DNA of 64,000 bases from assembly GCA_964459995.1 (NCBI GenBank), contig CAYWOR010000009.1, positions 36,891 through 100,890 on the forward strand, in the 5' to 3' direction. The stretch's first letter is position 1; each line of letters starts with the position of its first letter. The notes under the pieces were generated by a model that saw only the letters and a list, made by a program, of their open reading frames with translations, did no database searches and was not told the origin of the DNA. This stretch comes from an uncultured bacterium (GTDB lineage: Bacteria; UBP14; UBA6098). The position numbers and the translations under genes were made by a program. This document shows, in pieces, positions 1-64,000 of this stretch.

Positions 1-40
1 AGCCGTCTCGATGGCACCGGCCCGTAGGTGAATCTGCCCA

Positions 41-505
41 CTATTTGCCGCCTTTAGCAAGTTCTTTTCGGTATTCGTCGAGTTTTTTTGCGATGTCTTC
101 GTCGTGAAGCGCGAGAATCCTCGCGGCGAAAAGGGCGGCATTTTTTGCGCCGTGTTTTCCGATAGCCATCGTGCCAACGGGTGTTGAACCGGGCATTTGG
201 ACTATGGATAAAAGAGCGTCGATACCGTTAAGAGGCCCGCCGTCTGCAGGGACGCCTATGACAGGAAGCTCGGTCATACTGGCTACCACTCCCGGCAAAT
301 GCGCGGCGAGCCCTGCGATAGCGATAATGATATCGAACCCTTTTTCCTTCGCCGTGGTGGCGAACTCCTTGCAGGTGTCGGGCTGACGATGTGCCGAGAT
401 AATAAAATCCTCATGCCCGATTCCAAATTTGTCGAGGGTTTCTTTGACTTTCTCGACAAGCTCTTTGTCAGAACTGCTTCCGCATACGATTGCAACTTGG
501 CTCAT
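41..505 (-). CDS. purE: N5-carboxyaminoimidazole ribonucleotide mutase
   Basis: 154 aa; PurE-like motifs (IISAHRQPD, GLAAHLPGVVA, VIGVP); adjacent to purD on the same strand. Confidence 0.9.
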   Translation of the reverse strand: MSQVAIVCGSSSDKELVEKVKETLDKFGIGHEDFIISAHRQPDTCKEFATTAKEKGFDIIIAIAGLAAHLPGVVASMTELPVIGVPADGGPLNGIDALLSIVQMPGSTPVGTMAIGKHGAKNAALFAARILALHDEDIAKKLDEYRKELAKGGK

Positions 506-517
506 CTCTTCTCCTCG

Positions 518-1786
518 TTATCTGAGAAAATTGTGTCCTATGTCGTTTCTGTGAAATTCCTTATCCCAGCTGATTTTTTCGACTGCGCGATATGCCCTGT
601 CGCGCGCCTTCTGAAGGGTTTTATCCCAAGCGGTAACTCCGAGAACTCTGCCGCCGTCGGTAACGACTTTATCGCCGATGGTGGTTGTTCCGGCATGGAA
701 AACCTGAGTTTGGTCATCTTTGACATCATCGAGCCCGAATATTTCCGCGCCTTTTTTGTATCTCTTGGGATAACCGCCGCTGGCCATAACCACGCACATC
801 GCGGACATATCATTTCTCCATATAATTTCTGATTCTTCCAACTTGTCATGGTGAATATGAAGCATAATCTCCATCAAATCGGTTTCCAGCAAGGGCAGAA
901 TAACCTGAGTCTCCGGGTCGCCGAAACGGCAGTTATACTCGAGAACCTTAAACTCGCCATTCACAATCATAAGACCGGGATAGATAACCCCTTTGAATGG
1001 TGTTCCACGGTATCTCAGACCGTCGATTGTCGGCTGAAGAATTTCCTCCTGAATCCTTGCGAGAGTTCTCTCGTCGAGATTTGGATTTGGCGAGATTGTG
1101 CCCATTCCGCCGGTATTTGGGCCGACACCGCCATCGAAAGCGCGTTTGTAGTCGGTGCTTGTAACCATCGGCACAACAGTCTTGCCGTCGGTGAATGCAA
1201 GAACCGAAACCTCCCTTCCGGGAATGAACTCCTCGATTAGAATACGACGGCCTGCTTCGCCCCACGCGCGCTCGATCATCGACCTGCGGATAGCGTCTTT
1301 TGCCTCTTCGATGTTTTCGGCAACGACTGTTCCCTTTCCTGCGGCGAGACCGTCGGCTTTTATAACGAGGGGTAGTTTATGGTTTTCGACGAACTTTATC
1401 GCGTCTTCTGCGTTATCGAAACTCACGAAGCTCGCTGTAGGAATTCGGAATTCGTTCATGAATTCTTTCGCGTAGATCTTACTGGATTCTATTTTCGCGG
1501 CTTCCTGACCCGGTCCGAAGACATTTAGTTTCCGGCTGTTGAAATAATCGACAATACCTTCCGATAGCGGTGCTTCCGGCCCTACCACAGTGAAATCGAC
1601 ACCGGTCTTCTCGACGAAAGAAGCCAAATTTCGAATATCTGTGTCCTGAATATTCACACTTTCCGCGAGCTGAGATATGCCCGCATTTCCCGGTGCGCAG
1701 TAGATTTTTTCGACATATCTGCTCTGTGAAAGTTTCCAAATAAGAGCGTGTTCTCTTCCACCGCCGCCAACTACAAGTATTTTCAT
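518..1786 (-). CDS. purD: phosphoribosylamine--glycine ligase
   Basis: ATP-grasp enzyme with N-terminus MKILVVGGGGREHAL. The listed ORF runs to 1870, but the internal ATG at 1786 gives the family-typical length of about 422 aa. Confidence 0.9.
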   Translation of the reverse strand: MKILVVGGGGREHALIWKLSQSRYVEKIYCAPGNAGISQLAESVNIQDTDIRNLASFVEKTGVDFTVVGPEAPLSEGIVDYFNSRKLNVFGPGQEAAKIESSKIYAKEFMNEFRIPTASFVSFDNAEDAIKFVENHKLPLVIKADGLAAGKGTVVAENIEEAKDAIRRSMIERAWGEAGRRILIEEFIPGREVSVLAFTDGKTVVPMVTSTDYKRAFDGGVGPNTGGMGTISPNPNLDERTLARIQEEILQPTIDGLRYRGTPFKGVIYPGLMIVNGEFKVLEYNCRFGDPETQVILPLLETDLMEIMLHIHHDKLEESEIIWRNDMSAMCVVMASGGYPKRYKKGAEIFGLDDVKDDQTQVFHAGTTTIGDKVVTDGGRVLGVTAWDKTLQKARDRAYRAVEKISWDKEFHRNDIGHNFLR

Positions 1787-1988
1787 TTTCGACTCCTTGA
1801 TTTCTGTTTTATGTAATTTAATGCTCGACCGCCCCAATGTCAACAATCGAAGTTCTAACACTGACATCAAATAAAATATAGCGGGAACTTTGACTTTTAG
1901 AAATAATCACCAAGTATATTTTCTTATTGACAATTGAATCCAAAAGAACGATTTTAACGCAAAGCAACTTTTATTATTAGGAGGAAAA

Positions 1989-2780
1989 TTGAAAAAGACA
2001 ATCGTTGCACTGGTTCTTATCGGAATTATCATCTATGGCTTCGGATGTTGCGGAGTGCTCGATAAGGCCAAAGATTTAGCTAAGGATGTTGAAAGCACAG
2101 TAGATGCGATGGCTCGTTTCAGCGAAGATATCGAAAAGCTGAAGAATGAAGACGGCGAATTTGTGCTCACACAGGCCAGAATCGATAAATTCATCAAACA
2201 ATACCCCATTTTCAAAGAAATCGTAGAAAAGAAGGGCGAAGAGGTCGAAAGCGCTAAGGATGACTATTCGAAGGGCATGAAATCGCTTAATGAACTCGCT
2301 AATCTCGATAAGGATCTTCGCGACGCAGGTATCGATAATCCAGCCGAATTCTACCTCACTTTCGGCGAAATTAGCGCGGGGATGCTTTACCTTTCATTTG
2401 AACATTATGCTAAAGCTACCAAAGAGGGTATGAGCGATCAGGCCGCCGAGTTCAAAAAACAGCTCGAAGACCCGAACACCCCGGAGGATCAGAAAGAGAT
2501 GCTTCGCGAGGCAATCAAGGCCATCGAGGAAGTCGGTCAGGAAAAACCGGATGTCCCCGGCGAACTGAACGAAGACGAAGTTGATCTTATTCGTAAGAAT
2601 TTCGATGCAATAGCCAAACTCCTCGGCATGGAGTTCCCTGAAACACAAGGAGATCAGGAAACTGAAGAAGCCGAAGTGGCTGAGGCGGAAGAACCGAAGA
2701 CCGAAGAGGCCGAAAAGCCCGCCGCTCCCAAACCCCCGCAGGGACAAGGTGGCAAGCCCAAAGGCGCTCGAGTAGAATAA
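1989..2780 (+). CDS. hypothetical lipoprotein with acidic/Pro-rich low-complexity C-terminal tail
   Basis: TTG start 5 nt after AGGAGG; signal peptide plus lipobox (YGFGC); C-terminal E/A/K/P-rich tail; no recognisable family. Confidence 0.5.
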   Translation: MKKTIVALVLIGIIIYGFGCCGVLDKAKDLAKDVESTVDAMARFSEDIEKLKNEDGEFVLTQARIDKFIKQYPIFKEIVEKKGEEVESAKDDYSKGMKSLNELANLDKDLRDAGIDNPAEFYLTFGEISAGMLYLSFEHYAKATKEGMSDQAAEFKKQLEDPNTPEDQKEMLREAIKAIEEVGQEKPDVPGELNEDEVDLIRKNFDAIAKLLGMEFPETQGDQETEEAEVAEAEEPKTEEAEKPAAPKPPQGQGGKPKGARVE

Positions 2781-2799
2781 ACTGTCCAATCTTATTTTT

Positions 2800-2856
2800 C
2801 GCCCGGTTGATGGAGAGCTATTCACCGCTTTTTCGGACAACCGGGCGTTTTGTTTA
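2800..2856 (+). terminator. putative intrinsic terminator (10-bp GC-rich inverted repeat CGCCCGGTTG/CAACCGGGCG followed by TTTTGTTT)
   Basis: Inverted repeat at 2800-2809 / 2838-2847 followed by a T-tract; the loop is unusually long (28 nt). Confidence 0.4.
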
Positions 2857-2894
2857 TAGTTTGACACATAAGTCGTATTTGACGGAGCACAACG

Positions 2895-3539
2895 ATGTTC
2901 AACAATATAAAAGCAATTTTCGAACGCGATCCCGCATGTAGGAATGTTTTCGAGGCAATAATCTGTTATCCGGGGTTACATGCCCTCTGGTCGCATAGAA
3001 TAGCGCATTTCTTCTGGGCGAAACTACGGTTAAGACTTTTGGCGAGGCTTATAAGCGAGACATCGCGTTTCTTCACCGGAATAGAAATCCACCCCGGAGC
3101 GGTTATAGGCAAGGGGCTTTTCATCGACCACGGAATGGGTGTGGTTGTCGGCGAAACGACGATTATCGGTAATAATGTTACACTTTATCAGGGCGTTACA
3201 CTTGGCGGAACAGGTAAGGAAAAGGGGAAACGCCATCCGACTCTTGGGAATAACATCGTTGTCGGCGCAGGGGCAAAAGTTCTGGGCAATATCACAATCG
3301 GCGACGAGGTGCGTATCGGTGCCGGAAGTGTGGTTGTTCGCGATGTCGAACACGATTCGACGGTTGTTGGAATCCCCGGCAGAGTCGTTATAAGCAAAGG
3401 CAAAAAAGTCCATGAAGCATGGCTCGATCATGGGAATTTACCCGACCCCATAACAGAAAGACTCGCAGATTTACAGAGCCTTATTAACGAACTTCGTAAG
3501 ATGGTGAACGAAGACCTCGGAATTCGAAAAGGGGAGTAA
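2895..3539 (+). CDS. cysE: serine O-acetyltransferase
   Basis: Hexapeptide-repeat acyltransferase with the typical CysE N-terminal helical region ([16 protein letters not shown]) and a left-handed beta-helix core ([31 protein letters not shown]); immediately upstream of cysK. Confidence 0.9.
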
Positions 3540-3544
3540 CACAG

Positions 3545-4447
3545 ATGACGGCGCGAACGATTGGCATCCTCGAAGCGATCGGGAACACTCCACTGATAGA
3601 ACTTCGAACAAAAAAAAACCTGTTCGCCAAACTCGAAATGTCAAATCCCGGCGGCTCGGTTAAAGACCGTGCGGCGCTAAGCATCATCACCGACGCTGAA
3701 AATCGCGGTCTTCTCGATTCAAAAACAACCGTAATAGAAGCCACCAGCGGGAACACCGGCATCGCCCTCGCGATGATATGTGCGATTCGAGGCTATGAGT
3801 GCTTTCTTGCGATGCCGGAGAGTATGTCAATCGAACGAAGAAAGATTATGCAGGCGTATGGGGCGAAAATCGAGCTGACCCCGCCGGAAAAAGGGATGAG
3901 AGGGGCGATAGAAAGAATAGATGAGCTTCAACATGATATCCCGAAAACCTTCGTAGCAAGCCAATTCTCGAATAGTGCGAATGTCGCCGCCCATGAATTC
4001 GGCACCGGCCCGGAAATTATCGAAGCTCTCGAAGGCAAAATCGATGCTTTCGTTGCAGGAATCGGCACTGGCGGGACGATAACTGGAGTTGCTAAAGCAC
4101 TGAAAACGGCAGGGATCCCGGCGAGAATCATCGGGATCGAACCTGAAGAATCCGCGGTTCTAAGCGGCAAACCTTCTGGAAAACACGGTATTCAAGGAAT
4201 CGGCGCAGGTTTTGTTCCGGAAATCCTCGATCTTGAACTTCTTCACGAAATCCGTCGTATCGATACAACCACTGCAATTCAAGCCGCTCGTCTTTTAGCC
4301 GAAAAAGAAGGCATACTCGGCGGAATATCCTCCGGCGCGGCATATTGGATTGCCACACAAATCACCTACGAACTCGGTGAAAATGCAAATGTCGTTACAC
4401 TCTTCCCCGACGGCGGCTTTAAATACCTTTCAACAGGCCTTTTCTGA
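3545..4447 (+). CDS. cysK: cysteine synthase (O-acetylserine sulfhydrylase)
   Basis: PLP-enzyme motifs NPGGSVKDR and TSGNTGIALA; 300 aa; 5-nt gap after cysE. Confidence 0.9.
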   Translation: MTARTIGILEAIGNTPLIELRTKKNLFAKLEMSNPGGSVKDRAALSIITDAENRGLLDSKTTVIEATSGNTGIALAMICAIRGYECFLAMPESMSIERRKIMQAYGAKIELTPPEKGMRGAIERIDELQHDIPKTFVASQFSNSANVAAHEFGTGPEIIEALEGKIDAFVAGIGTGGTITGVAKALKTAGIPARIIGIEPEESAVLSGKPSGKHGIQGIGAGFVPEILDLELLHEIRRIDTTTAIQAARLLAEKEGILGGISSGAAYWIATQITYELGENANVVTLFPDGGFKYLSTGLF

Positions 4448-4449
4448 AA

Positions 4450-4815
4450 ATGGTCCAAAAGAAATTCATCGAACGAGGCGATATCGGCGAGAAACTTGCG
4501 GCCGAATTCCTTTTGAAACTGGGTTATGAGATAATCTCGAGAAATTGGCGTATTCGCCAAGGGGAGATAGATATAATCGCAAAAGACGGCAGAACGATTG
4601 TCTTTGTGGAAGTTAAAACGGCCTACGGGGATAAATTCGGCAGACCCGAGGAATGGGTCAATACGGCAAAACGCCGCCAAATTGGCAAAATAGCCGAAGC
4701 CTGGATTGATAAACACAATCCAGAGGGCTATTTTTTCAGATTCGATGTTGTGGCTCTAACAAAAACTCCCGAAGGCTTCGATTTGAATCATATTATCGAC
4801 GCCTTCAGTCTTTAG
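4450..4815 (+). CDS. yraN: YraN-family (UPF0102) endonuclease-like protein
   Basis: 121 aa; the N-terminus (GEKLAAEFLLKLGYEIISRNWR...GEIDIIAKDG...VFVEVK) matches the YraN/UPF0102 family. Confidence 0.8.
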   Translation: MVQKKFIERGDIGEKLAAEFLLKLGYEIISRNWRIRQGEIDIIAKDGRTIVFVEVKTAYGDKFGRPEEWVNTAKRRQIGKIAEAWIDKHNPEGYFFRFDVVALTKTPEGFDLNHIIDAFSL

Positions 4816-5158
4816 GACGATCCACAGACTCGGATTTTGTTCTTTTTAGTTGTTCTTCGCGTTTCTCCAGCTCTTCCGCAACCATTTGCCAGATTTTGCT
4901 CCAGCGCTCGGGAGATTTGTCGAGTTCGGTTTTGTAATTGTCGAACTGATCGCGAGATACGTTGTTGGCTTTGAAAATGGAATCCTGAATCGCGGAAAGA
5001 TGCACAGAGTCGGAAAGGAATTGTTCCGCCGCGAAAGAAAGATCGACATACAGCAACACAAACTGTGTGTCCGTTATCGCTTTCGTCTCGGCGAAAGAGC
5101 ATCCTGCGACAATTACAAGCGCAGTCAAGAACATGAATTTTGCTAACGATTTTGTCAT
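4805..5158 (-). CDS. hypothetical lipoprotein
   Basis: Start chosen at MTKSLAKFMFLTALVIVAGC (AAGGT RBS, lipobox VAGC); convergent with yraN, overlapping it by 11 nt. Confidence 0.45.
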   Translation of the reverse strand: MTKSLAKFMFLTALVIVAGCSFAETKAITDTQFVLLYVDLSFAAEQFLSDSVHLSAIQDSIFKANNVSRDQFDNYKTELDKSPERWSKIWQMVAEELEKREEQLKRTKSESVDRPKD

Positions 5159-5258
5159 AAGCGTTACCTTCATTTTGAAGATAAACCGAACTATTATTTT
5201 GTCAAGTTCAATAACTTCATCGCTGTTTCGCAAACTCTATGCCAATAGGAAATTCAAG

Positions 5259-6329
5259 ATGGAAAAAAGGTCAGTTCGAAAGCTTACAAAAAAAATAAAG
5301 GTCGGCAGAATATCAATTGGTGGGGATTCACCGGTTTCTGTTCAATCTATGCTCGATGTTCCGACTACGGATATCGATTTGGCGATTGCGCAGATATACC
5401 GTCTCGAGTCTGCCGGATGCGATATTGTTAGATTGGCGATTCGAGATTTTGTCGCGGTCGAAGCCTTCGCGAAGATACGCAAGTCAACTGAAATGCCGCT
5501 TGTGGCTGATATTCATTTCGACTACAGACTCGCAATTAGCGCGATAGAGGCCGGCGCAGACAAGATCCGCATTAATCCGGGAAATATCGGCACAAAAGAA
5601 AGAGTCAGAGAGGTCGCAGAGACGGCAAAAAGTAAAGATGTCCCGATAAGAATCGGTGTTAATGCCGGAAGTCTTCCGGAGAATATAGCGCCGCATAAGT
5701 CTTTACCCGAAAAGATGTTAGAAGCGGCGATCCGAGAAATATCGATTCTCGAAGAGTTTGAATTCACCGACATTGTCGTATCCATGAAATCCCATGACAT
5801 ATTCGATGTTATCGAGGCGAACAGGCTTTTCAGCGAACGGTTCGATTATCCTCTGCATTTGGGAGTTACCGAGGCTGGATTGCCGCCTGATGCTCTTATA
5901 AAAGGCTCATTGGGAATCGGTGCCCTTCTTGTCGAGGGAATCGGCGACACTATTCGATTTTCTATAACAGGCGATCCTGTGGAGGAGGTTATCGCCGGCA
6001 AAGATCTTCTGCAGGCCTGCCATTTGCATGAAAAGGGGATAGAACTTGTCAGTTGCCCAGTTTGCGGGAGATGCCGTGTCGATTTGGCGAATATTGCGGC
6101 CAAAGTCAAAGAAGCCTTACCCAATACCGAAAGGAAACTCGTCGTCGCAGTTATGGGGTGCGAGGTCAACGGCCCCGGTGAAGCGAAAAACGCGGATATC
6201 GGAATCGCAGGGGGAGACAACTGCTTTTTCCTTTTCAAGGATGGTGTTCCGATAAAAAAAGTCTCTGTGGAAGACGCTGTATCATCGTTATTGGGGGAGA
6301 TTTATTCTCTTCTCGAAGAAACTCGATGA
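5259..6329 (+). CDS. ispG: 4-hydroxy-3-methylbut-2-en-1-yl diphosphate synthase (flavodoxin)
   Basis: GcpE family: KVGRISIGGDSPVSVQSM at the N-terminus and the C-terminal Cys cluster CPVCGRC...GCEVNGPGE. The ORF opens at 5067, but homology begins at the MEKRS ATG at 5259. Confidence 0.9.
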   Translation: MEKRSVRKLTKKIKVGRISIGGDSPVSVQSMLDVPTTDIDLAIAQIYRLESAGCDIVRLAIRDFVAVEAFAKIRKSTEMPLVADIHFDYRLAISAIEAGADKIRINPGNIGTKERVREVAETAKSKDVPIRIGVNAGSLPENIAPHKSLPEKMLEAAIREISILEEFEFTDIVVSMKSHDIFDVIEANRLFSERFDYPLHLGVTEAGLPPDALIKGSLGIGALLVEGIGDTIRFSITGDPVEEVIAGKDLLQACHLHEKGIELVSCPVCGRCRVDLANIAAKVKEALPNTERKLVVAVMGCEVNGPGEAKNADIGIAGGDNCFFLFKDGVPIKKVSVEDAVSSLLGEIYSLLEETR

Positions 6330-6437
6330 TAAATCAAAACCGTCCTAATATTTAATGGTTGAAATTTTTCTTTTTTTCGTTAAAGAATTAATATGTAGTG
6401 TCGAAATCGAGAACGTTCATAATCAATAACTTTAAGT

Positions 6438-9278
6438 ATGGAATACAATTATTTGAATATCAATAGGATAGCAATTCTACTTCTTCTAATTTTAGTATCC
6501 GTTTCACCGGTTCTTGCCCAAGAATATAAAGATAGTGCGAGAAAATCAGCAAACAACGATTCAATCCATGTCGCAGTTTACCGCAATTTCCCCCCTTTCA
6601 GCTTCATTGACGACCACGGCAATCCGCAGGGTTTTTCGATTGCAATCGCAAAAGAGATAGGCAAAAGGCTCGATAAGCCTGTCGCATACCGTTTTATAGG
6701 ATTCGACGAGGTTGCCGATTCGGCTGTTCGAGCTGAATGCAATTTGTTCGTCGGTGTCCATCGCAATAACTGTTTCGGCGATGAATGGGTATTTTCGAAA
6801 CCGATAATCCAAAGTCAATTCTCCTTCTATTGTGGCAAAAACCACATTATAAGCGGTCTAAATGATTTATGCGATAAGCGAATTGCGACACCGCCATTGC
6901 TTCCGCTTTCAGAACTTCTTGAAACAAAATGTGAAGAGCTAAATGTGCGGAAACTCTCACCGCGCAACGCTATAATGGCCTTAGCCGAGGGTGAGATCGA
7001 AATTGCAGTAGTGCCTTCAGAGGTAGGGGACTATTTCATTCGCGAGTTCGGATTGCAGGCGAAAGTAGATAAACTGGACACTCCAACCCTCAAATTCGAT
7101 TATGTCGTCGCAATTCCCGCAGAAAAGGTCGAAATTCTCGGCCAAATTGATGACATAATTTCCTCACTTAAAAAAGACGGACAGCTTGCCACATTGCGAG
7201 GCAAATGGCTTAATCCGCCCACTGAGGGAAAGAAATCTGCAGGCGGATATGTTTATCTCATAATTGTTCTTATCGTTCTCATGGGCATGCTGTTCTTTTA
7301 TATCGCATTGAAAAACCGTAACTTCCGGATTTATACCGAGGCGGAAAAAAATGTCTCGGAAGCACTAAAAAACGAACTCGAAGATCTGAAGAAGCAATTC
7401 GACGGATATAATCTCGCCGCTTCCGCGGTCGATATAGGCTTCTTCGCCATTCGTGACGAAGATGGTATCCTCGGTAGATTCGTTTATGTCAATTACGGCC
7501 TCGAAAAGATCACGGGTTATACCTTTGAAGAACTAAGCAAGAAGAGTTTTGTCGAGCTTTTCGAAGGAGAAGATTTAGAAAAGGTTATCGAAAGATATAA
7601 ACTTCGCAGAAGAGGGGAAGACATACCCGAAGCCTACGAAGTGATAGGGATTCGTTCCGACGGCGAAAGAAGACCAATTGAACTTTCGGTGCGTTTAGCC
7701 CATCTCTCCGAAGGTGATCTAACCCTTGGAATCGTAAAGGATTTGTCGCGCGAGAAGAACCTTCAGAAAAAGCTCCGCGAATCCGACCAAAACTTCAGGG
7801 CGATGCTCTCGAGTATGCCGAATGGAGCGCTTGTTCTAAATAACCAAAGGATACTCTACATAAACAACGCATTCCGGCAATTGATAGGAAAAAGCCCCGA
7901 GTGGATACGTTCGAGCGGTATCTCAAGAATATTGCCGCCTGTCCATCGGGCGCGTATCGAAGCTCTTATCAATAATCTTATAGATGGCAAAGAAGCACCA
8001 AAGGAGATACAATTCGAGCTTCTCGGCCCCGATGACGATCTTGTTTTGCTAACCGCAAGACCACGTGCAGTAAGCTATTTCGGCGAATCCGCGGTGCTTT
8101 TTATCATCGATAACAAAGTCGGCGCAGATTCGCAATCCGCGTCGAAAGAATCGCGTCCGACAACAGGTTTTGCAAAGGCAACCGAAGATCTCGTTCTCGA
8201 CTACAACAATAGTATTATGAGTATTGTGGGCGCGGCCAGCAGATTGTCCAATCTCACCGAAAACAACCCCGAAGAGCTAGAGTTCACTCGAATTATAGAG
8301 AAAGAATCCGAACGTCTCGGCGAATTGACCGGAAAATTGCTCTCAATCACAAAAGAATCCGATGAGAAAAGCGGTAGGGTCATTTCTGTTCACTCGGTTA
8401 TTCGTGATGCAATCGAACTTTTGCCCACACAGCCTTCGGTGGCGTTTTCCATCAAGACTTTTTTCAACGCCAGACCGGATACTATTCGCGGAAACCTCTC
8501 GCAGATACATCAAGCTGTGCTGAATCTGATGGTCAACGCAGTGGAAACTATGCCCCAAGGAGGAGACCTGACCGTTATCACAGGGAATTCGGTCTTCGAA
8601 TCGCCGCGCATAATTAGTGATGAAAGCGTAGATCCCGGTCGCTATGTTTGGATATTGATAAAAGACAACGGCCCGGGTATCGTCGAACCTGAGCTGGAGA
8701 ACATTTTCAAACCTTTCTCCGGCGCTGGGCGAGTCGGCGCGGGTTTTGGATTGGGACTTTCGCTGGTTCAAAAACTGGTGAAACGCCATCAGGGATTCAT
8801 CTCGGTTGAATCAGAATTAGGAAAAGGAACAACCTTCACGATATATTTCCCCGAAGTGCTTCCGATCGAGGCAGAATCTTGCTCCGAGAAAAAGCTTCCG
8901 CGAGGCGACGAGACAGTCCTTGTCGTCGATGACGAACCACACATTCGAACGGTTCTCGATTCGATGCTCAACTATTTGGGCTACAAGGTTCTCTTAGCCT
9001 CTAATGGTGCTGAAGCGATTGAAATAATGCGTTCTAAGAGCAAGGAAATCAGCCTCGTTCTTTTAGATATCATAATGCCCGAAATGAGCGGCGAAGAGGC
9101 CTATCGCAACATTAAGAACATCAAACCGGAAGCAAAGATAGTTATCTCGACAGGTTATGCACGCGATCAAACGCTTAGCGACCTTCTTCAACAGGGCGCC
9201 GATTCGCTTATTCGTAAGCCCTATTCTGTCGGCACGATTGCGCGTGTTATCCGCGAAACTCTCGATGGGGTGAAATAA
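6438..9278 (+). CDS. hybrid sensor histidine kinase: periplasmic solute-binding-like domain, TM, PAS x2, HisKA-like, HATPase_c, receiver domain
   Basis: 946 aa; signal peptide, periplasmic SBP-like domain, TM helix (YVYLIIVLIVLMGMLFFYIAL), PAS regions, ATPase N/G1/G2 boxes (NLMVNAVE, DNGPGI, GFGLGLS), and a C-terminal receiver (VLVVDDEP...VLLDIIMP...K). The H-box reads LDYNN rather than HDFNN. Confidence 0.8.
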   Translation: MEYNYLNINRIAILLLLILVSVSPVLAQEYKDSARKSANNDSIHVAVYRNFPPFSFIDDHGNPQGFSIAIAKEIGKRLDKPVAYRFIGFDEVADSAVRAECNLFVGVHRNNCFGDEWVFSKPIIQSQFSFYCGKNHIISGLNDLCDKRIATPPLLPLSELLETKCEELNVRKLSPRNAIMALAEGEIEIAVVPSEVGDYFIREFGLQAKVDKLDTPTLKFDYVVAIPAEKVEILGQIDDIISSLKKDGQLATLRGKWLNPPTEGKKSAGGYVYLIIVLIVLMGMLFFYIALKNRNFRIYTEAEKNVSEALKNELEDLKKQFDGYNLAASAVDIGFFAIRDEDGILGRFVYVNYGLEKITGYTFEELSKKSFVELFEGEDLEKVIERYKLRRRGEDIPEAYEVIGIRSDGERRPIELSVRLAHLSEGDLTLGIVKDLSREKNLQKKLRESDQNFRAMLSSMPNGALVLNNQRILYINNAFRQLIGKSPEWIRSSGISRILPPVHRARIEALINNLIDGKEAPKEIQFELLGPDDDLVLLTARPRAVSYFGESAVLFIIDNKVGADSQSASKESRPTTGFAKATEDLVLDYNNSIMSIVGAASRLSNLTENNPEELEFTRIIEKESERLGELTGKLLSITKESDEKSGRVISVHSVIRDAIELLPTQPSVAFSIKTFFNARPDTIRGNLSQIHQAVLNLMVNAVETMPQGGDLTVITGNSVFESPRIISDESVDPGRYVWILIKDNGPGIVEPELENIFKPFSGAGRVGAGFGLGLSLVQKLVKRHQGFISVESELGKGTTFTIYFPEVLPIEAESCSEKKLPRGDETVLVVDDEPHIRTVLDSMLNYLGYKVLLASNGAEAIEIMRSKSKEISLVLLDIIMPEMSGEEAYRNIKNIKPEAKIVISTGYARDQTLSDLLQQGADSLIRKPYSVGTIARVIRETLDGVK

Positions 9279-9280
9279 TA

Positions 9281-9577
9281 ATGTTAGACATGCTTAATGT
9301 TTGGGAACTCAGATGGATTCTCTATCTTCTCGGGTTTATTTTCGTTCCACGGATTAATCTGCTTTTCATCTGGCATTTCCACGGTGGAACATTCTGGGAT
9401 AGGCGCGCGATATTATTTGTTCCGGGATGGTTTCTTATGCCGCGAATGATGACAGGACTTATCGTAGCTTTCACAACAGAAAATTTTCAGCTCGGCGCAA
9501 TAATGGCTATCGCAGGTTTTCTAATGGACGGCGGAATGAAATATTTCTGGTATAAACGCCGCAAGAAAAAGGATTAA
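9281..9577 (+). CDS. small hypothetical membrane protein
   Basis: 98 aa; hydrophobic, with 3 predicted TM segments and a basic C-terminus; translationally coupled between the kinase and the lipoate ligase gene. Confidence 0.4.
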   Translation: MLDMLNVWELRWILYLLGFIFVPRINLLFIWHFHGGTFWDRRAILFVPGWFLMPRMMTGLIVAFTTENFQLGAIMAIAGFLMDGGMKYFWYKRRKKKD

Positions 9578-9580
9578 TTA

Positions 9581-10300
9581 GTGAGTTCGCTCGAAATCGA
9601 AGAGTATTGGCGAGTCGAAATTCAAGGGGCATTGCCGGGGGAGGAGAGTATGAACCTCGACGCCGCCCTTTTGAACGAAGCCAAATCACAAACTTTTCAG
9701 CCGATGCTTAGATTTTACGATTGGCTGAATCCAACACTTACAATCGGATACGGACAACCAAGAAGCGACATCGATTTCGAAGCACTCGAACGCGACGGTG
9801 TAGATTTCGCTGTCCGTCCGACCGGAGGAAGGGCGGTTCTGCATTGGGACGAGGTAACCTATTCGATAATACTTCCATCGGGACATCCAATCAGTGAATC
9901 GAGCGTGCTCGAAAGTTACCATACGATATCGGTTGGCCTCGCAGAGGGACTTCGTAGGATTGGGATAGAGGCCGAAATCTCCCGCGGCGAATCGGGCGGC
10001 CATAAGAATCCTTCATGTTTCTCATCGACCAGCAGATATGAAGTCTCGGTTGGCGGGAAGAAACTTATCGGAAGCGCCCAACGCCGAAAAAACGGTGCTT
10101 TGCTTCAACAAGGATCGATTCCGGTTGGCGGCGAATTTCGGTATCTGGACAGATATCTAGTGAATTCGGAGATTGACCCCGAACTTTCAAAAAAAGCCGT
10201 CTGTATAAGCGAATGCGTCGATACGGCACCTTTAAAATCCCAAATCTACAAAATTCTGGCCGATTCTCTCGCCGAGAAGCTTTGTTTTAGCTATTCTTAA
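9581..10300 (+). CDS. lipoate-protein ligase / octanoyltransferase family protein (BPL/LPL catalytic domain)
   Basis: 239 aa; motifs typical of LplA/LipB-like BPL_LPL catalytic domains (RPTGGRAVLHWDEVTYSII, KLIGSAQRR). Confidence 0.65.
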   Translation: MSSLEIEEYWRVEIQGALPGEESMNLDAALLNEAKSQTFQPMLRFYDWLNPTLTIGYGQPRSDIDFEALERDGVDFAVRPTGGRAVLHWDEVTYSIILPSGHPISESSVLESYHTISVGLAEGLRRIGIEAEISRGESGGHKNPSCFSSTSRYEVSVGGKKLIGSAQRRKNGALLQQGSIPVGGEFRYLDRYLVNSEIDPELSKKAVCISECVDTAPLKSQIYKILADSLAEKLCFSYS

Positions 10301-10386
10301 TAAGTTACTATTTCTTTCGAGCCTCTTAACCAAGTGGATATCCGACCTTGCCTCAGTTAATATTCACATTATTAATTAGAAAGAGC

Positions 10387-10415
10387 TTGACACTCGCGAG
10401 GCCGCGAAATATAAT
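10387..10415 (+). promoter_or_regulatory. consensus sigma70 promoter TTGACA-17-TATAAT
   Basis: TTGACA at 10387-10392, exact 17-nt spacer, TATAAT at 10410-10415; followed by an ~88-nt leader, a GGGGAGG RBS and the ATG at 10504. Confidence 0.7.
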
Positions 10416-10503
10416 TTACGGATAAAGCATCGGTTAAGTTTATCGATGTATTCCGTTAATTTGGAAGAATTGAAATGAAAAAAATATAGCAGGGGAGGTT
10501 TCG

Positions 10504-13500
10504 ATGGTGCAGAAACGCACCTCGGGGCTTATTGTAGCCCTAATGGTTCTTATCATCCTTGTTCCCGTCCTTTGGGGGCAAGAGTCCGGTAAAATCCGTG
10601 GGAAAGTTACCGAGAAAAATACCGGCGATCCTCTCGCCGGCGTCAATGTCCAGCTCCTTAGCGACAATGACATGATCCAAGGCGGCGCCGCCACCGATTT
10701 CGATGGCGAATATTTCATCCTCAATGCACGCGCCGGCATCTACAAAATCAAAGTCTCATATGTCGGCTACAACACAGTGATCGTCAATAATGTGATGGTT
10801 TCGACCGACCAAACCACCGTCATAAATGTTCAGATGGAGGACGAGGTCATTAAAGGCACTGAGGTTACTGTTTATGCCGACAAAGACGAAGTCAAGCTCG
10901 ACGTTACACACTCCGAAGCCAAAGTTACCGGCGACGACATCGCGAAACGTCCGGTTACGCGTATCGACGATGTTCTTGAAACGAAAGCCGGTATCGTCTC
11001 GCGCGATGGACAGATTCATATGCGCGGAGGCCGTTCTCGCGAGGTTACTTACATGGTTGACGGTATGCCGGTTACCGACCCGACCTATGGTGCGAAGGGT
11101 CTCGAAGTGGCTACCTCCAGTGTCCAGGAGGTTTCGGTGCAAACCGGAAGCTACAATGCCGAATATGGCGGCGCTCTCTCCGGTATCGTGAACATCGTTA
11201 CAAGAGAGGGTAGTGTTACCAATTTCTCCGGTAGCGCTATGTATCTTACCGACGACTTTATTCTCGACGAGCTGAATAAATTCTCAAGGAATTCTGACAG
11301 GTTGGAGTTCTCGCTTTCCGGTCCAGAACCAATCAGCACTTACATTCTTCCAGTGGTTGGTCTCGAGATTCCGCGTTCCCAAAGGGTAAGCTACTTCCTT
11401 TCGGTTACCGGCGAGAACACAGATACAAGATATCCGTATAACACCCTCTGGGATCTCGATGAGATAATGCCCACAAACGATCCCATCGGAACGCCCTACG
11501 CTATCGATTATGGCTGGTATGGTTTCTTCCCCGAGAGGCGTTATAACGAATACACAGCCACTCTCAAACTCAAACAGAAATTAACCCCCTCCATGTCCTA
11601 TACCGTTACCGGAACAGGCAACTGGACAAAATCCAGAAGCTGGAGTTGGGATTATATTTATGTTCCTCAGAACGCCCAGGTTGTCGAAAGAAAGGCTTAT
11701 CAGCTTTCTGCGAAGTGGGTTCACAACCTCTCTCCGAGGACATTCTACGAGATTCGTGCCGGATATTTCCGCACAGGTCTCGATTATGAGCCGGGTGGAC
11801 TAACACCGGATGCTTTTGCTGTAGATAGCTCGGTTTACGGTAGTCTCGATGACTGGATCGATATCAACGGCGACGGCGTTCCACAGGTCAGAGTCAAATG
11901 GTGGGACTCTAACTCCAACGGCCAGTGGGATTTCTGGGAGTATTGGGAACCGATTGTCGACTATGTTGACACAGTTTGGGCGGATGCCGCTCGAACAACC
12001 ATCGCATACCTCGATACGGTTTACATCGACGACAGGCCGCCCATGCTTGGCGAAGAGCCATGGTATGAGATTAACGGAAACAATGTCTTCGAGCCACGAG
12101 AGACCAATTTCAACAGCTATATTCTCGCAAGCCCGATGGACAGACCTGAACCTTATGTCGATGGCGAACCTTTCCGCGATGGAATGCCCTTTGGAATCGG
12201 ATTCTATGGCGAAAATGTGTATCCCGGCGGCCTTTTCATCGATGACACTCTTTGGGTCGATTTGAACGGCAATGGGATAAAGGAGATGGGCGAGTTTGTT
12301 TTCGGAACCTATTATTATAACAATCCTCTTGTTCCCGAGCAATATCACATAGCCCTCGAAGAAACGACCTGGAACGATATAAACGGCAACGGCCGTGTCG
12401 ATTGGGGCGAGTTTGTCGATGTCAACCGCGACGGTGTATATACTATTCGCAATGGTTATTGCGACTTCATCGACGCGAATGGAAACGGTGTTTATGATGT
12501 CGGCGAAGAGGGCGAGGCTTTCCTCGATCTCAACGGAAATGGCAAATATGACGGCCCCAATTACCAGCGTGATGAATGGGAGCCGTATATCGACCTCAAC
12601 GGCAACGGTAAATGGGACGGCACCGACCTCTTCCTCGACCGCGGTTTCGATCGTTATGCGGTATGGCATCGTAGAGAAACGAATATTCTAATGGCAAAAG
12701 CCGACCTTACGAGCCAAGTCGATAATAATAATCAGGTCAAAACCGGTGTTGAATTCCAGTATATCAACATGAATATGCAGGAAATCCAATACCCCGAGTT
12801 CAAATATGACCGCGAACCGGATGGCGGCCCTTATCAGGAACATGGTGTCTTTAGATCTTTCTACGAAAGGTCTCCTAAACAGTTCGCATGGTATATTCAG
12901 GACAAGATGGAATACGGCGGTCTAATCGCAAATATCGGCGTTAGGCTCGATGTGTTCCTTCAGGCGGGCGAGGTTTTGGAAGATTCCGTCTCGCAAGCCA
13001 TCGTTCAAGTTCTTCCGGAATACGACAAAATTTTCAAATCCCAAAGCACGCTTAGCCCGCGTATCGGTATGAGCTACCCGATTACGGACAAATCCAAATT
13101 GTTCTTCAGCTATGCACATCTGTATCAGCTTCCGGGATATGATAATTTCTATCAGATGCCTACTCAGGCGAGCCGCGCCGGAAGGCTTCTCGGTAACCCG
13201 AACCTCGGATATGAAAAGACCGTTACATACGAAATCGGCGTTGGATATGGTCTTACCGACGACTGGACTCTGGAACTATCCGGTTATTATAAGGATATTT
13301 ATGGCCTTCTGAATACGATCACTCAGAATCTCGGGCCAATTTCCCAGAGTGTTTATGAGAATCAGGACTATGCTCGAAGCAGAGGCATCGAAATGTCGAT
13401 TCGCAAAAGATATTCTGATAGATGGAGCTTAGATGCGAACTATCAGTATGCTTTCGCTTTCGGCAAATCCAGCTCGAACCGTAGCGGCTATGACGCCCTC

Positions 13501-14007
13501 TTCGATCAATCGGCGATTCCGCTTCAGGACTTACCTTTAAATTGGGATCAACGCCATATGATTAATCTCGTCGGCGATTATCGCGTCCAGGAAGGGGACA
13601 ACCCAATTGTATTCGGACTTAGAATTCCTGATAAATGGGGATTGAATCTGCTCTTCCAGTTTGGAAGCGGATTCCCATACACACCTACAGTCAAAAACCC
13701 GAATTGGGATCCTTCTCCGGGCGAGAAGGCTTGGGAACGTGAAAATGCTCTCAGAATGCCGCCGAACTACAATATCGATTTACGCTTCAACAAAGATTTC
13801 ACTATTGCAGGGATGGATTATTCATTCCTCATATGGGTTCAGAATCTCACAAACAGGCGGAATATCGAGTATGTTTATAGCGAAACCGGCGAGCCTGATG
13901 ACTGGAGTATAGACGACGGTCTAGGAAACGGGATGGATTATGCGTATAATCCTGAACATTGGAGCGCCCCGACTAACATAAGACTCGGCCTTCAGATAAG
14001 CTGGTAA
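10504..14007 (+). CDS. large outer-membrane plug-and-barrel protein (carboxypeptidase-regulatory-like domain + TonB-dependent-receptor-like plug/barrel) with internal Ca-binding-like DxNGNG repeats
   Basis: 1167 aa; signal peptide; CarbopepD_reg-like N-terminal domain (GKIRGKVTEKNTGDPLAGVNVQLL...YKIKVSYVGY); plug-like region (IHMRGGRSREVTYMVDGMPV); beta-barrel-like C-terminal half; five DxNGNG(K/R)xDxGE repeats in the middle. Confidence 0.6.
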   Translation: MVQKRTSGLIVALMVLIILVPVLWGQESGKIRGKVTEKNTGDPLAGVNVQLLSDNDMIQGGAATDFDGEYFILNARAGIYKIKVSYVGYNTVIVNNVMVSTDQTTVINVQMEDEVIKGTEVTVYADKDEVKLDVTHSEAKVTGDDIAKRPVTRIDDVLETKAGIVSRDGQIHMRGGRSREVTYMVDGMPVTDPTYGAKGLEVATSSVQEVSVQTGSYNAEYGGALSGIVNIVTREGSVTNFSGSAMYLTDDFILDELNKFSRNSDRLEFSLSGPEPISTYILPVVGLEIPRSQRVSYFLSVTGENTDTRYPYNTLWDLDEIMPTNDPIGTPYAIDYGWYGFFPERRYNEYTATLKLKQKLTPSMSYTVTGTGNWTKSRSWSWDYIYVPQNAQVVERKAYQLSAKWVHNLSPRTFYEIRAGYFRTGLDYEPGGLTPDAFAVDSSVYGSLDDWIDINGDGVPQVRVKWWDSNSNGQWDFWEYWEPIVDYVDTVWADAARTTIAYLDTVYIDDRPPMLGEEPWYEINGNNVFEPRETNFNSYILASPMDRPEPYVDGEPFRDGMPFGIGFYGENVYPGGLFIDDTLWVDLNGNGIKEMGEFVFGTYYYNNPLVPEQYHIALEETTWNDINGNGRVDWGEFVDVNRDGVYTIRNGYCDFIDANGNGVYDVGEEGEAFLDLNGNGKYDGPNYQRDEWEPYIDLNGNGKWDGTDLFLDRGFDRYAVWHRRETNILMAKADLTSQVDNNNQVKTGVEFQYINMNMQEIQYPEFKYDREPDGGPYQEHGVFRSFYERSPKQFAWYIQDKMEYGGLIANIGVRLDVFLQAGEVLEDSVSQAIVQVLPEYDKIFKSQSTLSPRIGMSYPITDKSKLFFSYAHLYQLPGYDNFYQMPTQASRAGRLLGNPNLGYEKTVTYEIGVGYGLTDDWTLELSGYYKDIYGLLNTITQNLGPISQSVYENQDYARSRGIEMSIRKRYSDRWSLDANYQYAFAFGKSSSNRSGYDALFDQSAIPLQDLPLNWDQRHMINLVGDYRVQEGDNPIVFGLRIPDKWGLNLLFQFGSGFPYTPTVKNPNWDPSPGEKAWERENALRMPPNYNIDLRFNKDFTIAGMDYSFLIWVQNLTNRRNIEYVYSETGEPDDWSIDDGLGNGMDYAYNPEHWSAPTNIRLGLQISW
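11860..12630 (+). repeat. coding repeat: 5-6 copies of calcium-binding-like DxNGNGxxDxGE (EF-hand/thrombospondin-type-3/dockerin-like) loops inside the barrel gene
   Basis: DINGDGVPQ, DLNGNGIKEMGEF, DINGNGRVDWGEF, DANGNGVYDVGEEGE, DLNGNGKYDG and DLNGNGKWDG are visible in the translation. Confidence 0.7.
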
Positions 14008-14011
14008 GGAA

Positions 14012-16366
14012 ATGAGTATATTGGAGCAAAAAATGAAAAGAGAAGTTACATTCATAATGCTTATCCTTCTTGGGGGGATGCTTCTATCCGGAGCACTCTT
14101 CGGCGAAGACGGCCCAGCTGGGCAAACATCGCCGAGAAGAAGGCCGGCGGTATCTACGCCGGCAGTGGATGAGAAGACTCACGATGTCGGTCAGCTCTTC
14201 TTTACAGTATCGAACTGGGGATTCTTTGGAAGCCAGAGAGGCGAAGATGATCCGAGATACTGCATCATCTACAAAACCGGCGCAAAAACCGGACAATGCA
14301 GGCCTGCCGCTGAATATCCCGGTGGATCGGGCTTAGAATATCTATTCCAGGGAGCACTATGGATTGGCGCTGTTGTTGCCGGCGATACCCTTGTGAGTGT
14401 CGGTGAAGACGGCTGGTTCCACGATGTAAACGAGCTCCTACCGGGATATAATCAGGCCACCGATACAATAATGATCAACTCGATATATCTTGATTCTTTG
14501 ATAGCTATCAGCGAACAGGATTTCGAGGCGATGATGACCGATACGGTGAAAAACCCAAGTATTGTTCCTACCGAGCATAGACCTATTGGTGTCGAAGTCC
14601 GTCAGCGTTCGGTGTCTTGGTCATATAACTATGCACGTAATTTCGTTATCATCGACTACTGGTTCAGAAACATTCGTGAAGAGAGGGATACCATTCGTGA
14701 CGCCTATGTCGGAATATATATCGACGGTGATGTCGGGCATGTGAATACTCCTCAATATGCTCAGGACGATGTTACGGGATTTGTGCAGTCATATTGGGAT
14801 CCAATCAAAAACGATTCAATTGTTGTGAATACTGCATGGTTGGCCGATAACGACGGCGATCCGACAAACGACGGCCGTTTCGACGAGTATTCGCCAACAG
14901 GTGCTTTGGGAATCGCACTTCTCAAAGTCGGTGAGAATCCTCTCGATGAACTAACATATTCTTACAACTGGTGGGTATCGAATACAAACGAAGATATCGA
15001 CTGGGGCCCGATGCACAGATATCCGCCGATGAGCTGGGACGGAACTCCTGAAACCGATATTATGAAATATCAGGTTATGAGCAACGGCGAGTTCGACTAC
15101 AACCAGACAGATATTCTCAATTATAGGGATCACCCTGATTGGGTTCCGCCTCCTTCGGATTTGGCGGAAAATATGAGATGCGGATACGATACGAGATTCC
15201 TATTCTCCTTCGGGCCGTTTGATATTCTCCCGGATGACACAATGAGGATAGCTATTGCGGTTATGGTTGCCGAGGATTTCCATCAGGATCCGAATGTTGT
15301 CGGCGATTGCCAACCGGAGAAATTCAATTATGCCGGGGTAGGTAAAACAACTCAGTGGGTTCGTGATGTTTATGGCGCTCCGAACGGCCTTGGTGTGCCG
15401 AATTATCAGGGACCTGTGCCGCCGCCGAAGCCATATTTCGAGGTCGAGACTTACGATAACAAGATCGACATCTATTGGAAATTCCAGGAAGCTATGAATT
15501 TCACCGACCCGATAACACTGCTTGAGGATTTCGCAGGTTTTAGGATTTACACCGCCGAAGCGAATCTCGAGAGCTACTATGTTCCGATCATCGAGTTCGA
15601 CAAAGTTCTCTTCACCGATTATAATTCACTCGATACCTTCCAGATTCAGGTCAGAACCGACGAGTTCCTCGCGCCGGAAGATTTTTCACCGGGCACATTC
15701 CCGACACTCGATACGACTTATACTTGGGATGGCGGAGAGGTTGTTGTGGACGTGTTCCCGAGGAAGAAATTCGGAACTAACTCCGGATTGCCGGAACCTG
15801 TCATGCGCAACGGAGAAGAATGGTTCAAATACACCCTTACAAACCAGCGCGCCGGGTCGGACATCTACATCTCTGTAACAGCATATGACTATGGCCAGCC
15901 CACACGCGATCTCGAATCGTTGGAATCGTCGAAAACTACGAACTATAAATGGGTGGTTCCGGTTGGAAGCGGTGAGACTTCAAAAGAGGTCTATGTTATT
16001 CCGAATCCCTATCGAGTAGATAATAACTACGCCGGTGCCGAGGGTCTCGACTGGGAAACGCCGGTCGGTCAGGTTTGGACGGAATATTCCCGCAAGATAA
16101 GATTCGCGAATCTTCCGCCAAGATGTATCATCCGTATTTATACGGTTGATGGCGACCTCGTAGATGAGATGACTCATAGCGACGATGGTTTCTGGCAAGG
16201 TGGAAAAGACAACAAAGACTCCGACAGAAAAGACATGGTAGGTGCCGAAGACTGGGATCTTATCAACAAAAACGATCAGGCCATAGCCAGCGGTATTTAT
16301 ATGTTCAGTGTCGAGAATGCTGAGACAGGCGAATATCAACTTGGTAAATTCGTTATTATTAAATAA
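14012..16366 (+). CDS. secreted protein with T9SS C-terminal sorting domain (T9SS cargo; function unknown)
   Basis: 784 aa; signal peptide; the C-terminal ~90 aa fit the T9SS CTD pattern (VIPNPYR...IRFANLPPRCIIRIYTVDGDLV...ASGIYMFSVENAETGEYQLGKFVIIK); Trp-rich body with no family recognised. Confidence 0.55.
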   Translation: MSILEQKMKREVTFIMLILLGGMLLSGALFGEDGPAGQTSPRRRPAVSTPAVDEKTHDVGQLFFTVSNWGFFGSQRGEDDPRYCIIYKTGAKTGQCRPAAEYPGGSGLEYLFQGALWIGAVVAGDTLVSVGEDGWFHDVNELLPGYNQATDTIMINSIYLDSLIAISEQDFEAMMTDTVKNPSIVPTEHRPIGVEVRQRSVSWSYNYARNFVIIDYWFRNIREERDTIRDAYVGIYIDGDVGHVNTPQYAQDDVTGFVQSYWDPIKNDSIVVNTAWLADNDGDPTNDGRFDEYSPTGALGIALLKVGENPLDELTYSYNWWVSNTNEDIDWGPMHRYPPMSWDGTPETDIMKYQVMSNGEFDYNQTDILNYRDHPDWVPPPSDLAENMRCGYDTRFLFSFGPFDILPDDTMRIAIAVMVAEDFHQDPNVVGDCQPEKFNYAGVGKTTQWVRDVYGAPNGLGVPNYQGPVPPPKPYFEVETYDNKIDIYWKFQEAMNFTDPITLLEDFAGFRIYTAEANLESYYVPIIEFDKVLFTDYNSLDTFQIQVRTDEFLAPEDFSPGTFPTLDTTYTWDGGEVVVDVFPRKKFGTNSGLPEPVMRNGEEWFKYTLTNQRAGSDIYISVTAYDYGQPTRDLESLESSKTTNYKWVVPVGSGETSKEVYVIPNPYRVDNNYAGAEGLDWETPVGQVWTEYSRKIRFANLPPRCIIRIYTVDGDLVDEMTHSDDGFWQGGKDNKDSDRKDMVGAEDWDLINKNDQAIASGIYMFSVENAETGEYQLGKFVIIK

Positions 16367-16377
16367 CCGGGAGAATC

Positions 16378-17304
16378 ATGAGACAACATAAATTAATCAT
16401 AGCCGCATTGATACTCCTTCCGATTGTCGCTTTCGCACAGGCGAAGGTGGGCACAGCGGCGGCCCAGTTTCTCGAGATTCCCGTCGGCGCACGTTCGGTG
16501 GGTATGGGCGACGCCTTCTTAGCTACAGCTAATGACGTCTCCGCGATATACTACAACCCCGCAGGGCTAACTAACCTTATGCGTAAAGAGGTTATGTTTA
16601 CGCATACAATGTGGCCTGCCGGCATAATGCACGATTTTGCGGCTTTTGCCATGCCAGTTCCTCAACTGGGCGGTGTAGTAGGCATTAGCGCAATCGGCCT
16701 TACAACAGGCGAGATGCGTGAGACCACTCCGGGACGGCCAGAAGGAACCGGAAGGACATTCACCGCAAGCGATCTCGCGGTGGGGGTTACATATTCACGA
16801 AAAATGACCGACCGTTTCTCGTTGGGCGTTACATGGAGATATGTGGGTGAGTATTACGCCGATGTCAAAGCTCATTCTTGGGCGATGGATATCGGAACTC
16901 TTTATCGCACACAGTTCAAGAATCTCCGTATCGGAATGAACTTCTCGAATTTCGGGCCGGATATTACCTTCCTTCAAACACCGTATCCACTACCTATGTC
17001 TTTTAAAATGGGCGTGGCGGCGGAAGTCTATGAAGCCGGAGCGCACAAAGTTACTCTTGGCGCTGAGGGAAGCCATCCAAACGACAATCTCGAGAAATTT
17101 CAAGTGGGGGCGGAGTATTGGTTCAATAACATGTTCGCAGTTCGCGGCGGTTATCGTTTCGGTGCATGGGATGCAGAGCGGTTCAATGCCGGTATTGGCG
17201 TTAGATTGCCGGTCGGAAATGTCATCACCAAGATAGATTATGCCTACAGCGACATGCAGGAATTGCTTAATGCTCACAAATTCACCCTTGGACTGGAATT
17301 TTAG
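16378..17304 (+). CDS. PorV/PorQ-family (FadL-like) outer-membrane beta-barrel protein, T9SS-associated
   Basis: 308 aa; signal peptide; the N-terminal motif AAQFLEIPVGARSVGMGDAF resembles PorV/PorQ (UPF0164) family proteins; ends in an aromatic residue (LGLEF). Confidence 0.45.
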   Translation: MRQHKLIIAALILLPIVAFAQAKVGTAAAQFLEIPVGARSVGMGDAFLATANDVSAIYYNPAGLTNLMRKEVMFTHTMWPAGIMHDFAAFAMPVPQLGGVVGISAIGLTTGEMRETTPGRPEGTGRTFTASDLAVGVTYSRKMTDRFSLGVTWRYVGEYYADVKAHSWAMDIGTLYRTQFKNLRIGMNFSNFGPDITFLQTPYPLPMSFKMGVAAEVYEAGAHKVTLGAEGSHPNDNLEKFQVGAEYWFNNMFAVRGGYRFGAWDAERFNAGIGVRLPVGNVITKIDYAYSDMQELLNAHKFTLGLEF

Positions 17305-17315
17305 GAGGCCCGAAT

Positions 17316-19031
17316 ATGAGAAAGACTAATATCATACTTATCATTCTGATGGTCGTTCTTGCTGGCCTTCTTATAACCGGTTGCGGCTATCAGGGCGATA
17401 TCGACACGAACCAGAAACCGATTATTAACCTCTACAATAATCCGGCTGACGGCGATACGCTTGGCGCCGCCCCGATTATGTATTGGCAAGCCTTCGACAC
17501 AGATGGCAAGGTTTATGTCTATGAATATATAATCCTGCCCCATCAGCAGGCCGGTAAAGGTCTCGCGACGAGTATTTGGAATCAGTATTACGAAAATCAA
17601 CAAAGCCTCGCCGATGTCGAATCTTTAGTAACACTCGATAATATGAAAATCCGCTGGACTCGTGTGGACAGTTCGAGCACCAGCGATACGATTTTCTTCC
17701 AGCATCTGCACCCGGATTCGGTTACTAAACACCTTTTCTGTGTTCGTGGAAAGGACAATGAGAACCTTTATTCGGATATCGTTTGCCGGACTTTCTATCG
17801 CAACAACCTTCCACCGGATTCATGTGTAATCGTTACCGATCCCTTCGATGGCGAAGAGTTCTGGATCCTTAAGGACACGACATACAGCTGGAAAGGTATC
17901 GAAGTAAGCTGGACAGGCGGCGATCCTGACCATTCTATTCTCCTCGAATACAGATGGCAACTCGAACAGGTTTCGACCGGTAATGTTGTTATCACTTCGT
18001 TAGTCGATGATTCTATCGGTGGAATTAACTCCGGTTATGATCCCACAGACGGTTGGGTTCGTAGCACGACTACTTATCTAAAAGGCGAGATTCCCGAAAA
18101 CGGCGACTATCGGTTCTGGGTTCAGGTTCGCGATGACGCCTTCTATCCCGGTGCCGCAGATACTGCTGTTATCACACTTGCTCAACCAGTATTCGACATT
18201 TCCGATCCAACTGTCAGACAGCAATATATAAACGGCACTTTCGTCCATAAGGTGCTTATAATCGACCAAAACAATTCAGTCGGTTATCCGGACTTTGCGA
18301 TTGTCAGTGCTTGGTATGATGGAGTTTTCGATAATCTCGTAAGTTCGAATGTAATACGTGATTACGAAATCATACGCCCCGCCAGTGCGTCCACGTGGAG
18401 TATCCCGCGCACCACTCTCGCAGACTACAGCATTATCTGGGTGCTCGACCAGGAGTATTTCAGCACAACTATGAAAATAGGCTCTGAGTATCTTCTTGAG
18501 CTTATGAATTATATTCAGGTTGGTGGAAGGCTTGTTTTCGACGGCAGGGATATGTTCAAAAACGAGCTCGATGTTTGGAGCCAGTCGCCGTCATATAACT
18601 ATTTCGGCATCGCTGAAGATGTCGAAGGTTCTGGTAACAAGATTTTTGCAAGAGCCGTTGCGAATACAAGTATTTCTGGGTTCCCCGATCTCTATGTAGA
18701 TCCTGCGAAGACAGTTGACGGTCTTTCGATAATCAACAGGGTTACTCGAATCGGTATGAGAGAGCCATCCTTCAGTGGAAGCCCTTATACTCAGCGCGTG
18801 TATAGTTTCGGTATCGTCGATACTGCAAGCGCAGATGATAAGAGAGATTTCGAGAATGTTCCGGTTGCGGTTCGTTTCGTAACACCGAGTTTCCGGTCAG
18901 CCTACTTCGGATTCCCGCTCTATCTTATGAATAATGATGAGGGGCAAGTCGAACAGGTAATCGAGAATACTCTCCAATTCATCAAAACGCAGTTGGATGT
19001 TCAGCCTGATTCGCTCGATATTCCGCTGTAA
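17316..19031 (+). CDS. hypothetical lipoprotein
   Basis: 571 aa; signal peptide with lipobox (LITGCGY); no recognisable domain; last gene of the cluster before the bidirectional terminator. Confidence 0.5.
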   Translation: MRKTNIILIILMVVLAGLLITGCGYQGDIDTNQKPIINLYNNPADGDTLGAAPIMYWQAFDTDGKVYVYEYIILPHQQAGKGLATSIWNQYYENQQSLADVESLVTLDNMKIRWTRVDSSSTSDTIFFQHLHPDSVTKHLFCVRGKDNENLYSDIVCRTFYRNNLPPDSCVIVTDPFDGEEFWILKDTTYSWKGIEVSWTGGDPDHSILLEYRWQLEQVSTGNVVITSLVDDSIGGINSGYDPTDGWVRSTTTYLKGEIPENGDYRFWVQVRDDAFYPGAADTAVITLAQPVFDISDPTVRQQYINGTFVHKVLIIDQNNSVGYPDFAIVSAWYDGVFDNLVSSNVIRDYEIIRPASASTWSIPRTTLADYSIIWVLDQEYFSTTMKIGSEYLLELMNYIQVGGRLVFDGRDMFKNELDVWSQSPSYNYFGIAEDVEGSGNKIFARAVANTSISGFPDLYVDPAKTVDGLSIINRVTRIGMREPSFSGSPYTQRVYSFGIVDTASADDKRDFENVPVAVRFVTPSFRSAYFGFPLYLMNNDEGQVEQVIENTLQFIKTQLDVQPDSLDIPL

Positions 19032-19049
19032 ACTCGAACCAAAGAAATC

Positions 19050-19088
19050 AAAAAAAAAGCCCGACCATTTGGCCGGGCTTTTTTTTTG
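19050..19088. terminator. bidirectional rho-independent terminator (A-tract, GCCCGACC/GGCCGGGC hairpin, T-tract)
   Basis: Sits between convergent genes: AAAAAAAAGCCCGACCATTTGGCCGGGCTTTTTTTTT. Confidence 0.8.
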
Positions 19089-19089
19089 C

Positions 19090-20730
19090 TTAATCCCAAG
19101 GCATCTTTGGTATGGTTCGGATTATCTCTGTAAGCGAGGTATCTCCGGCGAGGACTTTTTTCACGGCTTTTTGCCATAACGTTCCAACGCCCTTATCACG
19201 AAGTTTCGTTGCGAGGCTTTCCACGTCTGATGTTGTGAAAACGACTTCACGTGTGAGGTCTTGTCCTGGAATAAGCTCGAAAACCCCGGTTCGCGAGGCA
19301 TAACCTGTCCAACTGCAATCTTCGCAGGCTTTTGGATTATACACGATTCTGCCGTCATTGAGTTTGGAAGCTTGCCGACATGATTTGCAAAGTGTTCTAA
19401 CCAGTCTTTGTGAGATGACTATATTGACGGAATCTGCGATGATAAAAGGGTCAATTCCGTAGTCGATCAGCCGAGTGATTCCCTCGAAGCAATCCCTCGT
19501 ATAAAGAGTCGTGATGACTGTTTTGCCCGTGTATGCCGCTCTTACTGCCAGTTCGGCCATTTTCGAGTTCGCAATCTCATCGATCATTACGATATCCGGA
19601 TCCATCCGAAGAATCCTATTTAGTGCGGTTTCATAATCGATACCCTTATCGAAATCGATTCTTATCTGACTTGCGAAATCCAAAGTTTTTTCTGTTTGAT
19701 GTTCGATCGTGAAAATCTTCTTTTCGCTACAGGCCAATTTGCGTAGAATTGCGTATAGTGTAGTAGTTTTTCCTATGTCGCTCGGTCCGCAGATAAGAAC
19801 AAGACCTCCGGGCTTAAAGATATTTTCGATGACAACAGCAAGTTCGTGGGGACTTAATCCGAGTTCTTCCAATGTCTTCAAGGGTCCAGCTTCGTCGATA
19901 AGCCTTATTACAGCATCTTCACCCGTAATTGTCGGGATGAGATGGACTTTGAAAATTATCTCTCTTCCCCGATTCTCAACAGCGAAGGCCCCTGTCTGTT
20001 CGATATCGGGGATTCTGTCATCGAGATTGGCCATAATCCGAAGTCTCGCGATTGCTCTTTGTCCGTTCCCCGTTTCAATCGAGTATTTGTCCGTTAAAAC
20101 GCCGTTAATCCTATATCTTACTCTTGTTTCACCGGCTGTTGATTCGATATGAACAGCACTTGCTTTGTTCAAAAGCGCTGTTTCGATAACAGAATTGACA
20201 TCCTCGATTATGCTCTCCTGCGAGCATCTCAAAATAGATATCTCTTTATCGGTTACGTCGAAAGCTTGGATAATGCCGGGCTTGCGCTCCTTTTCATTCG
20301 GAGTTCCGCCGTAAATTAGATTTAAAAGCTCTTCGATTTTCGAAGGTTCTGCAATTCCTGGGATAACTTTGTAGTTCGTAACAAATTCGACAGTTTCGAT
20401 GGCGAACTTATTTAGTGGGTCATCCATCGCCAAAACGAGCATGTTGTTCTCGATCATGTATGGTATAATTCTGTATTGACGGCAGACATTTCGCGGAACC
20501 ATGGAGAGCAAACGCCTATCTATCTTTTTTGGGTCGAGATCGATTCTTTTGAAATCGCGTTGTTGGCTAACGATATCGGCAATTATTTTCTCATCGACCA
20601 AATTAAGCCGAACGAGTATCTCCCCGATTTTTCCGCCCTGCTTCTCTTGAATCCGAAGAGCCTGTTGAAGCTGTTCACTAGTTAAATAATTCGAATCCAC
20701 GAGTATCTCGCCCAGAAGTTTTCTGTTCAT
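19090..20730 (-). CDS. GspE/PilB-family type II/IV secretion ATPase with N-terminal MshEN-type (c-di-GMP-binding) domain
   Basis: 546 aa; tandem MshEN motifs (LLGEILVDSNYLTSEQLQQALRIQ, KIGEILVRLNLVDEKIIADIVSQQ); Walker A reads GPSDIGKTT; a CxxC...CxxC tetracysteine motif lies near the C-terminus. No partner pilus or T2SS genes are nearby. Confidence 0.75.
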   Translation of the reverse strand: MNRKLLGEILVDSNYLTSEQLQQALRIQEKQGGKIGEILVRLNLVDEKIIADIVSQQRDFKRIDLDPKKIDRRLLSMVPRNVCRQYRIIPYMIENNMLVLAMDDPLNKFAIETVEFVTNYKVIPGIAEPSKIEELLNLIYGGTPNEKERKPGIIQAFDVTDKEISILRCSQESIIEDVNSVIETALLNKASAVHIESTAGETRVRYRINGVLTDKYSIETGNGQRAIARLRIMANLDDRIPDIEQTGAFAVENRGREIIFKVHLIPTITGEDAVIRLIDEAGPLKTLEELGLSPHELAVVIENIFKPGGLVLICGPSDIGKTTTLYAILRKLACSEKKIFTIEHQTEKTLDFASQIRIDFDKGIDYETALNRILRMDPDIVMIDEIANSKMAELAVRAAYTGKTVITTLYTRDCFEGITRLIDYGIDPFIIADSVNIVISQRLVRTLCKSCRQASKLNDGRIVYNPKACEDCSWTGYASRTGVFELIPGQDLTREVVFTTSDVESLATKLRDKGVGTLWQKAVKKVLAGDTSLTEIIRTIPKMPWD

Positions 20731-20803
20731 TTATGCTCCTGTTAGGTGCACACAACTCTATTATGCCGAAAAGTAAATAAAAAATGAGTCTTGCGGAAGG
20801 ATT

Positions 20804-22690
20804 TTATTCCACCGTGACAGATTTTGCGAGATTGCGTGGCTGATCGACATCGGTGCCGCGCAAAACCGCAATGTTATAGGCCAGAAGCTGAAGCGGAATC
20901 GCTGTGATTAGCGGCATCACGCGCGGATCAGCCTTTGGGACAAAGATGACATCTTCAGTCAGCTCGCCGATTCTTTCGTCCCCGTCTGTTGCAATTGCGA
21001 TGATTTTTCCGCCGCGTGCCTTTATCTCTTCGATATTCGATGTGATTTTATCGTAAAGGGGGTCTTCCGTGGCAATAAAGACCGCCGGAGTGTTATCGTC
21101 GATAAGCGCGATTGGTCCATGTTTCATCTCAGCCGCAGGATATCCTTCGGCGTGGATATAACTAATTTCCTTGAGCTTCAATGCGCCTTCGAGTGCGACA
21201 GGAAATTGAAGCCCGCGCCCGAGATAAAGGAAATTCTTCATCTCGTGATATTTATCGGCTATTCGGCGGATATTATTCGTCTGTGTTTCGCGGTCGAGGA
21301 CCTCTTTGACTTTTATTGGGACATTCTTGAGTTCGTTGAGGAGTCTCGTGCCTTGAGCCATCGAGTAACCCTTCATACGGCTCAGAAGCAGAGCGACCTC
21401 GAGAAGAACCATAACTTGACTCGTGAAAGCCTTTGTCGAAGCCACGCCAATCTCCGGGCCGGCATGGATATAAACACCGGCGTCGGTTTCGCGTGCGATT
21501 GTCGATCCGACAACATTGACAATGCCGAAGACAGGGATGCCGAGCCTCTTTGCCTCGCGGAGCGCCGCAAGAGTGTCCGCTGTCTCGCCTGATTGGCTAA
21601 TCACGAAAAGAGTTTCATTTTCACGGATAATCGGATTGCGATATCTGAATTCCGAGGCATAGTCCACCTCGACAGGAATTCGGGCAAGCTCTTCGATGAG
21701 ATATTCGCCGATAAGCGCGGCGTGCCAGCTTGTTCCGCAGGCGGTAATCATAATTCGGTCTGTCTCGCGAAGATAATCGAAATAATTCTTCAGTCCGTTC
21801 AAACGCACAGTGCCCTCTTCGATGTTAAGACGGCCTCTGAATGCGTTTTCGAGTGTCTGGGGCTGTTCGTATATCTCCTTGAGCATGAAATAATCGTAGC
21901 CGCCTTTCTCGATTTCATTGAGCGACATCGAGATTTTCTCGATTTTCGGCGTGATAGGCTCCGCTTCGAGTGTCGAGATTACTACCGAATCTGCTTTGAT
22001 TGTCGCCAGCGTGCCCTCGTCGAGATAGATTACATTGCTCGTATATCGAACAACAGCGGCGGCATCAGACGCCACGATGTGTTCGCCTTCGCCTGCTCCA
22101 ACCAGAAGCGGGCTACCATGCCGTGCCGCGAAAATCTTATTCGGTTGATCAGCGAAAAGCACTGCAATCCCATAGGTGCCCTCGATTTCCTGCAAAGCAC
22201 CGCGCACCGCTTTCCAGAAGGGAATTTTATCGGAGGAGTTTTCGTCCGGATTGCACGAACTCGCTGTAGGAGAGCCGTAATATATATCTTCGATAAGATG
22301 AGCAATTACCTCGGTGTCGGTTTCTGTTCTAAAAATATGTCCCCTATCTGTGAGGTATTTCCGAAGTGCTCTGTAATTTTCGATGATGCCGTTGTGGACA
22401 ACTGCGATTTTGCCGGTGCAGTCGGTGTGTGGATGTGCATTTGTGATGGAAGGTTCGCCGTGAGTAGCCCATCTTGTGTGCGCTATGCCGACATTTGGTC
22501 TGAAATGTTGTTTCGCAACTTCTTTTTCGAGTTCGGTGATTCTACCAATGACCTTGAGAGTTTTGATTCCTTCGTCGGTGTGATAGGCTAATCCTGCCGA
22601 ATCGTATCCTCGGTATTCGAGCCTTTTAAGGCCGTCAATTAGAACAGGAAAGGCCTCACGTTTTCCGATATATCCAACTATTCCACACAT
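20804..22690 (-). CDS. glmS: glutamine--fructose-6-phosphate aminotransferase
   Basis: An N-terminal MCGIVGY (Cys2 nucleophile) requires a start at 22690 rather than at the first ATG (22702); two SIS domains; C-terminal ...VE. Confidence 0.9.
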   Translation of the reverse strand: MCGIVGYIGKREAFPVLIDGLKRLEYRGYDSAGLAYHTDEGIKTLKVIGRITELEKEVAKQHFRPNVGIAHTRWATHGEPSITNAHPHTDCTGKIAVVHNGIIENYRALRKYLTDRGHIFRTETDTEVIAHLIEDIYYGSPTASSCNPDENSSDKIPFWKAVRGALQEIEGTYGIAVLFADQPNKIFAARHGSPLLVGAGEGEHIVASDAAAVVRYTSNVIYLDEGTLATIKADSVVISTLEAEPITPKIEKISMSLNEIEKGGYDYFMLKEIYEQPQTLENAFRGRLNIEEGTVRLNGLKNYFDYLRETDRIMITACGTSWHAALIGEYLIEELARIPVEVDYASEFRYRNPIIRENETLFVISQSGETADTLAALREAKRLGIPVFGIVNVVGSTIARETDAGVYIHAGPEIGVASTKAFTSQVMVLLEVALLLSRMKGYSMAQGTRLLNELKNVPIKVKEVLDRETQTNNIRRIADKYHEMKNFLYLGRGLQFPVALEGALKLKEISYIHAEGYPAAEMKHGPIALIDDNTPAVFIATEDPLYDKITSNIEEIKARGGKIIAIATDGDERIGELTEDVIFVPKADPRVMPLITAIPLQLLAYNIAVLRGTDVDQPRNLAKSVTVE

Positions 22691-22766
22691 ATTTTGCTCC
22701 AATCACGTCCCGTGTTCGTAATCATCACTATTTCATAACAAGCGCTCTGCCAAACCGCGAGAAAAG

Positions 22767-24101
22767 CTACTGAACCAATAACTTCTTTGCCTTTTCGATC
22801 AGATTACGAGCTTTTTCTTCGTTTTCACTTTCAGCAATAAAGCGCATTATCGGCTCAGTGTTCGATGCTCGAACGTGAAGCCAGCCTTCAGGGGTAATGA
22901 TTCGGACTCCGTCGGAAGTGTCCGTTGAAGGATTTTCGAATCCCTCTTTCAAGCGGATTTCGACAGCCGCGTAATCGAGAGATAACGACGATTTTTCCTT
23001 TATCATAGTTAACTTTGGGAACTCAGATGTTAGCTCTGAGAGTTTTTTTCCGGTTCGCGCCATACGATTCAAAATAACCGCTGTGGCGAGGATGCCGTCC
23101 CTTCCGGGATGACACGAAGGAATTATCAGACCGCCATTTCCCTCGCCGCCCACCTGAGCGCCGATTTCGAGCATCTTTGAAGTGACATTAATCTCGCCCA
23201 CCGGTGTTCTTATTACCTGTTTTCCGAGCGATTCCACCATTGCGCTGGTAGAGAGATTTACAACGATTGGACCATCGAGAAATTCCGAAGCCTCTGCCGC
23301 TCCAATTGCCAAAGTGTATTCTTCGCCGATTGCGATGCCATTCTCATTCACGAGAGCGAGGCGGTCGGCATCAGGGTCGGTGGCGAGGCCGATATCGGCG
23401 TGATTAGCCCCAACAAGTTCGCATAGCTCGGCAAGATTCTCCTGACGCGGCTCGGGGTTATGTTTGAAATTGCCGTTTGGAGTGCATCCGAGGGGGATAA
23501 CTTCGCATCCAAGCTTTTCGAGCAAAGGCATCAACGCAATCGAACCAGTGCCACCGTTGGAATCGAGAACGACTTTGAAACGCGCCTTGCGAATTGCCTC
23601 GATATCGAGCCATTCGAGTTTAAGGATGGCATCAACATGGTTTTCTTCAGCAAATTCGAGAAAGCTCAGATTCCCAATTTTGTCATGAAGAGCCCATCCG
23701 AAATTTCTCTCAGTCATATCATTTTTAAGTTCGAGCAGTTTTTCAATCTCCAAAGCATTCAAGAAGGTTCCGTCGGATTTGAGAAACTTAAGAGCATTCC
23801 ATTCAATAGGGTTATGGCTCGCAGTTATGATTATCCCGCCTGCGGCTTCGGAAATCGCTGTGATAATCTCCGCTGTCGGAGTCGATTGGATTCCGATTGC
23901 GATAACATCCCTTCCAGCAAGCCTAAGCGACGAACATAGCAAATCGGAAATCGCCGCGCCGCTCGGACGCGAATCGCGAGCAACAATAATCGCCCCCTGC
24001 GGAAGAAAAGTAGCGAAAGCCGTGCAATACCGAATAATAACCTCAGGTGTAAGCCCCTCGCCGACAATCCCCCTTACACCGCTGATACTCTCTTTTAACA
24101 T
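22767..24101 (-). CDS. glmM: phosphoglucosamine mutase (phosphohexomutase family)
   Basis: Active-site loop TASHNP, Mg-binding DPDADR and sugar-binding GGEGNGG motifs; adjacent to glmS. Start placed at MLKESISGVRGIVG (24101). Confidence 0.8.
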   Translation of the reverse strand: MLKESISGVRGIVGEGLTPEVIIRYCTAFATFLPQGAIIVARDSRPSGAAISDLLCSSLRLAGRDVIAIGIQSTPTAEIITAISEAAGGIIITASHNPIEWNALKFLKSDGTFLNALEIEKLLELKNDMTERNFGWALHDKIGNLSFLEFAEENHVDAILKLEWLDIEAIRKARFKVVLDSNGGTGSIALMPLLEKLGCEVIPLGCTPNGNFKHNPEPRQENLAELCELVGANHADIGLATDPDADRLALVNENGIAIGEEYTLAIGAAEASEFLDGPIVVNLSTSAMVESLGKQVIRTPVGEINVTSKMLEIGAQVGGEGNGGLIIPSCHPGRDGILATAVILNRMARTGKKLSELTSEFPKLTMIKEKSSLSLDYAAVEIRLKEGFENPSTDTSDGVRIITPEGWLHVRASNTEPIMRFIAESENEEKARNLIEKAKKLLVQ

Positions 24102-24259
24102 AATGCTCCTATTGGTATAATGCCTGCGAAGAAAAATATCCGCGAGCCGAAATTTGTCAAGCGATTCTCTAAAATATCGACCTGCGAACAATAGGCTTGC
24201 ATCGTGCCATTTAGAGTATATATTTCACAAAATGTGAATTTGAACCAAAGGAGAAAAAA

Positions 24260-24772
24260 ATGAGAAAAGCTATCCTAATCGCACTTCTGCTGATTGTTGC
24301 GGCGGCCTACAGCGCGGATTTCAAACTGGCTTACATCAATTCCGAACGCCTAAGAGAAGATTATGGCGCTTTCAAAGACGCTCAGGCGCAGTTCGACAAG
24401 GATGTTACAACTTGGGAAGCTCAAGCTGTCGAAAAGGAGCAAGAGCTTATCGATTTGCAAACCGAACTCGAACAGCAGTCACTACTTCTCTCCGAAGATA
24501 AGAAAAAAGAGCGCCTTCGCCTTATCGAGCAGAAAAAGCAGGAGTATCAAAGGTTTCTCTCGGAGATTTTCGGCACCGGCGGACGAGCAGAGCGCAGAAA
24601 CGCCGAGCTGACCTCGCCGCTTCTCGATAAGATCAATACTGCACTCGTAAACCTCGCCCAACGCGAAGGTTATGACCTTATTCTCGATGTTGCCGGCGGA
24701 AATGTCGCCTATATCGACGAAAACCTCGATATTACCGACAGGCTTCTCGAAGAGCTAAATTCCAGCAGATAA
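24260..24772 (+). CDS. skp: OmpH/Skp periplasmic chaperone
   Basis: 170 aa; signal peptide; coiled-coil-rich OmpH family; immediately upstream of lpxD. Confidence 0.8.
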
Positions 24773-25806
24773 TGCAAGCCAGCGAACTCGCGCGAAGGCT
24801 TGGCGGCGAATTTGTCGGACCGGGAGACCCCGATGTGCGCTCGATTAAACCCCTCGGGGAAGCTAACGCCGGTGATGTGGCTTTTTTGCACAATGTCAAA
24901 TATAAACCGCAGTTGGAGACAACCAAAGCATCATGCGTGGTTTCCGCCGCCGACTGCATTTATGAAGGCAGAAAATACACCGCGATAATCCATCCCGAGC
25001 CGCACATGGCGATGGCACTCGCTGTGGATATACTATATCCGGAATTGATTCCAGAACCGGGAGTTCATACCTCTGCGGCAGTCGATAACAGCGCGAGAAT
25101 TGGCGATAGAGTCTTTATCGGCCCTAGTGTTTTCGTGGGTGCCGATTCAGAAATAGGGGCAGGGACTATTATCGAGTCCGGTTGCTCGATTATGCCCGAT
25201 GTGCGAATTGGCGAAAACTGTCATATCTACCCAAATGTTGTAATATACCCTAAAACCTGCCTTGGAGGGCGTTGTATCATTCATTCCGGCACGATACTCG
25301 GCTCCGACGGTTTCGGGTTTGCGCCAACAAATGACGGCATTCTGAAGATCCGCCAAATTGGAAGCCTTGTTATCGAGGACGATGTCGAAATCGGCGCGAA
25401 TTGCACAATCGACCGTGGCACATTCACCGAAACCCATATCGGACTCGGCACTAAGCTCGATAATCTCGTGCATATCGCTCACAACTGCCGAATCGGCAAA
25501 TACTGCCTTATTGCCGCTCAGACAGGCCTTGCCGGAAGCACCCATCTTGGCGATAGGGTCATTGTCGCTGGACAGGTGGGTTTTGCGGGGCATCAGAAAA
25601 TAGGGGATAATTGCATTTTCTTCGCGAAAAGCGGAATCAACGGCGATATCGAACCCGGAAGTCAGCTTTTCGGGTATCCAGCAAAACCAAGGCTTCAGGC
25701 GCATCGTGATAACGCCTATGTGTCGCGGCTCGGCGAACTCTTCAAAGAGGTCAAGGAGCTTGCCAAAAAGATTTCCCGAATCGAGGATAATCAGGAAAAG
25801 AGGTAA
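24772..25806 (+). CDS. lpxD: UDP-3-O-acylglucosamine N-acyltransferase
   Basis: 344 aa; LpxD N-terminal domain followed by hexapeptide left-handed beta-helix repeats; its start overlaps the skp stop. Confidence 0.85.
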
Positions 25807-25807
25807 A

Positions 25808-27391
25808 ATGAGATTGTTTTCATCCATTTTATTAATGAGTCTCGTTGTCGGCGCGATTTTTGCCCAGCCGTCAAATACTGCGGAATTCAACCATCGAGGA
25901 GTCGCGATTGCCGGTTGCGAGGCGGCTATCGACGGCGAAGGTAGTTTTCTCGACATTTTCGATTTCTCGAATGGCGAGAATCCGGCGGCATCACATTTCA
26001 ACGAGGCCTATCGACTTCGCGCGGACCGTATAGACAAAATCGGCGGCGCGGATAGATTCGCTTTCGATATCGGGTTCAGAACCCTCGAATATCCCGGGCC
26101 AACCGAAGACGGCGAGAAAAGATCATGGTATTGGATAGACGGTATCGGCAGGATTATGGTCGATAAGGGTTTCGGCGAGAGCTTCTCCACACGCTTTCAG
26201 TTCAACGGCGGCTACAACACAATGCGCAATTCCTTCTGGGGGCTTAGATATAGGCACAACTACACAGCCGCTGTTCCGGACTGGTCGAATATATCCAAAC
26301 GCGCATCTACAACCGGTGCGGCGGCATTATTGCCACTCGGCGAGTTCTATTTTAATTATCATTCGCCCTTTGGCCTTTCGGTAGGCGCGGGCGGAGGTTA
26401 TGGATTCAGCGAGTTCGAAGACCTCTACTATTCCCGCGGGTGGCATACCCTATCGAAGGGCAATGTTACGTCATATGCTGTCAAAATGGGCGGCCGTTTC
26501 GCAGTCCCCGAGTTTGAGCAATATGGCGCTATAGGCGTTTCCTACGGCATCAAGGGCGGCAAAGTCCGCAATGAAGATGGCGATGACTACGATATGTTCG
26601 ATACCGGCGATGACATTATCGGTTTTCAGGCAGAATTTGGCTACCCCGGTTATGTCCGAGGAGCGTTCGGATACGATAAATCCGCTCTGAACGAGGATTT
26701 CTTCACCTCTGCCACCGATACAATTGCCGAAACCTCCGAAGACGAGGTCGCGCGGACTTCCTTCGGGGTTCAGGTTTACGGCGATGAGTTCCGTGTCCCT
26801 GTTACACTCGGATTCAGAACTGAGTCGTATGCCACCGAGGGCAGGTCGATTAATGCGAGCACTGTTACCAATGAAAATAAACTCTCCTGGGGTGACACGC
26901 GAATCGGACTTTCTGCCGAGCCTATCGAGGGTTGGACTATAGCCGCGGAATACAAAAAAGGCTATAACAAGATCGAAAGCGGATCGAGCCTTATATCCAC
27001 TAATCAGGACGCTCAAGTCGATTTATCGGCCATTGCGGGTGGTATGGAGATATATGTTGTGCCGGAATTCGGGATCCGCTTTGGTTTCGAGAATTTTTCC
27101 CTCGAACCGGATTCGATTTACAAGAGTGAATTTGGTTCTTTCGATGTCTATTATGGCGGCGAGGGCGATTATGTCGCGCCGTATTTTACGCCGTCTTCGA
27201 GATATGGCCTCGTTCCTGTTCAGACGCGTGGAAATGCCCTGTCGTGGGGGTTTGTTTTCCGCCTCGATGATCAACGGCTTATCCTCGAGCTATCTGGTCG
27301 GCATGTTCTCGCGAGCGAACCACAGGTTTATCGAGACAATGCCGGAACGCTTCACGAGGGGTATGTTGGCTTAACATATTACTTGAAGTAA
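25808..27391 (+). CDS. hypothetical secreted / outer-membrane protein
   Basis: Starts at MRLFSSILLMSLVVGAIFAQP (signal peptide), 1 nt after the lpxD stop; Gly/Tyr/Phe-rich beta-rich composition; no family recognised. Confidence 0.45.
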   Translation: MRLFSSILLMSLVVGAIFAQPSNTAEFNHRGVAIAGCEAAIDGEGSFLDIFDFSNGENPAASHFNEAYRLRADRIDKIGGADRFAFDIGFRTLEYPGPTEDGEKRSWYWIDGIGRIMVDKGFGESFSTRFQFNGGYNTMRNSFWGLRYRHNYTAAVPDWSNISKRASTTGAAALLPLGEFYFNYHSPFGLSVGAGGGYGFSEFEDLYYSRGWHTLSKGNVTSYAVKMGGRFAVPEFEQYGAIGVSYGIKGGKVRNEDGDDYDMFDTGDDIIGFQAEFGYPGYVRGAFGYDKSALNEDFFTSATDTIAETSEDEVARTSFGVQVYGDEFRVPVTLGFRTESYATEGRSINASTVTNENKLSWGDTRIGLSAEPIEGWTIAAEYKKGYNKIESGSSLISTNQDAQVDLSAIAGGMEIYVVPEFGIRFGFENFSLEPDSIYKSEFGSFDVYYGGEGDYVAPYFTPSSRYGLVPVQTRGNALSWGFVFRLDDQRLILELSGRHVLASEPQVYRDNAGTLHEGYVGLTYYLK

Positions 27392-27427
27392 ACACCATAA
27401 CACATTGAATATAAATAAGATATAAAT

Positions 27428-28354
27428 ATGGAATTCAATTGTATTGCTCCTCGCTATAAAACAATCTCGCTGAGCCTGATCTTCCTTGTCGCGATTCTAA
27501 CTTTTTTCGCATGCACCGATAGCGGCCCTGTAAATCCGCCGGATGGCCATGTCGGCGACGGCAAATTTTACCTTCGCATAATCGATGTCGGGCAGGCGAG
27601 CGCCGCATTAATTACAACTTCCGACGGCTATAATCTAATCTACGATTTCGCCACCGGAACTGAGGCTTACTCGAAAATCCTGCCGCTAATGGACTCCCTG
27701 GGAATAGATTTCATCGATATGGCCATAGTCTCGCATTTCGACGGCGATCATATCGGCGGCGCGGACGAGATATTCGGAGTAATAGAACTTCGTGGCTTTT
27801 GCTACGACCACGGCGGCACTTTTTCGACGAACAATTTTCTCGATTACACATCGACGATAGGCCAGAAACGCAGGTCTATAAGCTATGGCGACACTTTATA
27901 TCTCGGTAACGACGGCGTTTACATTGCCTGTATGGCAAGCGGCGGAAACGGCACATATGTGATTCAGGAGAATGACAAATCGGTGGGATGCATTATCACA
28001 TGGGGTTCTTTCGATTTCTGGATTGGCGGCGATATCAACGGAAGCGATGAAGGCGAACGTGTGAATATCGAAGCGAGAATCGCCGACAACTGCCGTATTG
28101 TCGAAGGTTATGTCGCGAATCATCACGGAAGCGGATATTCAAGCTCCCCGATTTTTCTCGAAGCACTTCAGCCCGATTTTTGCGCTATTTCATGCGGTTT
28201 GGGAAACCCTTACGGCCATCCGCACGCAGATGCACTCGAAAGAATGCAAGCGTGGACGGCCGACATTTACCGAACAGACATTTCCGGCACGATAACTGTT
28301 ATTGTTGGCAGTGATGGGTCATATTCTATCTCGACAGAGGCAGGCGGATATTAG
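27428..28354 (+). CDS. MBL-fold metallo-hydrolase lipoprotein (ComEC C-terminal lactamase-like)
   Basis: Lipobox FFACTD; metallo-beta-lactamase motif HFDGDHIGG; further His/Asp ligands downstream. Confidence 0.7.
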   Translation: MEFNCIAPRYKTISLSLIFLVAILTFFACTDSGPVNPPDGHVGDGKFYLRIIDVGQASAALITTSDGYNLIYDFATGTEAYSKILPLMDSLGIDFIDMAIVSHFDGDHIGGADEIFGVIELRGFCYDHGGTFSTNNFLDYTSTIGQKRRSISYGDTLYLGNDGVYIACMASGGNGTYVIQENDKSVGCIITWGSFDFWIGGDINGSDEGERVNIEARIADNCRIVEGYVANHHGSGYSSSPIFLEALQPDFCAISCGLGNPYGHPHADALERMQAWTADIYRTDISGTITVIVGSDGSYSISTEAGGY

Positions 28355-29009
28355 AAAACTTCTCGGCATATTGGGCGCGACTTTCATTTTGGGCGCGATG
28401 TTTATCGGGTGCGACAACGGCGTGGTGCCGCCGGACCCCGAAATACCCGACGAAATTCATGGAGCTATTTGGCCGCTCGATGTTGGCAACGAGTGGACTT
28501 TCGATGTCCAAAGCTGGGACGATTCCATCGCCGATTGGATTTATTACGGCGAGAGATACATTGTCGATACAGCCTTTATGCACAACGAAAAACGTGTTGC
28601 CAAGATTCGGCTGGAGTATTTCTTCGGCGATACTGTTTTTCAGGAATTCTCGCTTTGGTGGGGGAACACACACACCGGTCTTTATGAATATGCCCCCTTT
28701 GGCGATGGCTTTGTGCCCTATGCAGAAAGCCGGATGCTCTTTAAATATCCTGCAATTGATGGCGAGCTATTCTCGAGCTATGCCCCTAATCCTGTCAATC
28801 CTGTCAGCATGGGATTCATGGCGGAAATGCCGCCGATAGAAGTTCCTGCGGGGAATTTCGAAAATTGTGTGGGATACCAATATTATGAGCCGCCAGGGGA
28901 GAATATCTACTACTATTTTGTGCCGGATACCGGCTACATTCAGATGGAAAGATACATCGGTTCGACTCTCAATAAGGCGCGTTTTCTTAATTCTTATGTG
29001 CAAAATTAG
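28302..29009 (+). CDS. hypothetical lipoprotein
   Basis: Basic n-region, hydrophobic core, lipobox FIGC. Start uncertain: 28302, 28314 or an internal TTG; overlaps the MBL gene's 3' end. Confidence 0.4.
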   Translation: MLAVMGHILSRQRQADIRKLLGILGATFILGAMFIGCDNGVVPPDPEIPDEIHGAIWPLDVGNEWTFDVQSWDDSIADWIYYGERYIVDTAFMHNEKRVAKIRLEYFFGDTVFQEFSLWWGNTHTGLYEYAPFGDGFVPYAESRMLFKYPAIDGELFSSYAPNPVNPVSMGFMAEMPPIEVPAGNFENCVGYQYYEPPGENIYYYFVPDTGYIQMERYIGSTLNKARFLNSYVQN

Positions 29010-29011
29010 GC

Positions 29012-29944
29012 TTACTTGCCGAGAATACCTATTCCCCATAAAACAACTAATACGACAATAATTAATAAGCCGATGAACGAAAAAGCGAGCACCTGTTTTC
29101 GCTCGATTCTTCGCCCTTGCTTAAAATCGCGATGAAGCTCTCTGAGCCATTTTCCAGCTAATGCCGGAGTGGAAAGGCTTTCCGCCGCGATGTAATCGAG
29201 AAGCGTTTTGTCCGCAGTTTCTCCGATTGCGGAAATAACCGGCAAATCGCTGGCAATAACAGCGCGAAGAAGTTCTTCGTTGTCATAAATATGAAGATCG
29301 TCGCCGCCGCAATTGGTTATAATTATCGCATCCAATTCGCCTTTGTGTCTGTTGCACCGCTCGATTTCGGTAACGATCGCTTCCGGCGTGTGGTTTTCGA
29401 GAAAACGGACATGGAAGGTCAGTCCTCCAGACCCGGTGGCGGTTGTGCGAATATCAACCGGAGCCTGCGAGTTGTGCGGCGCAATAATAGCGATATCGGA
29501 AGGTGGAGGATCTTTCGGGACAGCTTTCAAACGGGCTTTCGTAAGAAGCCCTTCGGAGTCGAGCTTTGTAATGACAGAATCTTCACGGATACGCTCCGCG
29601 AGCGATTTTTGTAGTTCAATAGACTCCAAAAGCAACTCGACGCTGGCATCTTTGCGATAAAGCCACAATCTCCCGCGTGTTACTATCCGCGAGCCTTCTT
29701 TGATGTTGAACTCGATATTTTCACAAACCGAAGGTGGTGCGACACATCGGATTGAACGATCAGAATCTTTGAGGTAGAAAAACATCCAGCCGGTGTCTTT
29801 GCGATTGTCGATAAGGCCACCGACCTCGCCCGCAACAATAACTTTTTTGTTATAATCGGCGACAGCTTTCTCGATGACATCGCAGAGAATATTGTGGACA
29901 CCTGCTGGGGAACACTTCACTATGTCGAGTTTATCTCTATTCAT
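29012..29944 (-). CDS. xseA: exodeoxyribonuclease VII large-subunit-like protein, short form with C-terminal transmembrane helix
   Basis: The OB-fold N-terminal region and the catalytic-domain block (DAIIITNCGGDDLHIYDNEELLRAVIASDLPVISAIGETADKTLLDYIAAESLSTP) align with E. coli XseA as recalled from memory. Lacks the usual C-terminal coiled extension; ends in a hydrophobic helix (FSFIGLLIIVVLVVLWGIGILG). Confidence 0.65.
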   Translation of the reverse strand: MNRDKLDIVKCSPAGVHNILCDVIEKAVADYNKKVIVAGEVGGLIDNRKDTGWMFFYLKDSDRSIRCVAPPSVCENIEFNIKEGSRIVTRGRLWLYRKDASVELLLESIELQKSLAERIREDSVITKLDSEGLLTKARLKAVPKDPPPSDIAIIAPHNSQAPVDIRTTATGSGGLTFHVRFLENHTPEAIVTEIERCNRHKGELDAIIITNCGGDDLHIYDNEELLRAVIASDLPVISAIGETADKTLLDYIAAESLSTPALAGKWLRELHRDFKQGRRIERKQVLAFSFIGLLIIVVLVVLWGIGILGK

Positions 29945-30596
29945 AAGGGCCACTCTCCGGAAGGTGCGATTTTCCAGGGCAAACGGCACAAATCGGAGCT
30001 TTTTTTCTGCAGAAATTTTTACCAGTTTCAACTATCATAGCGTGGTAATTCTTGTAAATTGAAATATCATACTCAATTGACGCGCGAAATATCTCTGCGA
30101 GGCCGTCATAATCGATATTTTGTGGAATCCAGCCATGTCTATACGCAATTCTGAATGTATAAGCATCGACAACGAAAACTGGACGATCGAGAGCATAGAG
30201 TAGAATATCATCAGCTGTCTCCGGCCCAATTCCTCTAATTGAAAGCAGGTCATAGCGAAGTTCTTCAGTCGGAAACATTGACAGTGCATCGATAGAACAT
30301 TCTGTTTTATAATTCAACCAGTCCATAAACCTACGAAGTTTAAGCGTCTTCTGATTGAAATATCCCGACGGGCGTATAGCCTCACGGATAACCTCGTCGT
30401 CCGCATTCAGAAGTTCATGTGGGGAGAGCAGACCAAGTTTTGCGAGATTACTCAGTGCTTTTTCGACATTGACCCAATTAGTGTTTTGAGTGAGAATCGC
30501 ACCGAGCATAATCTCGAAAGGGGTTTCGCCCGGCCACCATCTAAGGTCGCCATATCTCTCGAAAAGAGAATCATAAAAACGTCGAATCTCCGTCAC
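29937..30596 (-). CDS. HhH-GPD base-excision DNA glycosylase (endonuclease III-related)
   Basis: 219 aa; helix-hairpin-helix GPD region (LLSIRGIGPETADDILLYAL...VDAY); C-terminal Cys cluster CRKKAPICAVCPG. Confidence 0.7.
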   Translation of the reverse strand: MTEIRRFYDSLFERYGDLRWWPGETPFEIMLGAILTQNTNWVNVEKALSNLAKLGLLSPHELLNADDEVIREAIRPSGYFNQKTLKLRRFMDWLNYKTECSIDALSMFPTEELRYDLLSIRGIGPETADDILLYALDRPVFVVDAYTFRIAYRHGWIPQNIDYDGLAEIFRASIEYDISIYKNYHAMIVETGKNFCRKKAPICAVCPGKSHLPESGPYE

Positions 30597-31735
30597 AATC
30601 CACCGTTCGGAATCTCGCCGCGGTCAAGCATTGGTTTGAGAATTTTGTTGTAATATCTGGCGAAAGCATCCACTACGAGAGGGTCGAAATGAGAGCCGCT
30701 TTCGCTTAGAATGAGGCATTTCGCCTCTTCGAATGTAAGTGCCTTTTTGTATTCGCGGGCTGAGGTTATCGCATCGAAAGAGTCCGCAACACCGATTATC
30801 CTCGCGCCGAGCGGGATTGCCTCGCGAGCCATGCCAAAAGGATAACCTCTGCCGTCCCATCTCTCGTGATGAGCACTTGCGATGAGCGGAACATCGGCCA
30901 AATCCTCGGCAAAATGCACTTTGCTTACTATGTCGTGAGTGATTTTCGCGTGGCTTTTAATCTGTTCATATTCGGATTCGGTGAGTGGTCCTTCTTTTTT
31001 TAGAATTACATCGTCGATGCCTATCTTACCGTAATCGTGTAACAAGCTTGCAATACGGATTTGCTCGATGTCTCTTTCTGAAAGCCCCATTTCACGGGCG
31101 ATTCCGACCGAGTATTTTGCCACACGGTGTGAGTGTCCTTTTGATATAGGGTGTTTGGCGTCGATAGTGGCGGCCATAACTTCGGTGAGCGAACCCAGAG
31201 TTTTTCGTAAATCATTGTAGAGCCGCGCATTTTCGATGGTCATCGAAATCTGTGCACCGGCGGCTTGCAGAAGCAGATAATCCTCGTTCGTGAATCCACC
31301 GGATTCTTTGTTAATCATCTCGATAACACCGATAGTCTCGCTTCTGTAGTTCACCAAAGGGATAATGAGAATATTCTCGACCTTCAGGCCGAAAACCTCT
31401 TCGAGTTTGCCTTTGAACCGGCTGTCCAGATGGGGGCTGTCAGATATAATATACTCGCGGGTCGTTGCCACCCAACCGACCATGCCCTCGCGGAGAGGGA
31501 GTTTGACAATCCTACCGGAGGGGAAAAGGGCAGTCCATAATTCTGACTGTTCGCGGTCGAAAATCCATATTACGCAGTTACTTGCACCAACGAGAAGCGC
31601 ACATTCATGCGTTACTTTATCCATAAGGTTTTCCAGATGGATATCGCTGGAGAGCGCTCGCCCGATTTGCAGTAAACGTGATAACCGGGCAACTTCCCGC
31701 CGCAGTAAATTCGTGTCTTCTTTATCTTCCCTCAT
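30593..31735 (-). CDS. GAF-domain HD-GYP phosphodiesterase (c-di-GMP signalling)
   Basis: 380 aa; N-terminal GAF-like region; C-terminal HD-GYP (HSHRVAKYS...LLHDYGKI...HHERWDGRGYP); its stop overlaps the EndoIII-like start by 4 nt. Confidence 0.8.
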   Translation of the reverse strand: MREDKEDTNLLRREVARLSRLLQIGRALSSDIHLENLMDKVTHECALLVGASNCVIWIFDREQSELWTALFPSGRIVKLPLREGMVGWVATTREYIISDSPHLDSRFKGKLEEVFGLKVENILIIPLVNYRSETIGVIEMINKESGGFTNEDYLLLQAAGAQISMTIENARLYNDLRKTLGSLTEVMAATIDAKHPISKGHSHRVAKYSVGIAREMGLSERDIEQIRIASLLHDYGKIGIDDVILKKEGPLTESEYEQIKSHAKITHDIVSKVHFAEDLADVPLIASAHHERWDGRGYPFGMAREAIPLGARIIGVADSFDAITSAREYKKALTFEEAKCLILSESGSHFDPLVVDAFARYYNKILKPMLDRGEIPNGGL

Positions 31736-31803
31736 AATAATTCACCGTGAATAATCAGCAAAAAGAATACGGTTGTCAATCGATATTATTTTGCAAATCT
31801 AAA

Positions 31804-34800
31804 TTAGAACTTCAGTTCGACCCAAATGCTTACATCTCGAACATGTGTGATCTGTTCGATTCTGCGGTTGTTCGTGTCTATCCATTTTAATTCGAGACCG
31901 CCGCGAATATTTCTGCTGAAATTGTAACTTGCCGAAGGTGTTATGCTCCATTCGACATCGTCACGGGAGCGAGAAACCTCGCCGGTGGCTCCTTCGACCC
32001 ATGATTCTGTGATACGTGTGGTGTTTTGAACAGTAAGAGACAAAGTAAGCTGGTTCTCGAATTTCAGAGTGCCAATAATCGGAAGCTTGAATCCTTTCGA
32101 GCCGCGAATGGAATATCCTGCTGTAATTTTGTGCGACAGCTCGTAGTTATGACGAATATTTACCGATGTTGCCGAATAAGTTCTCTCGTGTGAATTGCGG
32201 AGGTTCGTCGAATAATCGGTGCTGATTCCGGGTTTCCATGTCATGTTTATGGACACGAGCGGATTGAAGCTGTGCGTTAAGACATCGTTTTTAAGGGCAT
32301 TAGATTCATAATTCTCGCGGACTTCATAAGAATAATTAGAATTCGCACGGGCGTTGCTCGCGAGTGTTTTAAATGGCGGAATCTGTCCGAGACCGTTCCA
32401 GTTAAGGGTAACATCCGGGAAAGTAGTTTGGATCTGTTTTGTATTGTTTGTGCTGATAGTAACATTTTTAACGTAATTGTATCTCGCCTGCAAAGTCATT
32501 TTGAAAGGTAGGCGCGTGCCGGTGCGGATATTCCTCTTTTCAGTCGTAGTATGGCTCTCTATCTGGCTTGTAGCGGCAAGAGAGTCAGTAACTCTGTGAA
32601 CACCGGGGTCGGTTGTCAATGAAAGTTGATACCACAAATCAGGCCTTCCGGCGAGATTTGGTATTTGACGGCGATCGTCGAATTGCCAGTCGAAATTCAA
32701 ATCGTCGAGATTGTCGAAAAGAGGTTTTGTAATAGCAAGAGCTTTTTTAAGTCCGCCTGTGGATTCACGAGAACCTGATGGCGCCGGCTGTTCCGGAGTA
32801 GGGGGTTCTTCTTCACCTTGCCTGCCGCCTCTATCTCGCGGAGTTTCCCTTCGAGGAGGCATGGGTGACGATCCGGAAGTTGTTCCGCCGATTGCGCTTC
32901 CAAGCTGTTTCCACTTTATCCCCCACGAAGCTCTGAAAGAGCGGTTTAAGTTCACCACTCCGAACCTGTCGCGATATCTCGCCGGATCGGTATCCTCTTT
33001 GTATTCGCCGCGGATTTCGTAGTTTTGCGAGAGCCAGGATATCATTGCCGGTGTATATCGAACATTTTGGCTGATAGATTTTGACAGGGGATTGCCAATC
33101 ACAACCGGATGTCTCCATCTAAAATGGGCTGAATCGCCGATATCGCGTTTCATTGAGAGAATAAAGCCGGTGGTAATCGGGGGCATGATATTTGTGTTTA
33201 GCGTCGCTGTGTGTGTTAGCGATTTTTCGTTGCTGTATGTTCGCGTATCATATCGGTCGAATCGCTCTTCCTCGCGACCGGTAAGATTTGTTTCAAAACG
33301 TAAGGCTGTTGGAGCGAAATTCAGCGAAAGGTCGAGTAATCTCGGAACCGAGGGGTCTTCGATTCTCGCGCCGGGTCTCGATGGTGTGCCCTTTGGGGGC
33401 GATATTGGCGATGAGGGTTTTCCCTCTACCGAATCGACTTCGGTGCGTTCATCGTCCTTTTTATCCGCGAACATCCATCGAGTTAGATGGACATTCCAGT
33501 TTTTAGAAGTCGGCGTGAGATCATAAGTCTGCCGAAGGTTCCAATTTCTGCTTATACGAAGTGGATATGTCGGGCTAATCTCACGGGTTTCTCCGGCGCT
33601 AACGCTATGAGAAAGCCTCGAAAGAGTAAGACCTATCAGCCAATGCGGATCGCGAGGTTTTAAGGTCTCGGTTATGTTCACCGAATACTGCTTGGTAGTA
33701 GTAGTTTCCTGCTGACGAAGCGTATCCGGAACGCTGATGTCCGAGCCTGTTTTAAGTCTTGGAACGGAGATTCGCCGAGAGAAATTGGAAGACACAGGCA
33801 GATTCAGCCCCCACCTGTCAGGGGCGAATTTGTGTGGCTTGAAACCGCCGGAAAGGCTTAGCACCGTTTCAGTCCTTCCGGTGCCCACTCGCTCGTTAAG
33901 GCCGTGGAATTCGCTATCTTTACGTTCGAGAGTTCCGCTAAAATCGGCGAGGTCGGCAAAATTCATCGAGAATGTCGCTTTTTCCGCCCAGCCGGGTTCT
34001 TTGCGGACATTTGTAACGCGAAGCTCATCGACCCAAATCTCACCGGAAATTGGACGGAATCGGTAGGGATTAATAACACCCATCTCAAAATAACGAACAT
34101 CGGTCAAAGTGGGGGAGCCGTTGATAATATACCAACCGTTTTCCGTTCGATAGATTGGATCGATGTTTGGTATGCTCGTATCAGAGATTGCAGTCTGATA
34201 TTCGTTCTTGAAGGCTGTCATCTCGGGGAAATCCATCATCACCCTGTTTGATTCGACCCAGCCGTCCTGAAGGTAAGTTCTGTATTCGTATGTATTATTA
34301 GCATCCCTGCCGAGTTTGAAGAAGAACAAAACCGAATCGTCGCTGACATGCTTGTTGAAATAAACCCACATATCGAGCGCTTGATAGAGAGTGAGATCCA
34401 TCGATTCGCCCGCGAAAGTTGTGCGGAAACACGAAGCGACAGATTGGCCGGGAACTTTGTCATAGAGTATCGCAAGCGATTGCTCCTGGCTCATAATGCC
34501 GGTTGTAACAGAACGCTCTCCGGTAACACCGGGGGGTGAGACATAATCGCCGTCTTCATGAGTATTTTTAGTGGCGATTTCGATATTGGCGGTTTTCTCT
34601 TCCCACTTATTTCCGACAAGCTCGATTTGGGCAATCTGAATTTTCGAGTATCTTTCGACACCATCCACCCAAATTCGAGAATATCTGATCCTCTCCCAAT
34701 CCGGCGAACCTACTTCCTTCCGCCGATGAACCTTGCCATCTGGGTTATGAGTATAAACAGAGTCCTGAATAGGTATTCGATACAGCCTCCAATATTCGTC

Positions 34801-37800
34801 TGTGCCGTCCTCGACAATATTACGCGTGTTGGGCACCTCGAATTCGGAGCTTGAAAGATCGATTGTGAACTCGAAATAGTCGTTATTAGTATCGAGGAAA
34901 TTGTTGCCGTTGAGGTCTTCGGTATCTGGCTTTGTTCCGCCTTCGGGGTCTCTGCCGTTGCCTTCAGTGCCGTTGATTTTAGAATAATCGTTCGGATTAT
35001 CTTTGCTCCAGTGCCAGTTGTCGCCGTTAGGGTCTGGATTGTTCACCGGATGGTATCCAGGTTCGAGGCTGTCGGGAAGGCCATCGAGACCTACATCCTC
35101 GGCGGCGCTTAGGATGCCGTCGCGGTAACCTGCGACTTCGAGGTCTTCCGAGTTCAGAACGCCGTCGCCGTTTATATCCTCGTTTATCGAGCCGAAATTA
35201 AAGTGCAGATGTCCCTCATTTCCGCGCACCCAGACTTCGAGGAATCTCGATTTGCTCTGGTCGTGGTAGCCGGTGGTTATATATCTCATAACACCAGCCC
35301 ATTTATCTGTTCCACCGCCGACAGAATCCGGGTCGAATTCCAAAACGAGGACATTGGTTCTCGAATCTTCGGTTGCTACGTCCTTCTGAGGCCATATCTC
35401 CTTCACTGCGACCTTGTCGTAGGGATTATACCAAATTAGGTGCCCGCGATCATCCTGTGTCTTTCCCTGTGGTGCGGAGGATTTTTTCCATGCTGTTCGA
35501 CGAATTTCGAGATTGAAAGTGCTTCTCGACCCTTCAAAATCGTCGATATAAGCCTCGTCCTTTGTGTTCGGATTGCTGATAACCTGCGCAACTTCGGCTG
35601 TGAAACGTATCTTCGATGCTGACTCGGTATGAATTAGGGGGATAGCATTGACCGCATCCGTAATGAATGGCACTTCATAGTCGAGCTGAAGGTCGGCATC
35701 CCAAATGAAAGCCTTGCCGGGTTCACGCCCGATTCGAGGCCTGCGCTCTGCGCTCGATGTGGATTTGTAAATAGCTGTTCCGCCGATCCAGCTTTGTTCG
35801 CCGAAACGATATTCGGCTCTTGCTCCGAGAAGAGCTTTCTGTTCCGGCATGAAGAAAGGCTCGTAATCGAAGTCTATAGTAAGCGTTGTATTGGGGTTTA
35901 AAGCTTCATCGTTGAGGAACGTGATCTGCCCGATTTGATAATCCACACGGTAATCTATACCGCTTTGAAGCCTTCTTCCGCCAAGTTTCACAATTTCGGA
36001 ATTCTCGATAATATTAAATCTGCCGAGGCTCATAGGATTCTGACGCTGTCCGGTTTTCAAACGAATGATGTATTGATGATCCTGTGCGATTTCTGAGCTT
36101 GTCGATGAGGTATACATCGCGCGGACTCTGGGTGTGTTCGGCCCAAGATTCATGCGTGTTGAAGCCATTTCGGCTTCGCTCGGATTAAAAGGATGGAGAA
36201 CGGGAAAAATCAGATGGCCGTCTTGCGGATTAACCATGACCGCATCAACTCTGCCATCGGATTCGTAATTTCCCATTGTGTTAAGCTCGTCGAGACCGAA
36301 AACTTCGAGGAAATTCCTCGGCGGCGATTGTGTTGTATCGCTTCTAATATCGTTTGTTACTGGATTTAGGAATATTTCGACTTCGAGATTATCGGTGTTG
36401 ATGTTTGTCGAACTTAGATAATAGACATTGCGCCAGGTTTGTTCCCAGCAGGGGTTGTTCGACCTCATCGCCGGCGGTCTGATTAAATTTAGCTGTAAGG
36501 TTGTGTCTCCGGATGTCGGGTCGATATACAACCCTCCGACCGTGTCCTGCGTGCCGTCCGCGCGGCGTATAATGTAACTGCATGCGATAGCGTGGTTGTT
36601 GCTCAGAGGATTCGACCCGGTCATATAGAACCATCCGAGCCTTCGGTAAATCTGATAATACTCTTGGCTGATTGTGTGGAAATAGCCTCTGTGACCGACA
36701 TCACTCACATATGGATCGCCGGGATTGGGCATCGCAACACCTTCTATCGCGCCATTTGCGATATTATTCGACGAAATTTGGTCGTCCACCCAAAGTGTGA
36801 ATTCGACGATGCTGTCGCCGGCCATATATGGGTTTGCCGTAACAGGCCAAACGAAGGGATAAATGAAACTCGAATCTATCCAAAAATAGGTCAGGTCGAG
36901 GTAATTATATTCTCTGATGTCGGTCGGTTGTGTAGATGTGTTGCCGGTAATTGTGGTTGTTTCGTGTTGGCCTTTTTCTTGGCTTGCTATGGCTGTTATC
37001 GCCCAATCGCCGATCTGAAACTGGCTCTTAATGCCGAAAAGCCCTTCGACCCTCTCCGAATAGCCCACGAAAGTCGCACCGGGAAGCGAAAGATTTGTGT
37101 TTCCCGCTTCGATTTTCTGGATTATATCGTCCTCTTCGCCGGTAAATGCAATGTTGATAGTATTCTCGAGGTCTGTTTCCCTTTTCGAGTCCTGATCGAC
37201 CGTAACACTTATCTTGCTTCCGATAGTTCCGGTAATCGTGAAACGGCTTTCCTGCTCCATCTGAAGGCTTGGAAACTTGCTCTGATTTGGCCCGAATTCC
37301 TGTCCGGTAATCCATGTGCTTCTGCCGGAAAGGGTTATGCGGCGATATCCCGATACACGAAGCCCCGCGCCGCCCTCGCCGATGATGTCACGCACCCCTT
37401 TTGGAAAATCGATGGGAATCTCGAAACTCAAGCCGTCCCTTCGAGCTTTTGCTTCCTCCTTTGAGCCTTCCCATGCGTTATTGCGCCAATATCTATTGGC
37501 CATGAACAGCTTGAATTGATCAATGGGAACTACTCTCGAGGCATATATCTGCCTGTCGAGAACCCACTCGTCAATAACAACAAAGCCGTCGCCCCAGAAT
37601 ACGACCGCAGAATATCGATGATTAAGGGTCGAATAATCTAATAAAGCCAGCGTAGTGTCAGTTTCGCCAATTCCGGAGAAATCATATAACCCCGGCTGAA
37701 AACGATTTTCGAGGGGGAGGAAGAATCTGCCTTCCTGATGCAGGGAAATATCGACGCCTTGCGCGAAAATTCCGGCGGGAACAAGCGCAAAGAGTAACGC

Positions 37801-37833
37801 AATCGCGATTATATCGAATTTATTCCGCCGCAT
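31804..37833 (-). CDS. sprA: giant outer-membrane beta-barrel protein, putative T9SS translocon SprA/Sov family
   Basis: 2009 aa; signal peptide; ends ...WVELKF with an aromatic terminus. Size, beta-rich composition and the T9SS context (CTD cargo and a PorV-like gene in the window) support the call; no motif-level verification was possible. Confidence 0.5.
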   Translation of the reverse strand: MRRNKFDIIAIALLFALVPAGIFAQGVDISLHQEGRFFLPLENRFQPGLYDFSGIGETDTTLALLDYSTLNHRYSAVVFWGDGFVVIDEWVLDRQIYASRVVPIDQFKLFMANRYWRNNAWEGSKEEAKARRDGLSFEIPIDFPKGVRDIIGEGGAGLRVSGYRRITLSGRSTWITGQEFGPNQSKFPSLQMEQESRFTITGTIGSKISVTVDQDSKRETDLENTINIAFTGEEDDIIQKIEAGNTNLSLPGATFVGYSERVEGLFGIKSQFQIGDWAITAIASQEKGQHETTTITGNTSTQPTDIREYNYLDLTYFWIDSSFIYPFVWPVTANPYMAGDSIVEFTLWVDDQISSNNIANGAIEGVAMPNPGDPYVSDVGHRGYFHTISQEYYQIYRRLGWFYMTGSNPLSNNHAIACSYIIRRADGTQDTVGGLYIDPTSGDTTLQLNLIRPPAMRSNNPCWEQTWRNVYYLSSTNINTDNLEVEIFLNPVTNDIRSDTTQSPPRNFLEVFGLDELNTMGNYESDGRVDAVMVNPQDGHLIFPVLHPFNPSEAEMASTRMNLGPNTPRVRAMYTSSTSSEIAQDHQYIIRLKTGQRQNPMSLGRFNIIENSEIVKLGGRRLQSGIDYRVDYQIGQITFLNDEALNPNTTLTIDFDYEPFFMPEQKALLGARAEYRFGEQSWIGGTAIYKSTSSAERRPRIGREPGKAFIWDADLQLDYEVPFITDAVNAIPLIHTESASKIRFTAEVAQVISNPNTKDEAYIDDFEGSRSTFNLEIRRTAWKKSSAPQGKTQDDRGHLIWYNPYDKVAVKEIWPQKDVATEDSRTNVLVLEFDPDSVGGGTDKWAGVMRYITTGYHDQSKSRFLEVWVRGNEGHLHFNFGSINEDINGDGVLNSEDLEVAGYRDGILSAAEDVGLDGLPDSLEPGYHPVNNPDPNGDNWHWSKDNPNDYSKINGTEGNGRDPEGGTKPDTEDLNGNNFLDTNNDYFEFTIDLSSSEFEVPNTRNIVEDGTDEYWRLYRIPIQDSVYTHNPDGKVHRRKEVGSPDWERIRYSRIWVDGVERYSKIQIAQIELVGNKWEEKTANIEIATKNTHEDGDYVSPPGVTGERSVTTGIMSQEQSLAILYDKVPGQSVASCFRTTFAGESMDLTLYQALDMWVYFNKHVSDDSVLFFFKLGRDANNTYEYRTYLQDGWVESNRVMMDFPEMTAFKNEYQTAISDTSIPNIDPIYRTENGWYIINGSPTLTDVRYFEMGVINPYRFRPISGEIWVDELRVTNVRKEPGWAEKATFSMNFADLADFSGTLERKDSEFHGLNERVGTGRTETVLSLSGGFKPHKFAPDRWGLNLPVSSNFSRRISVPRLKTGSDISVPDTLRQQETTTTKQYSVNITETLKPRDPHWLIGLTLSRLSHSVSAGETREISPTYPLRISRNWNLRQTYDLTPTSKNWNVHLTRWMFADKKDDERTEVDSVEGKPSSPISPPKGTPSRPGARIEDPSVPRLLDLSLNFAPTALRFETNLTGREEERFDRYDTRTYSNEKSLTHTATLNTNIMPPITTGFILSMKRDIGDSAHFRWRHPVVIGNPLSKSISQNVRYTPAMISWLSQNYEIRGEYKEDTDPARYRDRFGVVNLNRSFRASWGIKWKQLGSAIGGTTSGSSPMPPRRETPRDRGGRQGEEEPPTPEQPAPSGSRESTGGLKKALAITKPLFDNLDDLNFDWQFDDRRQIPNLAGRPDLWYQLSLTTDPGVHRVTDSLAATSQIESHTTTEKRNIRTGTRLPFKMTLQARYNYVKNVTISTNNTKQIQTTFPDVTLNWNGLGQIPPFKTLASNARANSNYSYEVRENYESNALKNDVLTHSFNPLVSINMTWKPGISTDYSTNLRNSHERTYSATSVNIRHNYELSHKITAGYSIRGSKGFKLPIIGTLKFENQLTLSLTVQNTTRITESWVEGATGEVSRSRDDVEWSITPSASYNFSRNIRGGLELKWIDTNNRRIEQITHVRDVSIWVELKF

Positions 37834-37998
37834 CGTGTGTTAAATCCCGAGTGGATATTGAACTGCGACGAATGAGAATAGAAAAATTGAATTTATTATC
37901 AATAACTTTCATTTATCTTCCGTTTGACCTTGACGTGGTTCTAATCAAGGAGTAAATTATTAAAAAGTCAAATTAAAACCGAGCCAAAAGGAGGCACA

Positions 37999-38760
37999 AT
38001 GTATTTCACTCCATTTATCATTCTCGGGTTTTTCGTTATCGTGCTTTTATCGAGCATGATTCGAATCCTTAAAGAATACGAACGCGGAGTAATTTTTCGT
38101 CTCGGCCGTGTAATCGGCTACAAAGGCCCCGGATTGATATTTCTTATCCCTTTCATCGATAAGATGGTCCGTATTTCGCTTAGAACCATCGTTATGGATG
38201 TTCCGCCACAGGATGTCATCACCAAAGATAATGTCTCGGTGAAAGTTAACGCGGTGGTTTATTTCCGCGTCGTTGATCCACAGAGAGCGGTAATCGAGAT
38301 TGAGAACTATCTTTACGCCACCAGCCAGCTTGCCCAGACAACCCTTCGTAGTGTTCTCGGCGAAAGCGACCTCGACGAATTGCTTTCCGACCGCGAGAAG
38401 ATCAACCATGAGCTTCAGGAAATCATCGACCACGCCACTGACCCATGGGGAATAAAAGTCTCCATGGTTGAGGTGAAGCATGTCGATCTTCCCACCGAGA
38501 TGCAACGTGCGATGGCGGCTCAGGCCGAAGCCGAACGTGAACGCCGCGCAAAAGTTATCTCGGCGGAGGGCGAATTCCAGGCTTCGCAAAAGCTTTCTGA
38601 AGCCGCCAAGGTGCTTTCGGAAAATCCAGCCGCGATTCAGCTTCGCTATCTCCAAACCCTCGGCTTAATTGCCGCAGAGAACAATTCAACAACAATTTTC
38701 CCAGTTCCAATAGACCTTTTTGGACCCTTTTTGGCAAAGGGAAAATCGAATAACGATTAG
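37999..38760 (+). CDS. SPFH/band-7 (stomatin-like) membrane protein
   Basis: 253 aa; N-terminal TM helix plus stomatin/prohibitin core ([32 protein letters not shown]...); AEAERERRA coiled region. Confidence 0.85.
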
Positions 38761-38804
38761 CAGGCTACGTGCCATAGGAAGGCTTTCCTAACCTCTCTGA
38801 AAGC

Positions 38805-38846
38805 ACAAAAAAAAGAAGAGCGGCCACTCTGGCCGCTCTTTTATTA
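38805..38846. terminator. bidirectional rho-independent terminator (AGAGCGGCC-ACTCT-GGCCGCTCT flanked by A- and T-tracts)
   Basis: A perfect 9-bp stem with a 5-nt loop between convergent genes. Confidence 0.8.
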
Positions 38847-38874
38847 CTTTAGGTCATTTAACCTAAGTCGAAAA

Positions 38875-39114
38875 TCAATAAGTGTTTAGAGCAATACAGG
38901 TAATCGTCCGCTGGATTCCCGGGACCTTCCGAATCTGTTCGATGATTTCCTGTTTCAACATTTCCAAAGAATCAGCCTCGACATAAGCGATGACATCGTG
39001 AAGGCCGGTAACGACTCTAACACCCGACACACCATCGACTTTGCGAAGGTCGTCGGCTACCTGAAGTTCGCTTCCAGTCGCGACGTTGATAAGTAAATAG
39101 GCTCCTGGTTTCAT
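38875..39114 (-). CDS. stand-alone Lrp/AsnC C-terminal ligand-binding (RAM) domain protein
   Basis: 79 aa with a beta-alpha-beta-beta-alpha-beta-like pattern (LLINVATGSELQVADDLRKVDGVSGVRVVTGLHDVIAYVEA). Confidence 0.55.
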   Translation of the reverse strand: MKPGAYLLINVATGSELQVADDLRKVDGVSGVRVVTGLHDVIAYVEADSLEMLKQEIIEQIRKVPGIQRTITCIALNTY

Positions 39115-39197
39115 TTTTCCTCCATTTTGTTTTTTTCAAACTCACTCTAATAGTAATCAACTCATTAAGGGCTGTCAAGGGATTATTACATGTCCCA

Positions 39198-41270
39198 TTA
39201 AGTTTCCTTCCTAAGGAAAATCTGATTTTGAATATAACGGCTAATTTTGCGGCAGAAGGTCTGATAATCGCGGTAATCTTCGGGCGGGATGATTCGTGCT
39301 TTGAGATCATAAACCCCCTCGAAAAGAACTCCCTTTTGCGTTTCGCGATAGTTTGCCTTGAAATAAGCATATTGGCTCTCGATTTCGATATCCTCCGGAA
39401 GGGCTTCGATAACGATGTTCTGCGGAAATTCAAACTCCACATGGAAGGATTCGCGATATGGTGCAGTGTATTCGATTGGGAATTTCCGCTCTTTAAGCGA
39501 AACCTCATCGAAAACAAGAATGTTCTCTATTTCCGGGACTTTCACGAGCCACAAATCCCCCGCGAAAGAGGGGTAGGATTCAACCCGAAGTTTCATCTCC
39601 TCGCGAAAAGGCACCGAAAGGTCATCGGCTCCCGGAAGCTCCCACGAAACAACCTCCGCGCCCGAGATTGTATAGCTCATCCAATTTTGAAGAATTATTC
39701 CCCTGCGCTCAACAGGTTGCATTTCCCAAAAACCGCGAAAATCCGCCTCGTAATTGCCAATGAAGCCTGCCGTGTAGTTCGCTGTCATGTTGCCCTTCTC
39801 GTCGATAAAGGCTTTTATGTCGATATGACGTGCATTTTCCTCAGGCGGCGGTGTCGATGTCATCCCCCAACGTCTGCAAAGGGCGCAAACATAGGTTACA
39901 CCGACATCGTCCGACCGGTAATAGGGAAATTTATGTGTTGTCGAGGTGGGATCGAGGAAAATCTCCTCGCCGTCGTAATAAATTAGTGTTATCGCATGAT
40001 TGCCGTCAAAACCGGGAATATCCCGCGGGATTTCCTCTTCATCGTTTGTCATGATGATTATCGGATAAGCCTCTACGCCTATTTCGCGTAGCATCGTGGA
40101 TAGAAGTATCGATTTGTCGGTGCAGTCGCCATATTTTTTCTCGAATGTAAATTGCGCTTCGTGGCCGGTTTGACCGCTGGCAACAGAGCCTTTAATGCTT
40201 ATATAATGTATTTCGCGCTGAACCCAAATGTAGATTCTTCCGATCGAATCGGCCATATCTATCGCACAATCCGTGATTTCAGCGACTTTGGCTTTTATCT
40301 CGTCCGTGGCCACCATGCGTGCGCTGTTCAATCCGCCGAGCCAATCGTAAATATAATTCCAATCGTGGAAAAGACTTGCGTTGAAATGGGGGACAAGGTC
40401 CGCGTAGGATGGCGCTTTTGGCTCGTTCAGGAAGGGCGTCGTGTTTTCGATTAACCAGTCGTATGTTATGAAGTTCTCATCGCGTGTGATTTTGGGCGAG
40501 TTATTGTCCTTAGGCCAATTGTAATTCTTGAAATTCAAATCCTTCCCAATTGGGACGACAACAGTGCAATGGCTTTTGACAGTAGGGACTTCGTCCTGAA
40601 AATAGAAACCCGCGGAAAAGAAATTTGGGTCGAATGGATTATAAGTCGTTGTCTCGTAAGCGTATTCGACAATAGAACCGATTCCGACCTCGGGGAATGC
40701 CGCGGACAGAATTTTGCCATAATCGAAAAAGACACCCCCTTCGGAAGGCTCGGTTATCACATAATCGGAGGTATCCCACCATGCGATTTCGCCCTCGGGC
40801 GATATTACTCGTGCGAAAAGTATCTTCGCTCCGCTACGGCCCTCTTCGAACCACAGCGGACGGTGTCCCCATCCAAGGGTGCTCTGGTCGAGAATTCTTC
40901 CTGCGAAGTGGTAGCTGTAAGACCTCGTCCCATCGAGGTTTAGCTTATATGTGCCGTGATCGACAATGACTATTCCGGAAGCATCGGGGTATTTTTCTTC
41001 GACAATTTCGGCTTGTTCGAAAAGATAATCGATGTCGGATAATATTTCAGAAAAGCCCTGTCCGGCCTGTTCGCCTATAGGGGCGTATCGCTTCGTTCCG
41101 AGTGTGATTCGCGAAATTTCGCTCCGATCGAAAGCTTTGCCGTCGAGAAGCAGTTTGCCGTTGCGATATTCGAGATTCGAGCCGGATATCAATCGGCCGT
41201 CGGACATATCGACAACATCAGCATATGAGGCGATTAAGAGAATCAGGATAAAAACAAGTAGTTTGCGCAT
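39198..41270 (-). CDS. secreted transglutaminase-like cysteine-protease-fold protein (DUF3857-like N-terminal domain + transglutaminase core)
   Basis: 690 aa; signal peptide; transglutaminase-like core with Cys in GDCTDKSILLSTMLREIGVEAY and His/Asp downstream. Confidence 0.65.
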   Translation of the reverse strand: MRKLLVFILILLIASYADVVDMSDGRLISGSNLEYRNGKLLLDGKAFDRSEISRITLGTKRYAPIGEQAGQGFSEILSDIDYLFEQAEIVEEKYPDASGIVIVDHGTYKLNLDGTRSYSYHFAGRILDQSTLGWGHRPLWFEEGRSGAKILFARVISPEGEIAWWDTSDYVITEPSEGGVFFDYGKILSAAFPEVGIGSIVEYAYETTTYNPFDPNFFSAGFYFQDEVPTVKSHCTVVVPIGKDLNFKNYNWPKDNNSPKITRDENFITYDWLIENTTPFLNEPKAPSYADLVPHFNASLFHDWNYIYDWLGGLNSARMVATDEIKAKVAEITDCAIDMADSIGRIYIWVQREIHYISIKGSVASGQTGHEAQFTFEKKYGDCTDKSILLSTMLREIGVEAYPIIIMTNDEEEIPRDIPGFDGNHAITLIYYDGEEIFLDPTSTTHKFPYYRSDDVGVTYVCALCRRWGMTSTPPPEENARHIDIKAFIDEKGNMTANYTAGFIGNYEADFRGFWEMQPVERRGIILQNWMSYTISGAEVVSWELPGADDLSVPFREEMKLRVESYPSFAGDLWLVKVPEIENILVFDEVSLKERKFPIEYTAPYRESFHVEFEFPQNIVIEALPEDIEIESQYAYFKANYRETQKGVLFEGVYDLKARIIPPEDYRDYQTFCRKISRYIQNQIFLRKET

Positions 41271-41318
41271 TGTTCCTCGATTAAAAGTCTTTCAAATAGA
41301 TTGAGGCATTGTTATTAG

Positions 41319-41804
41319 CTATTTTGACGCGAGAAGTTCCTCGTATTTGCTCTTGACTTGATCAATATGGTCTTTCACACTGACCTTTTGCCAAAAGTGC
41401 GCGATGTTTCCTTCGGGATCAATAATGAAGGTGCTCCTTAGCACTCCGTAATACTCGCGACCGGCCATTTTTTTCAATTGCCAAACACCAAATTTCGCAA
41501 CGACTTCTTTTTGAACATCACTCAATAGAATTATACCGAGATTATGCTTATCGATAAATTTGCAGTGGCTTTGCGGAGAGTCGGGGCTAATACCTACAAT
41601 AACAGCCCCACGGGAGTCAAACCAGTCTTTTTCGTAAGTAAATTCGACAGCCTCCAAAGTGCATCCTGATGTGTTGTCCTTTGGGTAGAAATACAAAATC
41701 AGCCATCTGCCGGAAAAATCTTCGATACAGACAAGTTTTTCATTTTTGTCTGGAAGGCAGAATTGAGGGGCTTTTGCGCCTATCTTGAGTTCGATATCTT
41801 TCAT
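41319..41804 (-). CDS. bcp: peroxiredoxin (Bcp/thiol peroxidase, AhpC-TSA family)
   Basis: Peroxidatic Cys in the PKDNTSGCTLEA context; start at MKDIELK (41804) with a GGAGG RBS. The first ATG of the ORF (41816) lies within the RBS. Confidence 0.8.
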   Translation of the reverse strand: MKDIELKIGAKAPQFCLPDKNEKLVCIEDFSGRWLILYFYPKDNTSGCTLEAVEFTYEKDWFDSRGAVIVGISPDSPQSHCKFIDKHNLGIILLSDVQKEVVAKFGVWQLKKMAGREYYGVLRSTFIIDPEGNIAHFWQKVSVKDHIDQVKSKYEELLASK

Positions 41805-41875
41805 GCAAACCTCCACTTTCCACGAATATAGACTCTAAAAGTGAAAAATCAAATGCAAATTCTTCAAAAAGGGGC

Positions 41876-41904
41876 TTGACAGTTTGAAAATACGCGTATA
41901 TTAT
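41876..41904 (+). promoter_or_regulatory. sigma70 promoter of lexA (TTGACA-17-TATTAT)
   Basis: TTGACA at 41876-41881 and TATTAT at 41899-41904; ~30 nt upstream of the lexA ATG, with a GGAGG RBS. Confidence 0.6.
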
Positions 41905-41908
41905 GCAT

Positions 41909-41922
41909 AGAACAAATGTTCG
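41909..41922 (+). promoter_or_regulatory. putative LexA operator (Cheo-box-like AGAACAAATGTTCG, GAAC-N4-GTTC)
   Basis: An inverted repeat of GAAC/GTTC arms 4 nt apart, immediately downstream of the -10 element of the lexA promoter; matches the Gram-positive-type SOS-box consensus CGAACRNRYGTTYC. Confidence 0.55.
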
Positions 41923-41935
41923 CATGGAGGAGAAT

Positions 41936-42541
41936 ATGGCCGAAAAGCTTACGAAACGTCAAAGTGAAGTCCTTCAAGAGATTAAATCGCATTATCGCCG
42001 CGAAAAAATCGCACCGAGTGTCCGAGAACTCGCAGAAAAGCTCAAAATTACACCCTCGACAACTCACAAACTTCTCAGAATCTTACAGAGCAAAGGTTAT
42101 ATTGAGCTTAGGGACAATATTTCCCGCGGGATTGTCCTTCCAAAGGCGGTTTCCGGGAATTCCATACGGGTTCCGGTTATCGGAAGAATTCCCGCCGGAA
42201 ATCCGGTTCACGCTGAGGAGGTCTTCGAGGGGCATATCGAGATTGACCCGGAGCTTGTTCCACGAGGCGAACTGTTTGCCCTTAAGGTTATGGGAGACAG
42301 CATGATAGGCGCTTCGATTATGGACGGCGACACCGCAATTATTCGACATCAGGAGGATGCCGATTCGGGAGAAATAGTCGCGGTTGCAATAGATGGCGAG
42401 GCAACTCTGAAGCGTCTCAGAATTAACGATTCGAGGACATTTCTTCATCCGGAAAACACAGATTTTTCTCCTATAGAACTTAGTCCCGAACAGGATATAC
42501 GGATTTTGGGCAAACTGGTGGCTGTTATTCGCAAATATTAA
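41936..42541 (+). CDS. lexA: LexA repressor (S24 peptidase family)
   Basis: N-terminal winged HTH (SVRELAEKLKITPSTTHKLLRILQSKGYIEL); A-G cleavage site in IPAGNP; catalytic Ser in VMGDSM and catalytic Lys in EATLKRL. Confidence 0.9.
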   Translation: MAEKLTKRQSEVLQEIKSHYRREKIAPSVRELAEKLKITPSTTHKLLRILQSKGYIELRDNISRGIVLPKAVSGNSIRVPVIGRIPAGNPVHAEEVFEGHIEIDPELVPRGELFALKVMGDSMIGASIMDGDTAIIRHQEDADSGEIVAVAIDGEATLKRLRINDSRTFLHPENTDFSPIELSPEQDIRILGKLVAVIRKY

Positions 42542-42642
42542 TGAAAAAACCAAAATCAAACTTGAAAGAGGAGTAGAAAATACCTATCATAAATTGATAT
42601 TAGGTCTTGGCTAACCGCTTTTGACGTTCGATTGAGGTCACA

Positions 42643-43239
42643 ATGCCACGGTTCAATAACCTGACTACTTATAGATGCGATTTTCCTTCCGCAGTTAGAA
42701 TAGTCCTTATACTTATGCCCCTTATGCTCGTATTTTCTCTATTCGCGCAGGAAGCGACCGCGCCTTTCGAGATCGACGTTACGGTTAATTATATCGATCT
42801 CGAGCTTCGGACGACCGGCGGATCTCCCTATATCGCTTGGTGGATCAGCATGGTTGGAAGCGGCGACACGGTCGGAATGGAACTTGGCGAAGTAGTTCAT
42901 TTGATAAACCGAAGCAATGTGAATGTCGATCTATATTCTACGATCATCGATTCTCCCGACAGTGCTTCGTCCGATACCCTTTGGCCAGTTTGGGAAGTTG
43001 CACCCTTTGGAGGTCACGATTCGATTGGTTTCCGATGGGCGAGCTTAATCGACCTTCTGATTCCACCTTTTTCTACTGGGCAGACGATTCTATCTTCCCC
43101 AAGCCTCGTGGAGCTGACAATCCCATCGGCAGAGAATAGATACCTTTATGGATGGTTTATCGCGCCCACAGAGGGCGAGCCGGGAGAACGACACAGATTG
43201 TTATCGACAATTACTTTAACACCGGCAATGGTGCCATAG
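42643..43239 (+). CDS. small secreted hypothetical protein (paralogue 1 of a TVTVN(Y/F)I(D/E) family)
   Basis: 198 aa; signal peptide (cleavage near FAQEA); shares the N-terminal block FEIDVTVNYIDLELRTTGG with the next gene; no recognised domain. Confidence 0.5.
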   Translation: MPRFNNLTTYRCDFPSAVRIVLILMPLMLVFSLFAQEATAPFEIDVTVNYIDLELRTTGGSPYIAWWISMVGSGDTVGMELGEVVHLINRSNVNVDLYSTIIDSPDSASSDTLWPVWEVAPFGGHDSIGFRWASLIDLLIPPFSTGQTILSSPSLVELTIPSAENRYLYGWFIAPTEGEPGERHRLLSTITLTPAMVP

Positions 43240-43273
43240 ATTTGTTTTGTAAAATCCAAATAGGAGGAGAAAA

Positions 43274-43828
43274 ATGAAAAGAGCTATGTTAATCGGGTTG
43301 TTTGCGATACTCGTCGCGACGGCAAGTTTTGCTCAAGTAACCGATGATTTCACAATTACTGTAACTGTGAACTTCATCGAATTCCAGCTTATGACTGCGG
43401 ATAGCAGTGGAGCCTATCCCGGATGGGCGGTCGGCAACATGAACGAGGGAGAAACGGTTGTAATGACCACCGGCGGAGGCGGAGATCACATCTATGTTAA
43501 GAACCTCAGCAATGTTCCACTCGATTTCAGCGCATACAGTAATTCACCGGCACCGGCTGGGTGCGGATACGGAACCCCCACTGCTTGGAATCCCGGTGCG
43601 GCCGCCGGAACCGACATCTATCTTTTAGAGCTTGGTAAAGGCGCGGCTGGAGTGGTTCCCGCTACATACACAATCATCGACGGAACAAACATCGTGTCTT
43701 CGGACCTTTACTACACGACAATTGCGGGGGAAAGCTACCATATGTATTCGAGATTCACAACCCCAATTTCCGCGAGCGACGGTTGTCCTCATAACATAAC
43801 AGTTACAATCGTTGCGGCTACTCCCTAA
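43274..43828 (+). CDS. small secreted hypothetical protein (paralogue 2)
   Basis: 184 aa; signal peptide (SFAQV); block FTITVTVNFIEFQLMTADSSG homologous to the previous gene; Gly/Thr/Ala-rich. Confidence 0.5.
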   Translation: MKRAMLIGLFAILVATASFAQVTDDFTITVTVNFIEFQLMTADSSGAYPGWAVGNMNEGETVVMTTGGGGDHIYVKNLSNVPLDFSAYSNSPAPAGCGYGTPTAWNPGAAAGTDIYLLELGKGAAGVVPATYTIIDGTNIVSSDLYYTTIAGESYHMYSRFTTPISASDGCPHNITVTIVAATP

Positions 43829-43854
43829 TCGAATTCCAAAGCTTGGTTCGAATA

Positions 43855-43884
43855 CGGCAAGTCTGCAAAGGCTTGCCGTTTTTG
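43855..43884 (+). terminator. rho-independent terminator (CGGCAAG...CTTGCCG + TTTTT)
   Basis: A 7-bp GC-rich stem followed by a T-run directly after the paralogue-2 stop. Confidence 0.7.
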
Positions 43885-44059
43885 TGGGATACATTCGATA
43901 TCCCATCATTTCCACAAGCCGGCGCGCACTTTTTCTCGCTTGCGATTTGTTTTTTTGCAGATTACTTTGCTTCTCAGTTGAAAGAATAACATCTCGTTAT
44001 GTGATTGCGTGGATTATCGGCTTTTCCAGATAACTAAAATTCCTAACTAAGGTGAAAAA

Positions 44060-46293
44060 ATGAAGAAGATCCAAATTTTGTTTGTGGCCATTATAAGCCT
44101 TTCTCAAGCGGTTTTGGCGCAGAGTGTAACAATGAACATCCCCAAAGATCCGATAGGTATTGCCGAGGATATTATTGCCCCGGTCTATGAGATCAAATCA
44201 CCGGAAACTACCGATTTGCATCGAAGATTTCACATGATGACTCCGCTGGATTCTATTTTTATCGAGGTTGTTCTGCCGCCCGGGGCTTATGCGGCGATTT
44301 ATGTTGATGTAACCGCCGAAAGCATCGCCTATTGCAACCCCCCAGAGTTACCATTGGACAGCGCGATGAAATATTGGGTCGAACACTCTCCATATGGCCT
44401 AAAGCTTCAGCTCGAGCAGAACCTCGCCGCTCTAAATCCTTCTTACTATTCGATTTATGACGATTTGCTCCGCAGTGCAGATCCTCTTTGGCGCGATGAA
44501 ATTCTCTATTGCCTCGCTCATCTTGCCCGCGAGATTCTCGAACTGCCGGAGATGAGTTTTCTTCTCGATGAGAATGTTCGCGGAATATATGCAATGGATT
44601 CTCTGCTTTCCTATGTCGAGATTATCGACCTTGGCACTCCGGGAGGAGGCGATCATCGCACAGAGGCGCATTATCTCACAATAGACACGGGCATGGTAGG
44701 ATATGAGACGATCGTCTTGGATTCCGAGATGTATTATCGATATGTCATGTTCCCTAAAATAACCGACGAGATTCCGGGATATATCGAACCGCACACCGGC
44801 GACAGAATCGACCCTTGGTATGGCTGTTTCTGGCGGACGTGGTTTTGGGATATCGAGGAAACAATCGGAGGGACTTATTATTGGCCGCTTGGAGATTCGC
44901 TTTGCCGTGTTTCGACGCTGTGGAGCGGTATTTTCAATAATGCCGCCGATAATGGTGCTGTCGGAGTGGTTACCTCATGGATTCAGAACAGTCTCGATTT
45001 CGATTCAGATGCCGAAAGACCGCATCAGCCGGTTCGAATCTACGCAAAACACAAAGGAAGATGCGGCGAACACGAGGATATAACTGTCGCCGCGGCACGA
45101 ACCGCGCTTCTTCCGGCGAGAGGCATCGAATCGATCAGCACCGACCATGTTTGGAACGAATTCTGGACAGGATGGCGTTGGGCGGGTTGGGAACCGGTCA
45201 ACAACTATGTCGATCATCAGTGGGTCTATGCCGACGGCTGGGGAAAAGAGTTCGCGACAGTGTATGAACATACCGGCAAAGGTAGAATGGAGCCGGTTAC
45301 AAGAAGATACTCCCATGAAATCGCGGAGATAAACATCACCGCGACAGATGCAGTCGGAAGACCTGTCGATGGTGCAAAGCTTATGATTGCCGCAGAAAGC
45401 GGGACATCTATTTATTACGACTGTATTCTCTTCACCAATAGCAGAGGCAAAGCCAAAGCGGTCGTCGGTGACAACAAGCATATGTATTACAGAGTTGATT
45501 CTGAGATTGGATGTAATCCCGAACCGGGGTTTGTGTCGAACCTTGTTACAAATACGATGGACGGAATCGTTTACAGCCGGACAGCCTCGATTCCTGGGAA
45601 TATGCCATATCACACCTATTCTTTGGCCGACAGCACAGATTCTCCGACTGCATATTTAGGCGCGCGAGTTCGACCGGTTGGTGAATTCATCGAGTATGCC
45701 GCACCATTCGATGATATTTTAGCGACATATTATCACTGGGAGGATGATGCCTACGGCTACGCCCTATTCGCTCTCACAGAGGACCAATTCCCTATTTTCG
45801 AGTCAGGAGGGGATTTCGCCGCTTTGATTATGCATGAGCGTTGCGACTTCGCTTCTTTCGAGATTCCGGTCGAAAATAGCGGTTATTGGATTGTTCTTTC
45901 CAATCGTGAGAATGTTAAGAATACCCTTGTCGGCGAATTGGCGGTAATGCTCCATCGGACTTCGTCAGGAATACCCTCGACGGAAATGCCGGTGAATATC
46001 TCTCTCGGTGCATATCCGAATCCTTTCAATTCCGCGGTTAAGATTGTTATCGAGGGGGGGCGGATTTGAAGAAAGAGGCCATAACGATTGAAATCTGCGA
46101 TATAACCGGACGAAAAGTAGATGAGATTAGAATATCCGGTTCGAATTTCGATCCTGCCTTTGGGGCTTCTCGAAACGGAGGCAATCTCGAATTCATATGG
46201 CAACCTTCGGAGTCAACACCCTCGGGAGTTTATCTAATTCGTGCGAAGATCGGCAAAGAGACACATACCAAACGCGCGATATTATTGAGATAA
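44060..46293 (+). pseudogene. secreted transglutaminase-like protein with T9SS C-terminal sorting domain, interrupted by a -1 frameshift at a G7 homopolymer
   Basis: Signal peptide; transglutaminase-like core (HKGRCGEHEDITVAAART...DHVWNEFW). The CTD begins ...YPNPFNSAVKIVIEGG in the 44060..46069 frame and continues EAITIEICDITGRKV...VYLIRAKIGKETHTKRAILLR in ORF 46066..46293. One extra G in the 46054-46060 run restores a single ORF. Confidence 0.7.
46054..46060 (+). repeat. poly-G (G7) homopolymer at the frameshift site
   Basis: GAGGGGGGGCGG seen directly; G8 would give in-frame ...IEGGADLKKEAITIE... Confidence 0.9.
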
Positions 46294-46378
46294 CTTAGCG
46301 AGCCTTTTGCAGAAAATGCCCTCGCGAGTAGATTCTTTCGTGAGCGTAATTTTAAGACGATTGCGGTTGTGAAAAAGC

Positions 46379-46879
46379 TTACCTGCGAATAGCCTCTCCA
46401 ATAGACCATTCGAGAGTTGCCATGTTCCGAATATATGCGCTGTCGGGCAAAAGAGGGGGGACGGAAACACTATCAACAATGTTGCCCTCTGTATCGAAAA
46501 GCCCCACCCATTCGCCATCTGCACTGATACGGAAACCGGCGTGATTGGATCCCTGTTCGGGTTGTCCATCGCACCATATTAGCATTGTCGAATCAGACAA
46601 AAGCGACGTTGGTGCGGGGAATACATATCGAATCGAATCTGGTCTATCAGAAAGAACCCAACCGCTGAGTATTACCGAGGTGTCTTGTGGGTTGTAAATA
46701 ACTACAAAATCGTCGAATTCTCCGAACTCGTCAGCTTCAATTGAGGTGTTATTGGATACGATTTCGATCATATAGACTGTGTGCCAAACGCTCGGTGGCT
46801 CGGAATCCGGTTTGTATGGCGATTTTGTGCATCCAAAAAATAGGATAACAGCCGAAAGTATGGGGAAAAGCGCTCTCAT
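46379..46879 (-). CDS. lamin-tail-domain (LTD) lipoprotein
   Basis: 166 aa; lipobox FFGCTK; LTD-like core (IEIVSNNTSIEADEFGEFDDFVVIYNPQDTSVILSGWVLSD...IRYVFP); last gene of the operon. Confidence 0.55.
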   Translation of the reverse strand: MRALFPILSAVILFFGCTKSPYKPDSEPPSVWHTVYMIEIVSNNTSIEADEFGEFDDFVVIYNPQDTSVILSGWVLSDRPDSIRYVFPAPTSLLSDSTMLIWCDGQPEQGSNHAGFRISADGEWVGLFDTEGNIVDSVSVPPLLPDSAYIRNMATLEWSIGEAIRR

Positions 46880-47805
46880 TAAAACCTCGCTGAAGCTTGA
46901 ATTTTCAGTTCAGAGCGTGGCGAATCACTTTCGATAAAGCTTGTCTGCGCACATAAGCGAGTTTTTGTTGTCGGATCGAAAGCTACGCCGAGATGTGCCC
47001 GATTCTCCGAATCCGATTCTTCGGAAATGCTTTCGTAATGAACATAAGGGGTGAATTTACCGATGGAATATTTAACCCAAGCCTGCCAACCTTCGAATTC
47101 TTCACCGCTGAGAATGCTATTTCCGGTTATAAATTCACCTCCGAATTCGCCACCCAAGTATTGGGCAATTGTGCCGATTTCCCACGCATTTCGCCATTCG
47201 AGGCCGAGGCTGTCGATTCCGGTTCCGAAAGAACCGACGATATCTATAGATTTGGTCGGCGAATAGATTAGTCTTCCGGAGAAATGCTTCTCGCTGGTGC
47301 GGACATCATAGTCCCTTCCGTTGAAAAGCCCGAAGTCATACTCGATTTGATATGGTTCCTGAAAGAATTTTCCAATGATCCATGCGCCAATATCTCTGTC
47401 GAGATAGCCGGTGTCATCGAGAAGTGCGTGAACTTCGCTCCAATCAGCAGATGGCGAGTCGTTTAAACCAAGTAATTCTTCGATTCCGAAGGGTTTGCGT
47501 CGTCTTCCGATTCCGACACTAAATGCCCTGCTTTGTTTCCATTCGATATAGGCATCCCGAAGGCCGGCAAAGCTCGAATTAAGGTCGAAAGATAACCTTG
47601 TAGAAATTAAAAGGCTGTCCTCCGAAATGAAATCGGCATCTAATTTTGCACGGATTCTTCGAAGATAGAACTCGTTATTTGGATAAATCTCGCGTGAATC
47701 CCATTTCCATCCGGCAATAACCTCACCGCCGACATCGATATCGACCTTAGCAGTAACAAATCCGCAAAACAGAATGAAAGAAGCAATAAAAAGCCGAGGG
47801 TTCAT
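46879..47805 (-). CDS. porin-like outer-membrane beta-barrel protein
   Basis: Start at MNPRLFIASFILFCGF (signal peptide); alternating amphipathic beta-strand pattern; C-terminal ...IQASARF with an aromatic terminus; 4-nt overlap with the upstream gene. Confidence 0.5.
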   Translation of the reverse strand: MNPRLFIASFILFCGFVTAKVDIDVGGEVIAGWKWDSREIYPNNEFYLRRIRAKLDADFISEDSLLISTRLSFDLNSSFAGLRDAYIEWKQSRAFSVGIGRRRKPFGIEELLGLNDSPSADWSEVHALLDDTGYLDRDIGAWIIGKFFQEPYQIEYDFGLFNGRDYDVRTSEKHFSGRLIYSPTKSIDIVGSFGTGIDSLGLEWRNAWEIGTIAQYLGGEFGGEFITGNSILSGEEFEGWQAWVKYSIGKFTPYVHYESISEESDSENRAHLGVAFDPTTKTRLCAQTSFIESDSPRSELKIQASARF

Positions 47806-48695
47806 TGTTCGATTTCCATATCGTCTATTTCGGAGGATTTTTCGCGTTTCCACGCGATGCGAAGAATATCAGCGCTGTTCAATTCCTCAGCTACGTTGTT
47901 TCTATCGATATTCCCGGAAATCTCGACCTCGATCTCTGTTTGATCTTTCTCGGGTCCGCGGTCGCTTCTTACTCGCTTGATTTTATATACGATGTCATCG
48001 TCGTCGAGAAGATCTTTAATCTGGGTTAATGTTGCATCCGGATTCGTTGTTCGGACACGCAGGTTCCAATTCCAATTTGTTGAGAATAATGATTTTTTGA
48101 GACCTTTTGGCATATGTTCGAAAAGGAACACCATCGCGACGATATAGAGCGTTACAATAATCGCCAAAGGATACAGCCCGACTCCGCATGCCATGCCCAC
48201 ACCGAGCGCTATTACCAGCGAACTTGCCTCTTTAGGGGATTTAAGTGAATAACGATAGCGCACGATCGACGCCGCGCCCATAAGCCCAAAAGCGCGTGCA
48301 ATCTGGCTTCCGATAATCATCATCATAAGCGCCGCGGCAATCGAGAGAACGATATGCGCCTCGGTGAAATCCATCTGTGCCTTCCCGCCGCCGCTCCGGT
48401 AGCTTATTAGCCCCGATAATACGGATGTAAGCAGAAGGGTTGCGAGAATATTTAGTGCACTGCTCCAGTCAGTGTTCCAGAGCGGTTTCAGAGGAGCTCC
48501 GCCCTCCGCCGGAGGGCCTTCGGATCGGGTCTGTCCCGATGATGAGGAGAAAATCGAATCGACAGTCTGCGCGAGCAGAGTAGTTGAGATATCAATTCTG
48601 TCGAAAAGCTTCCCATGACCAAGTAAAGCAATCATCGCGATAATCGCGAGAATTATCAAAGCAGTTCCCCAGAAACGCGAATGGATTAATTTCAT
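47802..48695 (-). CDS. DUF4956-like integral membrane protein
   Basis: 297 aa; 4-5 TM helices followed by an acidic C-terminal soluble tail; resembles the DUF4956 family that co-occurs with VTC/polyphosphate-related genes; ATGA overlap with the upstream gene. Confidence 0.45.
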   Translation of the reverse strand: MKLIHSRFWGTALIILAIIAMIALLGHGKLFDRIDISTTLLAQTVDSIFSSSSGQTRSEGPPAEGGAPLKPLWNTDWSSALNILATLLLTSVLSGLISYRSGGGKAQMDFTEAHIVLSIAAALMMMIIGSQIARAFGLMGAASIVRYRYSLKSPKEASSLVIALGVGMACGVGLYPLAIIVTLYIVAMVFLFEHMPKGLKKSLFSTNWNWNLRVRTTNPDATLTQIKDLLDDDDIVYKIKRVRSDRGPEKDQTEIEVEISGNIDRNNVAEELNSADILRIAWKREKSSEIDDMEIEQ

Positions 48696-50677
48696 AATAG
48701 AAGCCCGCTTTTCGCTCTGTCGCTCTTTGTTTTAAGCCTTTCGGCGCGATTTCTGTCAACGAGAACTGTCAAGCCGAACTCCTTCTCGAATAGGTCCTTT
48801 TTGTTCAAAACCGATTTCCGCTCGGCTTTTGCGGAATTGACAGAATTCAAATCCAATATAATCGAGTTCAGCTCTCGCGACAAACGCAATTTCAAAACAA
48901 TCTGTTTATCGGAGGAATCGAGCGCATCTGCGACGCGAAGTATTCCGGCGAGTTTTCTTACCGCGAACTGCTCTTCGGCGCGAAGTTTCCATTGACGCGG
49001 ATTATCGAGCGACTTTTCCGAACCGTTATGATATAATGCACAGATTGCTATTATTCGCTTTTCTCGGTCGGAAAGGCGTGAGAATTTATTATCCATAATG
49101 ATTCGATAGCTGTGCATTTCGTGTTCGTCGCCCATTGACCGGCCAACATCGTGAAGAAGCGATGAATACTCGAGAAGCCGCCTTGCATTATCATTTAAAC
49201 CGTGGATATCCACAGTGGCGTCGAATATCTGAACCGCGAATCCTCGAACTTTTTGGGCATGCTCGAAATAGCCGTTATGCGCATGATAAAGTTCGAGCAC
49301 CTCGCGAAGTTCCTTATCGATAGCTTTCGTCTTCGGATCGATCCCGATTGTGCCGGCGACGATATCGATAATCGGCGCATAAAGCTCGGAGGGGTCTTCG
49401 TTTTCAGCGACAATAGGTATTCCGTCGGCTTCTGCAAACGGTTTATAAAGATTCGACATCTTTAAATCGGTGTTATCTGGGCAGTCGATAAACACCGCGG
49501 CATCCGGCCTGTAAGCAAAGCCTTTCAGATTTTCGACCAACCAATCTCTGTCAAAGTTTGATGACAGACAATCCGCAAATGCCGAATAGAAGGAGTCTTT
49601 GAGGATTACAATTTCGCCGCGTTCCAGAGCGGGGATTACCTCGGTATCCATAAGATATGCCATCTCGCTTAGAGAGAGCATTACTTTCTTAATCGGTGTA
49701 ATCGCGCCTTTTTCTTTGGCCGGAATGATAATCTCGGAGGTTATCCAGCTTTCTCCGGCACCGGTTTTTGCCACCCCGATGTTTCTTATCTGAAGCCAGT
49801 CATAAAGTGCGTTGACCTGATGTGTGATAGCTTCTTTATTGCATCCCTCGATTGTTATGAGTTTGCCGGGCAAGTTGTGCGGGGGGAGTTCGCTGATTAA
49901 TCCGGAAATCTGGTGTTTTTTAAGATCGTCATGGTAAAGGGTTCTATCCTCTATTTGCGATCGAATGTGAAGGGGTTTTTCATCTGGAGATTTGTCGAGC
50001 TTTTCGAGAAAAGGCTCGATTTTTTCGATTATTGAAGCGAAAATCTCGTCCACATTACAATTCATACAGATAGGACTTAATTCTCCGCTTATGACCAAAC
50101 TCTGATATACCTTATCGACCCTTCCCTGAAATTCTCTGAAGGATTCCGCCGGATCGCTTTCACCGGAAACATCCATTCCGCATTCGTAGTATTTCGGCAC
50201 ATTGCCGTTTTTCTTCATAGAGCGACTTAGGGCAATATCAATCGGAAGATCGCACAAGAATGCAATGTCCGGTTCGATAGCCAGAGAATATATCCTTTTG
50301 ACCCATTCGATATCGACTCCACGGGCTTCATCGCGGGCGAGGGCAGTGTAGGAATACCTGTCTGCGATGACGATTTTTCCCTCGTTCAGCAAAGGTATGA
50401 TAAGGTTCTCATGCCTATTGAGAAAATCGGCGGCATGAAGCGCGCTGAAACATGAAGGAGTAAGAAGGTGAGCCTTTTTTGCACGTTTAGTAGCTCGGCT
50501 GATGTATCTACTGGAATTCCAAGTTGTAACCTCAACCGAATATCCCTTTTCTTCGAGATAATTTGCAAGCCGTTTAACCTGCGTGCTTTTCCCCGCGCCG
50601 TCCAAGCCCTCGAAAACTATTAAAAGTCCCGGACGGTTTGCTATTTTCTCATCAGCATGTATCGTTGGATTTGTCAT
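48692..50677 (-). CDS. fusion protein: thymidylate-kinase-like domain (intact P-loop) + second thymidylate-kinase-like domain (degenerate P-loop) + C-terminal HD-domain resembling the Ppx/GppA C-terminal domain
   Basis: 661 aa. Domain 1 has LLIVFEGLDGAGKSTQ and a DRY motif; domain 2 has ITIEGCNKEAITHQ with GKS lost; C-terminal LLHDVGRSMGDEHEMHSYRI...ALYHNG is an HD-type hydrolase motif. Confidence 0.6.
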   Translation of the reverse strand: MTNPTIHADEKIANRPGLLIVFEGLDGAGKSTQVKRLANYLEEKGYSVEVTTWNSSRYISRATKRAKKAHLLTPSCFSALHAADFLNRHENLIIPLLNEGKIVIADRYSYTALARDEARGVDIEWVKRIYSLAIEPDIAFLCDLPIDIALSRSMKKNGNVPKYYECGMDVSGESDPAESFREFQGRVDKVYQSLVISGELSPICMNCNVDEIFASIIEKIEPFLEKLDKSPDEKPLHIRSQIEDRTLYHDDLKKHQISGLISELPPHNLPGKLITIEGCNKEAITHQVNALYDWLQIRNIGVAKTGAGESWITSEIIIPAKEKGAITPIKKVMLSLSEMAYLMDTEVIPALERGEIVILKDSFYSAFADCLSSNFDRDWLVENLKGFAYRPDAAVFIDCPDNTDLKMSNLYKPFAEADGIPIVAENEDPSELYAPIIDIVAGTIGIDPKTKAIDKELREVLELYHAHNGYFEHAQKVRGFAVQIFDATVDIHGLNDNARRLLEYSSLLHDVGRSMGDEHEMHSYRIIMDNKFSRLSDREKRIIAICALYHNGSEKSLDNPRQWKLRAEEQFAVRKLAGILRVADALDSSDKQIVLKLRLSRELNSIILDLNSVNSAKAERKSVLNKKDLFEKEFGLTVLVDRNRAERLKTKSDRAKSGLLL

Positions 50678-50695
50678 ATTAATTTTTCTGAGATG

Positions 50696-52762
50696 TTATT
50701 TCAAATAGATAATTTTTTTCACAACTTCACTATTCTCTGAAACTACTCGAACATAGAAGACGCCGGAGCTTGTTTTTTCATTGGGGTTCCAAACAATCTG
50801 CCTGCGGTTATTGCCGGGAGAATCTTCGCATATGTCCATTACAGCCGAATTGTTCAAATTAAGATGATCTATTTGCCTACCTGAGATGTCGAAGATTTCG
50901 ATGCTCTCGATTCGCATTTCTGTGCCCTCGATTTCGATACGACAAGACGAGTTGAAGGGATTTGGGTAGGTTAACAGAGTTAAACCTGTCGGAACCGACA
51001 GGCCATTTGAATATATTGCCGACCATGAATTTTCCGCACCGGGTGTGGCTTCGAGGCAAATCTGCCATGTTGCGCTTCCATTGGGATATCTGCCCCAGCT
51101 TTCATCACGTTCCAAACCCATCCACGAAACGCTGTCGGATAATTGTGCGCCGATAAAATCCGAACCGAAAATAGCCAATTCCTCCTCATCCTTATTGAGT
51201 TTGAAAGTTGCATGAAGAGGTCCCTGTCCGGGGTCGTCATCTGCCCAAACCACCAGATAACCGCCTGCTGGGATCACCGTTCCGGACGGAAAACTCCACT
51301 TTCGCGGGTTTGATAAATTGTCGGTGGCAAACCAATAAGAGATGTCGATAGTTGTATCGGCTGGATTGTAAACCTCGAACCAGTCGTCGAATTGATCGGC
51401 TTCATCTGCTATTGTAGAGCCGTTAGAAGCCATAAGCTCGTTTATTAAAACAACACCGGAGACATCGAGCCTTTCGCAACCTCCGACAACACCTGCGATA
51501 TATGCATATCTGTCCATGATAAAATCCCTGAGGCCCGGGATTGTTCCCATTCCGCCTCCGCCACCGCCCCCGCCCCCGCTGGAGTAATCATAATCGAGAT
51601 TTGTCTCGAAAGCCGCATTGGAGAACTGTTTGTTAACATCGTCATAAACATAAGGTCGAACGAGATCGGCAAGTTCAGTTACTCTCGCGTTGAAAGTTAC
51701 TGTATCGAGAGTTGTCTCCATCAGCTCTCGAATAGCACAATTTACAAGCCCCCAAAAAGGCTCCCAGTTTTCGAAACATCTTTTAGCCAGAGGACGTCCG
51801 CTACTTCCGGGGGGAAAGCCTCCACCGGTGCTATACCAATCGATACGCATCTCACGCATACCAGTAGCCGAAAGACCTGAATTATATCCCCCAAAGGCCA
51901 TATTGAGGTCATAAACGATATAGCGGGCTATGTTGTTTGAATCGAAATAGAGGAAATAGTTACTTCCCGCGCCGGGGTAGCTGTTCAGATTGACAATGAA
52001 AGTATTTGCGGCCCACATACGAGCGAATGTAATCGCATCGAACCGGTCGAGCAGTTCGGACGAAAAGGTAGTATTATCTGTATTATTTAGAAAATTGATG
52101 AAGTTAAGCAGGTCGCTCCAATCCTCGTCCAGATTAGTCTCCTTTTCATAACCTCCATAGGAGGCTGGATCCCAGCCTTGCCACGTCAGAGGAGCGTTTT
52201 CGTCGCAATTATACAACCCCCCGCTTTTTTCACTGAAAAAGAGTGTCAACGCGTCTTTGTTCACTGGAGTAACAACATTATAAAATCCCCAGTAAATATC
52301 GTTGTAATACACGACACAGAAAGCGGAGCGAGAACATGGAACGTTCAGTCCCTGAAATATCTCGCAGGAAAGGTGTTCCCGAAGAAAGGTCGGGTCGTTA
52401 TAGCAGTTAGAGAAAGTAAGCCGTTGGTTCCCTCTATAGCTCCTTTTATCGATATATTCGTCGATTTTCAGATGAAATGGTTTCTTGTTGCCCGGATGGT
52501 TGAAGGAACTGAATCCCTTCAATCGAATACCGACGCTGTCCAATGTATCGACGGCATCGAAAACGACCTTGCACATTATGTATTCTTCGGTGGTATGTGT
52601 GGCGTAAAGCTCTGTCCAATAGCTGGGATTATCGAAGTAAACATGAACGGTATGGACGGTATCGCCAAAATAATCCCCGAATACAGATGAAATAAATAGA
52701 AGGGAAAATAAGGCGACTAAGAATGAATATATTTTTCCGGCTTTCAACATTTGAAGCTCCAA
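50696..52762 (-). CDS. CotH-kinase-family protein with lamin-tail domain and T9SS C-terminal sorting domain (paralogue A)
   Basis: 688 aa; signal peptide; CotH blocks (NDPTFLREHL...VYYNDIYWGFY, NYFLYFD...YIVYDLNMAFG); a GGGGGGGGG linker; LTD (LINELMASNG...WFEVYNP...YWFATD); CTD (YPNPFNSSCRIEIEG...VFYVRVV...KKIIYLK). Confidence 0.75.
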   Translation of the reverse strand: MELQMLKAGKIYSFLVALFSLLFISSVFGDYFGDTVHTVHVYFDNPSYWTELYATHTTEEYIMCKVVFDAVDTLDSVGIRLKGFSSFNHPGNKKPFHLKIDEYIDKRSYRGNQRLTFSNCYNDPTFLREHLSCEIFQGLNVPCSRSAFCVVYYNDIYWGFYNVVTPVNKDALTLFFSEKSGGLYNCDENAPLTWQGWDPASYGGYEKETNLDEDWSDLLNFINFLNNTDNTTFSSELLDRFDAITFARMWAANTFIVNLNSYPGAGSNYFLYFDSNNIARYIVYDLNMAFGGYNSGLSATGMREMRIDWYSTGGGFPPGSSGRPLAKRCFENWEPFWGLVNCAIRELMETTLDTVTFNARVTELADLVRPYVYDDVNKQFSNAAFETNLDYDYSSGGGGGGGGGMGTIPGLRDFIMDRYAYIAGVVGGCERLDVSGVVLINELMASNGSTIADEADQFDDWFEVYNPADTTIDISYWFATDNLSNPRKWSFPSGTVIPAGGYLVVWADDDPGQGPLHATFKLNKDEEELAIFGSDFIGAQLSDSVSWMGLERDESWGRYPNGSATWQICLEATPGAENSWSAIYSNGLSVPTGLTLLTYPNPFNSSCRIEIEGTEMRIESIEIFDISGRQIDHLNLNNSAVMDICEDSPGNNRRQIVWNPNEKTSSGVFYVRVVSENSEVVKKIIYLK

Positions 52763-55700
52763 TTGTTGTATAACGCAATTATTTCAAATAGGTTATCTTG
52801 ATTATTTCGGAGTTTTCACTCGATTTGATTTTAACCAGATATATTCCCGAACTGAGCGTTTCGTCCGGTCTCCAGCTGACAGAATGGCGATTTGAACCCC
52901 CACTCTTGTTATCGTCCGCGCAAAATTCTCCTAATAATAACCCGTCAATTTTTTTGCCGGTAATATCGAATATTTCAACACTCCCATCCCTTAACCCACC
53001 ATTCTCGATTTCAATTCGCACCGAGGAATTGAAAGGATTCGGATAGGCGGAGAGACGTAACTCGCCGGGAAGAGGCGAATTTTCTTGAACAACGAAGCTC
53101 CAGGCATTCACGGCACCGGGTGTGGCTTCAAGACAAATTTGCCATGTTGCGCTTCCATTTGGATAACGTCCCCAACTGCTGTCTCGGGGCATATCTGCCC
53201 ATGAAACCGAGTCGCAAAGTGTATTGCCATAGAAATCCGGCCCGAATAGCGCGACCTCCTCGCGGTCGGCATCGAGTTTGAAACTTGCATGAAGCGGCCC
53301 CTGCTCGGCGTCGTTGTCAGCCCAGATAAGTAGATAACTATCAGGGGCGATAATCGTTCCATTAGGGAGAGTCCATTTACGCGGTTCGGTTATGTCATCA
53401 GTCGCGAACCAGAAAGACAAATCCACCGCCGTATCCGCCGGATTGTAAAGCTCGAACCAGTCGTCGAATTCCCCCTCCTCGTCGGAAATGGTCGTCCCGT
53501 TCGATGCCATGACCTCATTAATTAACACAGCACCTGCGACATCGACGGCATCGCAGGGCATGAGAACGGAAGAGATGTATAATCCTCTATCGTAGATGAA
53601 GTCCCTAAGCCCGGGAATAAGGCCTCCACCGGGGGGAGGGCCTCCGCCGATATCGTCGTTGAGGTTAGTCTCGAAGTTGGCGTTGCTATACATCTTGTTC
53701 GGATCGGCGTAAACATAGGGGCGGACTAAATCCGCGAGTTCTGTTACTCTGTCCGAGAAAGTCGAGTATTCCAGTGTTGTCGATAAAAGTTCGTGCAAGG
53801 CGCAATGGACTAATCTTGTGAAAAGAGGGTAGTCGCTGAAAAGCCTTTGAGCCAGAGGCCTGTTCGATGAATGCCAGTCGATTGCGAGGTTGCGCATCGC
53901 TGTGCCGTTCATGCCCATAGCGAAAACGCCGAAAGCTTCGTTAATATCCCAAACGATATATCTTCCGATGCCGTCGGAATCGAAATATAGATAGTAATTA
54001 TGTCCCGAACCCTGATAGCTGTCGAGGTTCACTAAGAATGTGTTCGCCGCCCACATTCGAGCGAAACTGAACATGTCGAACCAATCGTGCATTCCCGCCC
54101 GAAAATCTACCGCAGATGTATTATTGATGAAATTACAGAACCCGACGAGGTCGCTCCAATCGTCGATATCCTCGTTTGTAGATTTCTCGTAACGGGTTCT
54201 ATATGGCCCATCCGTAGCGCCAAGCCACTCAAAGGTGCCGCTTGGGTCGCCTTTATAAAGATTAGCGTCGTTTTCTCCGAAAAAGCGGGTTAACGCGTCT
54301 TTATTGATAGGATCGACAACAGTGTAAAACCCCCAATAAGTATCGTTATAGTAAACAACAGCCCATGTCGCACGAGGACATGGCACACCGAGACCTCTGA
54401 ATATCTCGCTCGCAAGCTTCTCGCGAAGGAATGTCGGGTCTTTGAAACAGTTATTGAATGTCAAACGCTCGTTGCCGCGGTATTCTCTTCCGCCGATATA
54501 TTCGTCGATTTTGAGATGAAAGGGCTTTTTGTTCCCCGGATGTCCGAAAGAGCTGTTGCCTTTGAGGCGAATTCCCACGCTGTCCAATGTATCGACAGCA
54601 TCGAAAACGACCTTGCACATCATGTATTCTTCGGTGGTATGTGTGGCGTAAAGCTCTGTCCAATAGCTGGGATTATCGAAGTAAACATGAACGGTATGGA
54701 CGGTATCGCCAAAATAATCCCCGAATACAGATGAAATAAATAGAAGGGAAAATAAGGCGACTAAGAATGAATATATTTTTCCGGCTTTCAACATTTGAAG
54801 CTCCAATTGTTGTATAACGCAATTATTTCAAATAGGTTATCTTGATTATTTCGGAGTTTTCACTCGATTTGATTTTAACCAGATATATTCCCGAACTGAG
54901 CGTTTCGTCCGGTCTCCAGCTGACAGAATGGCGATTTGAACCCCCACTCTTGTTATCGTCCGCGCAAAATTCTCCTAATAATAACCCGTCAATTTTTTTG
55001 CCGGTAATATCGAATATTTCAACACTCCCATCCCTTAACCCACCATTCTCGATTTCAATTCGCACCGAGGAATTGAAAGGATTCGGATAGGCGGAGAGAC
55101 GTAACTCGCCGGGAAGAGGCGAATTTTCTTGAACAACGAAGCTCCAGGCATTCACGGCACCGGGTGTGGCTTCAAGACAAATTTGCCATGTTGCGCTTCC
55201 ATTTGGATAACGTCCCCAACTGCTGTCTCGGGGCATATCTGCCCATGAAACCGAGTCGCAAAGTGTATTGCCATAGAAATCCGGCCCGAATAGCGCGACC
55301 TCCTCGCGGTCGGCATCGAGTTTGAAACTTGCATGAAGCGGCCCCTGCTCGGCGTCGTTGTCAGCCCAGATAAGTAGATAACTATCAGGGGCGATAATCG
55401 TTCCATTAGGGAGAGTCCATTTACGCGGTTCGGTTATGTCATCAGTCGCGAACCAGAAAGACAAATCCACCGCCGTATCCGCCGGATTGTAAAGCTCGAA
55501 CCAGTCGTCGAATTCCCCCTCCTCGTCGGAAATGGTCGTCCCGTTCGATGCCATGACCTCATTAATTAACACAGCACCTGCGACATCGACGGCATCGCAG
55601 GGCATGAGAACGGAAGAGATGTATAATCCTCTATCGTAGATGAAGTCCCTAAGCCCGGGAATAAGGCCTCCACCGGGGGGAGGGCCTCCGCCGATATCGT

Positions 55701-56679
55701 CGTTGAGGTTAGTCTCGAAGTTGGCGTTGCTATACATCTTGTTCGGATCGGCGTAAACATAGGGGCGGACTAAATCCGCGAGTTCTGTTACTCTGTCCGA
55801 GAAAGTCGAGTATTCCAGTGTTGTCGATAAAAGTTCGTGCAAGGCGCAATGGACTAATCTTGTGAAAAGAGGGTAGTCGCTGAAAAGCCTTTGAGCCAGA
55901 GGCCTGTTCGATGAATGCCAGTCGATTGCGAGGTTGCGCATCGCTGTGCCGTTCATGCCCATAGCGAAAACGCCGAAAGCTTCGTTAATATCCCAAACGA
56001 TATATCTTCCGATGCCGTCGGAATCGAAATATAGATAGTAATTATGTCCCGAACCCTGATAGCTGTCGAGGTTCACTAAGAATGTGTTCGCCGCCCACAT
56101 TCGAGCGAAACTGAACATGTCGAACCAATCGTGCATTCCCGCCCGAAAATCTACCGCAGATGTATTATTGATGAAATTACAGAACCCGACGAGGTCGCTC
56201 CAATCGTCGATATCCTCGTTTGTAGATTTCTCGTAACGGGTTCTATATGGCCCATCCGTAGCGCCAAGCCACTCAAAGGTGCCGCTTGGGTCGCCTTTAT
56301 AAAGATTAGCGTCGTTTTCTCCGAAAAAGCGGGTTAACGCGTCTTTATTGATAGGATCGACAACAGTGTAAAACCCCCAATAAGTATCGTTATAGTAAAC
56401 AACAGCCCATGTCGCACGAGGACATGGCACACCGAGACCTCTGAATATCTCGCTCGCAAGCTTCTCGCGAAGGAATGTCGGGTCTTTGAAACAGTTATTG
56501 AATGTCAAACGCTCGTTGCCGCGGTATTCTCTTCCGCCGATATATTCGTCGATTTTGAGATGAAAGGGCTTTTTGTTCCCCGGATGTCCGAAAGAGCTGT
56601 TGCCTTTGAGGCGAATTCCCACGCTGTCCAATGTATCGACAGCATCGAAAACGACCTTGCACATCATGTATTCTTCGGT
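52531..56679. repeat. period-2044-bp direct tandem repeat (about 2.03 units; essentially identical except 2 mismatches near the 5' ends of A/B)
   Basis: The sequence at x and x+2044 is identical across 52779-54635 vs 54823-56679, and near-identical for 52531-52778 vs 54575-54822. Duplicated antisense ORFs sit at constant +2044 offsets in the ORF track. Confidence 0.85.
52779..54806 (-). CDS. CotH-kinase-family protein with LTD and T9SS CTD (paralogue B; chimeric: A-like 5' end, C-identical body)
   Basis: 675 aa; the first ~65 codons are near-identical to paralogue A; the remaining ~610 codons are identical to paralogue C. Confidence 0.75.
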   Translation of the reverse strand: MELQMLKAGKIYSFLVALFSLLFISSVFGDYFGDTVHTVHVYFDNPSYWTELYATHTTEEYMMCKVVFDAVDTLDSVGIRLKGNSSFGHPGNKKPFHLKIDEYIGGREYRGNERLTFNNCFKDPTFLREKLASEIFRGLGVPCPRATWAVVYYNDTYWGFYTVVDPINKDALTRFFGENDANLYKGDPSGTFEWLGATDGPYRTRYEKSTNEDIDDWSDLVGFCNFINNTSAVDFRAGMHDWFDMFSFARMWAANTFLVNLDSYQGSGHNYYLYFDSDGIGRYIVWDINEAFGVFAMGMNGTAMRNLAIDWHSSNRPLAQRLFSDYPLFTRLVHCALHELLSTTLEYSTFSDRVTELADLVRPYVYADPNKMYSNANFETNLNDDIGGGPPPGGGLIPGLRDFIYDRGLYISSVLMPCDAVDVAGAVLINEVMASNGTTISDEEGEFDDWFELYNPADTAVDLSFWFATDDITEPRKWTLPNGTIIAPDSYLLIWADNDAEQGPLHASFKLDADREEVALFGPDFYGNTLCDSVSWADMPRDSSWGRYPNGSATWQICLEATPGAVNAWSFVVQENSPLPGELRLSAYPNPFNSSVRIEIENGGLRDGSVEIFDITGKKIDGLLLGEFCADDNKSGGSNRHSVSWRPDETLSSGIYLVKIKSSENSEIIKITYLK

Positions 56680-56826
56680 TTCGTGGGTTTCATAAAGTTC
56701 TGTCCAGAAACCTGAGTCGTCGAAATAGACTCGCACGGTATGAACTGTATCGCTAAAATAGCTCGCTTGTGCTGTTAGAATTGTTGAAAATGCAAATAGG
56801 ATAGCGAATTTGAAGAGCTTTCTCAT
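54823..56826 (-). CDS. CotH-kinase-family protein with LTD and T9SS CTD (paralogue C)
   Basis: 667 aa; its own signal peptide (MRKLFKFAILFAFSTILTAQA); CotH blocks (KDPTFLREKL...VYYNDTYWGFY, HNYYLYFDSDGIGRYIVWDINEAFG); LTD; CTD ending IIKITYLK. Confidence 0.75.
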   Translation of the reverse strand: MRKLFKFAILFAFSTILTAQASYFSDTVHTVRVYFDDSGFWTELYETHETEEYMMCKVVFDAVDTLDSVGIRLKGNSSFGHPGNKKPFHLKIDEYIGGREYRGNERLTFNNCFKDPTFLREKLASEIFRGLGVPCPRATWAVVYYNDTYWGFYTVVDPINKDALTRFFGENDANLYKGDPSGTFEWLGATDGPYRTRYEKSTNEDIDDWSDLVGFCNFINNTSAVDFRAGMHDWFDMFSFARMWAANTFLVNLDSYQGSGHNYYLYFDSDGIGRYIVWDINEAFGVFAMGMNGTAMRNLAIDWHSSNRPLAQRLFSDYPLFTRLVHCALHELLSTTLEYSTFSDRVTELADLVRPYVYADPNKMYSNANFETNLNDDIGGGPPPGGGLIPGLRDFIYDRGLYISSVLMPCDAVDVAGAVLINEVMASNGTTISDEEGEFDDWFELYNPADTAVDLSFWFATDDITEPRKWTLPNGTIIAPDSYLLIWADNDAEQGPLHASFKLDADREEVALFGPDFYGNTLCDSVSWADMPRDSSWGRYPNGSATWQICLEATPGAVNAWSFVVQENSPLPGELRLSAYPNPFNSSVRIEIENGGLRDGSVEIFDITGKKIDGLLLGEFCADDNKSGGSNRHSVSWRPDETLSSGIYLVKIKSSENSEIIKITYLK

Positions 56827-57116
56827 AGCTGTATCCTTTTCAAAGTCTCATTGTTTCAATGTGATAAAGCCTCGGCGGCTCTATCAATATTAGGACTTCT
56901 TTTTTCAATTTAAGTTTAGTCATCTTTTTTAAAAACTCATATTTTTTTAACAATATGTTAACAAAATTGAATAGTCAAATGACAACATTTATCGAATTGC
57001 GTTTCTTCACGATGTCTAAGTCTATTTCCCGCTTGATTATCCCGCCTATATCGATATAATATTGTCAAGTTGCGTCGGTTTGGCCGATGCAGTGAAATAG
57101 ATGGATTGGAGACGAT

Positions 57117-58778
57117 ATGGGACGCAAATTGTTGATTAGAGACCTTACACTACGCGACGGCCAGCAATCTCAGCTTGCGACGCGCATGAACCAAAATCAG
57201 GTCGATAGGACTCTTCCGTTCTACCGCGAGGCGAATTTCTACGCCATGGAAGTATGGGGGGGAGCAGTTCCCGATTCGACGATGCGCTATCTTGGCGAAA
57301 ACCCATGGGACAGGCTCGCGAAAATCAAAGAAGTGGTTGGCGATGCGAGCTATCTAACAGCCCTTTCCCGTGGCCGCAATCTTTTCGGCTATAATCCATA
57401 CCCCGAGGAGACAATCGAAGGTTTCAACCGCAACGCCCTTCAGACCGGAGTCGATATTATGCGCATTTTCGACGCGCTGAACGATATCGACAACATGAAA
57501 TCAACAATAGAAATTGTCCGCAAGAATGGCGGCCAGACAGACTGCGCGGTATGCTACACTACCGACCCCCATTTCACTTTGTGGGAGAGGATTGTGGGTA
57601 TTGCTAAGGGCAAACCGCTTCCCAAAATGGTCTTCACAGTGGATTATTTCGTCGAAAAAGCTCTGAAATTGGAAACTCTCGGTGCGGATCAAATCACTAT
57701 GAAGGATATGGCCGGCCTTATTCAACCCAGCGTTGCGAGCGAACTCTACCGTGAGCTTAAAAAGAAGGTCAAAGTTCCAGTCGGGCACCACAGCCACTGC
57801 ACCCCGGGTTACGGCCTCGGATCAGCTCTCGTAGCGATTATGAACGGCGTCGATATCGTCGATACAGTGATAATGAACTTCGCCGGAGGCCCTGCCGCAC
57901 CTGCTTTCGAGCTACTGCAGATTTTCTGCGATAAACTCGGAATCGAAACCGGTGTGAACCTCGACGCTGTAGCGAAAATTAACCGCGAACTCCTTCATAT
58001 ACGCAAAGAAATGGCCGCCTTCGACAAATCGAAAATGTTTCCTTTGCCGCTCGATTTGACCGATTACAAAATCCCGGCGGATATCGAAGCCCTTTTCGAC
58101 AGCGCGATAGAGGCCAGCGGAAAGGACGACCACGACAAAGTTATCGAATTAACTCAGGAAATCGAAAAGAGATTCGGATTCCCCGGGCCGAGCCAGATTG
58201 TCAAAGAGGCGCAGATACCCGGCGGGATGTATAGCAACATGGTTGCACAGCTCGAAACTATGGGTATGTCCGAGCTTTTTGACACCGTGCTTAAAAATGT
58301 TCCGCGTGTCCGGTTGGACTCGGGTCTCCCGCCGCTTGTGACCCCAACAAGCCAGATTGTCGGCGTTCAAGCGGTCAACTCCGTCGTGAGCGCCGCGCAG
58401 GGCAAAGGTTTTTATGACATGACCTCCGCGCAGTTCGTTAGCCTCGTGCAGGGCGGATACGGCAAAACCCCGATTCCAATCGACCCAAAATTCCGCGAAC
58501 TTATAACAGGTTCGCCGGAGGAAATCCCCTATGACACATCGGCCTACCAAAAGCCGGATAACCCAATCCTCGAAAACTACGGCGAAGTCCAATTGGCAGA
58601 GAACGAGAAGGAAATGCTCTTGCTGGAGCTTTTCCCCTCGGTGGCGGCGAAATATCTCGAAGGGATTAAACGTGCAAGATTCGAGGCCGAGCAAAAAGCG
58701 CTTATCGATGCCGAGATGAAGGTTGCAACCGAGGAATTCTCCCGTATTCTGGTGGGGATGGAGGAGAACTACCTGTAG
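57117..58778 (+). CDS. carboxyltransferase subunit (pyruvate carboxylase subunit B / oxaloacetate decarboxylase alpha / transcarboxylase 5S family) lacking a biotinyl domain
   Basis: 553 aa; LRDGQQS motif; TIM-barrel HMGL-like carboxyltransferase region; no C-terminal AMKM biotin-attachment motif. Confidence 0.7.
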   Translation: MGRKLLIRDLTLRDGQQSQLATRMNQNQVDRTLPFYREANFYAMEVWGGAVPDSTMRYLGENPWDRLAKIKEVVGDASYLTALSRGRNLFGYNPYPEETIEGFNRNALQTGVDIMRIFDALNDIDNMKSTIEIVRKNGGQTDCAVCYTTDPHFTLWERIVGIAKGKPLPKMVFTVDYFVEKALKLETLGADQITMKDMAGLIQPSVASELYRELKKKVKVPVGHHSHCTPGYGLGSALVAIMNGVDIVDTVIMNFAGGPAAPAFELLQIFCDKLGIETGVNLDAVAKINRELLHIRKEMAAFDKSKMFPLPLDLTDYKIPADIEALFDSAIEASGKDDHDKVIELTQEIEKRFGFPGPSQIVKEAQIPGGMYSNMVAQLETMGMSELFDTVLKNVPRVRLDSGLPPLVTPTSQIVGVQAVNSVVSAAQGKGFYDMTSAQFVSLVQGGYGKTPIPIDPKFRELITGSPEEIPYDTSAYQKPDNPILENYGEVQLAENEKEMLLLELFPSVAAKYLEGIKRARFEAEQKALIDAEMKVATEEFSRILVGMEENYL

Positions 58779-58948
58779 AGCATAATACTACCTCAGAGAA
58801 AAGGCATCTATTATCTGCAATTCAAATCGAGCCGGTATGTTATTGAAGACGAATATAACGGCTCTCAATCATATATCATTTCGATAAATCGAAAATTTCC
58901 TTGCGAAAACCCCTCGCGCGATTTATATCTCCCGAAAAAGGACACGAA

Positions 58949-59335
58949 ATGACAGCCGAAGAAGAAATAGAACATCAGCTCGACCTATGGAACATCGCCC
59001 TATGCTCTGCTAATCCGGTCGGTGTGAGCGAGCTTTACTCCGAAGACTCTGTCCTTCTGCCCACCTTCTCGAACCGGCTTCGGCGAGGAAGATCAGAAAT
59101 CTGCGACTATTTCGAACATTTCCTCATTAACCGCCCCTATGTCGAGATAGTGCAGTCAAACATACGTGTTATCGGCGAGTTTGCCGCGAACTCCGGAATT
59201 TACAACTTCCATTTCTCCCAAGGCCCAATCGAATGTTTTCAGGGGCGATTCACCTTTGTTTACCGCAAAGACGGCGAAGAATGGTTTATTCTCCAGCATC
59301 ACTCCTCCGCGATACCGGAGGAATGCGCGAAATAG
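58949..59335 (+). CDS. NTF2-like / SnoaL-like (DUF4440-type) small protein
   Basis: Start at MTAEEE (AAGGA RBS) rather than at 58901; the cone-shaped alpha+beta NTF2-like pattern (LDLWNIALCSANPVGVSELYSEDSVLLPTFS...FTFVYRKDGEEWFILQHHSS) is characteristic. Confidence 0.55.
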   Translation: MTAEEEIEHQLDLWNIALCSANPVGVSELYSEDSVLLPTFSNRLRRGRSEICDYFEHFLINRPYVEIVQSNIRVIGEFAANSGIYNFHFSQGPIECFQGRFTFVYRKDGEEWFILQHHSSAIPEECAK

Positions 59336-59358
59336 TTAATCATTAATATAGAAACAGA

Positions 59359-59392
59359 AAAAGGGGCCGGAGTTAATCCGACCCCTTATCGT
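59359..59392 (-). terminator. rho-independent terminator for the minus-strand giant gene (AAGGGGCCGGA...TCCGACCCCTT hairpin, T-rich tail on minus strand)
   Basis: An 11-bp stem with one G-U wobble/mismatch followed by TTTCTGTTTCT on the minus strand. Confidence 0.55.
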
Positions 59393-59407
59393 TTGCGCAA
59401 TACCTAA

Positions 59408-62400
59408 TCAATCCTTCGGTAAGTCGAGATGCGGTTTCATATCCATGTTGTTATTTGGAAGTTGTGGTAATGTTTCGTGGATATCTGAAGGTGCAGAAGT
59501 TTTATCGTGCTCGACCTTTCTGAGCCAATCATCTTTTGACATATTGCAATCTTCCCAGTCTTGATCTGTCATAGAGGCGGGATCGGATAGATATTTTTCG
59601 AAGGCGGCTTCGAAAGCTATCGCTTCCGCGCTCTTCGGCTGTGGTTCGAAAGATAGACGGCTGTAATCCCAATGGATCGGCCTTGCGGAATCTTCGGTGT
59701 TGCGTTCATCGAACATGACTCCGCGCATGTTGGCATCGTAGTCGGAAGCGAGAATTTCATCGGGCACGTTCACGCCTTCTTCATACCCTTCCTGAATAGC
59801 GGTTGCCATCCAGTTAATGCTGAGATTACTGCGACCTTCGTTGTTTTCGACTATAGTAAATCCGTCTTTTGTGATGTCAGTAACATAGACCCCATTGCTG
59901 GCTCCGAGAGGAGTTGCTGTAACAATAATAGGCTTGGCGACCGAAACCAAATTCGAGAAATCGCGGTCGAAAACTACTCTGCATGTTCCATCGACCAGTT
60001 CGGTCATTCCGCATGTATTTATTGTGACTTCGTTGCTTATTGATGAATACATGACAGATTTTGTTCCTCGCGATGACTGCCTCACAAACCCCTGCACACC
60101 GTTCGTGTATGAATCGCCATCAGTATATAAAGCATAACGGGGGCCTCTGAGATGAAGTCCGTAAACCTCTCCGCGCAACCATCCGCCCATGAACGATGAA
60201 TATGCCCCGAAGCCCATACCTTCGCGTTTCTCACCGATATAACTACGGGTATCGTCAGCCTCGGGACGTCTACGACCGCTTCCGGAACCAGTTCCTCCTG
60301 CAAAGTATGCTCCATAGGTTGTTCCTCCGCTGTTTCTATAACCTAATGATGCCCAAGAAGTTGGTGAAGTTGCGGCACCCAAGACACCCATAGCGCCTCC
60401 GGTTCTATTAGAAGCAGAATTTGCTACTCCGAAGGTTCCAAAGGAATACGATCCGCTGTCATTTCTGCCTTGGACACCCTGTCTTGAGTGGTTGTAGCCA
60501 TAGTTTGTTCCATTACCACTGCCGCTAATCTCACCGCGGATGGCCCTGTAATCTGAGAATTCCACAAATGCGTCTGTATTCCATGCATCAAGTCCTTCAC
60601 CGGAAGTTCCTATGTAGGCGTAATGGTTGCCTTCATAATGGCGGGCATATGCGCCATATGAATAACCACCTAAATAACCATAACTTCCGGAATAGTTATA
60701 TCCGTAAATAGCGTATGAAGAACCTGCGAGATAGCCGTATGTTCCGGCATCATATCCACCATATACACCATAGGAGCTTCCGCCAAGATAACCGTAATAC
60801 CTTGTTCCGTTCGTATTCTCGCCAAAAACTGCCATCTGTCCGGCAGTGGGTGTAACCGAATGAACAGTATAGGTTGGCGCAGTCGTTCCCACGCCAAGGA
60901 TATTGCCAACATAGACATTTCCACTTGAGAAATAACCCGCCCAGTTGGTTGTGCCGCCGGAAGCAGTGGCGTAGATGCCATAATGGGTTGCGCCGGCTAC
61001 CGATGATCCAGCGTTAAAATATCCACCGTAAGTATCTCCCGAACCGGGTGAATAACGGTAAGCATAAGAATAAACGCCGTAGTTAACGCTGTTCGAATAA
61101 CTATATGCGTAGAATTGTCCTCCATAGTTCGTATATCCAGCTGAACCATTTCCGTTTTGGTAGGCATAGACAGTTATCCCTCGGTTATCCCTCGACGCTG
61201 AGTTGGAACGGAAATATCCTGCGAAATTATAACTTGGGTTGCCAGTTCCGGTGAAATTCGCTTCGGCATATATGCCGTAAGAGTTAGAATTTGATGTAGT
61301 GTGTTTGAAATACCCTCCATATCCTTCTGCACTGCCGGTATTCATATTAGAATAGAATCCATATGTATGGGTTTGGACATCGGCGACTTGGAGGTTCGTT
61401 CCAATGCCTCCGCTTGGGTAGAGATAATTTCCTGCATCTGTCCAAAGACTGCCACTGGAGGGTAAATCCGCCCAATATGCAGGACTGGAACCATTGGAAG
61501 TGAGAACTTGCCCTGCAGTTCCATTACTGCTGTTTGCCGAAAGGGTGCCTGTGAGATTGAAATTCTGGGAATACACAGTGCCCCATCTGTTGCCACTGGT
61601 TCCAAGATCGTATCCGCTAACATCGGGGCGAAGATAGGTTGACCAGACCCTCATAACATTAGAGCCACCGTATGCAAGGTAGAAACCTGAGCCGTCGATG
61701 TTATAGGAGCCCATATTTAAGTTTGTTGTTGCTGTATGGTTTCCAAGATTATCACCGGGGAATGTGCCGCTAACAGTCAAATTGCCTGTGATGTTGACAT
61801 TGCCCTCAAAATAGCCGGCGTATGTCCCTGTTCCTTGGCTTCCCCAGACACCGTAGCCTCTTGTATCACCGAGAGTTCCACGCTGAGAGGAAGAACCGTA
61901 GGCGTCGCCGTATGCACCAGACCAAGTCGATCCGACCCCAATTACTTGACCGCCAAGATAACCTGTTTGGAAACTATTATACCCATAAACCGCCCAATCG
62001 TTACTGATACCGGATGAGATATACCCATAAACACCGTAATCGCTAGAGCCGCTGGGCGCGCCTTGTGCTTGACCATAAACGCCGTAGTTACTTGTTGTCG
62101 TGGAAGCGGCTCTTCCATATAAACCATAGGCTTGTCCGCTTTCGTAAGCTCGAACATAGTCGTTACCTACTACCCTTTTATATACTCCTGCATCCTCCCA
62201 TTGGGGGGTCGAGCTTGTAGGGGCATCAATCCAATTTGTCCCCGAACCGGTGCTTGAAAGAATCTGTCCGCTGGTTCCGGCATCGCCGGAAGTGTCGTAA
62301 TACCTTCCGGTAACTTGAATATCACCGCCGAAATAGCCTGCCAAGCCTGTTGCACCGGTAACATGAATACCATCGCCGCCAACAGTAAGTATTTCAACAC

Positions 62401-64000
62401 CATGGTCACCGGTATTCGTAATATAGACACCGGAGTTTGTGGGATTTGTGACGAATATGCCGTGTCCTCCGGCATTGTATGCCCCGATACAGCTCCATCC
62501 CGATGGTGAACCGGTTACTCGTAAACCATTTATTGAGCCGCTGGCAGGTCCGATTATATCGACCCTTGCATTTGTAGGTGTCGATGTTCCAATTCCAAGT
62601 CTCGTATTAGTGTTATCCCAATGGAAGTTGTTCGAACCGCCGAAAGCGCCGGAGTTATTAAATTGGACATTGCCGTTTACGCCCGCAGGAGATCCACCGG
62701 AGGGCCAAGAGGTGATATAACTTCCGTTGAGCTGTATTCCACCTGTAACTTCGAGGTCGTTTTTTACGAAAAGATCGCCGTCGCCGTCTGCACGCAACGC
62801 CGTGCCGCCATCACCGATCCACACTAATCCACCTTGGAAATAACCGGCATAGCCGCCGGTATTGTCGGCATTAGCGAATAAAGCGGCGTCACCGGGGGCG
62901 GCTGATGTATAAGAACCGTCATGAAGCACAGCGCTCACCGCGGTTCTTCGATAGCCTTGTGTTGCATTTACATCTGCGGCGACACCGTAAAGATAGCCAT
63001 TAGCGGTTGTGCTCATCGCTGTTGCTTGAACACCCCTAATCGCAAAATTTGAAGATCCCGTGTTATATCCAATTCCGTAAACACCCCATTGATTACCGCT
63101 TGCACCTGAGCTATAACCATATACGCCAGCTCTATAGCCACCGGGAGTATAACCCAGGCCGCCGAAACAGTTGCCGTCATATTTTCCAATAACACCAGCG
63201 CTTTCTCCGTTTGCTACTACTTCGAGCTTTGCGGTTGGTAATGTTGTTCCGATACCGACATTTCCATTCGATTTGAGGACATATAAGCTCGGTTCGGTAA
63301 CATCGGCGCTTCTGAGGCTCAATGCTGTTCCGCTGGAAACTGTGGAAAGAAGGAATTCATCGGTTGTTCCGCTTTGGAAACGCATTCTCGCAATTGCTCC
63401 GCCGCCACCGCGACGAAGATAAAAATCGATATCGTCGTTTGTCGATTGGAGTGCGAAACTGCGGGCGCTAGAGCCCCAAATATGCAGATTTGTGCTCGGT
63501 GAGGTTGTCCCGATGCCGATATTGCCGGTAGTTCCCTTTATGGCCATCCAGGTTGTAACACCTCCGACAGTCGAAAAATAAAGGTCTCTTCCATTTGCTG
63601 AGCTTGCTTCTGAGCTTTGTATGTAGTTTGCAGTCGGGCCGATGTGCAATCTCAACCTTCCATCGTTGCTTCTCGCCTGAATGTAAGAATCGGAGGGGTC
63701 TGAACGATAGACATCGAGAGGAATCAAAGGCGTAGTTGTGCCGATACCGAGCCGCTGGTTTACACCATCGAAATGCGCATAGGGCACTGCAGTTGCTGTT
63801 TGCACCTGAGTGTATGGCCCGCGAAGTTTGATTCCTTCGGCGGACACGAGAATCATCTGGTCGGTCGATACGATGTTTTGGTCGGTGGCGGTGGCGTAAA
63901 TATCGATATAGCTCGAAGCATCGCCGTAGAAATAGCCGTGCCCGTTTATTCTAAAATTGCCTGTCTGAGTCGATGCCGATTGATTCTGAATATAATCTCC
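59408..64000 (-). CDS. giant Gly/Tyr/Ser/Thr-rich repetitive surface protein with tail-fibre-like [IL]GIGTTxP repeats (partial; N-terminus beyond window)
   Basis: The reading frame stays open upstream of the listed ATG (63856) all the way to the window edge, giving at least 1530 aa. Repeated LGIGTTTPLIPLDV / IGIGTTSPSTNLHIWG / VGIGTTLPTAKLEVV / LGIGTSTPTNARVDIIG motifs and dozens of xYG(V/A)YGY units are present; the C-terminal ~250 aa are non-repetitive. Confidence 0.6.
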   Translation of the reverse strand, partial: GDYIQNQSASTQTGNFRINGHGYFYGDASSYIDIYATATDQNIVSTDQMILVSAEGIKLRGPYTQVQTATAVPYAHFDGVNQRLGIGTTTPLIPLDVYRSDPSDSYIQARSNDGRLRLHIGPTANYIQSSEASSANGRDLYFSTVGGVTTWMAIKGTTGNIGIGTTSPSTNLHIWGSSARSFALQSTNDDIDFYLRRGGGGAIARMRFQSGTTDEFLLSTVSSGTALSLRSADVTEPSLYVLKSNGNVGIGTTLPTAKLEVVANGESAGVIGKYDGNCFGGLGYTPGGYRAGVYGYSSGASGNQWGVYGIGYNTGSSNFAIRGVQATAMSTTANGYLYGVAADVNATQGYRRTAVSAVLHDGSYTSAAPGDAALFANADNTGGYAGYFQGGLVWIGDGGTALRADGDGDLFVKNDLEVTGGIQLNGSYITSWPSGGSPAGVNGNVQFNNSGAFGGSNNFHWDNTNTRLGIGTSTPTNARVDIIGPASGSINGLRVTGSPSGWSCIGAYNAGGHGIFVTNPTNSGVYITNTGDHGVEILTVGGDGIHVTGATGLAGYFGGDIQVTGRYYDTSGDAGTSGQILSSTGSGTNWIDAPTSSTPQWEDAGVYKRVVGNDYVRAYESGQAYGLYGRAASTTTSNYGVYGQAQGAPSGSSDYGVYGYISSGISNDWAVYGYNSFQTGYLGGQVIGVGSTWSGAYGDAYGSSSQRGTLGDTRGYGVWGSQGTGTYAGYFEGNVNITGNLTVSGTFPGDNLGNHTATTNLNMGSYNIDGSGFYLAYGGSNVMRVWSTYLRPDVSGYDLGTSGNRWGTVYSQNFNLTGTLSANSSNGTAGQVLTSNGSSPAYWADLPSSGSLWTDAGNYLYPSGGIGTNLQVADVQTHTYGFYSNMNTGSAEGYGGYFKHTTSNSNSYGIYAEANFTGTGNPSYNFAGYFRSNSASRDNRGITVYAYQNGNGSAGYTNYGGQFYAYSYSNSVNYGVYSYAYRYSPGSGDTYGGYFNAGSSVAGATHYGIYATASGGTTNWAGYFSSGNVYVGNILGVGTTAPTYTVHSVTPTAGQMAVFGENTNGTRYYGYLGGSSYGVYGGYDAGTYGYLAGSSYAIYGYNYSGSYGYLGGYSYGAYARHYEGNHYAYIGTSGEGLDAWNTDAFVEFSDYRAIRGEISGSGNGTNYGYNHSRQGVQGRNDSGSYSFGTFGVANSASNRTGGAMGVLGAATSPTSWASLGYRNSGGTTYGAYFAGGTGSGSGRRRPEADDTRSYIGEKREGMGFGAYSSFMGGWLRGEVYGLHLRGPRYALYTDGDSYTNGVQGFVRQSSRGTKSVMYSSISNEVTINTCGMTELVDGTCRVVFDRDFSNLVSVAKPIIVTATPLGASNGVYVTDITKDGFTIVENNEGRSNLSINWMATAIQEGYEEGVNVPDEILASDYDANMRGVMFDERNTEDSARPIHWDYSRLSFEPQPKSAEAIAFEAAFEKYLSDPASMTDQDWEDCNMSKDDWLRKVEHDKTSAPSDIHETLPQLPNNNMDMKPHLDLPKD

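Follow-up and report, generated by a model that had tools for sequence, protein, structure and literature searches.

A tightly packed outer-membrane operon joins a TonB-dependent transporter, a PorV/PorQ-family barrel, a lipoprotein and a secreted protein with a divergent T9SS-type C-terminal domain

Introduction

Why should a TonB-dependent transporter share an operon with a barrel of the PorV/PorQ family and a protein ending in a T9SS-type C-terminal domain (CTD)? The question is raised by four consecutive genes, designated here g1 to g4, in a 64-kb stretch of DNA (the window) from an uncultured bacterium. The original prediction regarded them as a candidate T9SS-linked outer-membrane complex whose combination of genes was not a described T9SS or Sus arrangement; in agreement with this, we found no paper on a TonB-dependent transporter operon-linked to a PorV-like barrel and T9SS cargo. 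The CTDs of PorZ and PorU are retained and bound to PorQ and PorV, respectively, and the CTD of type B cargo is thought to be uncleaved, with the cognate barrel thought to anchor the cargo (PMC10202324).

Results

Operon layout and control signals

The open reading frames are exactly as first described, lying on the same strand with intergenic gaps of 4, 11 and 11 nt (Table 1), and the four-gene outer-membrane operon, encoding four exported proteins, is real and tightly packed. The promoter, originally called a textbook consensus, is indeed a perfect match, of which about 0.004 would be expected by chance per 10.5-kb stretch by our own arithmetic, and the form CTTGACAC-N16/17-ATAT(A/T)(A/T)T is kept in five orthologous loci whose flanks have diverged. 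Conservation of the leader (~85 nt) among orthologues is limited to the ribosome-binding region, and no Rfam family matched the leader of the window. The bidirectional terminator predicted to follow g4 is also present and is a strong one, between g4 and a convergent GspE-like gene. The operon adjoins lipB, a position that is fixed across the loci compared, and glycosyltransferase and PMT_2 genes are close to the cluster in several loci; among its neighbours there are no CAZyme genes and no adjacent SusR, HTCS or ECF regulators. With its lipB-adjacent site and consensus promoter, the cluster resembles a housekeeping operon more closely than a utilisation locus under inducible control.

Table 1 Features of the operon, with positions in the window.
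Feature	Position	Strand	Basis
Sigma-70-type promoter, TTGACA-17-TATAAT	10387..10415	+	12/12 consensus match
5' leader with RBS GGGGAGG (10492-10498)	10416..10503	+	read from sequence
g1, TonB-dependent transporter, 1167 aa; signal peptide, CarboxypepD_reg-like domain, TonB-box-like strand, plug, barrel with large insert	10504..14007	+	Pfam
TonB-box-like strand EVTVYADK, aa 120-127, between g1 N-terminal domain and plug	10861..10884	+	alignment
g1 barrel insert, ~250 aa (aa 453-702); eight D-x-[DN]-x-[DN]-G loops, EF-hand/dockerin-like, putatively Ca2+-binding	11860..12609	+	motif count
g2, secreted protein, 784 aa; signal peptide, beta-supersandwich (aa ~50-470), middle beta domain (aa ~475-650), C-terminal T9SS-type domain	14012..16366	+	
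g2 C-terminal domain, aa ~660-784, nearly invariant end GKFVIIK	15989..16363	+	HMM matches
g3, PorV/PorQ-family (FadL-like) outer-membrane barrel, 308 aa	16378..17304	+	NF033709
g4, lipoprotein, 571 aa, Cys23; two Ig/PKD-like sandwiches and C-terminal GATase1/ThuA-like alpha/beta domain	17316..19031	+	
Bidirectional intrinsic terminator	19049..19088	.	18-bp stem, A- and T-runs at its flanks

The transporter g1

The carboxypeptidase-regulatory-like domain and the TonB-receptor-like plug and barrel originally assigned to g1 were all recovered with Pfam: CarboxypepD_reg (PF13620, aa 31-112) above its cut-off, Plug (PF07715, aa 132-227) at 46.5 bits against a cut-off of 23.9, and TonB_dep_Rec_b-barrel (PF00593, the 22-strand barrel, aa 624-1115) at 99.8 bits against 27, together with a weak match to the Oar-type barrel PF25183. 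The N-terminal domain matches PDB 6ytc and is a domain of the SusC kind; membership of the SusC/RagA family was rejected, TIGR04056 giving 81.7 bits against a cut-off of 368.25 and covering the N-terminal 170 aa only. The pattern of the TonB-box-like strand, [IV]-x-[VI]-x-[AG]-x-[RK], is recognisable in most members of an alignment of 19 orthologues, 18 of which end in an aromatic residue (W or F). The strand EVTVYADK may bind TonB, and we take TonB box, plug and C-terminal aromatic residue together as the full anatomy of a TonB-dependent transporter. The calcium-type repeats noted earlier are confirmed by count, the eight loops of g1 being matched by six to seven in each of three orthologues checked (L001-L003). 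Because the strands around the insert have short neighbouring turns (SPR, DNNN), the insert is probably an extracellular loop. Identity among g1 orthologues is 31-35% over the full length (48.5% for L083). The claim that g1 has no SusD-like partner also stands, as neither g2 nor g4 has a SusD family match in Pfam and their non-helical folds argue against one as well.

The secreted protein g2 and its C-terminal domain

Structure predictions, all of monomers, give the body of g2 a galactose-mutarotase-like, carbohydrate-associated beta-supersandwich, and Trp and Asp residues are invariant at many positions in the family; the fold, also found in YidC, is no proof of sugar binding. The PorZ-like beta-propellers suggested for inspection by the original prediction do not appear. 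A hydrophobic N-terminal signal, as expected of a Sec signal peptide, is visible in the sequence.

The T9SS sorting domain first ascribed to the end of g2 turned out to be of T9SS type and divergent. On TIGR04183 the tail of the window protein scores 12.5 bits, under the cut-off of 23, and the orthologue of L001 scores 24.6; on the PorZ model, the window tail aligns with the CTD at 1e-7. Across 30 tails of the family, the PorZ CTD was matched in 26, TIGR04183 in 19 (E<=0.01) and the PorU C-terminus in 16, the best HMM matches being the CTDs of PorZ and PorU. Judged by these profile matches, the g2 tail is homologous to T9SS CTDs and belongs to a divergent subclass. Within the family the CTD is unusually well conserved, being 41-48% identical, on par with the main domain, and the middle domain is 24-30% identical. 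This type of tail is confined to g2-family proteins among the loci compared; in one MAG a g2-type N-domain is also joined to a classical type A CTD, with no transporter or barrel nearby, and the CTD type of the family tracks genomic context. An assignment of g2 as PorZ was rejected, since NF052228, with a cut-off of 260 bits, reaches 26-31 bits and matches the tail only, and since a supersandwich is predicted instead of beta-propellers.

The barrel g3 and the lipoprotein g4

The placement of g3 in the PorV/PorQ family was upheld by NF033709 (226.9 bits, cut-off 90), by Pfam PorV (34.9 bits, cut-off 27) and by a match to PorV of Flavobacterium johnsoniae (6h3i_F) at E 1.2e-8. Compared with that protein g3 is ~90 aa shorter, residues 9-199 aligning well together with a weak C-terminal stretch; across phyla its identity is 47-50%. 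It scores as neither PorQ proper (NF033711 equivalog, 113.9 bits against 220) nor PorV proper (NF033710, 94.3 bits against 250), and among the 148 nearest representatives no equivalog model is matched as well as E 1e-60, a failure that is weak evidence because these models are, on our assumption, probably tuned to Bacteroidota.

The original view of g4 as a lipoprotein of unknown family holds for its lipobox, LLITG-C23, whose Cys is invariant in 17 homologues and present in seven other cluster variants read, and for the lack of any match to family profiles; the protein does have relatives, divergent homologues following g3 throughout the variants. Its C-terminal domain was rejected as a class I glutamine amidotransferase, the Cys-His-Glu triad being absent and no Cys or His invariant, and from its residues this GATase1/ThuA-like domain appears to be non-catalytic.

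Conservation, copy number and T9SS context

The synteny comparison prompted by the original prediction finds the linkage of g1 and g3, a TonB-dependent transporter with a PorV-like barrel, maintained in four phylum-level groups: Zixibacteria, UBP14, Fermentibacteria and Eisenbacteria. A g1-type transporter stands upstream of every sampled g3 homologue with upstream sequence, in a survey of ~35 loci found via g2 and six of six found independently via g3, and where cluster variants were set side by side, a divergent g4-like gene comes after g3 in seven of seven. Three genes, g1, g3 and g4, form the invariant core.

In contrast to this core, g2 is optional and multi-copy, with 0, 1 or 2 copies per cluster. 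Since three clusters lack it (L084, L085 and L087), two have two g2 genes per one g3 (L032 and L038) and one has no g3 within 7 kb (L051), a strict 1:1 g2-g3 anchor is not universal. Its paralogues are mostly in arrays of three to five tandem copies far from any g3; at 18 array loci an MFS transporter is adjacent, often with an M29 aminopeptidase, and this setting points to nutrient acquisition. Five genomes have g2-g3 units in duplicate; between the copies, the g3 DNA is 98-100% identical and the g2 bodies 55-70%, the identical tract extending into the CTD-coding end of g2 in three of the five. Concerted evolution of g3 thus keeps one common barrel for diverging g2 modules.

The T9SS translocon SprA/Sov is encoded in the window at 31804-37833 (TIGR04189, 691.6 bits against a cut-off of 200), as is classical type A cargo; no second PorV-family gene besides g3 was found in the 64 kb.

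Discussion

We tentatively propose that the operon specifies a platform for capturing and taking up nutrients, to which g2 modules would be brought by the T9SS and docked via a retained CTD, a reading that seems to us possible, if short of probable. We infer a physical complex in which g1 would carry out TonB-energised import, its most likely substrate being a glycan or a glycoconjugate fragment and peptides being possible too, with g3, as a dedicated PorV/PorQ-family barrel, and the lipoprotein g4 as its constant membrane partners. Exported via Sec and next via SprA, g2 would keep its PorZ/PorU-like CTD uncut and bound to the g3 barrel, and its carbohydrate-type supersandwich would be held at the cell surface beside the transporter. 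Retention of the CTD gains indirect support from the conservation of the tail, its PorZ and PorU matches and the homogenised g3 copies. At the surface g2 would harvest substrate, much as SusC in Bacteroidota is served by SusD and other surface lipoproteins, and one g3 barrel would accept different g2 paralogues interchangeably.

An ordinary Sus-like polysaccharide utilisation locus, with g2 or g4 as the SusD-like lid, would account for the architecture of N-terminal domain, TonB box and plug that g1 has in common with SusC-like proteins; it is refuted by the low score on the SusC model, by the absence of SusD family matches in g2 and g4, by folds that are all-beta in g2 and beta plus alpha/beta in g4 where SusD is helical, and by the absence of adjacent CAZymes and SusR, HTCS or ECF regulators. 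A further alternative, which we consider unlikely, is that g3 is the lineage's PorV for all T9SS type A cargo, with an abundant transporter, one cargo protein and a lipoprotein as incidental operon-mates and no dedicated complex being formed. A PorV is needed in an organism with both SprA and classical type A cargo, g3 is the sole PorV-family gene in the window, conserved and fixed beside lipB behind a consensus promoter, and its equivalog failures weigh little for the reason given above. Such a general shuttle is, however, hard to reconcile with the strict tie of g3 to a g1-type transporter and a g4-type lipoprotein in four phylum-level groups, and its tandem co-duplication with g2 and homogenisation are unexpected for a shared component; its shortness relative to F. 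johnsoniae PorV also counts against this role. The g1-g3-g4 core could also be a structural or export complex of the envelope, for example a Ca2+-stabilised anchor of a g2 surface layer or an Oar-like secretion transporter. The housekeeping-like conserved position and consensus promoter, the Ca2+-type loops and weak Oar-type barrel match of g1, the nearby glycosyltransferase and PMT_2 genes, and diverging multi-copy g2 paralogues reminiscent of surface-layer or variable surface proteins would fit this idea, which we nevertheless judge quite unlikely, as plug and TonB box normally serve import, g2 bears its own T9SS signal, and the association of g2 arrays with an MFS importer and aminopeptidase leans toward uptake.

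Least probable of those not refuted, and improbable in our estimate, is that g2 and g3 function as an attachment pair equivalent to PorZ-PorQ, with g2 passing bound surface glycan or LPS to a sortase and the cluster being T9SS machinery. As in the PorZ-PorQ and PorU-PorV systems of Porphyromonas gingivalis, a T9SS-exported protein of ~780 aa with a PorZ/PorU-type CTD is encoded adjacent to a PorV/PorQ-family barrel of ~300 aa; the sizes fit (784 and 308 aa), the PorZ CTD is the best match of the g2 tail, g3 scores highest on PorQ among the equivalogs, and an LPS glycan could be bound by the sugar-type fold. The likeness to PorZ-PorQ drawn in the original prediction accordingly survives for the tail, closest to the CTDs of PorZ and PorU, and fails for the body, a supersandwich against the two beta-propellers of PorZ. 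Moreover, g2 and g3 fail the PorZ, PorQ and PorV equivalogs, the PorZ model being matched in the tail only; g2 may be absent or present in up to five tandem copies near MFS importers and peptidases, unlike a single-copy core component; and the pair shares its operon with genes for a lipoprotein and a TonB-dependent transporter, in a lineage outside Bacteroidota.

Returning to the uptake platform, its proposed logic of surface capture followed by import through a barrel resembles that of SusC/SusD (RagA/RagB), utilisomes and BtuB-BtuG, which likewise combine a TonB-dependent transporter with a CarboxypepD_reg-like N-terminus and surface or accessory proteins of carbohydrate fold. The differences from SusC/SusD are that g1 is outside the SusC family and has no SusD, that its barrel contains the insert with Ca-type loops, and that the proposed partner g2 would be T9SS-delivered and barrel-held rather than lipid-anchored. 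A stronger version, of which we are more doubtful, is a T9SS-dependent 'utilisome' of the FCB group outside Bacteroidota, in which a PorV-like adaptor barrel and a lipoprotein would be permanent partners of the transporter, with g2 modules interchangeable via a retained PorZ-like CTD; if true, a TonB-dependent transporter would be fed here without SusD, and the PorV/PorQ fold would be put to a new use.

Parts of this arrangement have counterparts elsewhere. Type B cargo and PorP/SprF (e.g., SprB-SprF of F. johnsoniae) also show a cargo gene clustered with its own PorV-like barrel gene, whereas the g2 tail is nearer to type A/PorZ than to type B (CHU_C, E 0.05-0.17) and g3 is of the PorV/PorQ family instead of PorP/SprF, reaching 16.5 bits on TIGR03519 against a cut-off of 90.55; to our knowledge, no transporter linkage has been described for type B cargo-barrel pairs. 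Oar of Myxococcus is a TonB-dependent transporter used for secretion, and transporters of its type comprise a CarboxypepD_reg N-terminal domain, plug and barrel and have no SusD partner. This architecture is shared by g1, along with the weak PF25183 match, whereas only the g1 group has the Ca-loop insert; we know of no described link of Oar to a PorV-like barrel or T9SS cargo. In the BAM complex of Bacteroidota, BamG-BamH, the FadL-like 14-stranded barrel is a fixed adaptor packed against another barrel, and its extracellular loops hold a surface lipoprotein (PMC12578637). The partner there is BamA instead of a TonB-dependent transporter, the function differs, and neither g3 nor g4 showed homology to BamG or BamH in this analysis; the complex nonetheless provides a precedent for a FadL-like barrel as an adaptor holding a surface lipoprotein.

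Organization of the operon

The four same-strand genes encode a TonB-dependent transporter (g1, 1167 aa), a putatively T9SS-exported protein (g2, 784 aa), a PorV/PorQ-family barrel (g3, 308 aa), and a lipoprotein (g4, 571 aa), lie exactly where the original prediction had placed them with gaps of 4, 11, and 11 nt, and are bounded by the consensus promoter and the bidirectional terminator that it had also claimed. The operon promoter is not a chance match: five orthologous loci keep CTTGACAC-N16/17-ATAT(A/T)(A/T)T, as well as the RBS GGGGAGG, amid intergenic DNA that is unconserved. A small inverted repeat within the promoter spacer was set aside, being unconserved among these loci, and the leader (~85 nt), unconserved beyond the RBS, has no Rfam match and contains no known riboswitch; Rfam and tRNA scans of the whole window gave no matches. 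Upstream lie genes for a hybrid histidine kinase and for LipB, and downstream those for a GspE-like ATPase (convergent), GlmS, and GlmM; all are housekeeping or unrelated, so that the operon forms a unit of its own. About 5 kb downstream of the cluster, Skp/OmpH is directly followed by LpxD, a standard envelope-biogenesis pair.

Table. Coordinates of features in the window and in loci of other genomes (L numbers) that encode g2 or g3 homologues.
Feature	Sequence	Coordinates	Strand	Remarks
Promoter	window	10387-10415		TTGACA-17-TATAAT, perfect consensus
g1 ORF	window	10504-14007	+
g2 ORF	window	14012-16366	+
g3 ORF	window	16378-17304	+
g4 ORF	window	17316-19031	+
Bidirectional terminator	window	19049-19088		18-bp stem
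Skp/OmpH, LpxD	window	24260-25806	+
561-aa ORF	window	25706-27391	+
SprA/Sov translocon	window	31804-37833	-	2009-aa ORF
Transglutaminase-like-core protein	window	39198-41270	-	also DUF3857
Transglutaminase-like-core protein	window	44060-46069	+
ORF next to CotH paralogues	window	48692-50677	-	661 aa
Three CotH paralogues	window	50696-56826	-	tandem
1482-aa ORF	window	59408-63856	-
Duplicated g3	L001	12576-13499 and 16152-17075		also in L019, L021, L026, L042
g2 paralogue P0090	L089	4665-7616		same MAG as L014
Split g2	L086	5467-7982		long-read contig
S8 subtilase	L088	13961-16948	+
S8 subtilase	L084	14738-17638	+
g2 arrays flanked by MFS_1	L035, L040, L041, L052, L053, L055, L056, L060, L063, L066, L073, L075-L078, L080, L081

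The membrane components

g1 comprises a signal peptide, a CarboxypepD_reg-like N-terminal domain that resembles the solved N-terminal domain of a TonB-dependent receptor (6ytc), a plug, and a TonB-dependent barrel. A TonB-box-like strand, EVTVYADK, occupies residues 120–127; most of the 19 orthologues in the alignment show a comparable pattern, and 18 of them have an aromatic C-terminal residue. Assignment to SusC was rejected, since TIGR04056 gives 81.7 bits versus 368 and matches the N-terminal part only. The barrel is interrupted between strands by an insert of ~250 aa, in which eight D-x-[DN]-x-[DN]-G loops occur (6–7 in each of three orthologues checked), and because the turns beside the flanking strands are short (SPR, DNNN), we infer that this insert forms an extracellular loop.

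The predicted membership of g3 in the PorV/PorQ family was borne out by the family model (226.9 bits, cut-off 90), and the scores fall below the equivalog cut-offs for PorQ (113.9 versus 220), PorV (94.3 versus 250), and PorV2 (83.8 versus 325). Among the 148 nearest representatives, E 1e-60 is attained with the general family model only and with no equivalog model. PorV of Flavobacterium johnsoniae aligns to g3 with E 1.2e-8, g3 being ~90 aa shorter and the alignment good only over residues 9–199. Sequences within E 1e-30 of g3 form 854 clusters at 50% identity. g4 carries a lipoprotein Cys23, two Ig/PKD-like domains, and a GATase1/ThuA-like α/β domain without an invariant Cys or His.

The g2 protein and its C-terminal tail

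No Pfam domain was found in g2, and its whole sequence has no match in the PDB, the profile of its tail (its T9SS-type C-terminal domain, CTD) giving only noise there. The AF2 model (pLDDT 82) displays a large β-supersandwich (residues ~50–470), followed by a middle β domain and a C-terminal β-sandwich. The proposed likeness to PorZ holds for the tail of g2 only; the β-propellers for which structure prediction had been recommended are absent from the model, and g2 is not a PorZ orthologue.

The claim that g2 ends in a T9SS sorting domain stands in part: the CTD segment of the PorZ model matches the window copy at 1e-7, but TIGR04183 gives 12.5 bits versus a cut-off of 23. The latter model scores 24.6 bits with the tail of one orthologue, and in 30 g2-family tails matches were obtained to the PorZ CTD (26 tails, best 3e-10), TIGR04183 (19, best 1.3e-7), and the PorU C-terminus (16). 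The tail is conserved like the main domain (41–48% identity, compared with 24–30% for the middle domain), its terminus GKFVIIK being nearly invariant. Furthermore, the window encodes the SprA/Sov translocon (TIGR04189, 691.6 bits versus 200), and therefore this non-Bacteroidota organism has the T9SS channel, together with three classical type A cargo proteins. Taken together, these matches, the conservation, and the presence of SprA and type A cargo make export of g2 by the T9SS very probable, its CTD very probably constituting a subclass of its own. T9SS substrates that retain their CTDs are precisely PorU and PorZ, bound to PorV and PorQ, and cognate PorV-like barrels have been suggested to shield CTDs from cleavage (PMC10202324).

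Within ~1.1 Mb of related loci, tails of this type occur on g2-family proteins and on no others, the neighboring S8 peptidases giving weak 13–31-bit echoes. Copies of g2 directly before g3 end mostly in GKFVIIK and those in arrays in GKLVII(K/M). The difference is in keeping with tails specific to their context and may be functional, or it may simply follow paralogue phylogeny. In a stand-alone paralogue (P0090), an N-domain with 42% identity to that of g2 over residues 14–493 is joined to FlgD_ig and to a type A CTD of the classical kind, and the surroundings contain neither a transporter nor a PorV-like gene; the CTD type appears to go with the genomic context in proteins having the g2 N-domain. 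An S8 subtilase with a T9SS CTD, found downstream of many clusters, has a short segment weakly like the g2 supersandwich (13–31 bits; tblastn, 25.6% over 207 aa). In one long-read contig, g2 is split into three consecutive ORFs (269, 255, and 316 aa), representing either a pseudogene or frameshift errors.

Conservation and genomic settings

At least 579 stretches encoding g2 were found among GTDB species representatives; the named records belong mostly to Zixibacteria, with UBP14, Fermentibacteria, and Eisenbacteria, and many further records bear no label beyond 'bacterium' or 'Ignavibacteria'. By the names of its homologues, the window falls in Zixibacteria. A tblastn search of 82 loci with the g1–g4 proteins distinguished two settings. 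The cluster type, g1-g2-g3(-g4), occurs in ~32 distinct loci across the four named phyla, often with the g2–g3 unit tandemly duplicated, and the proteins of three cross-phylum loci are 31–34% (g1), 32–36% (g2), and 47–50% (g3) identical to those of the window. The array type contains two to five tandem g2 paralogues and lacks both g1 and g3 out to 7 kb; an MFS transporter directly adjoins 18 such loci, frequently accompanied by an M29 aminopeptidase and a protein of 375 aa. In this second conserved context, MFS_1 lies on the strand opposite to the arrays, and the 375-aa neighbor has no known family.

In all six loci sampled independently through g3 homologues, a g1-type transporter lies upstream and a lipoprotein follows, and three of the loci (L084, L085, L087) have no g2. 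The lipoproteins are divergent g4 homologues sharing the pattern Cys...NQKPI...NIPP...WxGTDxDG, that of L083 being 30% identical to g4 over its full length (E 2e-62). The invariant core is therefore g1 + g3 + g4, beside which the g2 module varies between 0, 1, and 2 copies. A strict 1:1 pairing of g2 with g3, as an argument for a stoichiometric anchor, is weakened by these three loci, by L032, L038, and L051, and by the arrays.

In five genomes with duplicated g2–g3 units, the g3 copies are 98–100% identical in DNA versus 55–70% for the g2 bodies, and the identical tract reaches the CTD-coding end of g2 in three. The pattern resembles gene conversion limited to the barrel gene, with the CTD-coding end of g2 included in some loci. 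One common barrel, sometimes with the tail that would bind it, is kept uniform while the functional modules diverge.

The cluster flanks are conserved in several Zixibacteria (L001, L084, L085, L087, L088), with lipB and, in four of the five, a sigma-54 activator with TPR upstream. Downstream are an oppositely oriented PMT_2/TPR glycosyltransferase-like gene and an S8 peptidase, followed in three loci by an M6 peptidase; most of these peptidases match T9SS-CTD models. A Fermentibacteria locus (L003) instead has a glycosyltransferase and radical-SAM cluster downstream.

Proposed role of the operon

We tentatively propose that the operon encodes an outer-membrane capture-and-uptake platform, a reading that is plausible rather than probable. 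In the predicted mechanism, g1 would act as a TonB-energised importer with g3 and g4 as its constant membrane partners; the T9SS would deliver g2 modules, whose retained PorZ-like CTD would dock on g3 and thereby set a carbohydrate-type binding domain beside the transporter. In both of its genomic settings the g2 family sits with importers, which supports nutrient acquisition over a machinery role. A structural precedent is BamG–BamH, in which a FadL-like barrel serves as a fixed adaptor linking a second barrel to a lipoprotein at the surface (PMC12578637).

The main rival, that g3 is the general PorV of the lineage, is in keeping with the finding of no other PorV-family gene within the 64-kb window, and we regard it as somewhat unlikely. 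A role for g2–g3 equivalent to that of PorZ–PorQ would suit the g2 tail but misfits the variable g2 copy number, and is highly improbable. The consensus promoter, the fixed position by lipB, and the Ca-type loops would accord with a structural or export role for the operon, an alternative that we consider distinctly unlikely. An ordinary Sus locus is refuted, the predicted lack of a SusD-like partner having been confirmed by the absence of family matches and by the wrong folds.

To our knowledge, nearly all work on the T9SS and on TonB-dependent uptake comes from Bacteroidota, in which the two are treated as separate systems; here they are genetically fused in an operon conserved in hundreds of uncultured genomes. 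Its parts are all of known kinds, and their conserved combination appears undescribed: we found no paper pairing Zixibacteria with the T9SS or linking a PorV-like barrel to a TonB-dependent transporter, no Pfam or NCBIfam family matches g4 or the body of g2, and members of both families are named in the sources only as 'hypothetical protein' or with an unspecific T9SS sorting-domain label. Should the complex exist, cognate PorV-like barrels would serve surface proteins generally as places to dock and would not be T9SS machinery alone, the equipment of large transporters in SusD-less FCB phyla would be explained, and a functional context would be provided for the g4 family and for the g2 family (>1000 members, no Pfam family). 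For the question of why certain CTDs are retained and others cleaved, the g2 tail (GKFVIIK) together with the g3 barrel offers a specific pair open to testing.

Other genes of the window

Besides SprA, the window contains no further T9SS parts. Neither the 1482-aa ORF nor the 561-aa ORF matches Pfam or NCBIfam. In each of the three tandem paralogues, a CotH kinase domain is joined to a lamin-tail domain and to a classical type A T9SS CTD, and the adjacent ORF has only a dTMP-kinase-like N-terminus. The two transglutaminase-like-core proteins are ~670–690 aa long.

Follow-up and report, generated by a model that had tools for sequence, protein, structure and literature searches.

The stretch of DNA analyzed here (64 kb; hereafter the window) carries on its minus strand four open reading frames coding for proteins of 661 aa (48692-50677), 297 aa (47802-48695), 308 aa (46879-47805, taking the ATG at 47805 as start, with a GTG at 47853 open as well) and 166 aa (46379-46879). 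ORF coordinates and direct reading of the junctions (ctattATGAaatt, gaacaATGAaccc and ttTAATGaga) confirmed overlaps of 4, 4 and 1 nt, with coupling of the types ATGA, ATGA and TAATG. A sequence-only reading of the region had regarded these four genes as the operon; the coupling was upheld, but the extent was not. Three genes encoding CotH-LTD-Por_Secre_tail proteins lie upstream on the same strand (CotH-a, 54823-56826; CotH-b, 52779-54806; CotH-c, 50696-52762), separated from each other by 16 and 16 nt, and the stop codon of CotH-c is found 18 nt before the ATG of the 661-aa gene. The transcription unit therefore almost certainly begins upstream of the 661-aa gene and includes the CotH genes, giving seven genes in total (46379-56826); the gene preceding CotH-a is divergent (57117, plus strand). 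The presence in the window of genes for T9SS SprA, a PorV-like protein and LpxD marks the organism as a diderm.

The first gene of the operon, CotH-a (667 aa), encodes a CotH kinase with an LTD module and a T9SS C-terminal sorting domain (Pfam: CotH 1.2e-56, LTD 1.1e-14, Por_Secre_tail 6.3e-10). Pfam and alignment revealed CotH-b (675 aa) to be a chimeric duplicate, with a body identical to CotH-a and the first ~60 residues identical to CotH-c. It shares 96% amino-acid identity with CotH-a and the two genes are identical over the 3' 1857 nt of CotH-b, as expected from a tandem duplication of 2044 bp; a second assembly of this locus (L001) holds only two CotH genes. CotH-c (688 aa) has the same three domains (CotH 2e-49, LTD 1.5e-12, Por_Secre_tail 3.3e-7), but alignment A3 showed an Asn in a near-invariant Asp column (NLNSY vs NLDSY), so this copy may be catalytically impaired. 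A signal peptide was seen in every aligned CotH.

The 661-aa protein was investigated using Pfam, phmmer, Foldseek, alignment and AF2 modelling (pLDDT 85.1, pTM 0.83). No signal peptide was found in it, indicating a cytoplasmic location. Pfam matched Thymidylate_kin in two stretches (6.4e-28), followed by Ppx-GppA_III (9.2e-12) and HD (6e-4), so that the earlier assignment of a Tmk-like pair and an HD domain passed the HMM tests; PPK2 matches were confined to the P-loop (E 1e-3). Domain 1 (residues ~16-225; 50003-50632, minus strand) is a P-loop kinase of the cPPK3 type carrying the motifs FEGLDGAGKST, WNSS...KRAKKxxLLTP and DRY. Its closest structure is STK_15430 (2plr/5h70; phmmer E 6e-48), with Foldseek fold matches at TM 0.90-0.93. 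We compared the family with HMMs of the two subunits, i.e., gene 1 (catalytic) and gene 2 (partner) of two-gene PPK3 loci, and domain 1 scored 20-45 bits higher on the catalytic-subunit HMM in 29 of 29 members. Across the 41 two-gene loci fetched, W[ND]SS and GKS were always in gene 1 and never in gene 2. These loci adjoin PPX, CHAD, ROK kinase and PhoR/PhoB-like genes, in agreement with published neighbourhoods.

Domain 2 (residues ~265-445; 49343-49885, minus strand) aligned in register with domain 1 (29% identity, E 3e-13), with GLDGAGKST placed over GCNKEAITH and IADRY over ILKDS. The proposed pair of an active and a degenerate P-loop was thus borne out. According to alignment A1, the P-loop is absent from this domain in all 29 homologues; the arginine of DRX is missing, the basic patch is lost, and in the window protein the lid region is deleted as well. 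Domain 2 scored 55-135 bits on both subunit HMMs without discrimination between them, and it may derive from either rPPK3 or a duplicated cPPK3; its role would be that of an inactive, rPPK3-type partner. The C-terminal HD domain (residues ~455-655; 48713-49315, minus strand) is related to domain III of Ppx/GppA by Pfam, phmmer and alignment A1, including a small beta-rich piece at its end (phmmer E 8e-8 against the exopolyphosphatase 8jgo). The metal-ligand set H..HD..H..H..D is complete, and H473, H492, H509-D510, H519, H550 and D584 are invariant in alignment A1. The fusion differs from Ppx/GppA proteins (E. coli PPX 1u6z/2flo; 8jgo) in that the ASKHA domains I-II are absent and the HD dyad is intact, with LHDVG in place of the LHE(A/V)G of solved PPX proteins. 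The kinase is linked with a phosphohydrolase elsewhere too, through standalone HD genes, HD-cPPK3 fusions in reverse order and NUDIX-cPPK3 fusions.

On this basis, the "double thymidylate kinase" is a fused, single-chain family-3 polyphosphate kinase (PPK3) with an added HD domain (PPK3-HD), arranged as catalytic cPPK3, an inactivated partner in the place of rPPK3 and an HD phosphohydrolase. PPK3 was characterised in Sulfolobus in 2024-2026 as Saci_2019 (cPPK3) and Saci_2020 (rPPK3), and STK_15430 is named there as a cPPK3 homologue (Hofmann et al., J Biol Chem 2026, PMC12995831). Its subunits had long been misannotated as thymidylate kinases, while the characterised members show no dTMP kinase activity and the dTMP-binding residues are not conserved (PMC12995831). 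PPK3-HD shares with PPK3 the Tmk-fold kinase with intact P-loop and DRY, the WNSS and basic KxAKK motifs common to the fusion and STK_15430, an inactive Tmk-fold partner lacking the DRX arginine and an association with exopolyphosphatase-derived sequence. In contrast, the published subunits are encoded by separate genes, with one doubtful exception (PMC12995831), and are found in Crenarchaeota beside PPX, SixA, CHAD, NUDIX and Pst, whereas here a single chain, with a partner domain devoid of a P-loop (and, in the window protein, of a lid) and a C-terminal HD domain, is found in a T9SS-bearing diderm bacterium beside CotH, DUF4956, porin and LTD lipoprotein genes. Two-domain (class II) PPK2 such as PA3455, an analogy also drawn in the PPK3 paper (PMC12995831), similarly combines tandem inactive and active P-loop kinase domains acting on polyP, but belongs to another P-loop kinase family, and the active domain is N-terminal in the fusion. 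The earlier statement that no characterised protein has this architecture must accordingly be divided: the two Tmk-like domains correspond to PPK3, while no description of the fused cPPK3-rPPK3-HD chain was found in the literature. Nor is the architecture common, with about four clusters at 50% identity, and it is annotated only in a formal sense, under the public database name 'dTMP kinase', which is misleading.

The calls of DUF4956, porin and LTD proteins for the remaining genes were all supported by Pfam HMMs. The 297-aa protein is a DUF4956/MgtC-like inner-membrane protein (DUF4956 6.3e-10, 39.5 bits against a cutoff of 30.6; MgtC 7.9e-7). An AF2 model of only moderate confidence (pLDDT 71) shows an N-terminal anchor helix, a disordered linker of ~30 residues, five core helices and, at the C-terminus, a probably cytoplasmic ACT-like domain; among fold matches, the C-terminal domain of MgtC ranks first (2lqj/7qa5). 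The core helices carry the extremely conserved motif ARAFGLMGAASIVRYRYSL (alignment A2). The 308-aa protein, which has a signal peptide, belongs to the phosphate-selective Porin O/P family of outer-membrane porins (Porin_O_P 1.4e-5, 25 bits against a cutoff of 20.9), a model matched by 10 of 13 porin orthologues (best 1.4e-16). Pseudomonas OprP and OprO are phosphate-starvation uptake porins selective for phosphate and pyrophosphate. The single window sequence gave no direct phmmer match among solved chains, while the family profile matched OprP (2o4v) with an E of 0.004; the N-terminal ~160 residues align with OprP, but the window porin is much shorter than these porins (308 vs ~410-440 aa). 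The last gene encodes an LTD lipoprotein (LTD 2.1e-14), and a signal peptide followed by a conserved Cys was present in 16 of the 16 orthologues read. Its LTD is 41% identical to that of CotH-b (E 6e-22). The proposed layout of the products from cytoplasm to surface was consequently retained.

Comparison of loci demonstrated that the gene order is kept at 35-62% identity across different genomic contexts. Among 13 informative PPK3-HD loci, CotH was present in 10 and DUF4956 in about 10, in most cases with porin and LTD lipoprotein genes after it. Three arrangements were seen: one to three CotH genes followed by PPK3-HD, DUF4956, porin and LTD lipoprotein (the window, L004, L090, L095, L097, L100 and L102); PPK3-HD followed directly by CotH (L002, L007 and L008, the latter with PPK1 two genes further on); and PPK3-HD followed by DUF4956, with or without porin and LTD lipoprotein (L009, L091 and L112). 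PPK3-HD is paired with CotH without an adjacent DUF4956 in Ignavibacteria-type loci, and L009 and L091 have no CotH, so no pairing among the operon genes is obligatory. DUF4956-porin-LTD forms a conserved module by itself in about 12 further loci. A functional link to the CotH array, previously offered as inference only, gained support from synteny, which is kept down to 35-37% identity in unrelated contexts.

A related association is already known. CotH, a VTC-type polyphosphate polymerase and a DUF4956 accessory protein form a triad among the accessory genes of Gram-positive pel loci (Whitfield et al. 2020, PMC7112168; S. intermedius SIR_1592-1594, PMC12345266). Phenotypes are on record for deletion of the CotH-like gene and of the DUF4956 gene. 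In our comparison, a Planococcus plasmid locus (L126; NZ_CP059541) encodes, in order, VTC (2e-43), DUF4956 (6.7e-15) and CotH (5.9e-62). VTC homologues upstream of DUF4956 were seen only in L121, L126 and L128, and none in loci carrying PPK3-HD. Both systems combine a secreted CotH with a homologous DUF4956/MgtC-like protein bearing an ACT-like tail (E 8.9e-17 between the L126 and window proteins) and a cytoplasmic polyP-making enzyme, predicted in our case, directly upstream of DUF4956. By gene order, PPK3-HD occupies the VTC position of the triad. The differences are that it is a P-loop kinase fold rather than a VTC/TTM tunnel enzyme, that porin and LTD lipoprotein are present in addition, in keeping with the needs of a diderm, that CotH carries LTD and T9SS sorting domains, and that no pel genes are nearby.

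We tentatively hypothesize, at slightly short of an even chance, that the seven genes form a polyP system spanning the whole cell envelope, with synthesis and export to surface CotH kinases. Of the nucleotide or polyphosphate route envisaged earlier, the identity with PPK3 favours the polyphosphate branch and the lack of dTMP kinase activity in PPK3 speaks against the other. On the cytoplasmic side of the inner membrane, PPK3-HD would convert ATP into polyP, with the HD domain holding or trimming the chain; the DUF4956 protein, docked via its ACT-like domain, would move it across the inner membrane, and an anion-selective porin would let it through the outer membrane. At the surface, the LTD lipoprotein would receive polyP together with the LTD modules carried by CotH, and the CotH kinases could draw phosphoryl groups from it or link it to substrates there. 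The PPK3 reaction by itself leans towards polyP breakdown, and export would draw it the other way by removing the product. VTC-type polymerase domains act towards synthesis in the eukaryotic VTC complex, threading polyP outwards. The likeness of our model to that complex is one of concept, in that polyP would be made and led through a membrane protein co-encoded or assembled with the enzyme; the catalytic part is non-homologous and the membrane part is DUF4956/MgtC-like instead of the VTC transmembrane domain. Several observations count against this model: the direction preferred by the PPK3 reaction suits consumption no less than synthesis, characterised MgtC proteins are regulators and not channels, an ACT-like domain suggests ligand sensing, the known function of Porin O/P proteins is to take up phosphate and pyrophosphate, Bacillus CotH uses ATP in vitro, and some loci lack DUF4956 or CotH.

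The system could also work inwards, which we consider unlikely. The porin and LTD lipoprotein would then capture external polyP, pyrophosphate or phosphate for import by DUF4956, PPK3-HD would form ATP from polyP and ADP with HD trimming chain ends, and CotH, instead of consuming exported polyP, would act at the surface under shared regulation. The strong preference of the PPK3 reaction for making ATP from polyP (PMC12995831) fits this direction, as do the porin family and the occurrence of the DUF4956-porin-LTD module without an adjacent polyP synthase, followed by a PAS sensor protein. However, DUF4956 proteins of this family also pair with VTC-type polymerase domains, which work outwards in the eukaryotic complex, and the tight, conserved coupling with secreted kinases is left without a role. 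Equally doubtful is a membrane-anchored regulation, in which PPK3-HD is tethered or controlled by a DUF4956 protein that senses a ligand via its ACT-like domain, the porin only supplies phosphate, polyP stays cytoplasmic and CotH uses another donor. The MgtC similarity and fold match agree with it, and published work describes MgtC as regulating ATP synthase and phosphate signalling. Two unrelated polyP synthases (VTC and PPK3-HD) are nevertheless each found directly upstream of DUF4956, adjoining exported CotH, and diderm loci add an outer-membrane channel (porin here; TolC after DUF4956 in Hymenobacter L127), a layout more easily explained by product passage than by regulation alone. It is very improbable that a tandem thymidylate/NMP kinase and an HD nucleotidase process and export nucleotides, for instance to provide ATP or dNTP-derived donors: although the Thymidylate_kin model and the NCBIfam equivalog for dTMP kinase are both matched above cutoff, in line with the public annotation, PPK3 clade membership, the cPPK3-type closest structure and relatives in polyP neighbourhoods largely refute it. 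An ordinary cytoplasmic polyP enzyme lying by chance beside surface-protein genes would explain why each pairing is absent from some loci, but is highly unlikely given the start/stop overlaps, the conserved order and a remnant gene in L093 that joins an HD domain directly to the DUF4956 C-terminus.

Returning to the export model, passage of polyP to the surface CotH kinases is the step that we infer. The association of CotH, a polyP synthase and DUF4956 was known before, and what the locus appears to add is the variant with a fused PPK3-HD. The make-up of the seven-gene operon hints at polyP being passed from the cytoplasm to the cell surface.

All four minus-strand genes described by the sequence-only reading were recovered: a 661-aa fusion protein, here PPK3-HD (48692-50677), a 297-aa DUF4956 membrane protein (47802-48695), a 308-aa porin (46879-47805) and a 166-aa lipoprotein with a lamin-tail domain, LTD (46379-46879). 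Their junctions, read directly as ATGA, ATGA and TAATG, overlap by 4, 4 and 1 nt, which bears out the translational coupling. Pfam searches returned matches to Thymidylate_kin, Ppx-GppA_III, HD, DUF4956, Porin_O_P and LTD, with HD below its cutoff. The 661-aa product matched Thymidylate_kin (6.4e-28, in two stretches), Ppx-GppA_III (9.2e-12) and HD (6e-4), the 297-aa product DUF4956 (6.3e-10, above cutoff) and MgtC (7.9e-7), and the 166-aa product LTD (2.1e-14). Three genes with CotH, LTD and Por_Secre_tail domains (CotH-a, 54823-56826; CotH-b, 52779-54806; CotH-c, 50696-52762) lie upstream of the four-gene set in the same orientation, spaced by 16, 16 and 18 nt. The neighbour upstream is divergent and the one downstream convergent, and the operon is likely to comprise seven genes (46379-56826), more than first reported. 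Counts from a scan for consensus promoters and terminators were close to the shuffle expectation; its value lay in exposing a 2044-bp repeat in the CotH genes.

Elsewhere in the window, genes were found for the type IX secretion system (T9SS) translocon protein SprA (31804-37833, 2009 aa), a PorV-like protein, a TonB-dependent receptor and LpxD, and the host is thus a diderm bacterium with a T9SS. A GAF and HD_5 (HD-GYP-type) protein (30593-31735) is encoded next to SprA. ORFs at 59408-63856, 14012-16366, 17316-19031 and 25706-27391 (1482, 784, 571 and 561 aa) matched no Pfam family at the thresholds applied; those of 784 and 571 aa lie on either side of the PorV-like gene, after the TonB-dependent receptor. 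On the plus strand, a 669-aa transglutaminase-like gene (44060-46290) stops inside the start of its T9SS sorting domain (…AYPNPFNSAVKIVIEGGRI, then the stop codon), the rest of which runs in another frame to ~46290. This frameshift may be genuine or due to a sequencing error.

The N-terminal domain of PPK3-HD (domain 1, residues 16-196) was most similar to Sulfolobus tokodaii STK_15430 (PDB 2plr/5h70, "probable thymidylate kinase"; E 6e-48), the best canonical thymidylate kinase reaching E 7e-19 and others being worse. A confident AlphaFold2 model of the whole protein, built on 29 homologues (pLDDT 85.1, pTM 0.83), was matched by Foldseek to STK_15430 (TM 0.90-0.93), then to canonical Tmks (~0.8) and then, at its C-terminus, to PPX/GppA. 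STK_15430 is a homologue of cPPK3, the catalytic subunit of PPK3 (PMC12995831). Saci_2019 (cPPK3) and Saci_2020 (the regulatory rPPK3) form a heteromeric reversible polyphosphate (polyP) kinase, SaPPK3; both are annotated as thymidylate kinases, but neither has dTMP kinase activity (Hofmann et al., J Biol Chem 2026, PMC12995831; bioRxiv 2024). The dTMP-binding residues are not conserved in PPK3, a basic cleft is present in cPPK3 and absent from rPPK3, and rPPK3 has lost the DRX arginine (PMC12995831). In 29 of 29 fusion homologues, domain 1 scored 20-45 bits higher with an HMM of the catalytic members of two-gene PPK3 loci (gene 1) than with one of the regulatory members (gene 2), and FEGLDGAGKST, WNSS..KRAKK..LLTP and ADRY (D106, R107, Y108) were invariant among the 29. 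The motif WNSSxxISxAxKRAKKxxLLTP was common to domain 1, STK_15430 and all 41 gene-1 proteins, and is gone from domain 2.

By these comparisons, domain 1 resembles STK_15430/Saci_2019 more closely than canonical dTMP kinases and is best placed within the PPK3 clade. Placement in the canonical clade is not supported, the nearest relatives being PPK3 proteins by phmmer E-value, Foldseek and subunit HMMs. The dTMP kinase model TIGR00041 matches the 661-aa protein at 105.7 bits (cutoff 83.25), which explains its public name. With PPK3 described, the earlier claim that nothing like this protein had been characterised no longer holds, and its framing as a nucleotide kinase is likewise superseded; the accompanying intuition about polyP and CotH is supported by synteny. 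An active P-loop followed by a decayed one had also been read, and the two halves indeed align in register (29% identity, E 3e-13), with GLDGAGKST over GCNKEAITH and ADRY over LKDS.

No homologue has a P-loop in domain 2, which also lacks the DRX arginine and the basic patch. At the DRY position the window protein has KDS and the family consensus DGY; this protein and its two nearest relatives have lost the lid segment of the domain as well. Unlike gene-2 proteins, domain 2 keeps the Trp found at the WNSS position. Since the gene-1 and gene-2 HMMs gave about equal scores on domain 2 and did not discriminate, it may descend either from rPPK3 or from a duplicated cPPK3. Functionally, domain 2 appears to occupy the rPPK3 role.

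Residues ~455-655 align with exopolyphosphatase domain III and the beta-rich piece that follows it (8jgo, E 8e-8). The PPX catalytic ASKHA domains I-II (PF02541) are absent from the 661-aa protein, in which Pfam matches Ppx-GppA_III only among the PPX domains; a comparison PPX at L027, one of the genomic loci fetched for comparison (L numbers), has both PF02541 and Ppx-GppA_III. Pfam HD scored 20.5 bits in the window protein, slightly below the cutoff of 22, and most homologues have HD on record. The metal-ligand set H473, H509-D510 and D584, with H492, H519 and H550, was invariant in 29 sequences. Whereas solved PPX structures have LHE(A/V)G at the HD position, the fusion family has an intact LHD(V/I)G, which together with the invariant H473, H492, H519, H550 and D584 suggests a working metal site. 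Standalone HD genes of ~200 aa were found within two-gene PPK3 operons (L043, L048, L067, L071, L089), and HD-cPPK3 fusions in the reverse domain order also occur (L024, L029, L037, L041, L051, L083); the link between PPK3 and phosphohydrolases is general. The HD domain may bind and/or cleave polyP, with a part in chain length, priming or the removal of over-phosphorylated nucleotides.

Proteins of ~370-420 aa had been taken for further HD-cPPK3 fusions; this was rejected, as Pfam shows NUDIX-cPPK3 fusions instead. An N-terminal NUDIX domain is often fused to cPPK3-type domains in this size range (proteins P0122, P0123, P0126, P0134, P0161, P0178). Very large proteins (P0140, P0148) also contain cPPK3-type domains, there alongside domains of the MFS transporter, DUF2252 and APH-like types.

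When genomes were scanned with the family alignment, at least 561 stretches were confirmed, spread over many phyla of Bacteria and Archaea. Among 80 fetched loci (L010-L089), the usual layout was a pair of neighbouring genes coding for ~230 and ~240 aa. Gene 1 carried W[ND]SS and a GKS P-loop in 41 of 41 clean pairs, while WNSS never occurred in gene 2 of these pairs and its P-loop was mostly GRS. Full-length Ppx/GppA, CHAD, ROK kinase and PhoR/PhoB-like two-component genes were recurrent neighbours; this sequence pattern and these neighbours are a PPK3 signature. The pairs were seen in Melainabacteria, Verrucomicrobiota, Acidobacteriota, Chloroflexota, Planctomycetota and others. PPK3 has been described as mainly archaeal and occurring "in a few bacteria" (PMC12995831); bacterial PPK3-type pairs are far commoner than this. 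In a survey of 1.84 billion protein cluster representatives (13,848 matches at E < 1e-3, 164 at E < 1e-30), the full cPPK3-rPPK3-HD chain made up only ~4 clusters at 50% identity (P0006, P0012, P0023, P0111). At 90% identity there are ~30 clusters, called "dTMP kinase" where named. One possible PPK3 fusion has been mentioned, in a report whose main text contains no CotH, DUF4956 or HD domains (PMC12995831). Searching plasmids with the fusion protein gave ordinary tmk or PPX genes only. Classical PPK3 genes lie in operons with PPX, CHAD, SixA, NUDIX or Pst genes, a context seen in the two-gene relatives, whereas none of these was found in the operon or the scanned window ORFs, where only the fused PPX-domain-III-like HD occurs.

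We know of no function for DUF4956. The core of the family is almost invariant (EAHIILSxAAALMMMIIGSxIARAFGLMGAASIVRYRYSLxSP(K/R)EASSL). In an AlphaFold2 model (pLDDT 71), an N-terminal helix and a disordered linker precede five core helices and a beta-alpha-beta-beta-alpha-beta tail, whose best structural matches, weak at E 2e-3, are MgtC C-terminal domains and ACT domains; Pfam MgtC scored 29.9 bits on this protein, slightly below the cutoff of 31.4. From the helix count and the positive-inside rule, the tail is predicted to be cytoplasmic and could meet PPK3-HD. The porin has a signal peptide and matches Porin_O_P (PF07396; 1.4e-5, 25 bits, cutoff 20.9), as do 10 of 13 porin orthologues (best 1.4e-16). 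A single-sequence search of the PDB gave no matches for it, and the family profile was required to reach OprP (2o4v, E 0.004). Within the family R137, K173 and R178 are invariant, and R50 and R52 nearly so. A signal peptide followed by Cys was read in all 16 LTD orthologues, which are therefore predicted to be lipoproteins; the domain of the window protein is 41% identical to the CotH LTD.

Gene order was compared over distinct places with enough flanking sequence, and is conserved down to 35-37% identity. One to three CotH genes followed by PPK3-HD, DUF4956, porin and LTD were found in the window (equal to L001), L004/5, L090/98, L095, L097, L100 and L102, and in L004/5 (58% identity) the set lies in a different genomic context beside ribosomal genes. 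In L002/3, L007 and L008 (~37% identity; Ignavibacteria, Bacteroidota), an exported CotH of 540 aa comes 3-36 nt after PPK3-HD; in L009/L103, L091 and L112, PPK3-HD is followed by DUF4956, with or without porin and LTD and with no CotH nearby. DUF4956, Porin_O_P and LTD lipoprotein also form a module of their own in ~12 further loci, mostly Ignavibacteria-like. Neither the two-gene PPK3 loci nor the HD-cPPK3 fusion loci contain CotH, DUF4956 or porin, so that the envelope association is specific to the fused clade. Taken jointly, the identity of PPK3-HD and the functional linkage of these modules are very probable.

Several of the loci had further features. In L008 (soil metagenome; 12946-16892), PPK3-HD and CotH precede a PycTM-domain protein and a PPK1 fused to His_Phos_1; two different polyP kinases thus share one neighbourhood, with PPK1 two genes downstream. 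The stand-alone trios (L092, L104-L111, L113-L116) are mostly followed by ~645-aa PAS sensor and ~258-aa unknown proteins, and no polyP enzyme adjoins them. In L093, a 290-aa gene (9001-9873) flanked by genes for CotH and LTD fuses a PPX-III-like HD directly with the C-terminal portion of DUF4956 and a porin fragment; it resembles what a deletion would leave of the operon once the PPK3 domains were lost. L006 ends too early for its neighbourhood to be judged. It has a Transglut_core gene directly upstream of PPK3-HD, and the small unknown genes after PPK3-HD there showed no tblastn similarity at 1e-4 to the window ORFs 42643-43239 and 43274-43828.

The three CotH genes have strong Pfam matches (2e-49 to 1.2e-56) and signal peptides in every case. 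To our knowledge, no energy source for secreted CotH kinases is known outside the cell. CotH-a and CotH-b have an identical 3' portion of 1857 nt (within 52779-56826), and the first ~60 codons are common to CotH-b and CotH-c. A recent tandem duplication of 2044 bp, giving rise to a chimeric third CotH gene, would account for this pattern. The same locus in another assembly (L001) has two CotH genes only, reflecting either copy-number variation or an assembly difference. In CotH-c, Asn stands at a position (NLNSY versus NLDSY) occupied by Asp in 9 of 10 aligned CotH proteins, including that of B. cereus, and the His that follows is replaced by Ser. From the numbering, we take the Asp column to be possibly the catalytic Asp228 of B. 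subtilis CotH, and CotH-c could be a pseudokinase.

A related gene set is already known. CotH-like, polyphosphate polymerase domain and DUF4956 proteins are encoded as an accessory set beside Gram-positive pel operons, DUF4956 there consisting of an MgtC-like transmembrane part and an ACT domain, and deletion of the CotH-like or DUF4956 gene lowers Pel-dependent aggregation (Whitfield et al. 2020, PMC7112168; 2025 S. intermedius study, PMC12345266). We recovered this triad on a Planococcus plasmid as VTC (2e-43), then DUF4956 (6.7e-15), then CotH (5.9e-62); its DUF4956 and that of the window align over 185 residues (E 8.9e-17). The only VTC homologues lie immediately upstream of DUF4956 in L121, L126 and L128, and tblastn and Pfam scans of the window and the PPK3-HD loci gave no VTC (PF09359) match. 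Like the triad, the window has exported CotH and a homologous DUF4956, but PPK3-HD takes the position of VTC. The strongest argument for polyP as the shared currency is this same-slot replacement: two unrelated polyP-forming enzymes beside homologous DUF4956 and exported CotH point to polyP supply as the shared function. The locus is a variant both of PPK3 and of the CotH-polyP-DUF4956 cluster, each already known, and is not categorically new. A second diderm arrangement with an outer-membrane channel after DUF4956 was found on a Hymenobacter volaticus plasmid (L127, NZ_CP095062, 4790-9771), where genes for a TolC-family outer-membrane protein and a T9SS-sorted protein come after DUF4956. The 359-aa protein preceding this DUF4956 has no Pfam match and might be another enzyme in the polyP synthase slot.

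What the analysis establishes is the identity of the domains, their fusion, the coupling, the localisation signals and the conserved synteny. Tentatively, we propose that polyP would be made by PPK3-HD at the membrane, pass the inner membrane via DUF4956 and the outer membrane via the O/P-type porin, and reach CotH-LTD enzymes and the LTD lipoprotein at the surface, which would receive it either as a phosphoryl donor or as the group to be transferred. Such export to CotH specifically is a possible, still tentative reading. Its main difficulty is that SaPPK3 favours polyP + ADP -> ATP ~50-fold (PMC12995831); continuous export might pull synthesis despite this preference. The same equilibrium would suit the reverse route, in which polyP is taken up and harvested for ATP, a reading that we consider unlikely. 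Equally improbable to us is that DUF4956 acts as a membrane regulator, for which the known regulatory behaviour of MgtC speaks. A role in anti-phage defence was rejected, PADLOC having given a generic Tmk-like candidate alone (PDC-M51B, 6e-12) and nothing for the other four proteins.

PPK3-type genes are systematically misnamed 'dTMP kinase', which bears on the annotation of polyP metabolism in uncultured lineages. The operon brings together three poorly understood items, the recently characterised PPK3, DUF4956 and secreted CotH, and makes the functions of the latter two experimentally testable: the same-slot replacement turns a vague association into specific tests, of polyP translocation by DUF4956 and of polyP as CotH donor or substrate. 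That bacteria have a dedicated polyP export line to the cell surface which fuels or feeds secreted CotH-family kinases is a doubtful proposition. If true, the line would consist of a cytoplasmic synthase (VTC-type or PPK3-HD) and a DUF4956 translocator, to which diderms would add an O/P-type porin and an LTD lipoprotein. DUF4956 would then be the first bacterial polyP translocator, and polyP the long-missing extracellular phosphoryl donor, or a grafted moiety, of CotH enzymes.

What the first reader, a model, noticed from the sequence alone, without database searches (positions are those of the whole stretch)
50696..56826. Array of three tandem secreted CotH-kinase / lamin-tail / T9SS-CTD paralogues
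Three consecutive minus-strand genes (688, 675 and 667 aa) share one architecture. Each has a signal peptide, a CotH atypical-kinase domain with conserved blocks (NDPTFLRE...VYYND.YWGFY...NLYK and NY(F/Y)LYFDS...Y(I/V)(V/W)D(L/I)N.AFG), a Gly-rich linker, a lamin-tail domain and a T9SS C-terminal sorting domain. They are therefore predicted to be extracellular or surface-attached protein kinases exported through T9SS.

Paralogue A is diverged from B and C, which points to an old duplication. B and C are identical, which points to a very recent one. Targets of secreted bacterial CotH kinases outside spore formers are essentially unknown.
Basis: partly seen in the sequence, partly recalled or inferred. 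Interest (0 to 1): 0.7.

Follow-up and report, generated by a model that had tools for sequence, protein, structure and literature searches.

The report
Secreted CotH-kinase gene pair, recently triplicated
An uncultured Zixibacteria-like bacterium carries a conserved pair of exported CotH-type kinase genes, a common kind of gene, and in this assembly a fresh 2-kb tandem duplication has added a third, hybrid copy, while one of the original two has lost its catalytic aspartate.

Summary
The three minus-strand ORFs exist exactly where stated. All three hit CotH (PF08757), LTD (PF00932) and the type-A T9SS sorting domain (PF18962/TIGR04183) above the curated cut-offs.

Three points need correction.
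- **B is a chimera, not a copy of C.** Residues 1-61 are A's and the last 618 are C's. It arose from one perfect 2,044-bp tandem duplication with a 14-nt junction. Up to 23 public contigs with an identical C gene show the two-gene array, as do sister strains. The third copy is therefore specific to this strain or assembly.
- **The A/C split is old.** It is conserved in at least two other lineages.
- **A has lost its catalytic Asp.** C and B keep the D/N/D catalytic set of B. cereus CotH. A alone among 48 homologues has Asp→Asn there. Its kinase core is a deeply divergent allele (pS 0.80 against 0.07-0.09 in the flanks).

The genes head a conserved operon: Tmk/HD(Ppx-III) fusion, DUF4956/MgtC-like membrane protein, phosphate-porin-like protein and an LTD lipoprotein. 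Relatives carry VTC plus DUF4956 instead.

The architecture is widespread (at least 1,387 homologues), so this is a new member of a known kind. Substrates remain unknown.

The parts
54823..56826 (-). Gene C (667 aa), the C-type paralogue. It has a signal peptide (MRKLFKFAILFAFSTILTAQA|S), CotH aa 71-374 (nt 55705-56616), a GGGPPPGGG linker, LTD aa 416-528 (55243-55581) and a type-A T9SS CTD aa 580-662 (54841-55089). The catalytic set is intact: K74 (KGNSS), Y176 (NLYKG), D254 (NLDSY, nt 56059-56073), N262 and W278-D279.
   Evidence: AF2 model has pLDDT 86. Foldseek top hits are 5JDA/5JD9 at TMt 0.86. The gene is nt-identical to gene 1 of L029.
52779..54806 (-). Gene B (675 aa from TTG; 671 aa from the ATG at 54794). 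It is a chimera: aa 1-61 equal A (signal peptide and first beta-strands) and aa 58-675 equal C aa 50-667. The catalytic set is intact (NLDSY at nt 54015-54029).
   Evidence: The exact 671-aa product is on record in only one NCBI contig of 100,890 bp.
50696..52762 (-). Gene A (688 aa from TTG; 684 aa from the ATG at 52750), the A-type paralogue. It has CotH aa 79-383, a G9 linker, LTD aa 436-531 and a CTD aa 599-685. The catalytic-loop Asp is replaced by Asn (NLNSY, nt 51977-51991). KGNSS is changed to KGFSS and NLY to GLY. N (SNY) and D (YDLN) are kept.
   Evidence: The 684-aa form is identical to public protein P0013, listed on 9 contigs.
52578..56679 (.). Perfect tandem direct repeat of two 2,044-bp units plus 14 nt. 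Each unit holds the C body, the 16-nt spacer and the A-type 5' end. This duplication created gene B.
   Evidence: an exact 2,058-bp run at offset 2,044 with no mismatches. It is absent from L001-L003 and L029.
54622..54635 (-). Recombination junction: 14 nt (ACCGAAGAATACAT in gene sense) shared by A and C. It lies at the edge of a 59-nt stretch with only 2 A/C mismatches.
   Evidence: alignment of A, B, C and the sister-strain gene.
51728..52480 (-). Kinase-core segment of A (about aa 95-345). It is a deeply divergent allele compared with the sister strain's gene 2.
   Evidence: 48-72% nt identity here against 96-100% downstream; pS 0.80 and pN 0.23 here against pS 0.07-0.09 in the flanks; this segment is 64% aa identical to P0012, while the C-terminal part is 98% identical.
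48692..50677 (-). Operon gene 4: a 661-aa cytoplasmic fusion. It has an N-terminal thymidylate-kinase-like P-loop domain, a second degenerate one, and a C-terminal HD domain of the Ppx/GppA domain-III type. It starts 18 nt after the stop of A.
   Evidence: 2PLR E 6e-48; exopolyphosphatase 8JGT E 4e-7. Conserved downstream of CotH in L001-4, L025, L029 and L032.
47802..48695 (-). Operon gene 5: a 297-aa DUF4956/MgtC-like membrane protein. It overlaps the previous stop by 4 nt.
   Evidence: A DUF4956 gene lies downstream of (L021: near) CotH in 7 of 8 lineages examined at ≥46% identity, plus L021.
46879..47853 (-). Operon gene 6: an outer-membrane protein like the phosphate-selective porin O/P. 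It is 324 aa from GTG; public calls give 308 aa starting at 47805.
   Evidence: PF07396 E 1.6e-5, 24.8 bits against a cut-off of 20.9.
46379..46879 (-). Operon gene 7: a 166-aa LTD-only protein with a lipoprotein-type signal (…ILFFGC).
   Evidence: LTD E 2e-14; sequence. Conserved in L001-2, L004, L025 and L032.
31804..37833 (-). SprA-like T9SS translocon gene (2,009 aa). It shows that the organism has the secretion system the CTDs require.
   Evidence: SprA_N E 9e-34.

Best explanation
**Shown**
- The locus is a conserved pair of paralogous genes, C-type then A-type, in a Zixibacteria-like bacterium. Each encodes signal peptide + CotH (Fam20C-like atypical kinase fold) + Gly linker + lamin-tail domain + type-A T9SS sorting domain.
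- The pair heads a tightly packed operon: CotH genes → Tmk/HD(Ppx-III) fusion → DUF4956/MgtC-like membrane protein → porin O/P-like protein → LTD lipoprotein.
- In this assembly the 5' ends of A and C are joined at a 14-nt shared stretch, with a duplicated 2,044-bp unit. The result is a third, in-frame hybrid gene B with A's leader and first 61 residues and C's body.
- C and B keep every motif that aligns to the B. cereus CotH active site. A has Asn at the catalytic Asp and changes in two other nucleotide-site motifs, but otherwise keeps the fold-conserved positions. Its kinase core is an allele imported or retained from a deeply divergent lineage.

**Inferred**
- The junction arose by unequal recombination between the two paralogues.
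- The proteins cross the inner membrane by Sec and the outer membrane by T9SS. The CTD is then removed, and they stay on or near the cell surface.
- C and B act there as phosphotransferases on a surface or extracellular substrate, with the LTD as a binding or spacer module.
- A acts as a catalytically impaired partner or binding protein, comparable to the Asp→Asn pseudokinase HER3.
- The operon partners handle a phosphate-containing compound across the envelope that this surface chemistry needs.
For: **Architecture and fold**
- 5JDA E 9e-22, TMt 0.86; profile against 5JD9, E 3e-37.

**Catalytic mapping**
- B. subtilis D228Q and D251A are inactive (PMC7821199).
- CotH keeps the equivalents of PKA D166/N171/D184 and stacks adenine between Tyr142 and Trp245 (PMC12189002).
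- The profile alignment puts C D254/N262/D279 on the Bc D/N/D and C Y176/W278 on the stacking pair.
- D254 is conserved in 47 of 48 sequences, and only A differs. N262, D279 and K74 are invariant.
- A deviates at only 3 of 60 conserved columns, and all three lie in active-site motifs.

**Chimera and duplication**
-.
- The two-gene state is seen in sister strains and in contigs with an identical C gene.
- The chimeric product is on one contig only.

**Old A/C split**
-.

**Allelic replacement in A**
-.

**T9SS, taxon and operon**
- SprA is present in the window.
- GlmS is 87% identical to Zixibacteria proteins.
- Operon conservation, and replacement of Tmk/HD + porin by HlyD-like + VTC.
- A CotH + VTC-like polyP polymerase + DUF4956 cassette is already described next to Gram-positive pel operons (PMC7112168; bioRxiv 10.1101/2024.04.20.589940).
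Against: - No activity, substrate or localisation data exist for any protein of this clade.
- The catalytic loop carries a 3-residue insertion relative to B. cereus CotH (D…N spacing 8 rather than 5). I could not inspect model coordinates to check the geometry.
- ATP is scarce outside cells, so a classical extracellular ATP-dependent protein kinase needs a donor that has not been identified.
- The third copy could be an assembly error, since I had no reads.
- One relative at 47% identity (L030) and more distant ones (L028, most of L005-L024) lack the operon partners. The link is therefore clade-specific or facultative.
- The signal peptide was judged by eye, with no SignalP run.
Confidence: 0.65

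Rival explanations
1. Three bona fide paralogous, catalytically competent extracellular protein kinases form a stable three-gene array. A comes from an old duplication and B from a simple recent whole-gene duplication of C.
For: All three have the full domain set above HMM cut-offs. B and C share 618 identical residues. A is 60.7% identical to C.
Against: - B's first 61 residues and its upstream spacer are A's, so the duplicated unit is not a gene but a 2,044-bp segment straddling two genes.
- Sister strains and contigs with an identical C gene have two genes.
- A lacks the catalytic Asp that 47 of 48 relatives keep.
Confidence: 0.1
2. Gene B is an assembly or library artefact and the real chromosome has the two-gene array. 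The chimeric join would come from in-vitro template switching or chimeric reads between the similar 5' regions of A and C, or from a mis-resolved strain mixture.
For: - The chimeric product is recorded on a single contig, while 23 contigs carry the identical C gene. The one shown has two genes and the other 22 were grouped with it as similar places.
- The two repeat copies have zero differences over 2,058 bp.
Against: - Assemblers usually collapse perfect repeats rather than create them.
- The junction lies in a shared stretch of only 14 nt, shorter than usual assembly k-mers. Junction-spanning k-mers must therefore exist in reads.
- The join is in frame, at homologous positions, and has exactly the A-5'/C-3' polarity expected for the gain product of unequal crossing-over between tandem paralogues.
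- Scans for the junction in JGI metagenome contigs were uninformative because the parental control also gave 0 hits.
Confidence: 0.2
3. The CotH modules are not protein kinases here. They would phosphorylate a non-protein acceptor such as a surface glycan or exopolysaccharide, as the Fam20B and POMK relatives do in animals. Alternatively they would act mainly as non-catalytic adhesins, like the Mucorales CotH invasins.
For: - CotH cassettes sit next to exopolysaccharide (pel) operons in Gram-positives.
- A relative carries a malectin (carbohydrate-binding) domain fused to CotH (L027).
- Cellulosomal CotH proteins occur among carbohydrate-active enzymes.
- A has lost its catalytic Asp yet is under purifying selection (pN 0.23 against saturated pS), which suggests a binding role.
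- Mucorales CotH proteins bind host receptors (PMC9973265).
Against: - The only biochemically characterised members, B. subtilis and B. cereus CotH, are Ser/Thr protein kinases.
- There is no polysaccharide-synthesis gene in the immediate operon.
- C and B keep all catalytic residues, which argues against a purely adhesive role for them.
Confidence: 0.3

Closest known systems
Bacillus CotH spore-coat protein kinase (B. cereus 5JD9/5JDA; B. subtilis CotH)
   Same: - Same Pfam family (PF08757, E 1e-57).
- Same fold (TMt 0.86, rmsd 3.2 Å).
- Same catalytic D/N/D and adenine-stacking aromatic pair in C and B.
   Different: - About 20% identity.
- A 3-residue insertion in the catalytic loop.
- The proteins are exported (signal peptide + T9SS CTD) and fused to an LTD.
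- The host is a non-sporulating candidate phylum.
- There are no CotB/CotG-like neighbours.
- A lacks the catalytic Asp.
'CotH kinase family protein' with LTD and a C-terminal sorting or anchor module in FCB-group, Planctomycetota, Acidobacteria and similar MAGs (database annotation)
   Same: The CotH + LTD + Por_Secre_tail/FlgD_ig/dockerin architecture is identical. There were 1,387 homologues at E ≤ 1e-5 among the candidates scored and 5,013 representative clusters for the CotH core.
   Different: Most relatives carry 2-4 LTD repeats and are 800-1,100 aa. The window's clade has one LTD and is tied to a specific operon.
CotH / VTC-like polyphosphate polymerase / DUF4956(MgtC-like) accessory cassette of Gram-positive pel operons (S. 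intermedius SIR_1594-1592)
   Same: A secreted CotH protein is encoded together with a DUF4956/MgtC-like membrane protein and a cytoplasmic phosphate-metabolism enzyme. Relatives of the window's genes (L027, L031, L021) have the same VTC + DUF4956 pair.
   Different: - In the window's lineage VTC is replaced by a Tmk/HD(Ppx-III) fusion.
- A porin O/P-like protein and an LTD lipoprotein are added, as expected for a diderm envelope.
- There is no pel operon.
- FN3 is replaced by LTD + T9SS CTD.
- The published cassette has no known function, and its deletion gave no clear phenotype.
Cellulosomal CotH proteins of Clostridium thermocellum (CseP Cthe_0044; Cthe_0239 = LTD-LTD-Fn3-CotH-dockerin)
   Same: An extracellular CotH module is combined with LTD and a C-terminal module that fixes the protein to a cell-surface structure.
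   Different: Anchoring is through dockerin/cohesin rather than T9SS, the host is Gram-positive, and the domain order differs.
Pseudokinases with Asp→Asn at the catalytic base (for example HER3/ErbB3; from general knowledge)
   Same: A keeps the fold and most conserved positions but has Asn at the catalytic Asp. It sits beside an intact paralogue.
   Different: This is a different kinase superfamily branch. No partner interaction has been shown.

Membership tests
CotH kinase family (PF08757) | Significant match to the family HMM over the whole domain | tested here: met
   A 169 bits, B 193 bits and C 193 bits against a cut-off of 23.8, covering profile positions 1 to about 300 of 322.
CotH kinase family (PF08757) | Atypical protein-kinase-like fold of B. 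cereus CotH | tested here: met
   the AF2 model of C (pLDDT 86) against 5JDA gives E 8.7e-22, TM (target) 0.86 and rmsd 3.2 Å. Only C, and hence B's body, was modelled.
CotH kinase family (PF08757) | Catalytic Asp (PKA D166, Bs D228), Asn (N171) and metal-binding Asp (D184, Bs D251) | tested here: met
   For C and B: D254/N262/D279 in C numbering align to the Bc D/N/D. These positions are conserved in 47-48 of 48 homologues. Caveat: a 3-residue insertion lies between D and N.
CotH kinase family (PF08757), active-enzyme subset | The same catalytic Asp in paralogue A | tested here: not met
   A has NLNSY (Asn260 of the 688-aa ORF), and also KGFSS for KGNSS and GLY for NLY. A is a family member by HMM but is predicted to be catalytically impaired.
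CotH kinase family (PF08757) | Adenine-sandwiching aromatic pair (Bc Tyr142/Trp245) | tested here: met
   C has Y176 and W278. A and all A-type orthologues have Tyr at the Trp position, so an aromatic is kept.
CotH kinase family (PF08757) | Phosphotransferase activity on Ser/Thr of protein substrates | not testable with these tools
   Needs biochemistry.
T9SS type-A cargo (TIGR04183 / PF18962) | C-terminal sorting-domain HMM match at the extreme C-terminus | tested here: met
   27.9, 35.8 and 35.8 bits against a cut-off of 23; 30.9, 39.6 and 39.6 bits against 27. The matches end 3-5 residues from the C-terminus.
T9SS type-A cargo (TIGR04183 / PF18962) | N-terminal Sec signal peptide | tested here: inconclusive
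   By inspection only. C has MRKLFKFAILFAFSTILTAQA|SYF and A/B have MLKAGKIYSFLVALFSLLFISSVFG|DYF. AF2 gives a low-confidence N-terminal helix at 2-22. No signal-peptide predictor was available.
T9SS type-A cargo (TIGR04183 / PF18962) | The host encodes the T9SS machinery | tested here: met
   a SprA_N protein of 2,009 aa at 31804-37833. Other components (PorU/V, GldKLMN) were not looked for and are not in the parts of the window I annotated.
Lamin tail domain (PF00932) | HMM match and Ig-like LTD fold | tested here: met
   48-55 bits against a cut-off of 34.3; the model matches the lamin-B2 tail 2LLL (TM target 0.63).
CotH-VTC-DUF4956 cassette (pel-associated, Gram-positive) | Adjacent genes for a secreted CotH, a VTC-like polyP polymerase and a DUF4956/MgtC-like membrane protein | tested here: not met
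   CotH and DUF4956 are present, but there is no VTC domain and a Tmk/HD(Ppx-III) fusion stands in its place. Relatives L027, L031 and L021 do meet it. The window's operon is a variant, not a member.

The most novel reading that the evidence does not exclude
The operon encodes an envelope-spanning supply line for an extracellular kinase. A cytoplasmic enzyme (Tmk/HD-Ppx fusion here, VTC-like polyphosphate polymerase in relatives) would make polyphosphate or another phosphoanhydride donor. The DUF4956/MgtC-like protein would pass it across the inner membrane, and the porin O/P-like protein (or an HlyD-like adaptor in relatives) would carry it across the outer layers. T9SS-displayed CotH enzymes, positioned by LTDs, would then use it instead of ATP to phosphorylate surface or environmental targets. 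This would answer how secreted bacterial CotH kinases are fuelled outside the cell. It would also give DUF4956 and the Gram-positive pel-linked CotH/VTC/DUF4956 cassette a function.
Probability: 0.12. Interest if true: 0.8.

Novelty: new member of a known kind. Interest (0 to 1): 0.35.

Why it matters
Secreted CotH-family kinases are very common in uncultured FCB-group and other bacteria, yet none has a known substrate or phosphoryl donor. This locus does not change that by itself.

It does offer three concrete handles.
- **A natural active/inactive pair.** C and B are intact and A has Asp→Asn. This is suited to testing whether catalysis matters.
- **A conserved operon.** It ties the kinases to a DUF4956 membrane protein and to phosphate or polyphosphate-type enzymes in two interchangeable versions. 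The CotH-VTC-DUF4956 link, previously reported only beside Gram-positive pel operons, therefore extends to diderm, T9SS-bearing lineages.
- **A clean snapshot of how tandem surface-protein families grow and shuffle.** It shows unequal crossing-over and replacement of a whole kinase core between strains.

Tried and rejected
- **Primary CotH paper.** I tried to read Nguyen et al. 2016 and its commentary for residue numbering, but neither is held. The mapping therefore rests on PMC7821199, PMC12189002 and my alignments.
- **phmmer gap placement.** The single-sequence phmmer alignment put C's Gln on the Bc catalytic Asp, which would have made all three pseudokinases. I rejected this after the 48-sequence profile aligned NLD to NFD with a 3-residue insertion, and the Asp proved conserved in 47 of 48 sequences.
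- **Word-index search with A's kinase core.** It returned only two weak hits and not even A itself, so it was uninformative.
- **Exhaustive representative search.** It found no close donor for A's core; the nearest non-self hit was 53% identical.
- **Junction scans.** Exact-pattern scans of JGI metagenome contigs gave 0 hits for the chimeric junction and 0 for the parental control. They say nothing about artefact versus real.
- **Exact-product look-ups.** The look-up of window C said 'not on record', although P0124/L029 is identical. Look-ups of P0013 and of B also failed. The window's own source contig could not be fetched.
- **Promoter and terminator scan.** Counts were within about one (promoter-like) to two (terminator-like) SD of the shuffle means.
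- **RNA features and composition.** There were no Rfam or tRNA hits in the window. Base composition gives no sign of foreign origin.
- **Fast in-situ evolution of A's core.** I considered and rejected this, because synonymous sites are saturated while pN is only 0.23.


Full report
**1. Observation**

The window holds three adjacent minus-strand ORFs exactly at the stated coordinates:
- A, 50696-52762, 688 aa
- B, 52779-54806, 675 aa
- C, 54823-56826, 667 aa

Pfam places CotH (PF08757), LTD (PF00932) and Por_Secre_tail (PF18962) in each, all above the gathering scores. CotH E-values run from 2e-49 to 1.2e-57. NCBIfam's type-A T9SS sorting-domain model TIGR04183 is above its cut-off in all three.

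A and B most likely start at an ATG four codons into the ORF, giving 684 and 671 aa. Public gene calls use these starts.

An AlphaFold2 model of C, built on a 48-sequence alignment, has mean pLDDT 86. Its best structural matches are B. cereus CotH 5JDA/5JD9 (E 9e-22, target TM 0.86, rmsd 3.2 Å). The LTD part matches the lamin-B2 tail.

**2. B is a chimera made by one tandem duplication**

Gene-by-gene alignment shows that B equals A over its first ~185 nt and equals C from nt ~171 to the end. On the chromosome this is a single exact 2,058-bp run at an offset of 2,044 bp: 52578-54635 equals 54622-56679. That amounts to two perfect 2,044-bp units overlapping by 14 nt.

Each unit holds the body of C, the 16-nt spacer and the 5' end of the A-type gene. 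The 14-nt overlap (ACCGAAGAATACAT) is common to A and C. It sits at the edge of a 59-nt stretch with only two A/C mismatches.

At protein level, B 1-61 equals A 1-61 and B 58-675 equals C 50-667. An A-5'/C-3' hybrid between C and A is the expected gain product of unequal crossing-over between two tandem paralogues.

**3. The third copy is private to this assembly**

Three JGI contigs from sister strains (98.6-99% nt identity in the flanks) carry only two CotH genes in the same context.

A protein identical to window C (P0124) is carried by 23 contigs. The one shown (L029) has a C gene identical at every nucleotide and an A protein identical at every residue, and it has a two-gene array. The other 22 were grouped with it as similar places.

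The chimeric 671-aa product is on record on a single NCBI contig of 100,890 bp.

I could not obtain reads, so an artefact cannot be excluded. Several points favour a real, very recent event, and I give the artefact reading about 0.2:
- The junction is shorter than usual assembly k-mers.
- It is in frame and at homologous positions.
- It has the polarity expected for real recombination.

Exact-pattern scans for the junction in JGI metagenome contigs were uninformative, because the parental control also returned nothing.

**4. The A/C split is old, and A is a mosaic**

In neighbour-joining trees the kinase cores fall into a C-type and an A-type clade, each with members from several lineages. The tandem pair is also present in a lineage at ~67% identity (L025: 693 + 681 aa). 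P0004 and P0014 likewise share a contig.

Window A was compared with the sister strain's gene 2 (P0012):
- The first ~70 and last ~350 codons differ little (pS 0.09 and 0.07).
- Codons ~70-345 have saturated synonymous divergence (pS 0.80) with pN 0.23.
- The core is 64% identical in protein while the rest is 98% identical.

This is an allelic replacement of the kinase core by recombination with a deeply diverged A-type sequence, not rapid local evolution. No close donor exists among 1.84 billion representatives; the nearest non-self hit is 53% identical.

**5. Catalytic residues**

Published work establishes the reference points:
- B. subtilis CotH D228Q and D251A are inactive (PMC7821199).
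- CotH keeps the equivalents of PKA D166, N171 and D184.
- CotH sandwiches adenine between Tyr142 and Trp245 (PMC12189002).

A profile built from 48 homologues hits 5JD9 at E 3e-37. It aligns nLDSYqgsghNYY to NFD---GFVHNY and ivWDlne to IPWDYDA.

C D254, N262 and D279 are therefore the D/N/D set, with a clade-wide 3-residue insertion in the catalytic loop. C Y176 and W278 are the stacking pair. N262, D279 and K74 are invariant, and D254 is present in 47 of 48 sequences.

The single exception is window A (NLNSY). A departs from 60 columns that are ≥90% conserved at only three positions: N76F in KGNSS, N174G in NLYKG, and D254N. All three lie in active-site motifs.

A thus looks like a folded but catalytically impaired CotH protein. 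B and C look competent.

**6. Context**

GlmS in the window is 87% identical to proteins named candidate division Zixibacteria. A 2,009-aa SprA-like T9SS translocon is encoded at 31804-37833.

Downstream of A, on the same strand, four genes follow with gaps of 18 nt or less, or with overlaps:
- a 661-aa fusion of thymidylate-kinase-like P-loop domains with an HD domain of the Ppx/GppA domain-III type
- a DUF4956/MgtC-like membrane protein
- a porin O/P-like protein
- a 166-aa LTD-only lipoprotein

Operon conservation across relatives:

| Lineage (CotH identity) | Genes downstream of CotH |
|---|---|
| L032 (71%), L025 (67%), L004 (66%) | Same operon, with one or two CotH genes |
| L031 (55%), L027 (46%) | HlyD-like adaptor, VTC domain protein, DUF4956 protein |
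| L021 | VTC and DUF4956 close to CotH-LTD genes |
| L030 (47%) and more distant relatives | Partners absent |

A CotH + VTC-like polyphosphate polymerase + DUF4956 cassette has been described beside Gram-positive pel operons, with no function assigned (PMC7112168; bioRxiv 10.1101/2024.04.20.589940). The present data extend that link to diderm, T9SS-bearing bacteria. They also show an alternative partner set.

**7. Mechanism**

The following are shown:
- the architecture and the fold
- the catalytic motif status of A, B and C
- the duplication structure
- the conserved operon
- the presence of SprA

The following are inferred from established knowledge of T9SS and of Bacillus CotH:
- Sec export, T9SS translocation and CTD removal, and surface or extracellular location
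- phosphotransfer by C and B
- a non-catalytic or regulatory role for A
- B as a dosage-increasing extra copy of C carrying A's leader

The repeated phosphate theme of the partners suggests that the operon moves a phosphate-rich compound to the surface. The partners in question are the Tmk-like kinase, the Ppx-type HD domain or VTC, the MgtC-like protein and the porin O/P-like protein. The compound could possibly be the phosphoryl donor. This is speculative (about 0.12).

Rival functional readings, a glycan kinase or an adhesin, remain open.

**8. Comparison and novelty**

The CotH + LTD + sorting-module architecture is widespread and routinely annotated as 'CotH kinase family protein'. There were 1,387 homologues at E ≤ 1e-5 among the scored candidates and 5,013 representative clusters for the core. 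It also occurs in cellulosomes with dockerins.

The finding is therefore a new member of a known kind. The chimeric duplication, the Asp→Asn allele and the operon variant are modest additions.

Full-text searches found no study of T9SS-exported CotH proteins or their targets.

**9. Verdict**

Interest is 0.35.

Noticed in passing
window 46379-50677 (-), with L004, L025, L032: A conserved four-gene tail of the operon: a Tmk-like/HD(Ppx domain III) fusion, a DUF4956/MgtC-like membrane protein, a porin O/P-like protein and an LTD-only lipoprotein. The genes are translationally coupled (4-nt and 1-nt overlaps). All have a phosphate theme.
   Followed up: partly
L027 12749-15339; L031 3574-6156; L021 2222-7006: Relatives at 46-55% CotH identity replace Tmk/HD + porin + LTD with an HlyD-like adaptor (369-370 aa), a VTC-domain protein and DUF4956. 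This is the same trio reported beside Gram-positive pel operons, but here it is in T9SS-bearing bacteria without pel genes in view. The 2024 preprint had not found the trio outside pel operons.
   Followed up: partly
window 51728-52480 (-) against L001 12300-13050: Two strains that are about 99% identical in the flanks carry kinase-core alleles of gene A with saturated synonymous divergence. Only the window's allele has the Asp→Asn change. Both alleles circulate: P0013 is listed on 9 contigs and P0012 on 3.
   Followed up: yes
window 31804-37833 (-): A 2,009-aa SprA-like T9SS translocon gene (SprA_N E 9e-34).
   Followed up: no
window 59408-63856 (-): A 1,482-aa Gly/Ser/Tyr/Thr-rich repetitive ORF with no Pfam or NCBIfam hit. 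The gene at the corresponding position has a different length in related contigs: 1,512 aa (L002/L003), 1,551 aa (L029) and 1,900 aa (L001).
   Followed up: no
window 39198-41270 (-) and 44060-46069 (+): Two transglutaminase-core proteins lie near the operon, one of them with DUF3857. The second has a faint Por_Secre_tail hit in the sister strain (L001 18521-20755) and converges on the operon's 3' end.
   Followed up: no
window 58901-59335 (+): A small SnoaL/CaMKII-association-domain-like protein (144 aa) lies next to an oxaloacetate decarboxylase alpha / pyruvate carboxylase B subunit gene (57117-58778). That gene is divergently oriented from gene C across a 290-nt AT-rich spacer.
   Followed up: no
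whole window: There are no tRNA genes and no Rfam family at gathering threshold in 64 kb. GC is an even 0.44-0.50, with no compositional island at the CotH array.
   Followed up: yes
tool behaviour (against 51, 52, 54): Exact-product look-ups reported window C, P0013 and the 671-aa B as 'not on record'. Yet cluster look-up and L029 show identical products in the collection. The window's own source contig (probably the 100,890-bp NCBI contig) could not be retrieved.
   Followed up: partly
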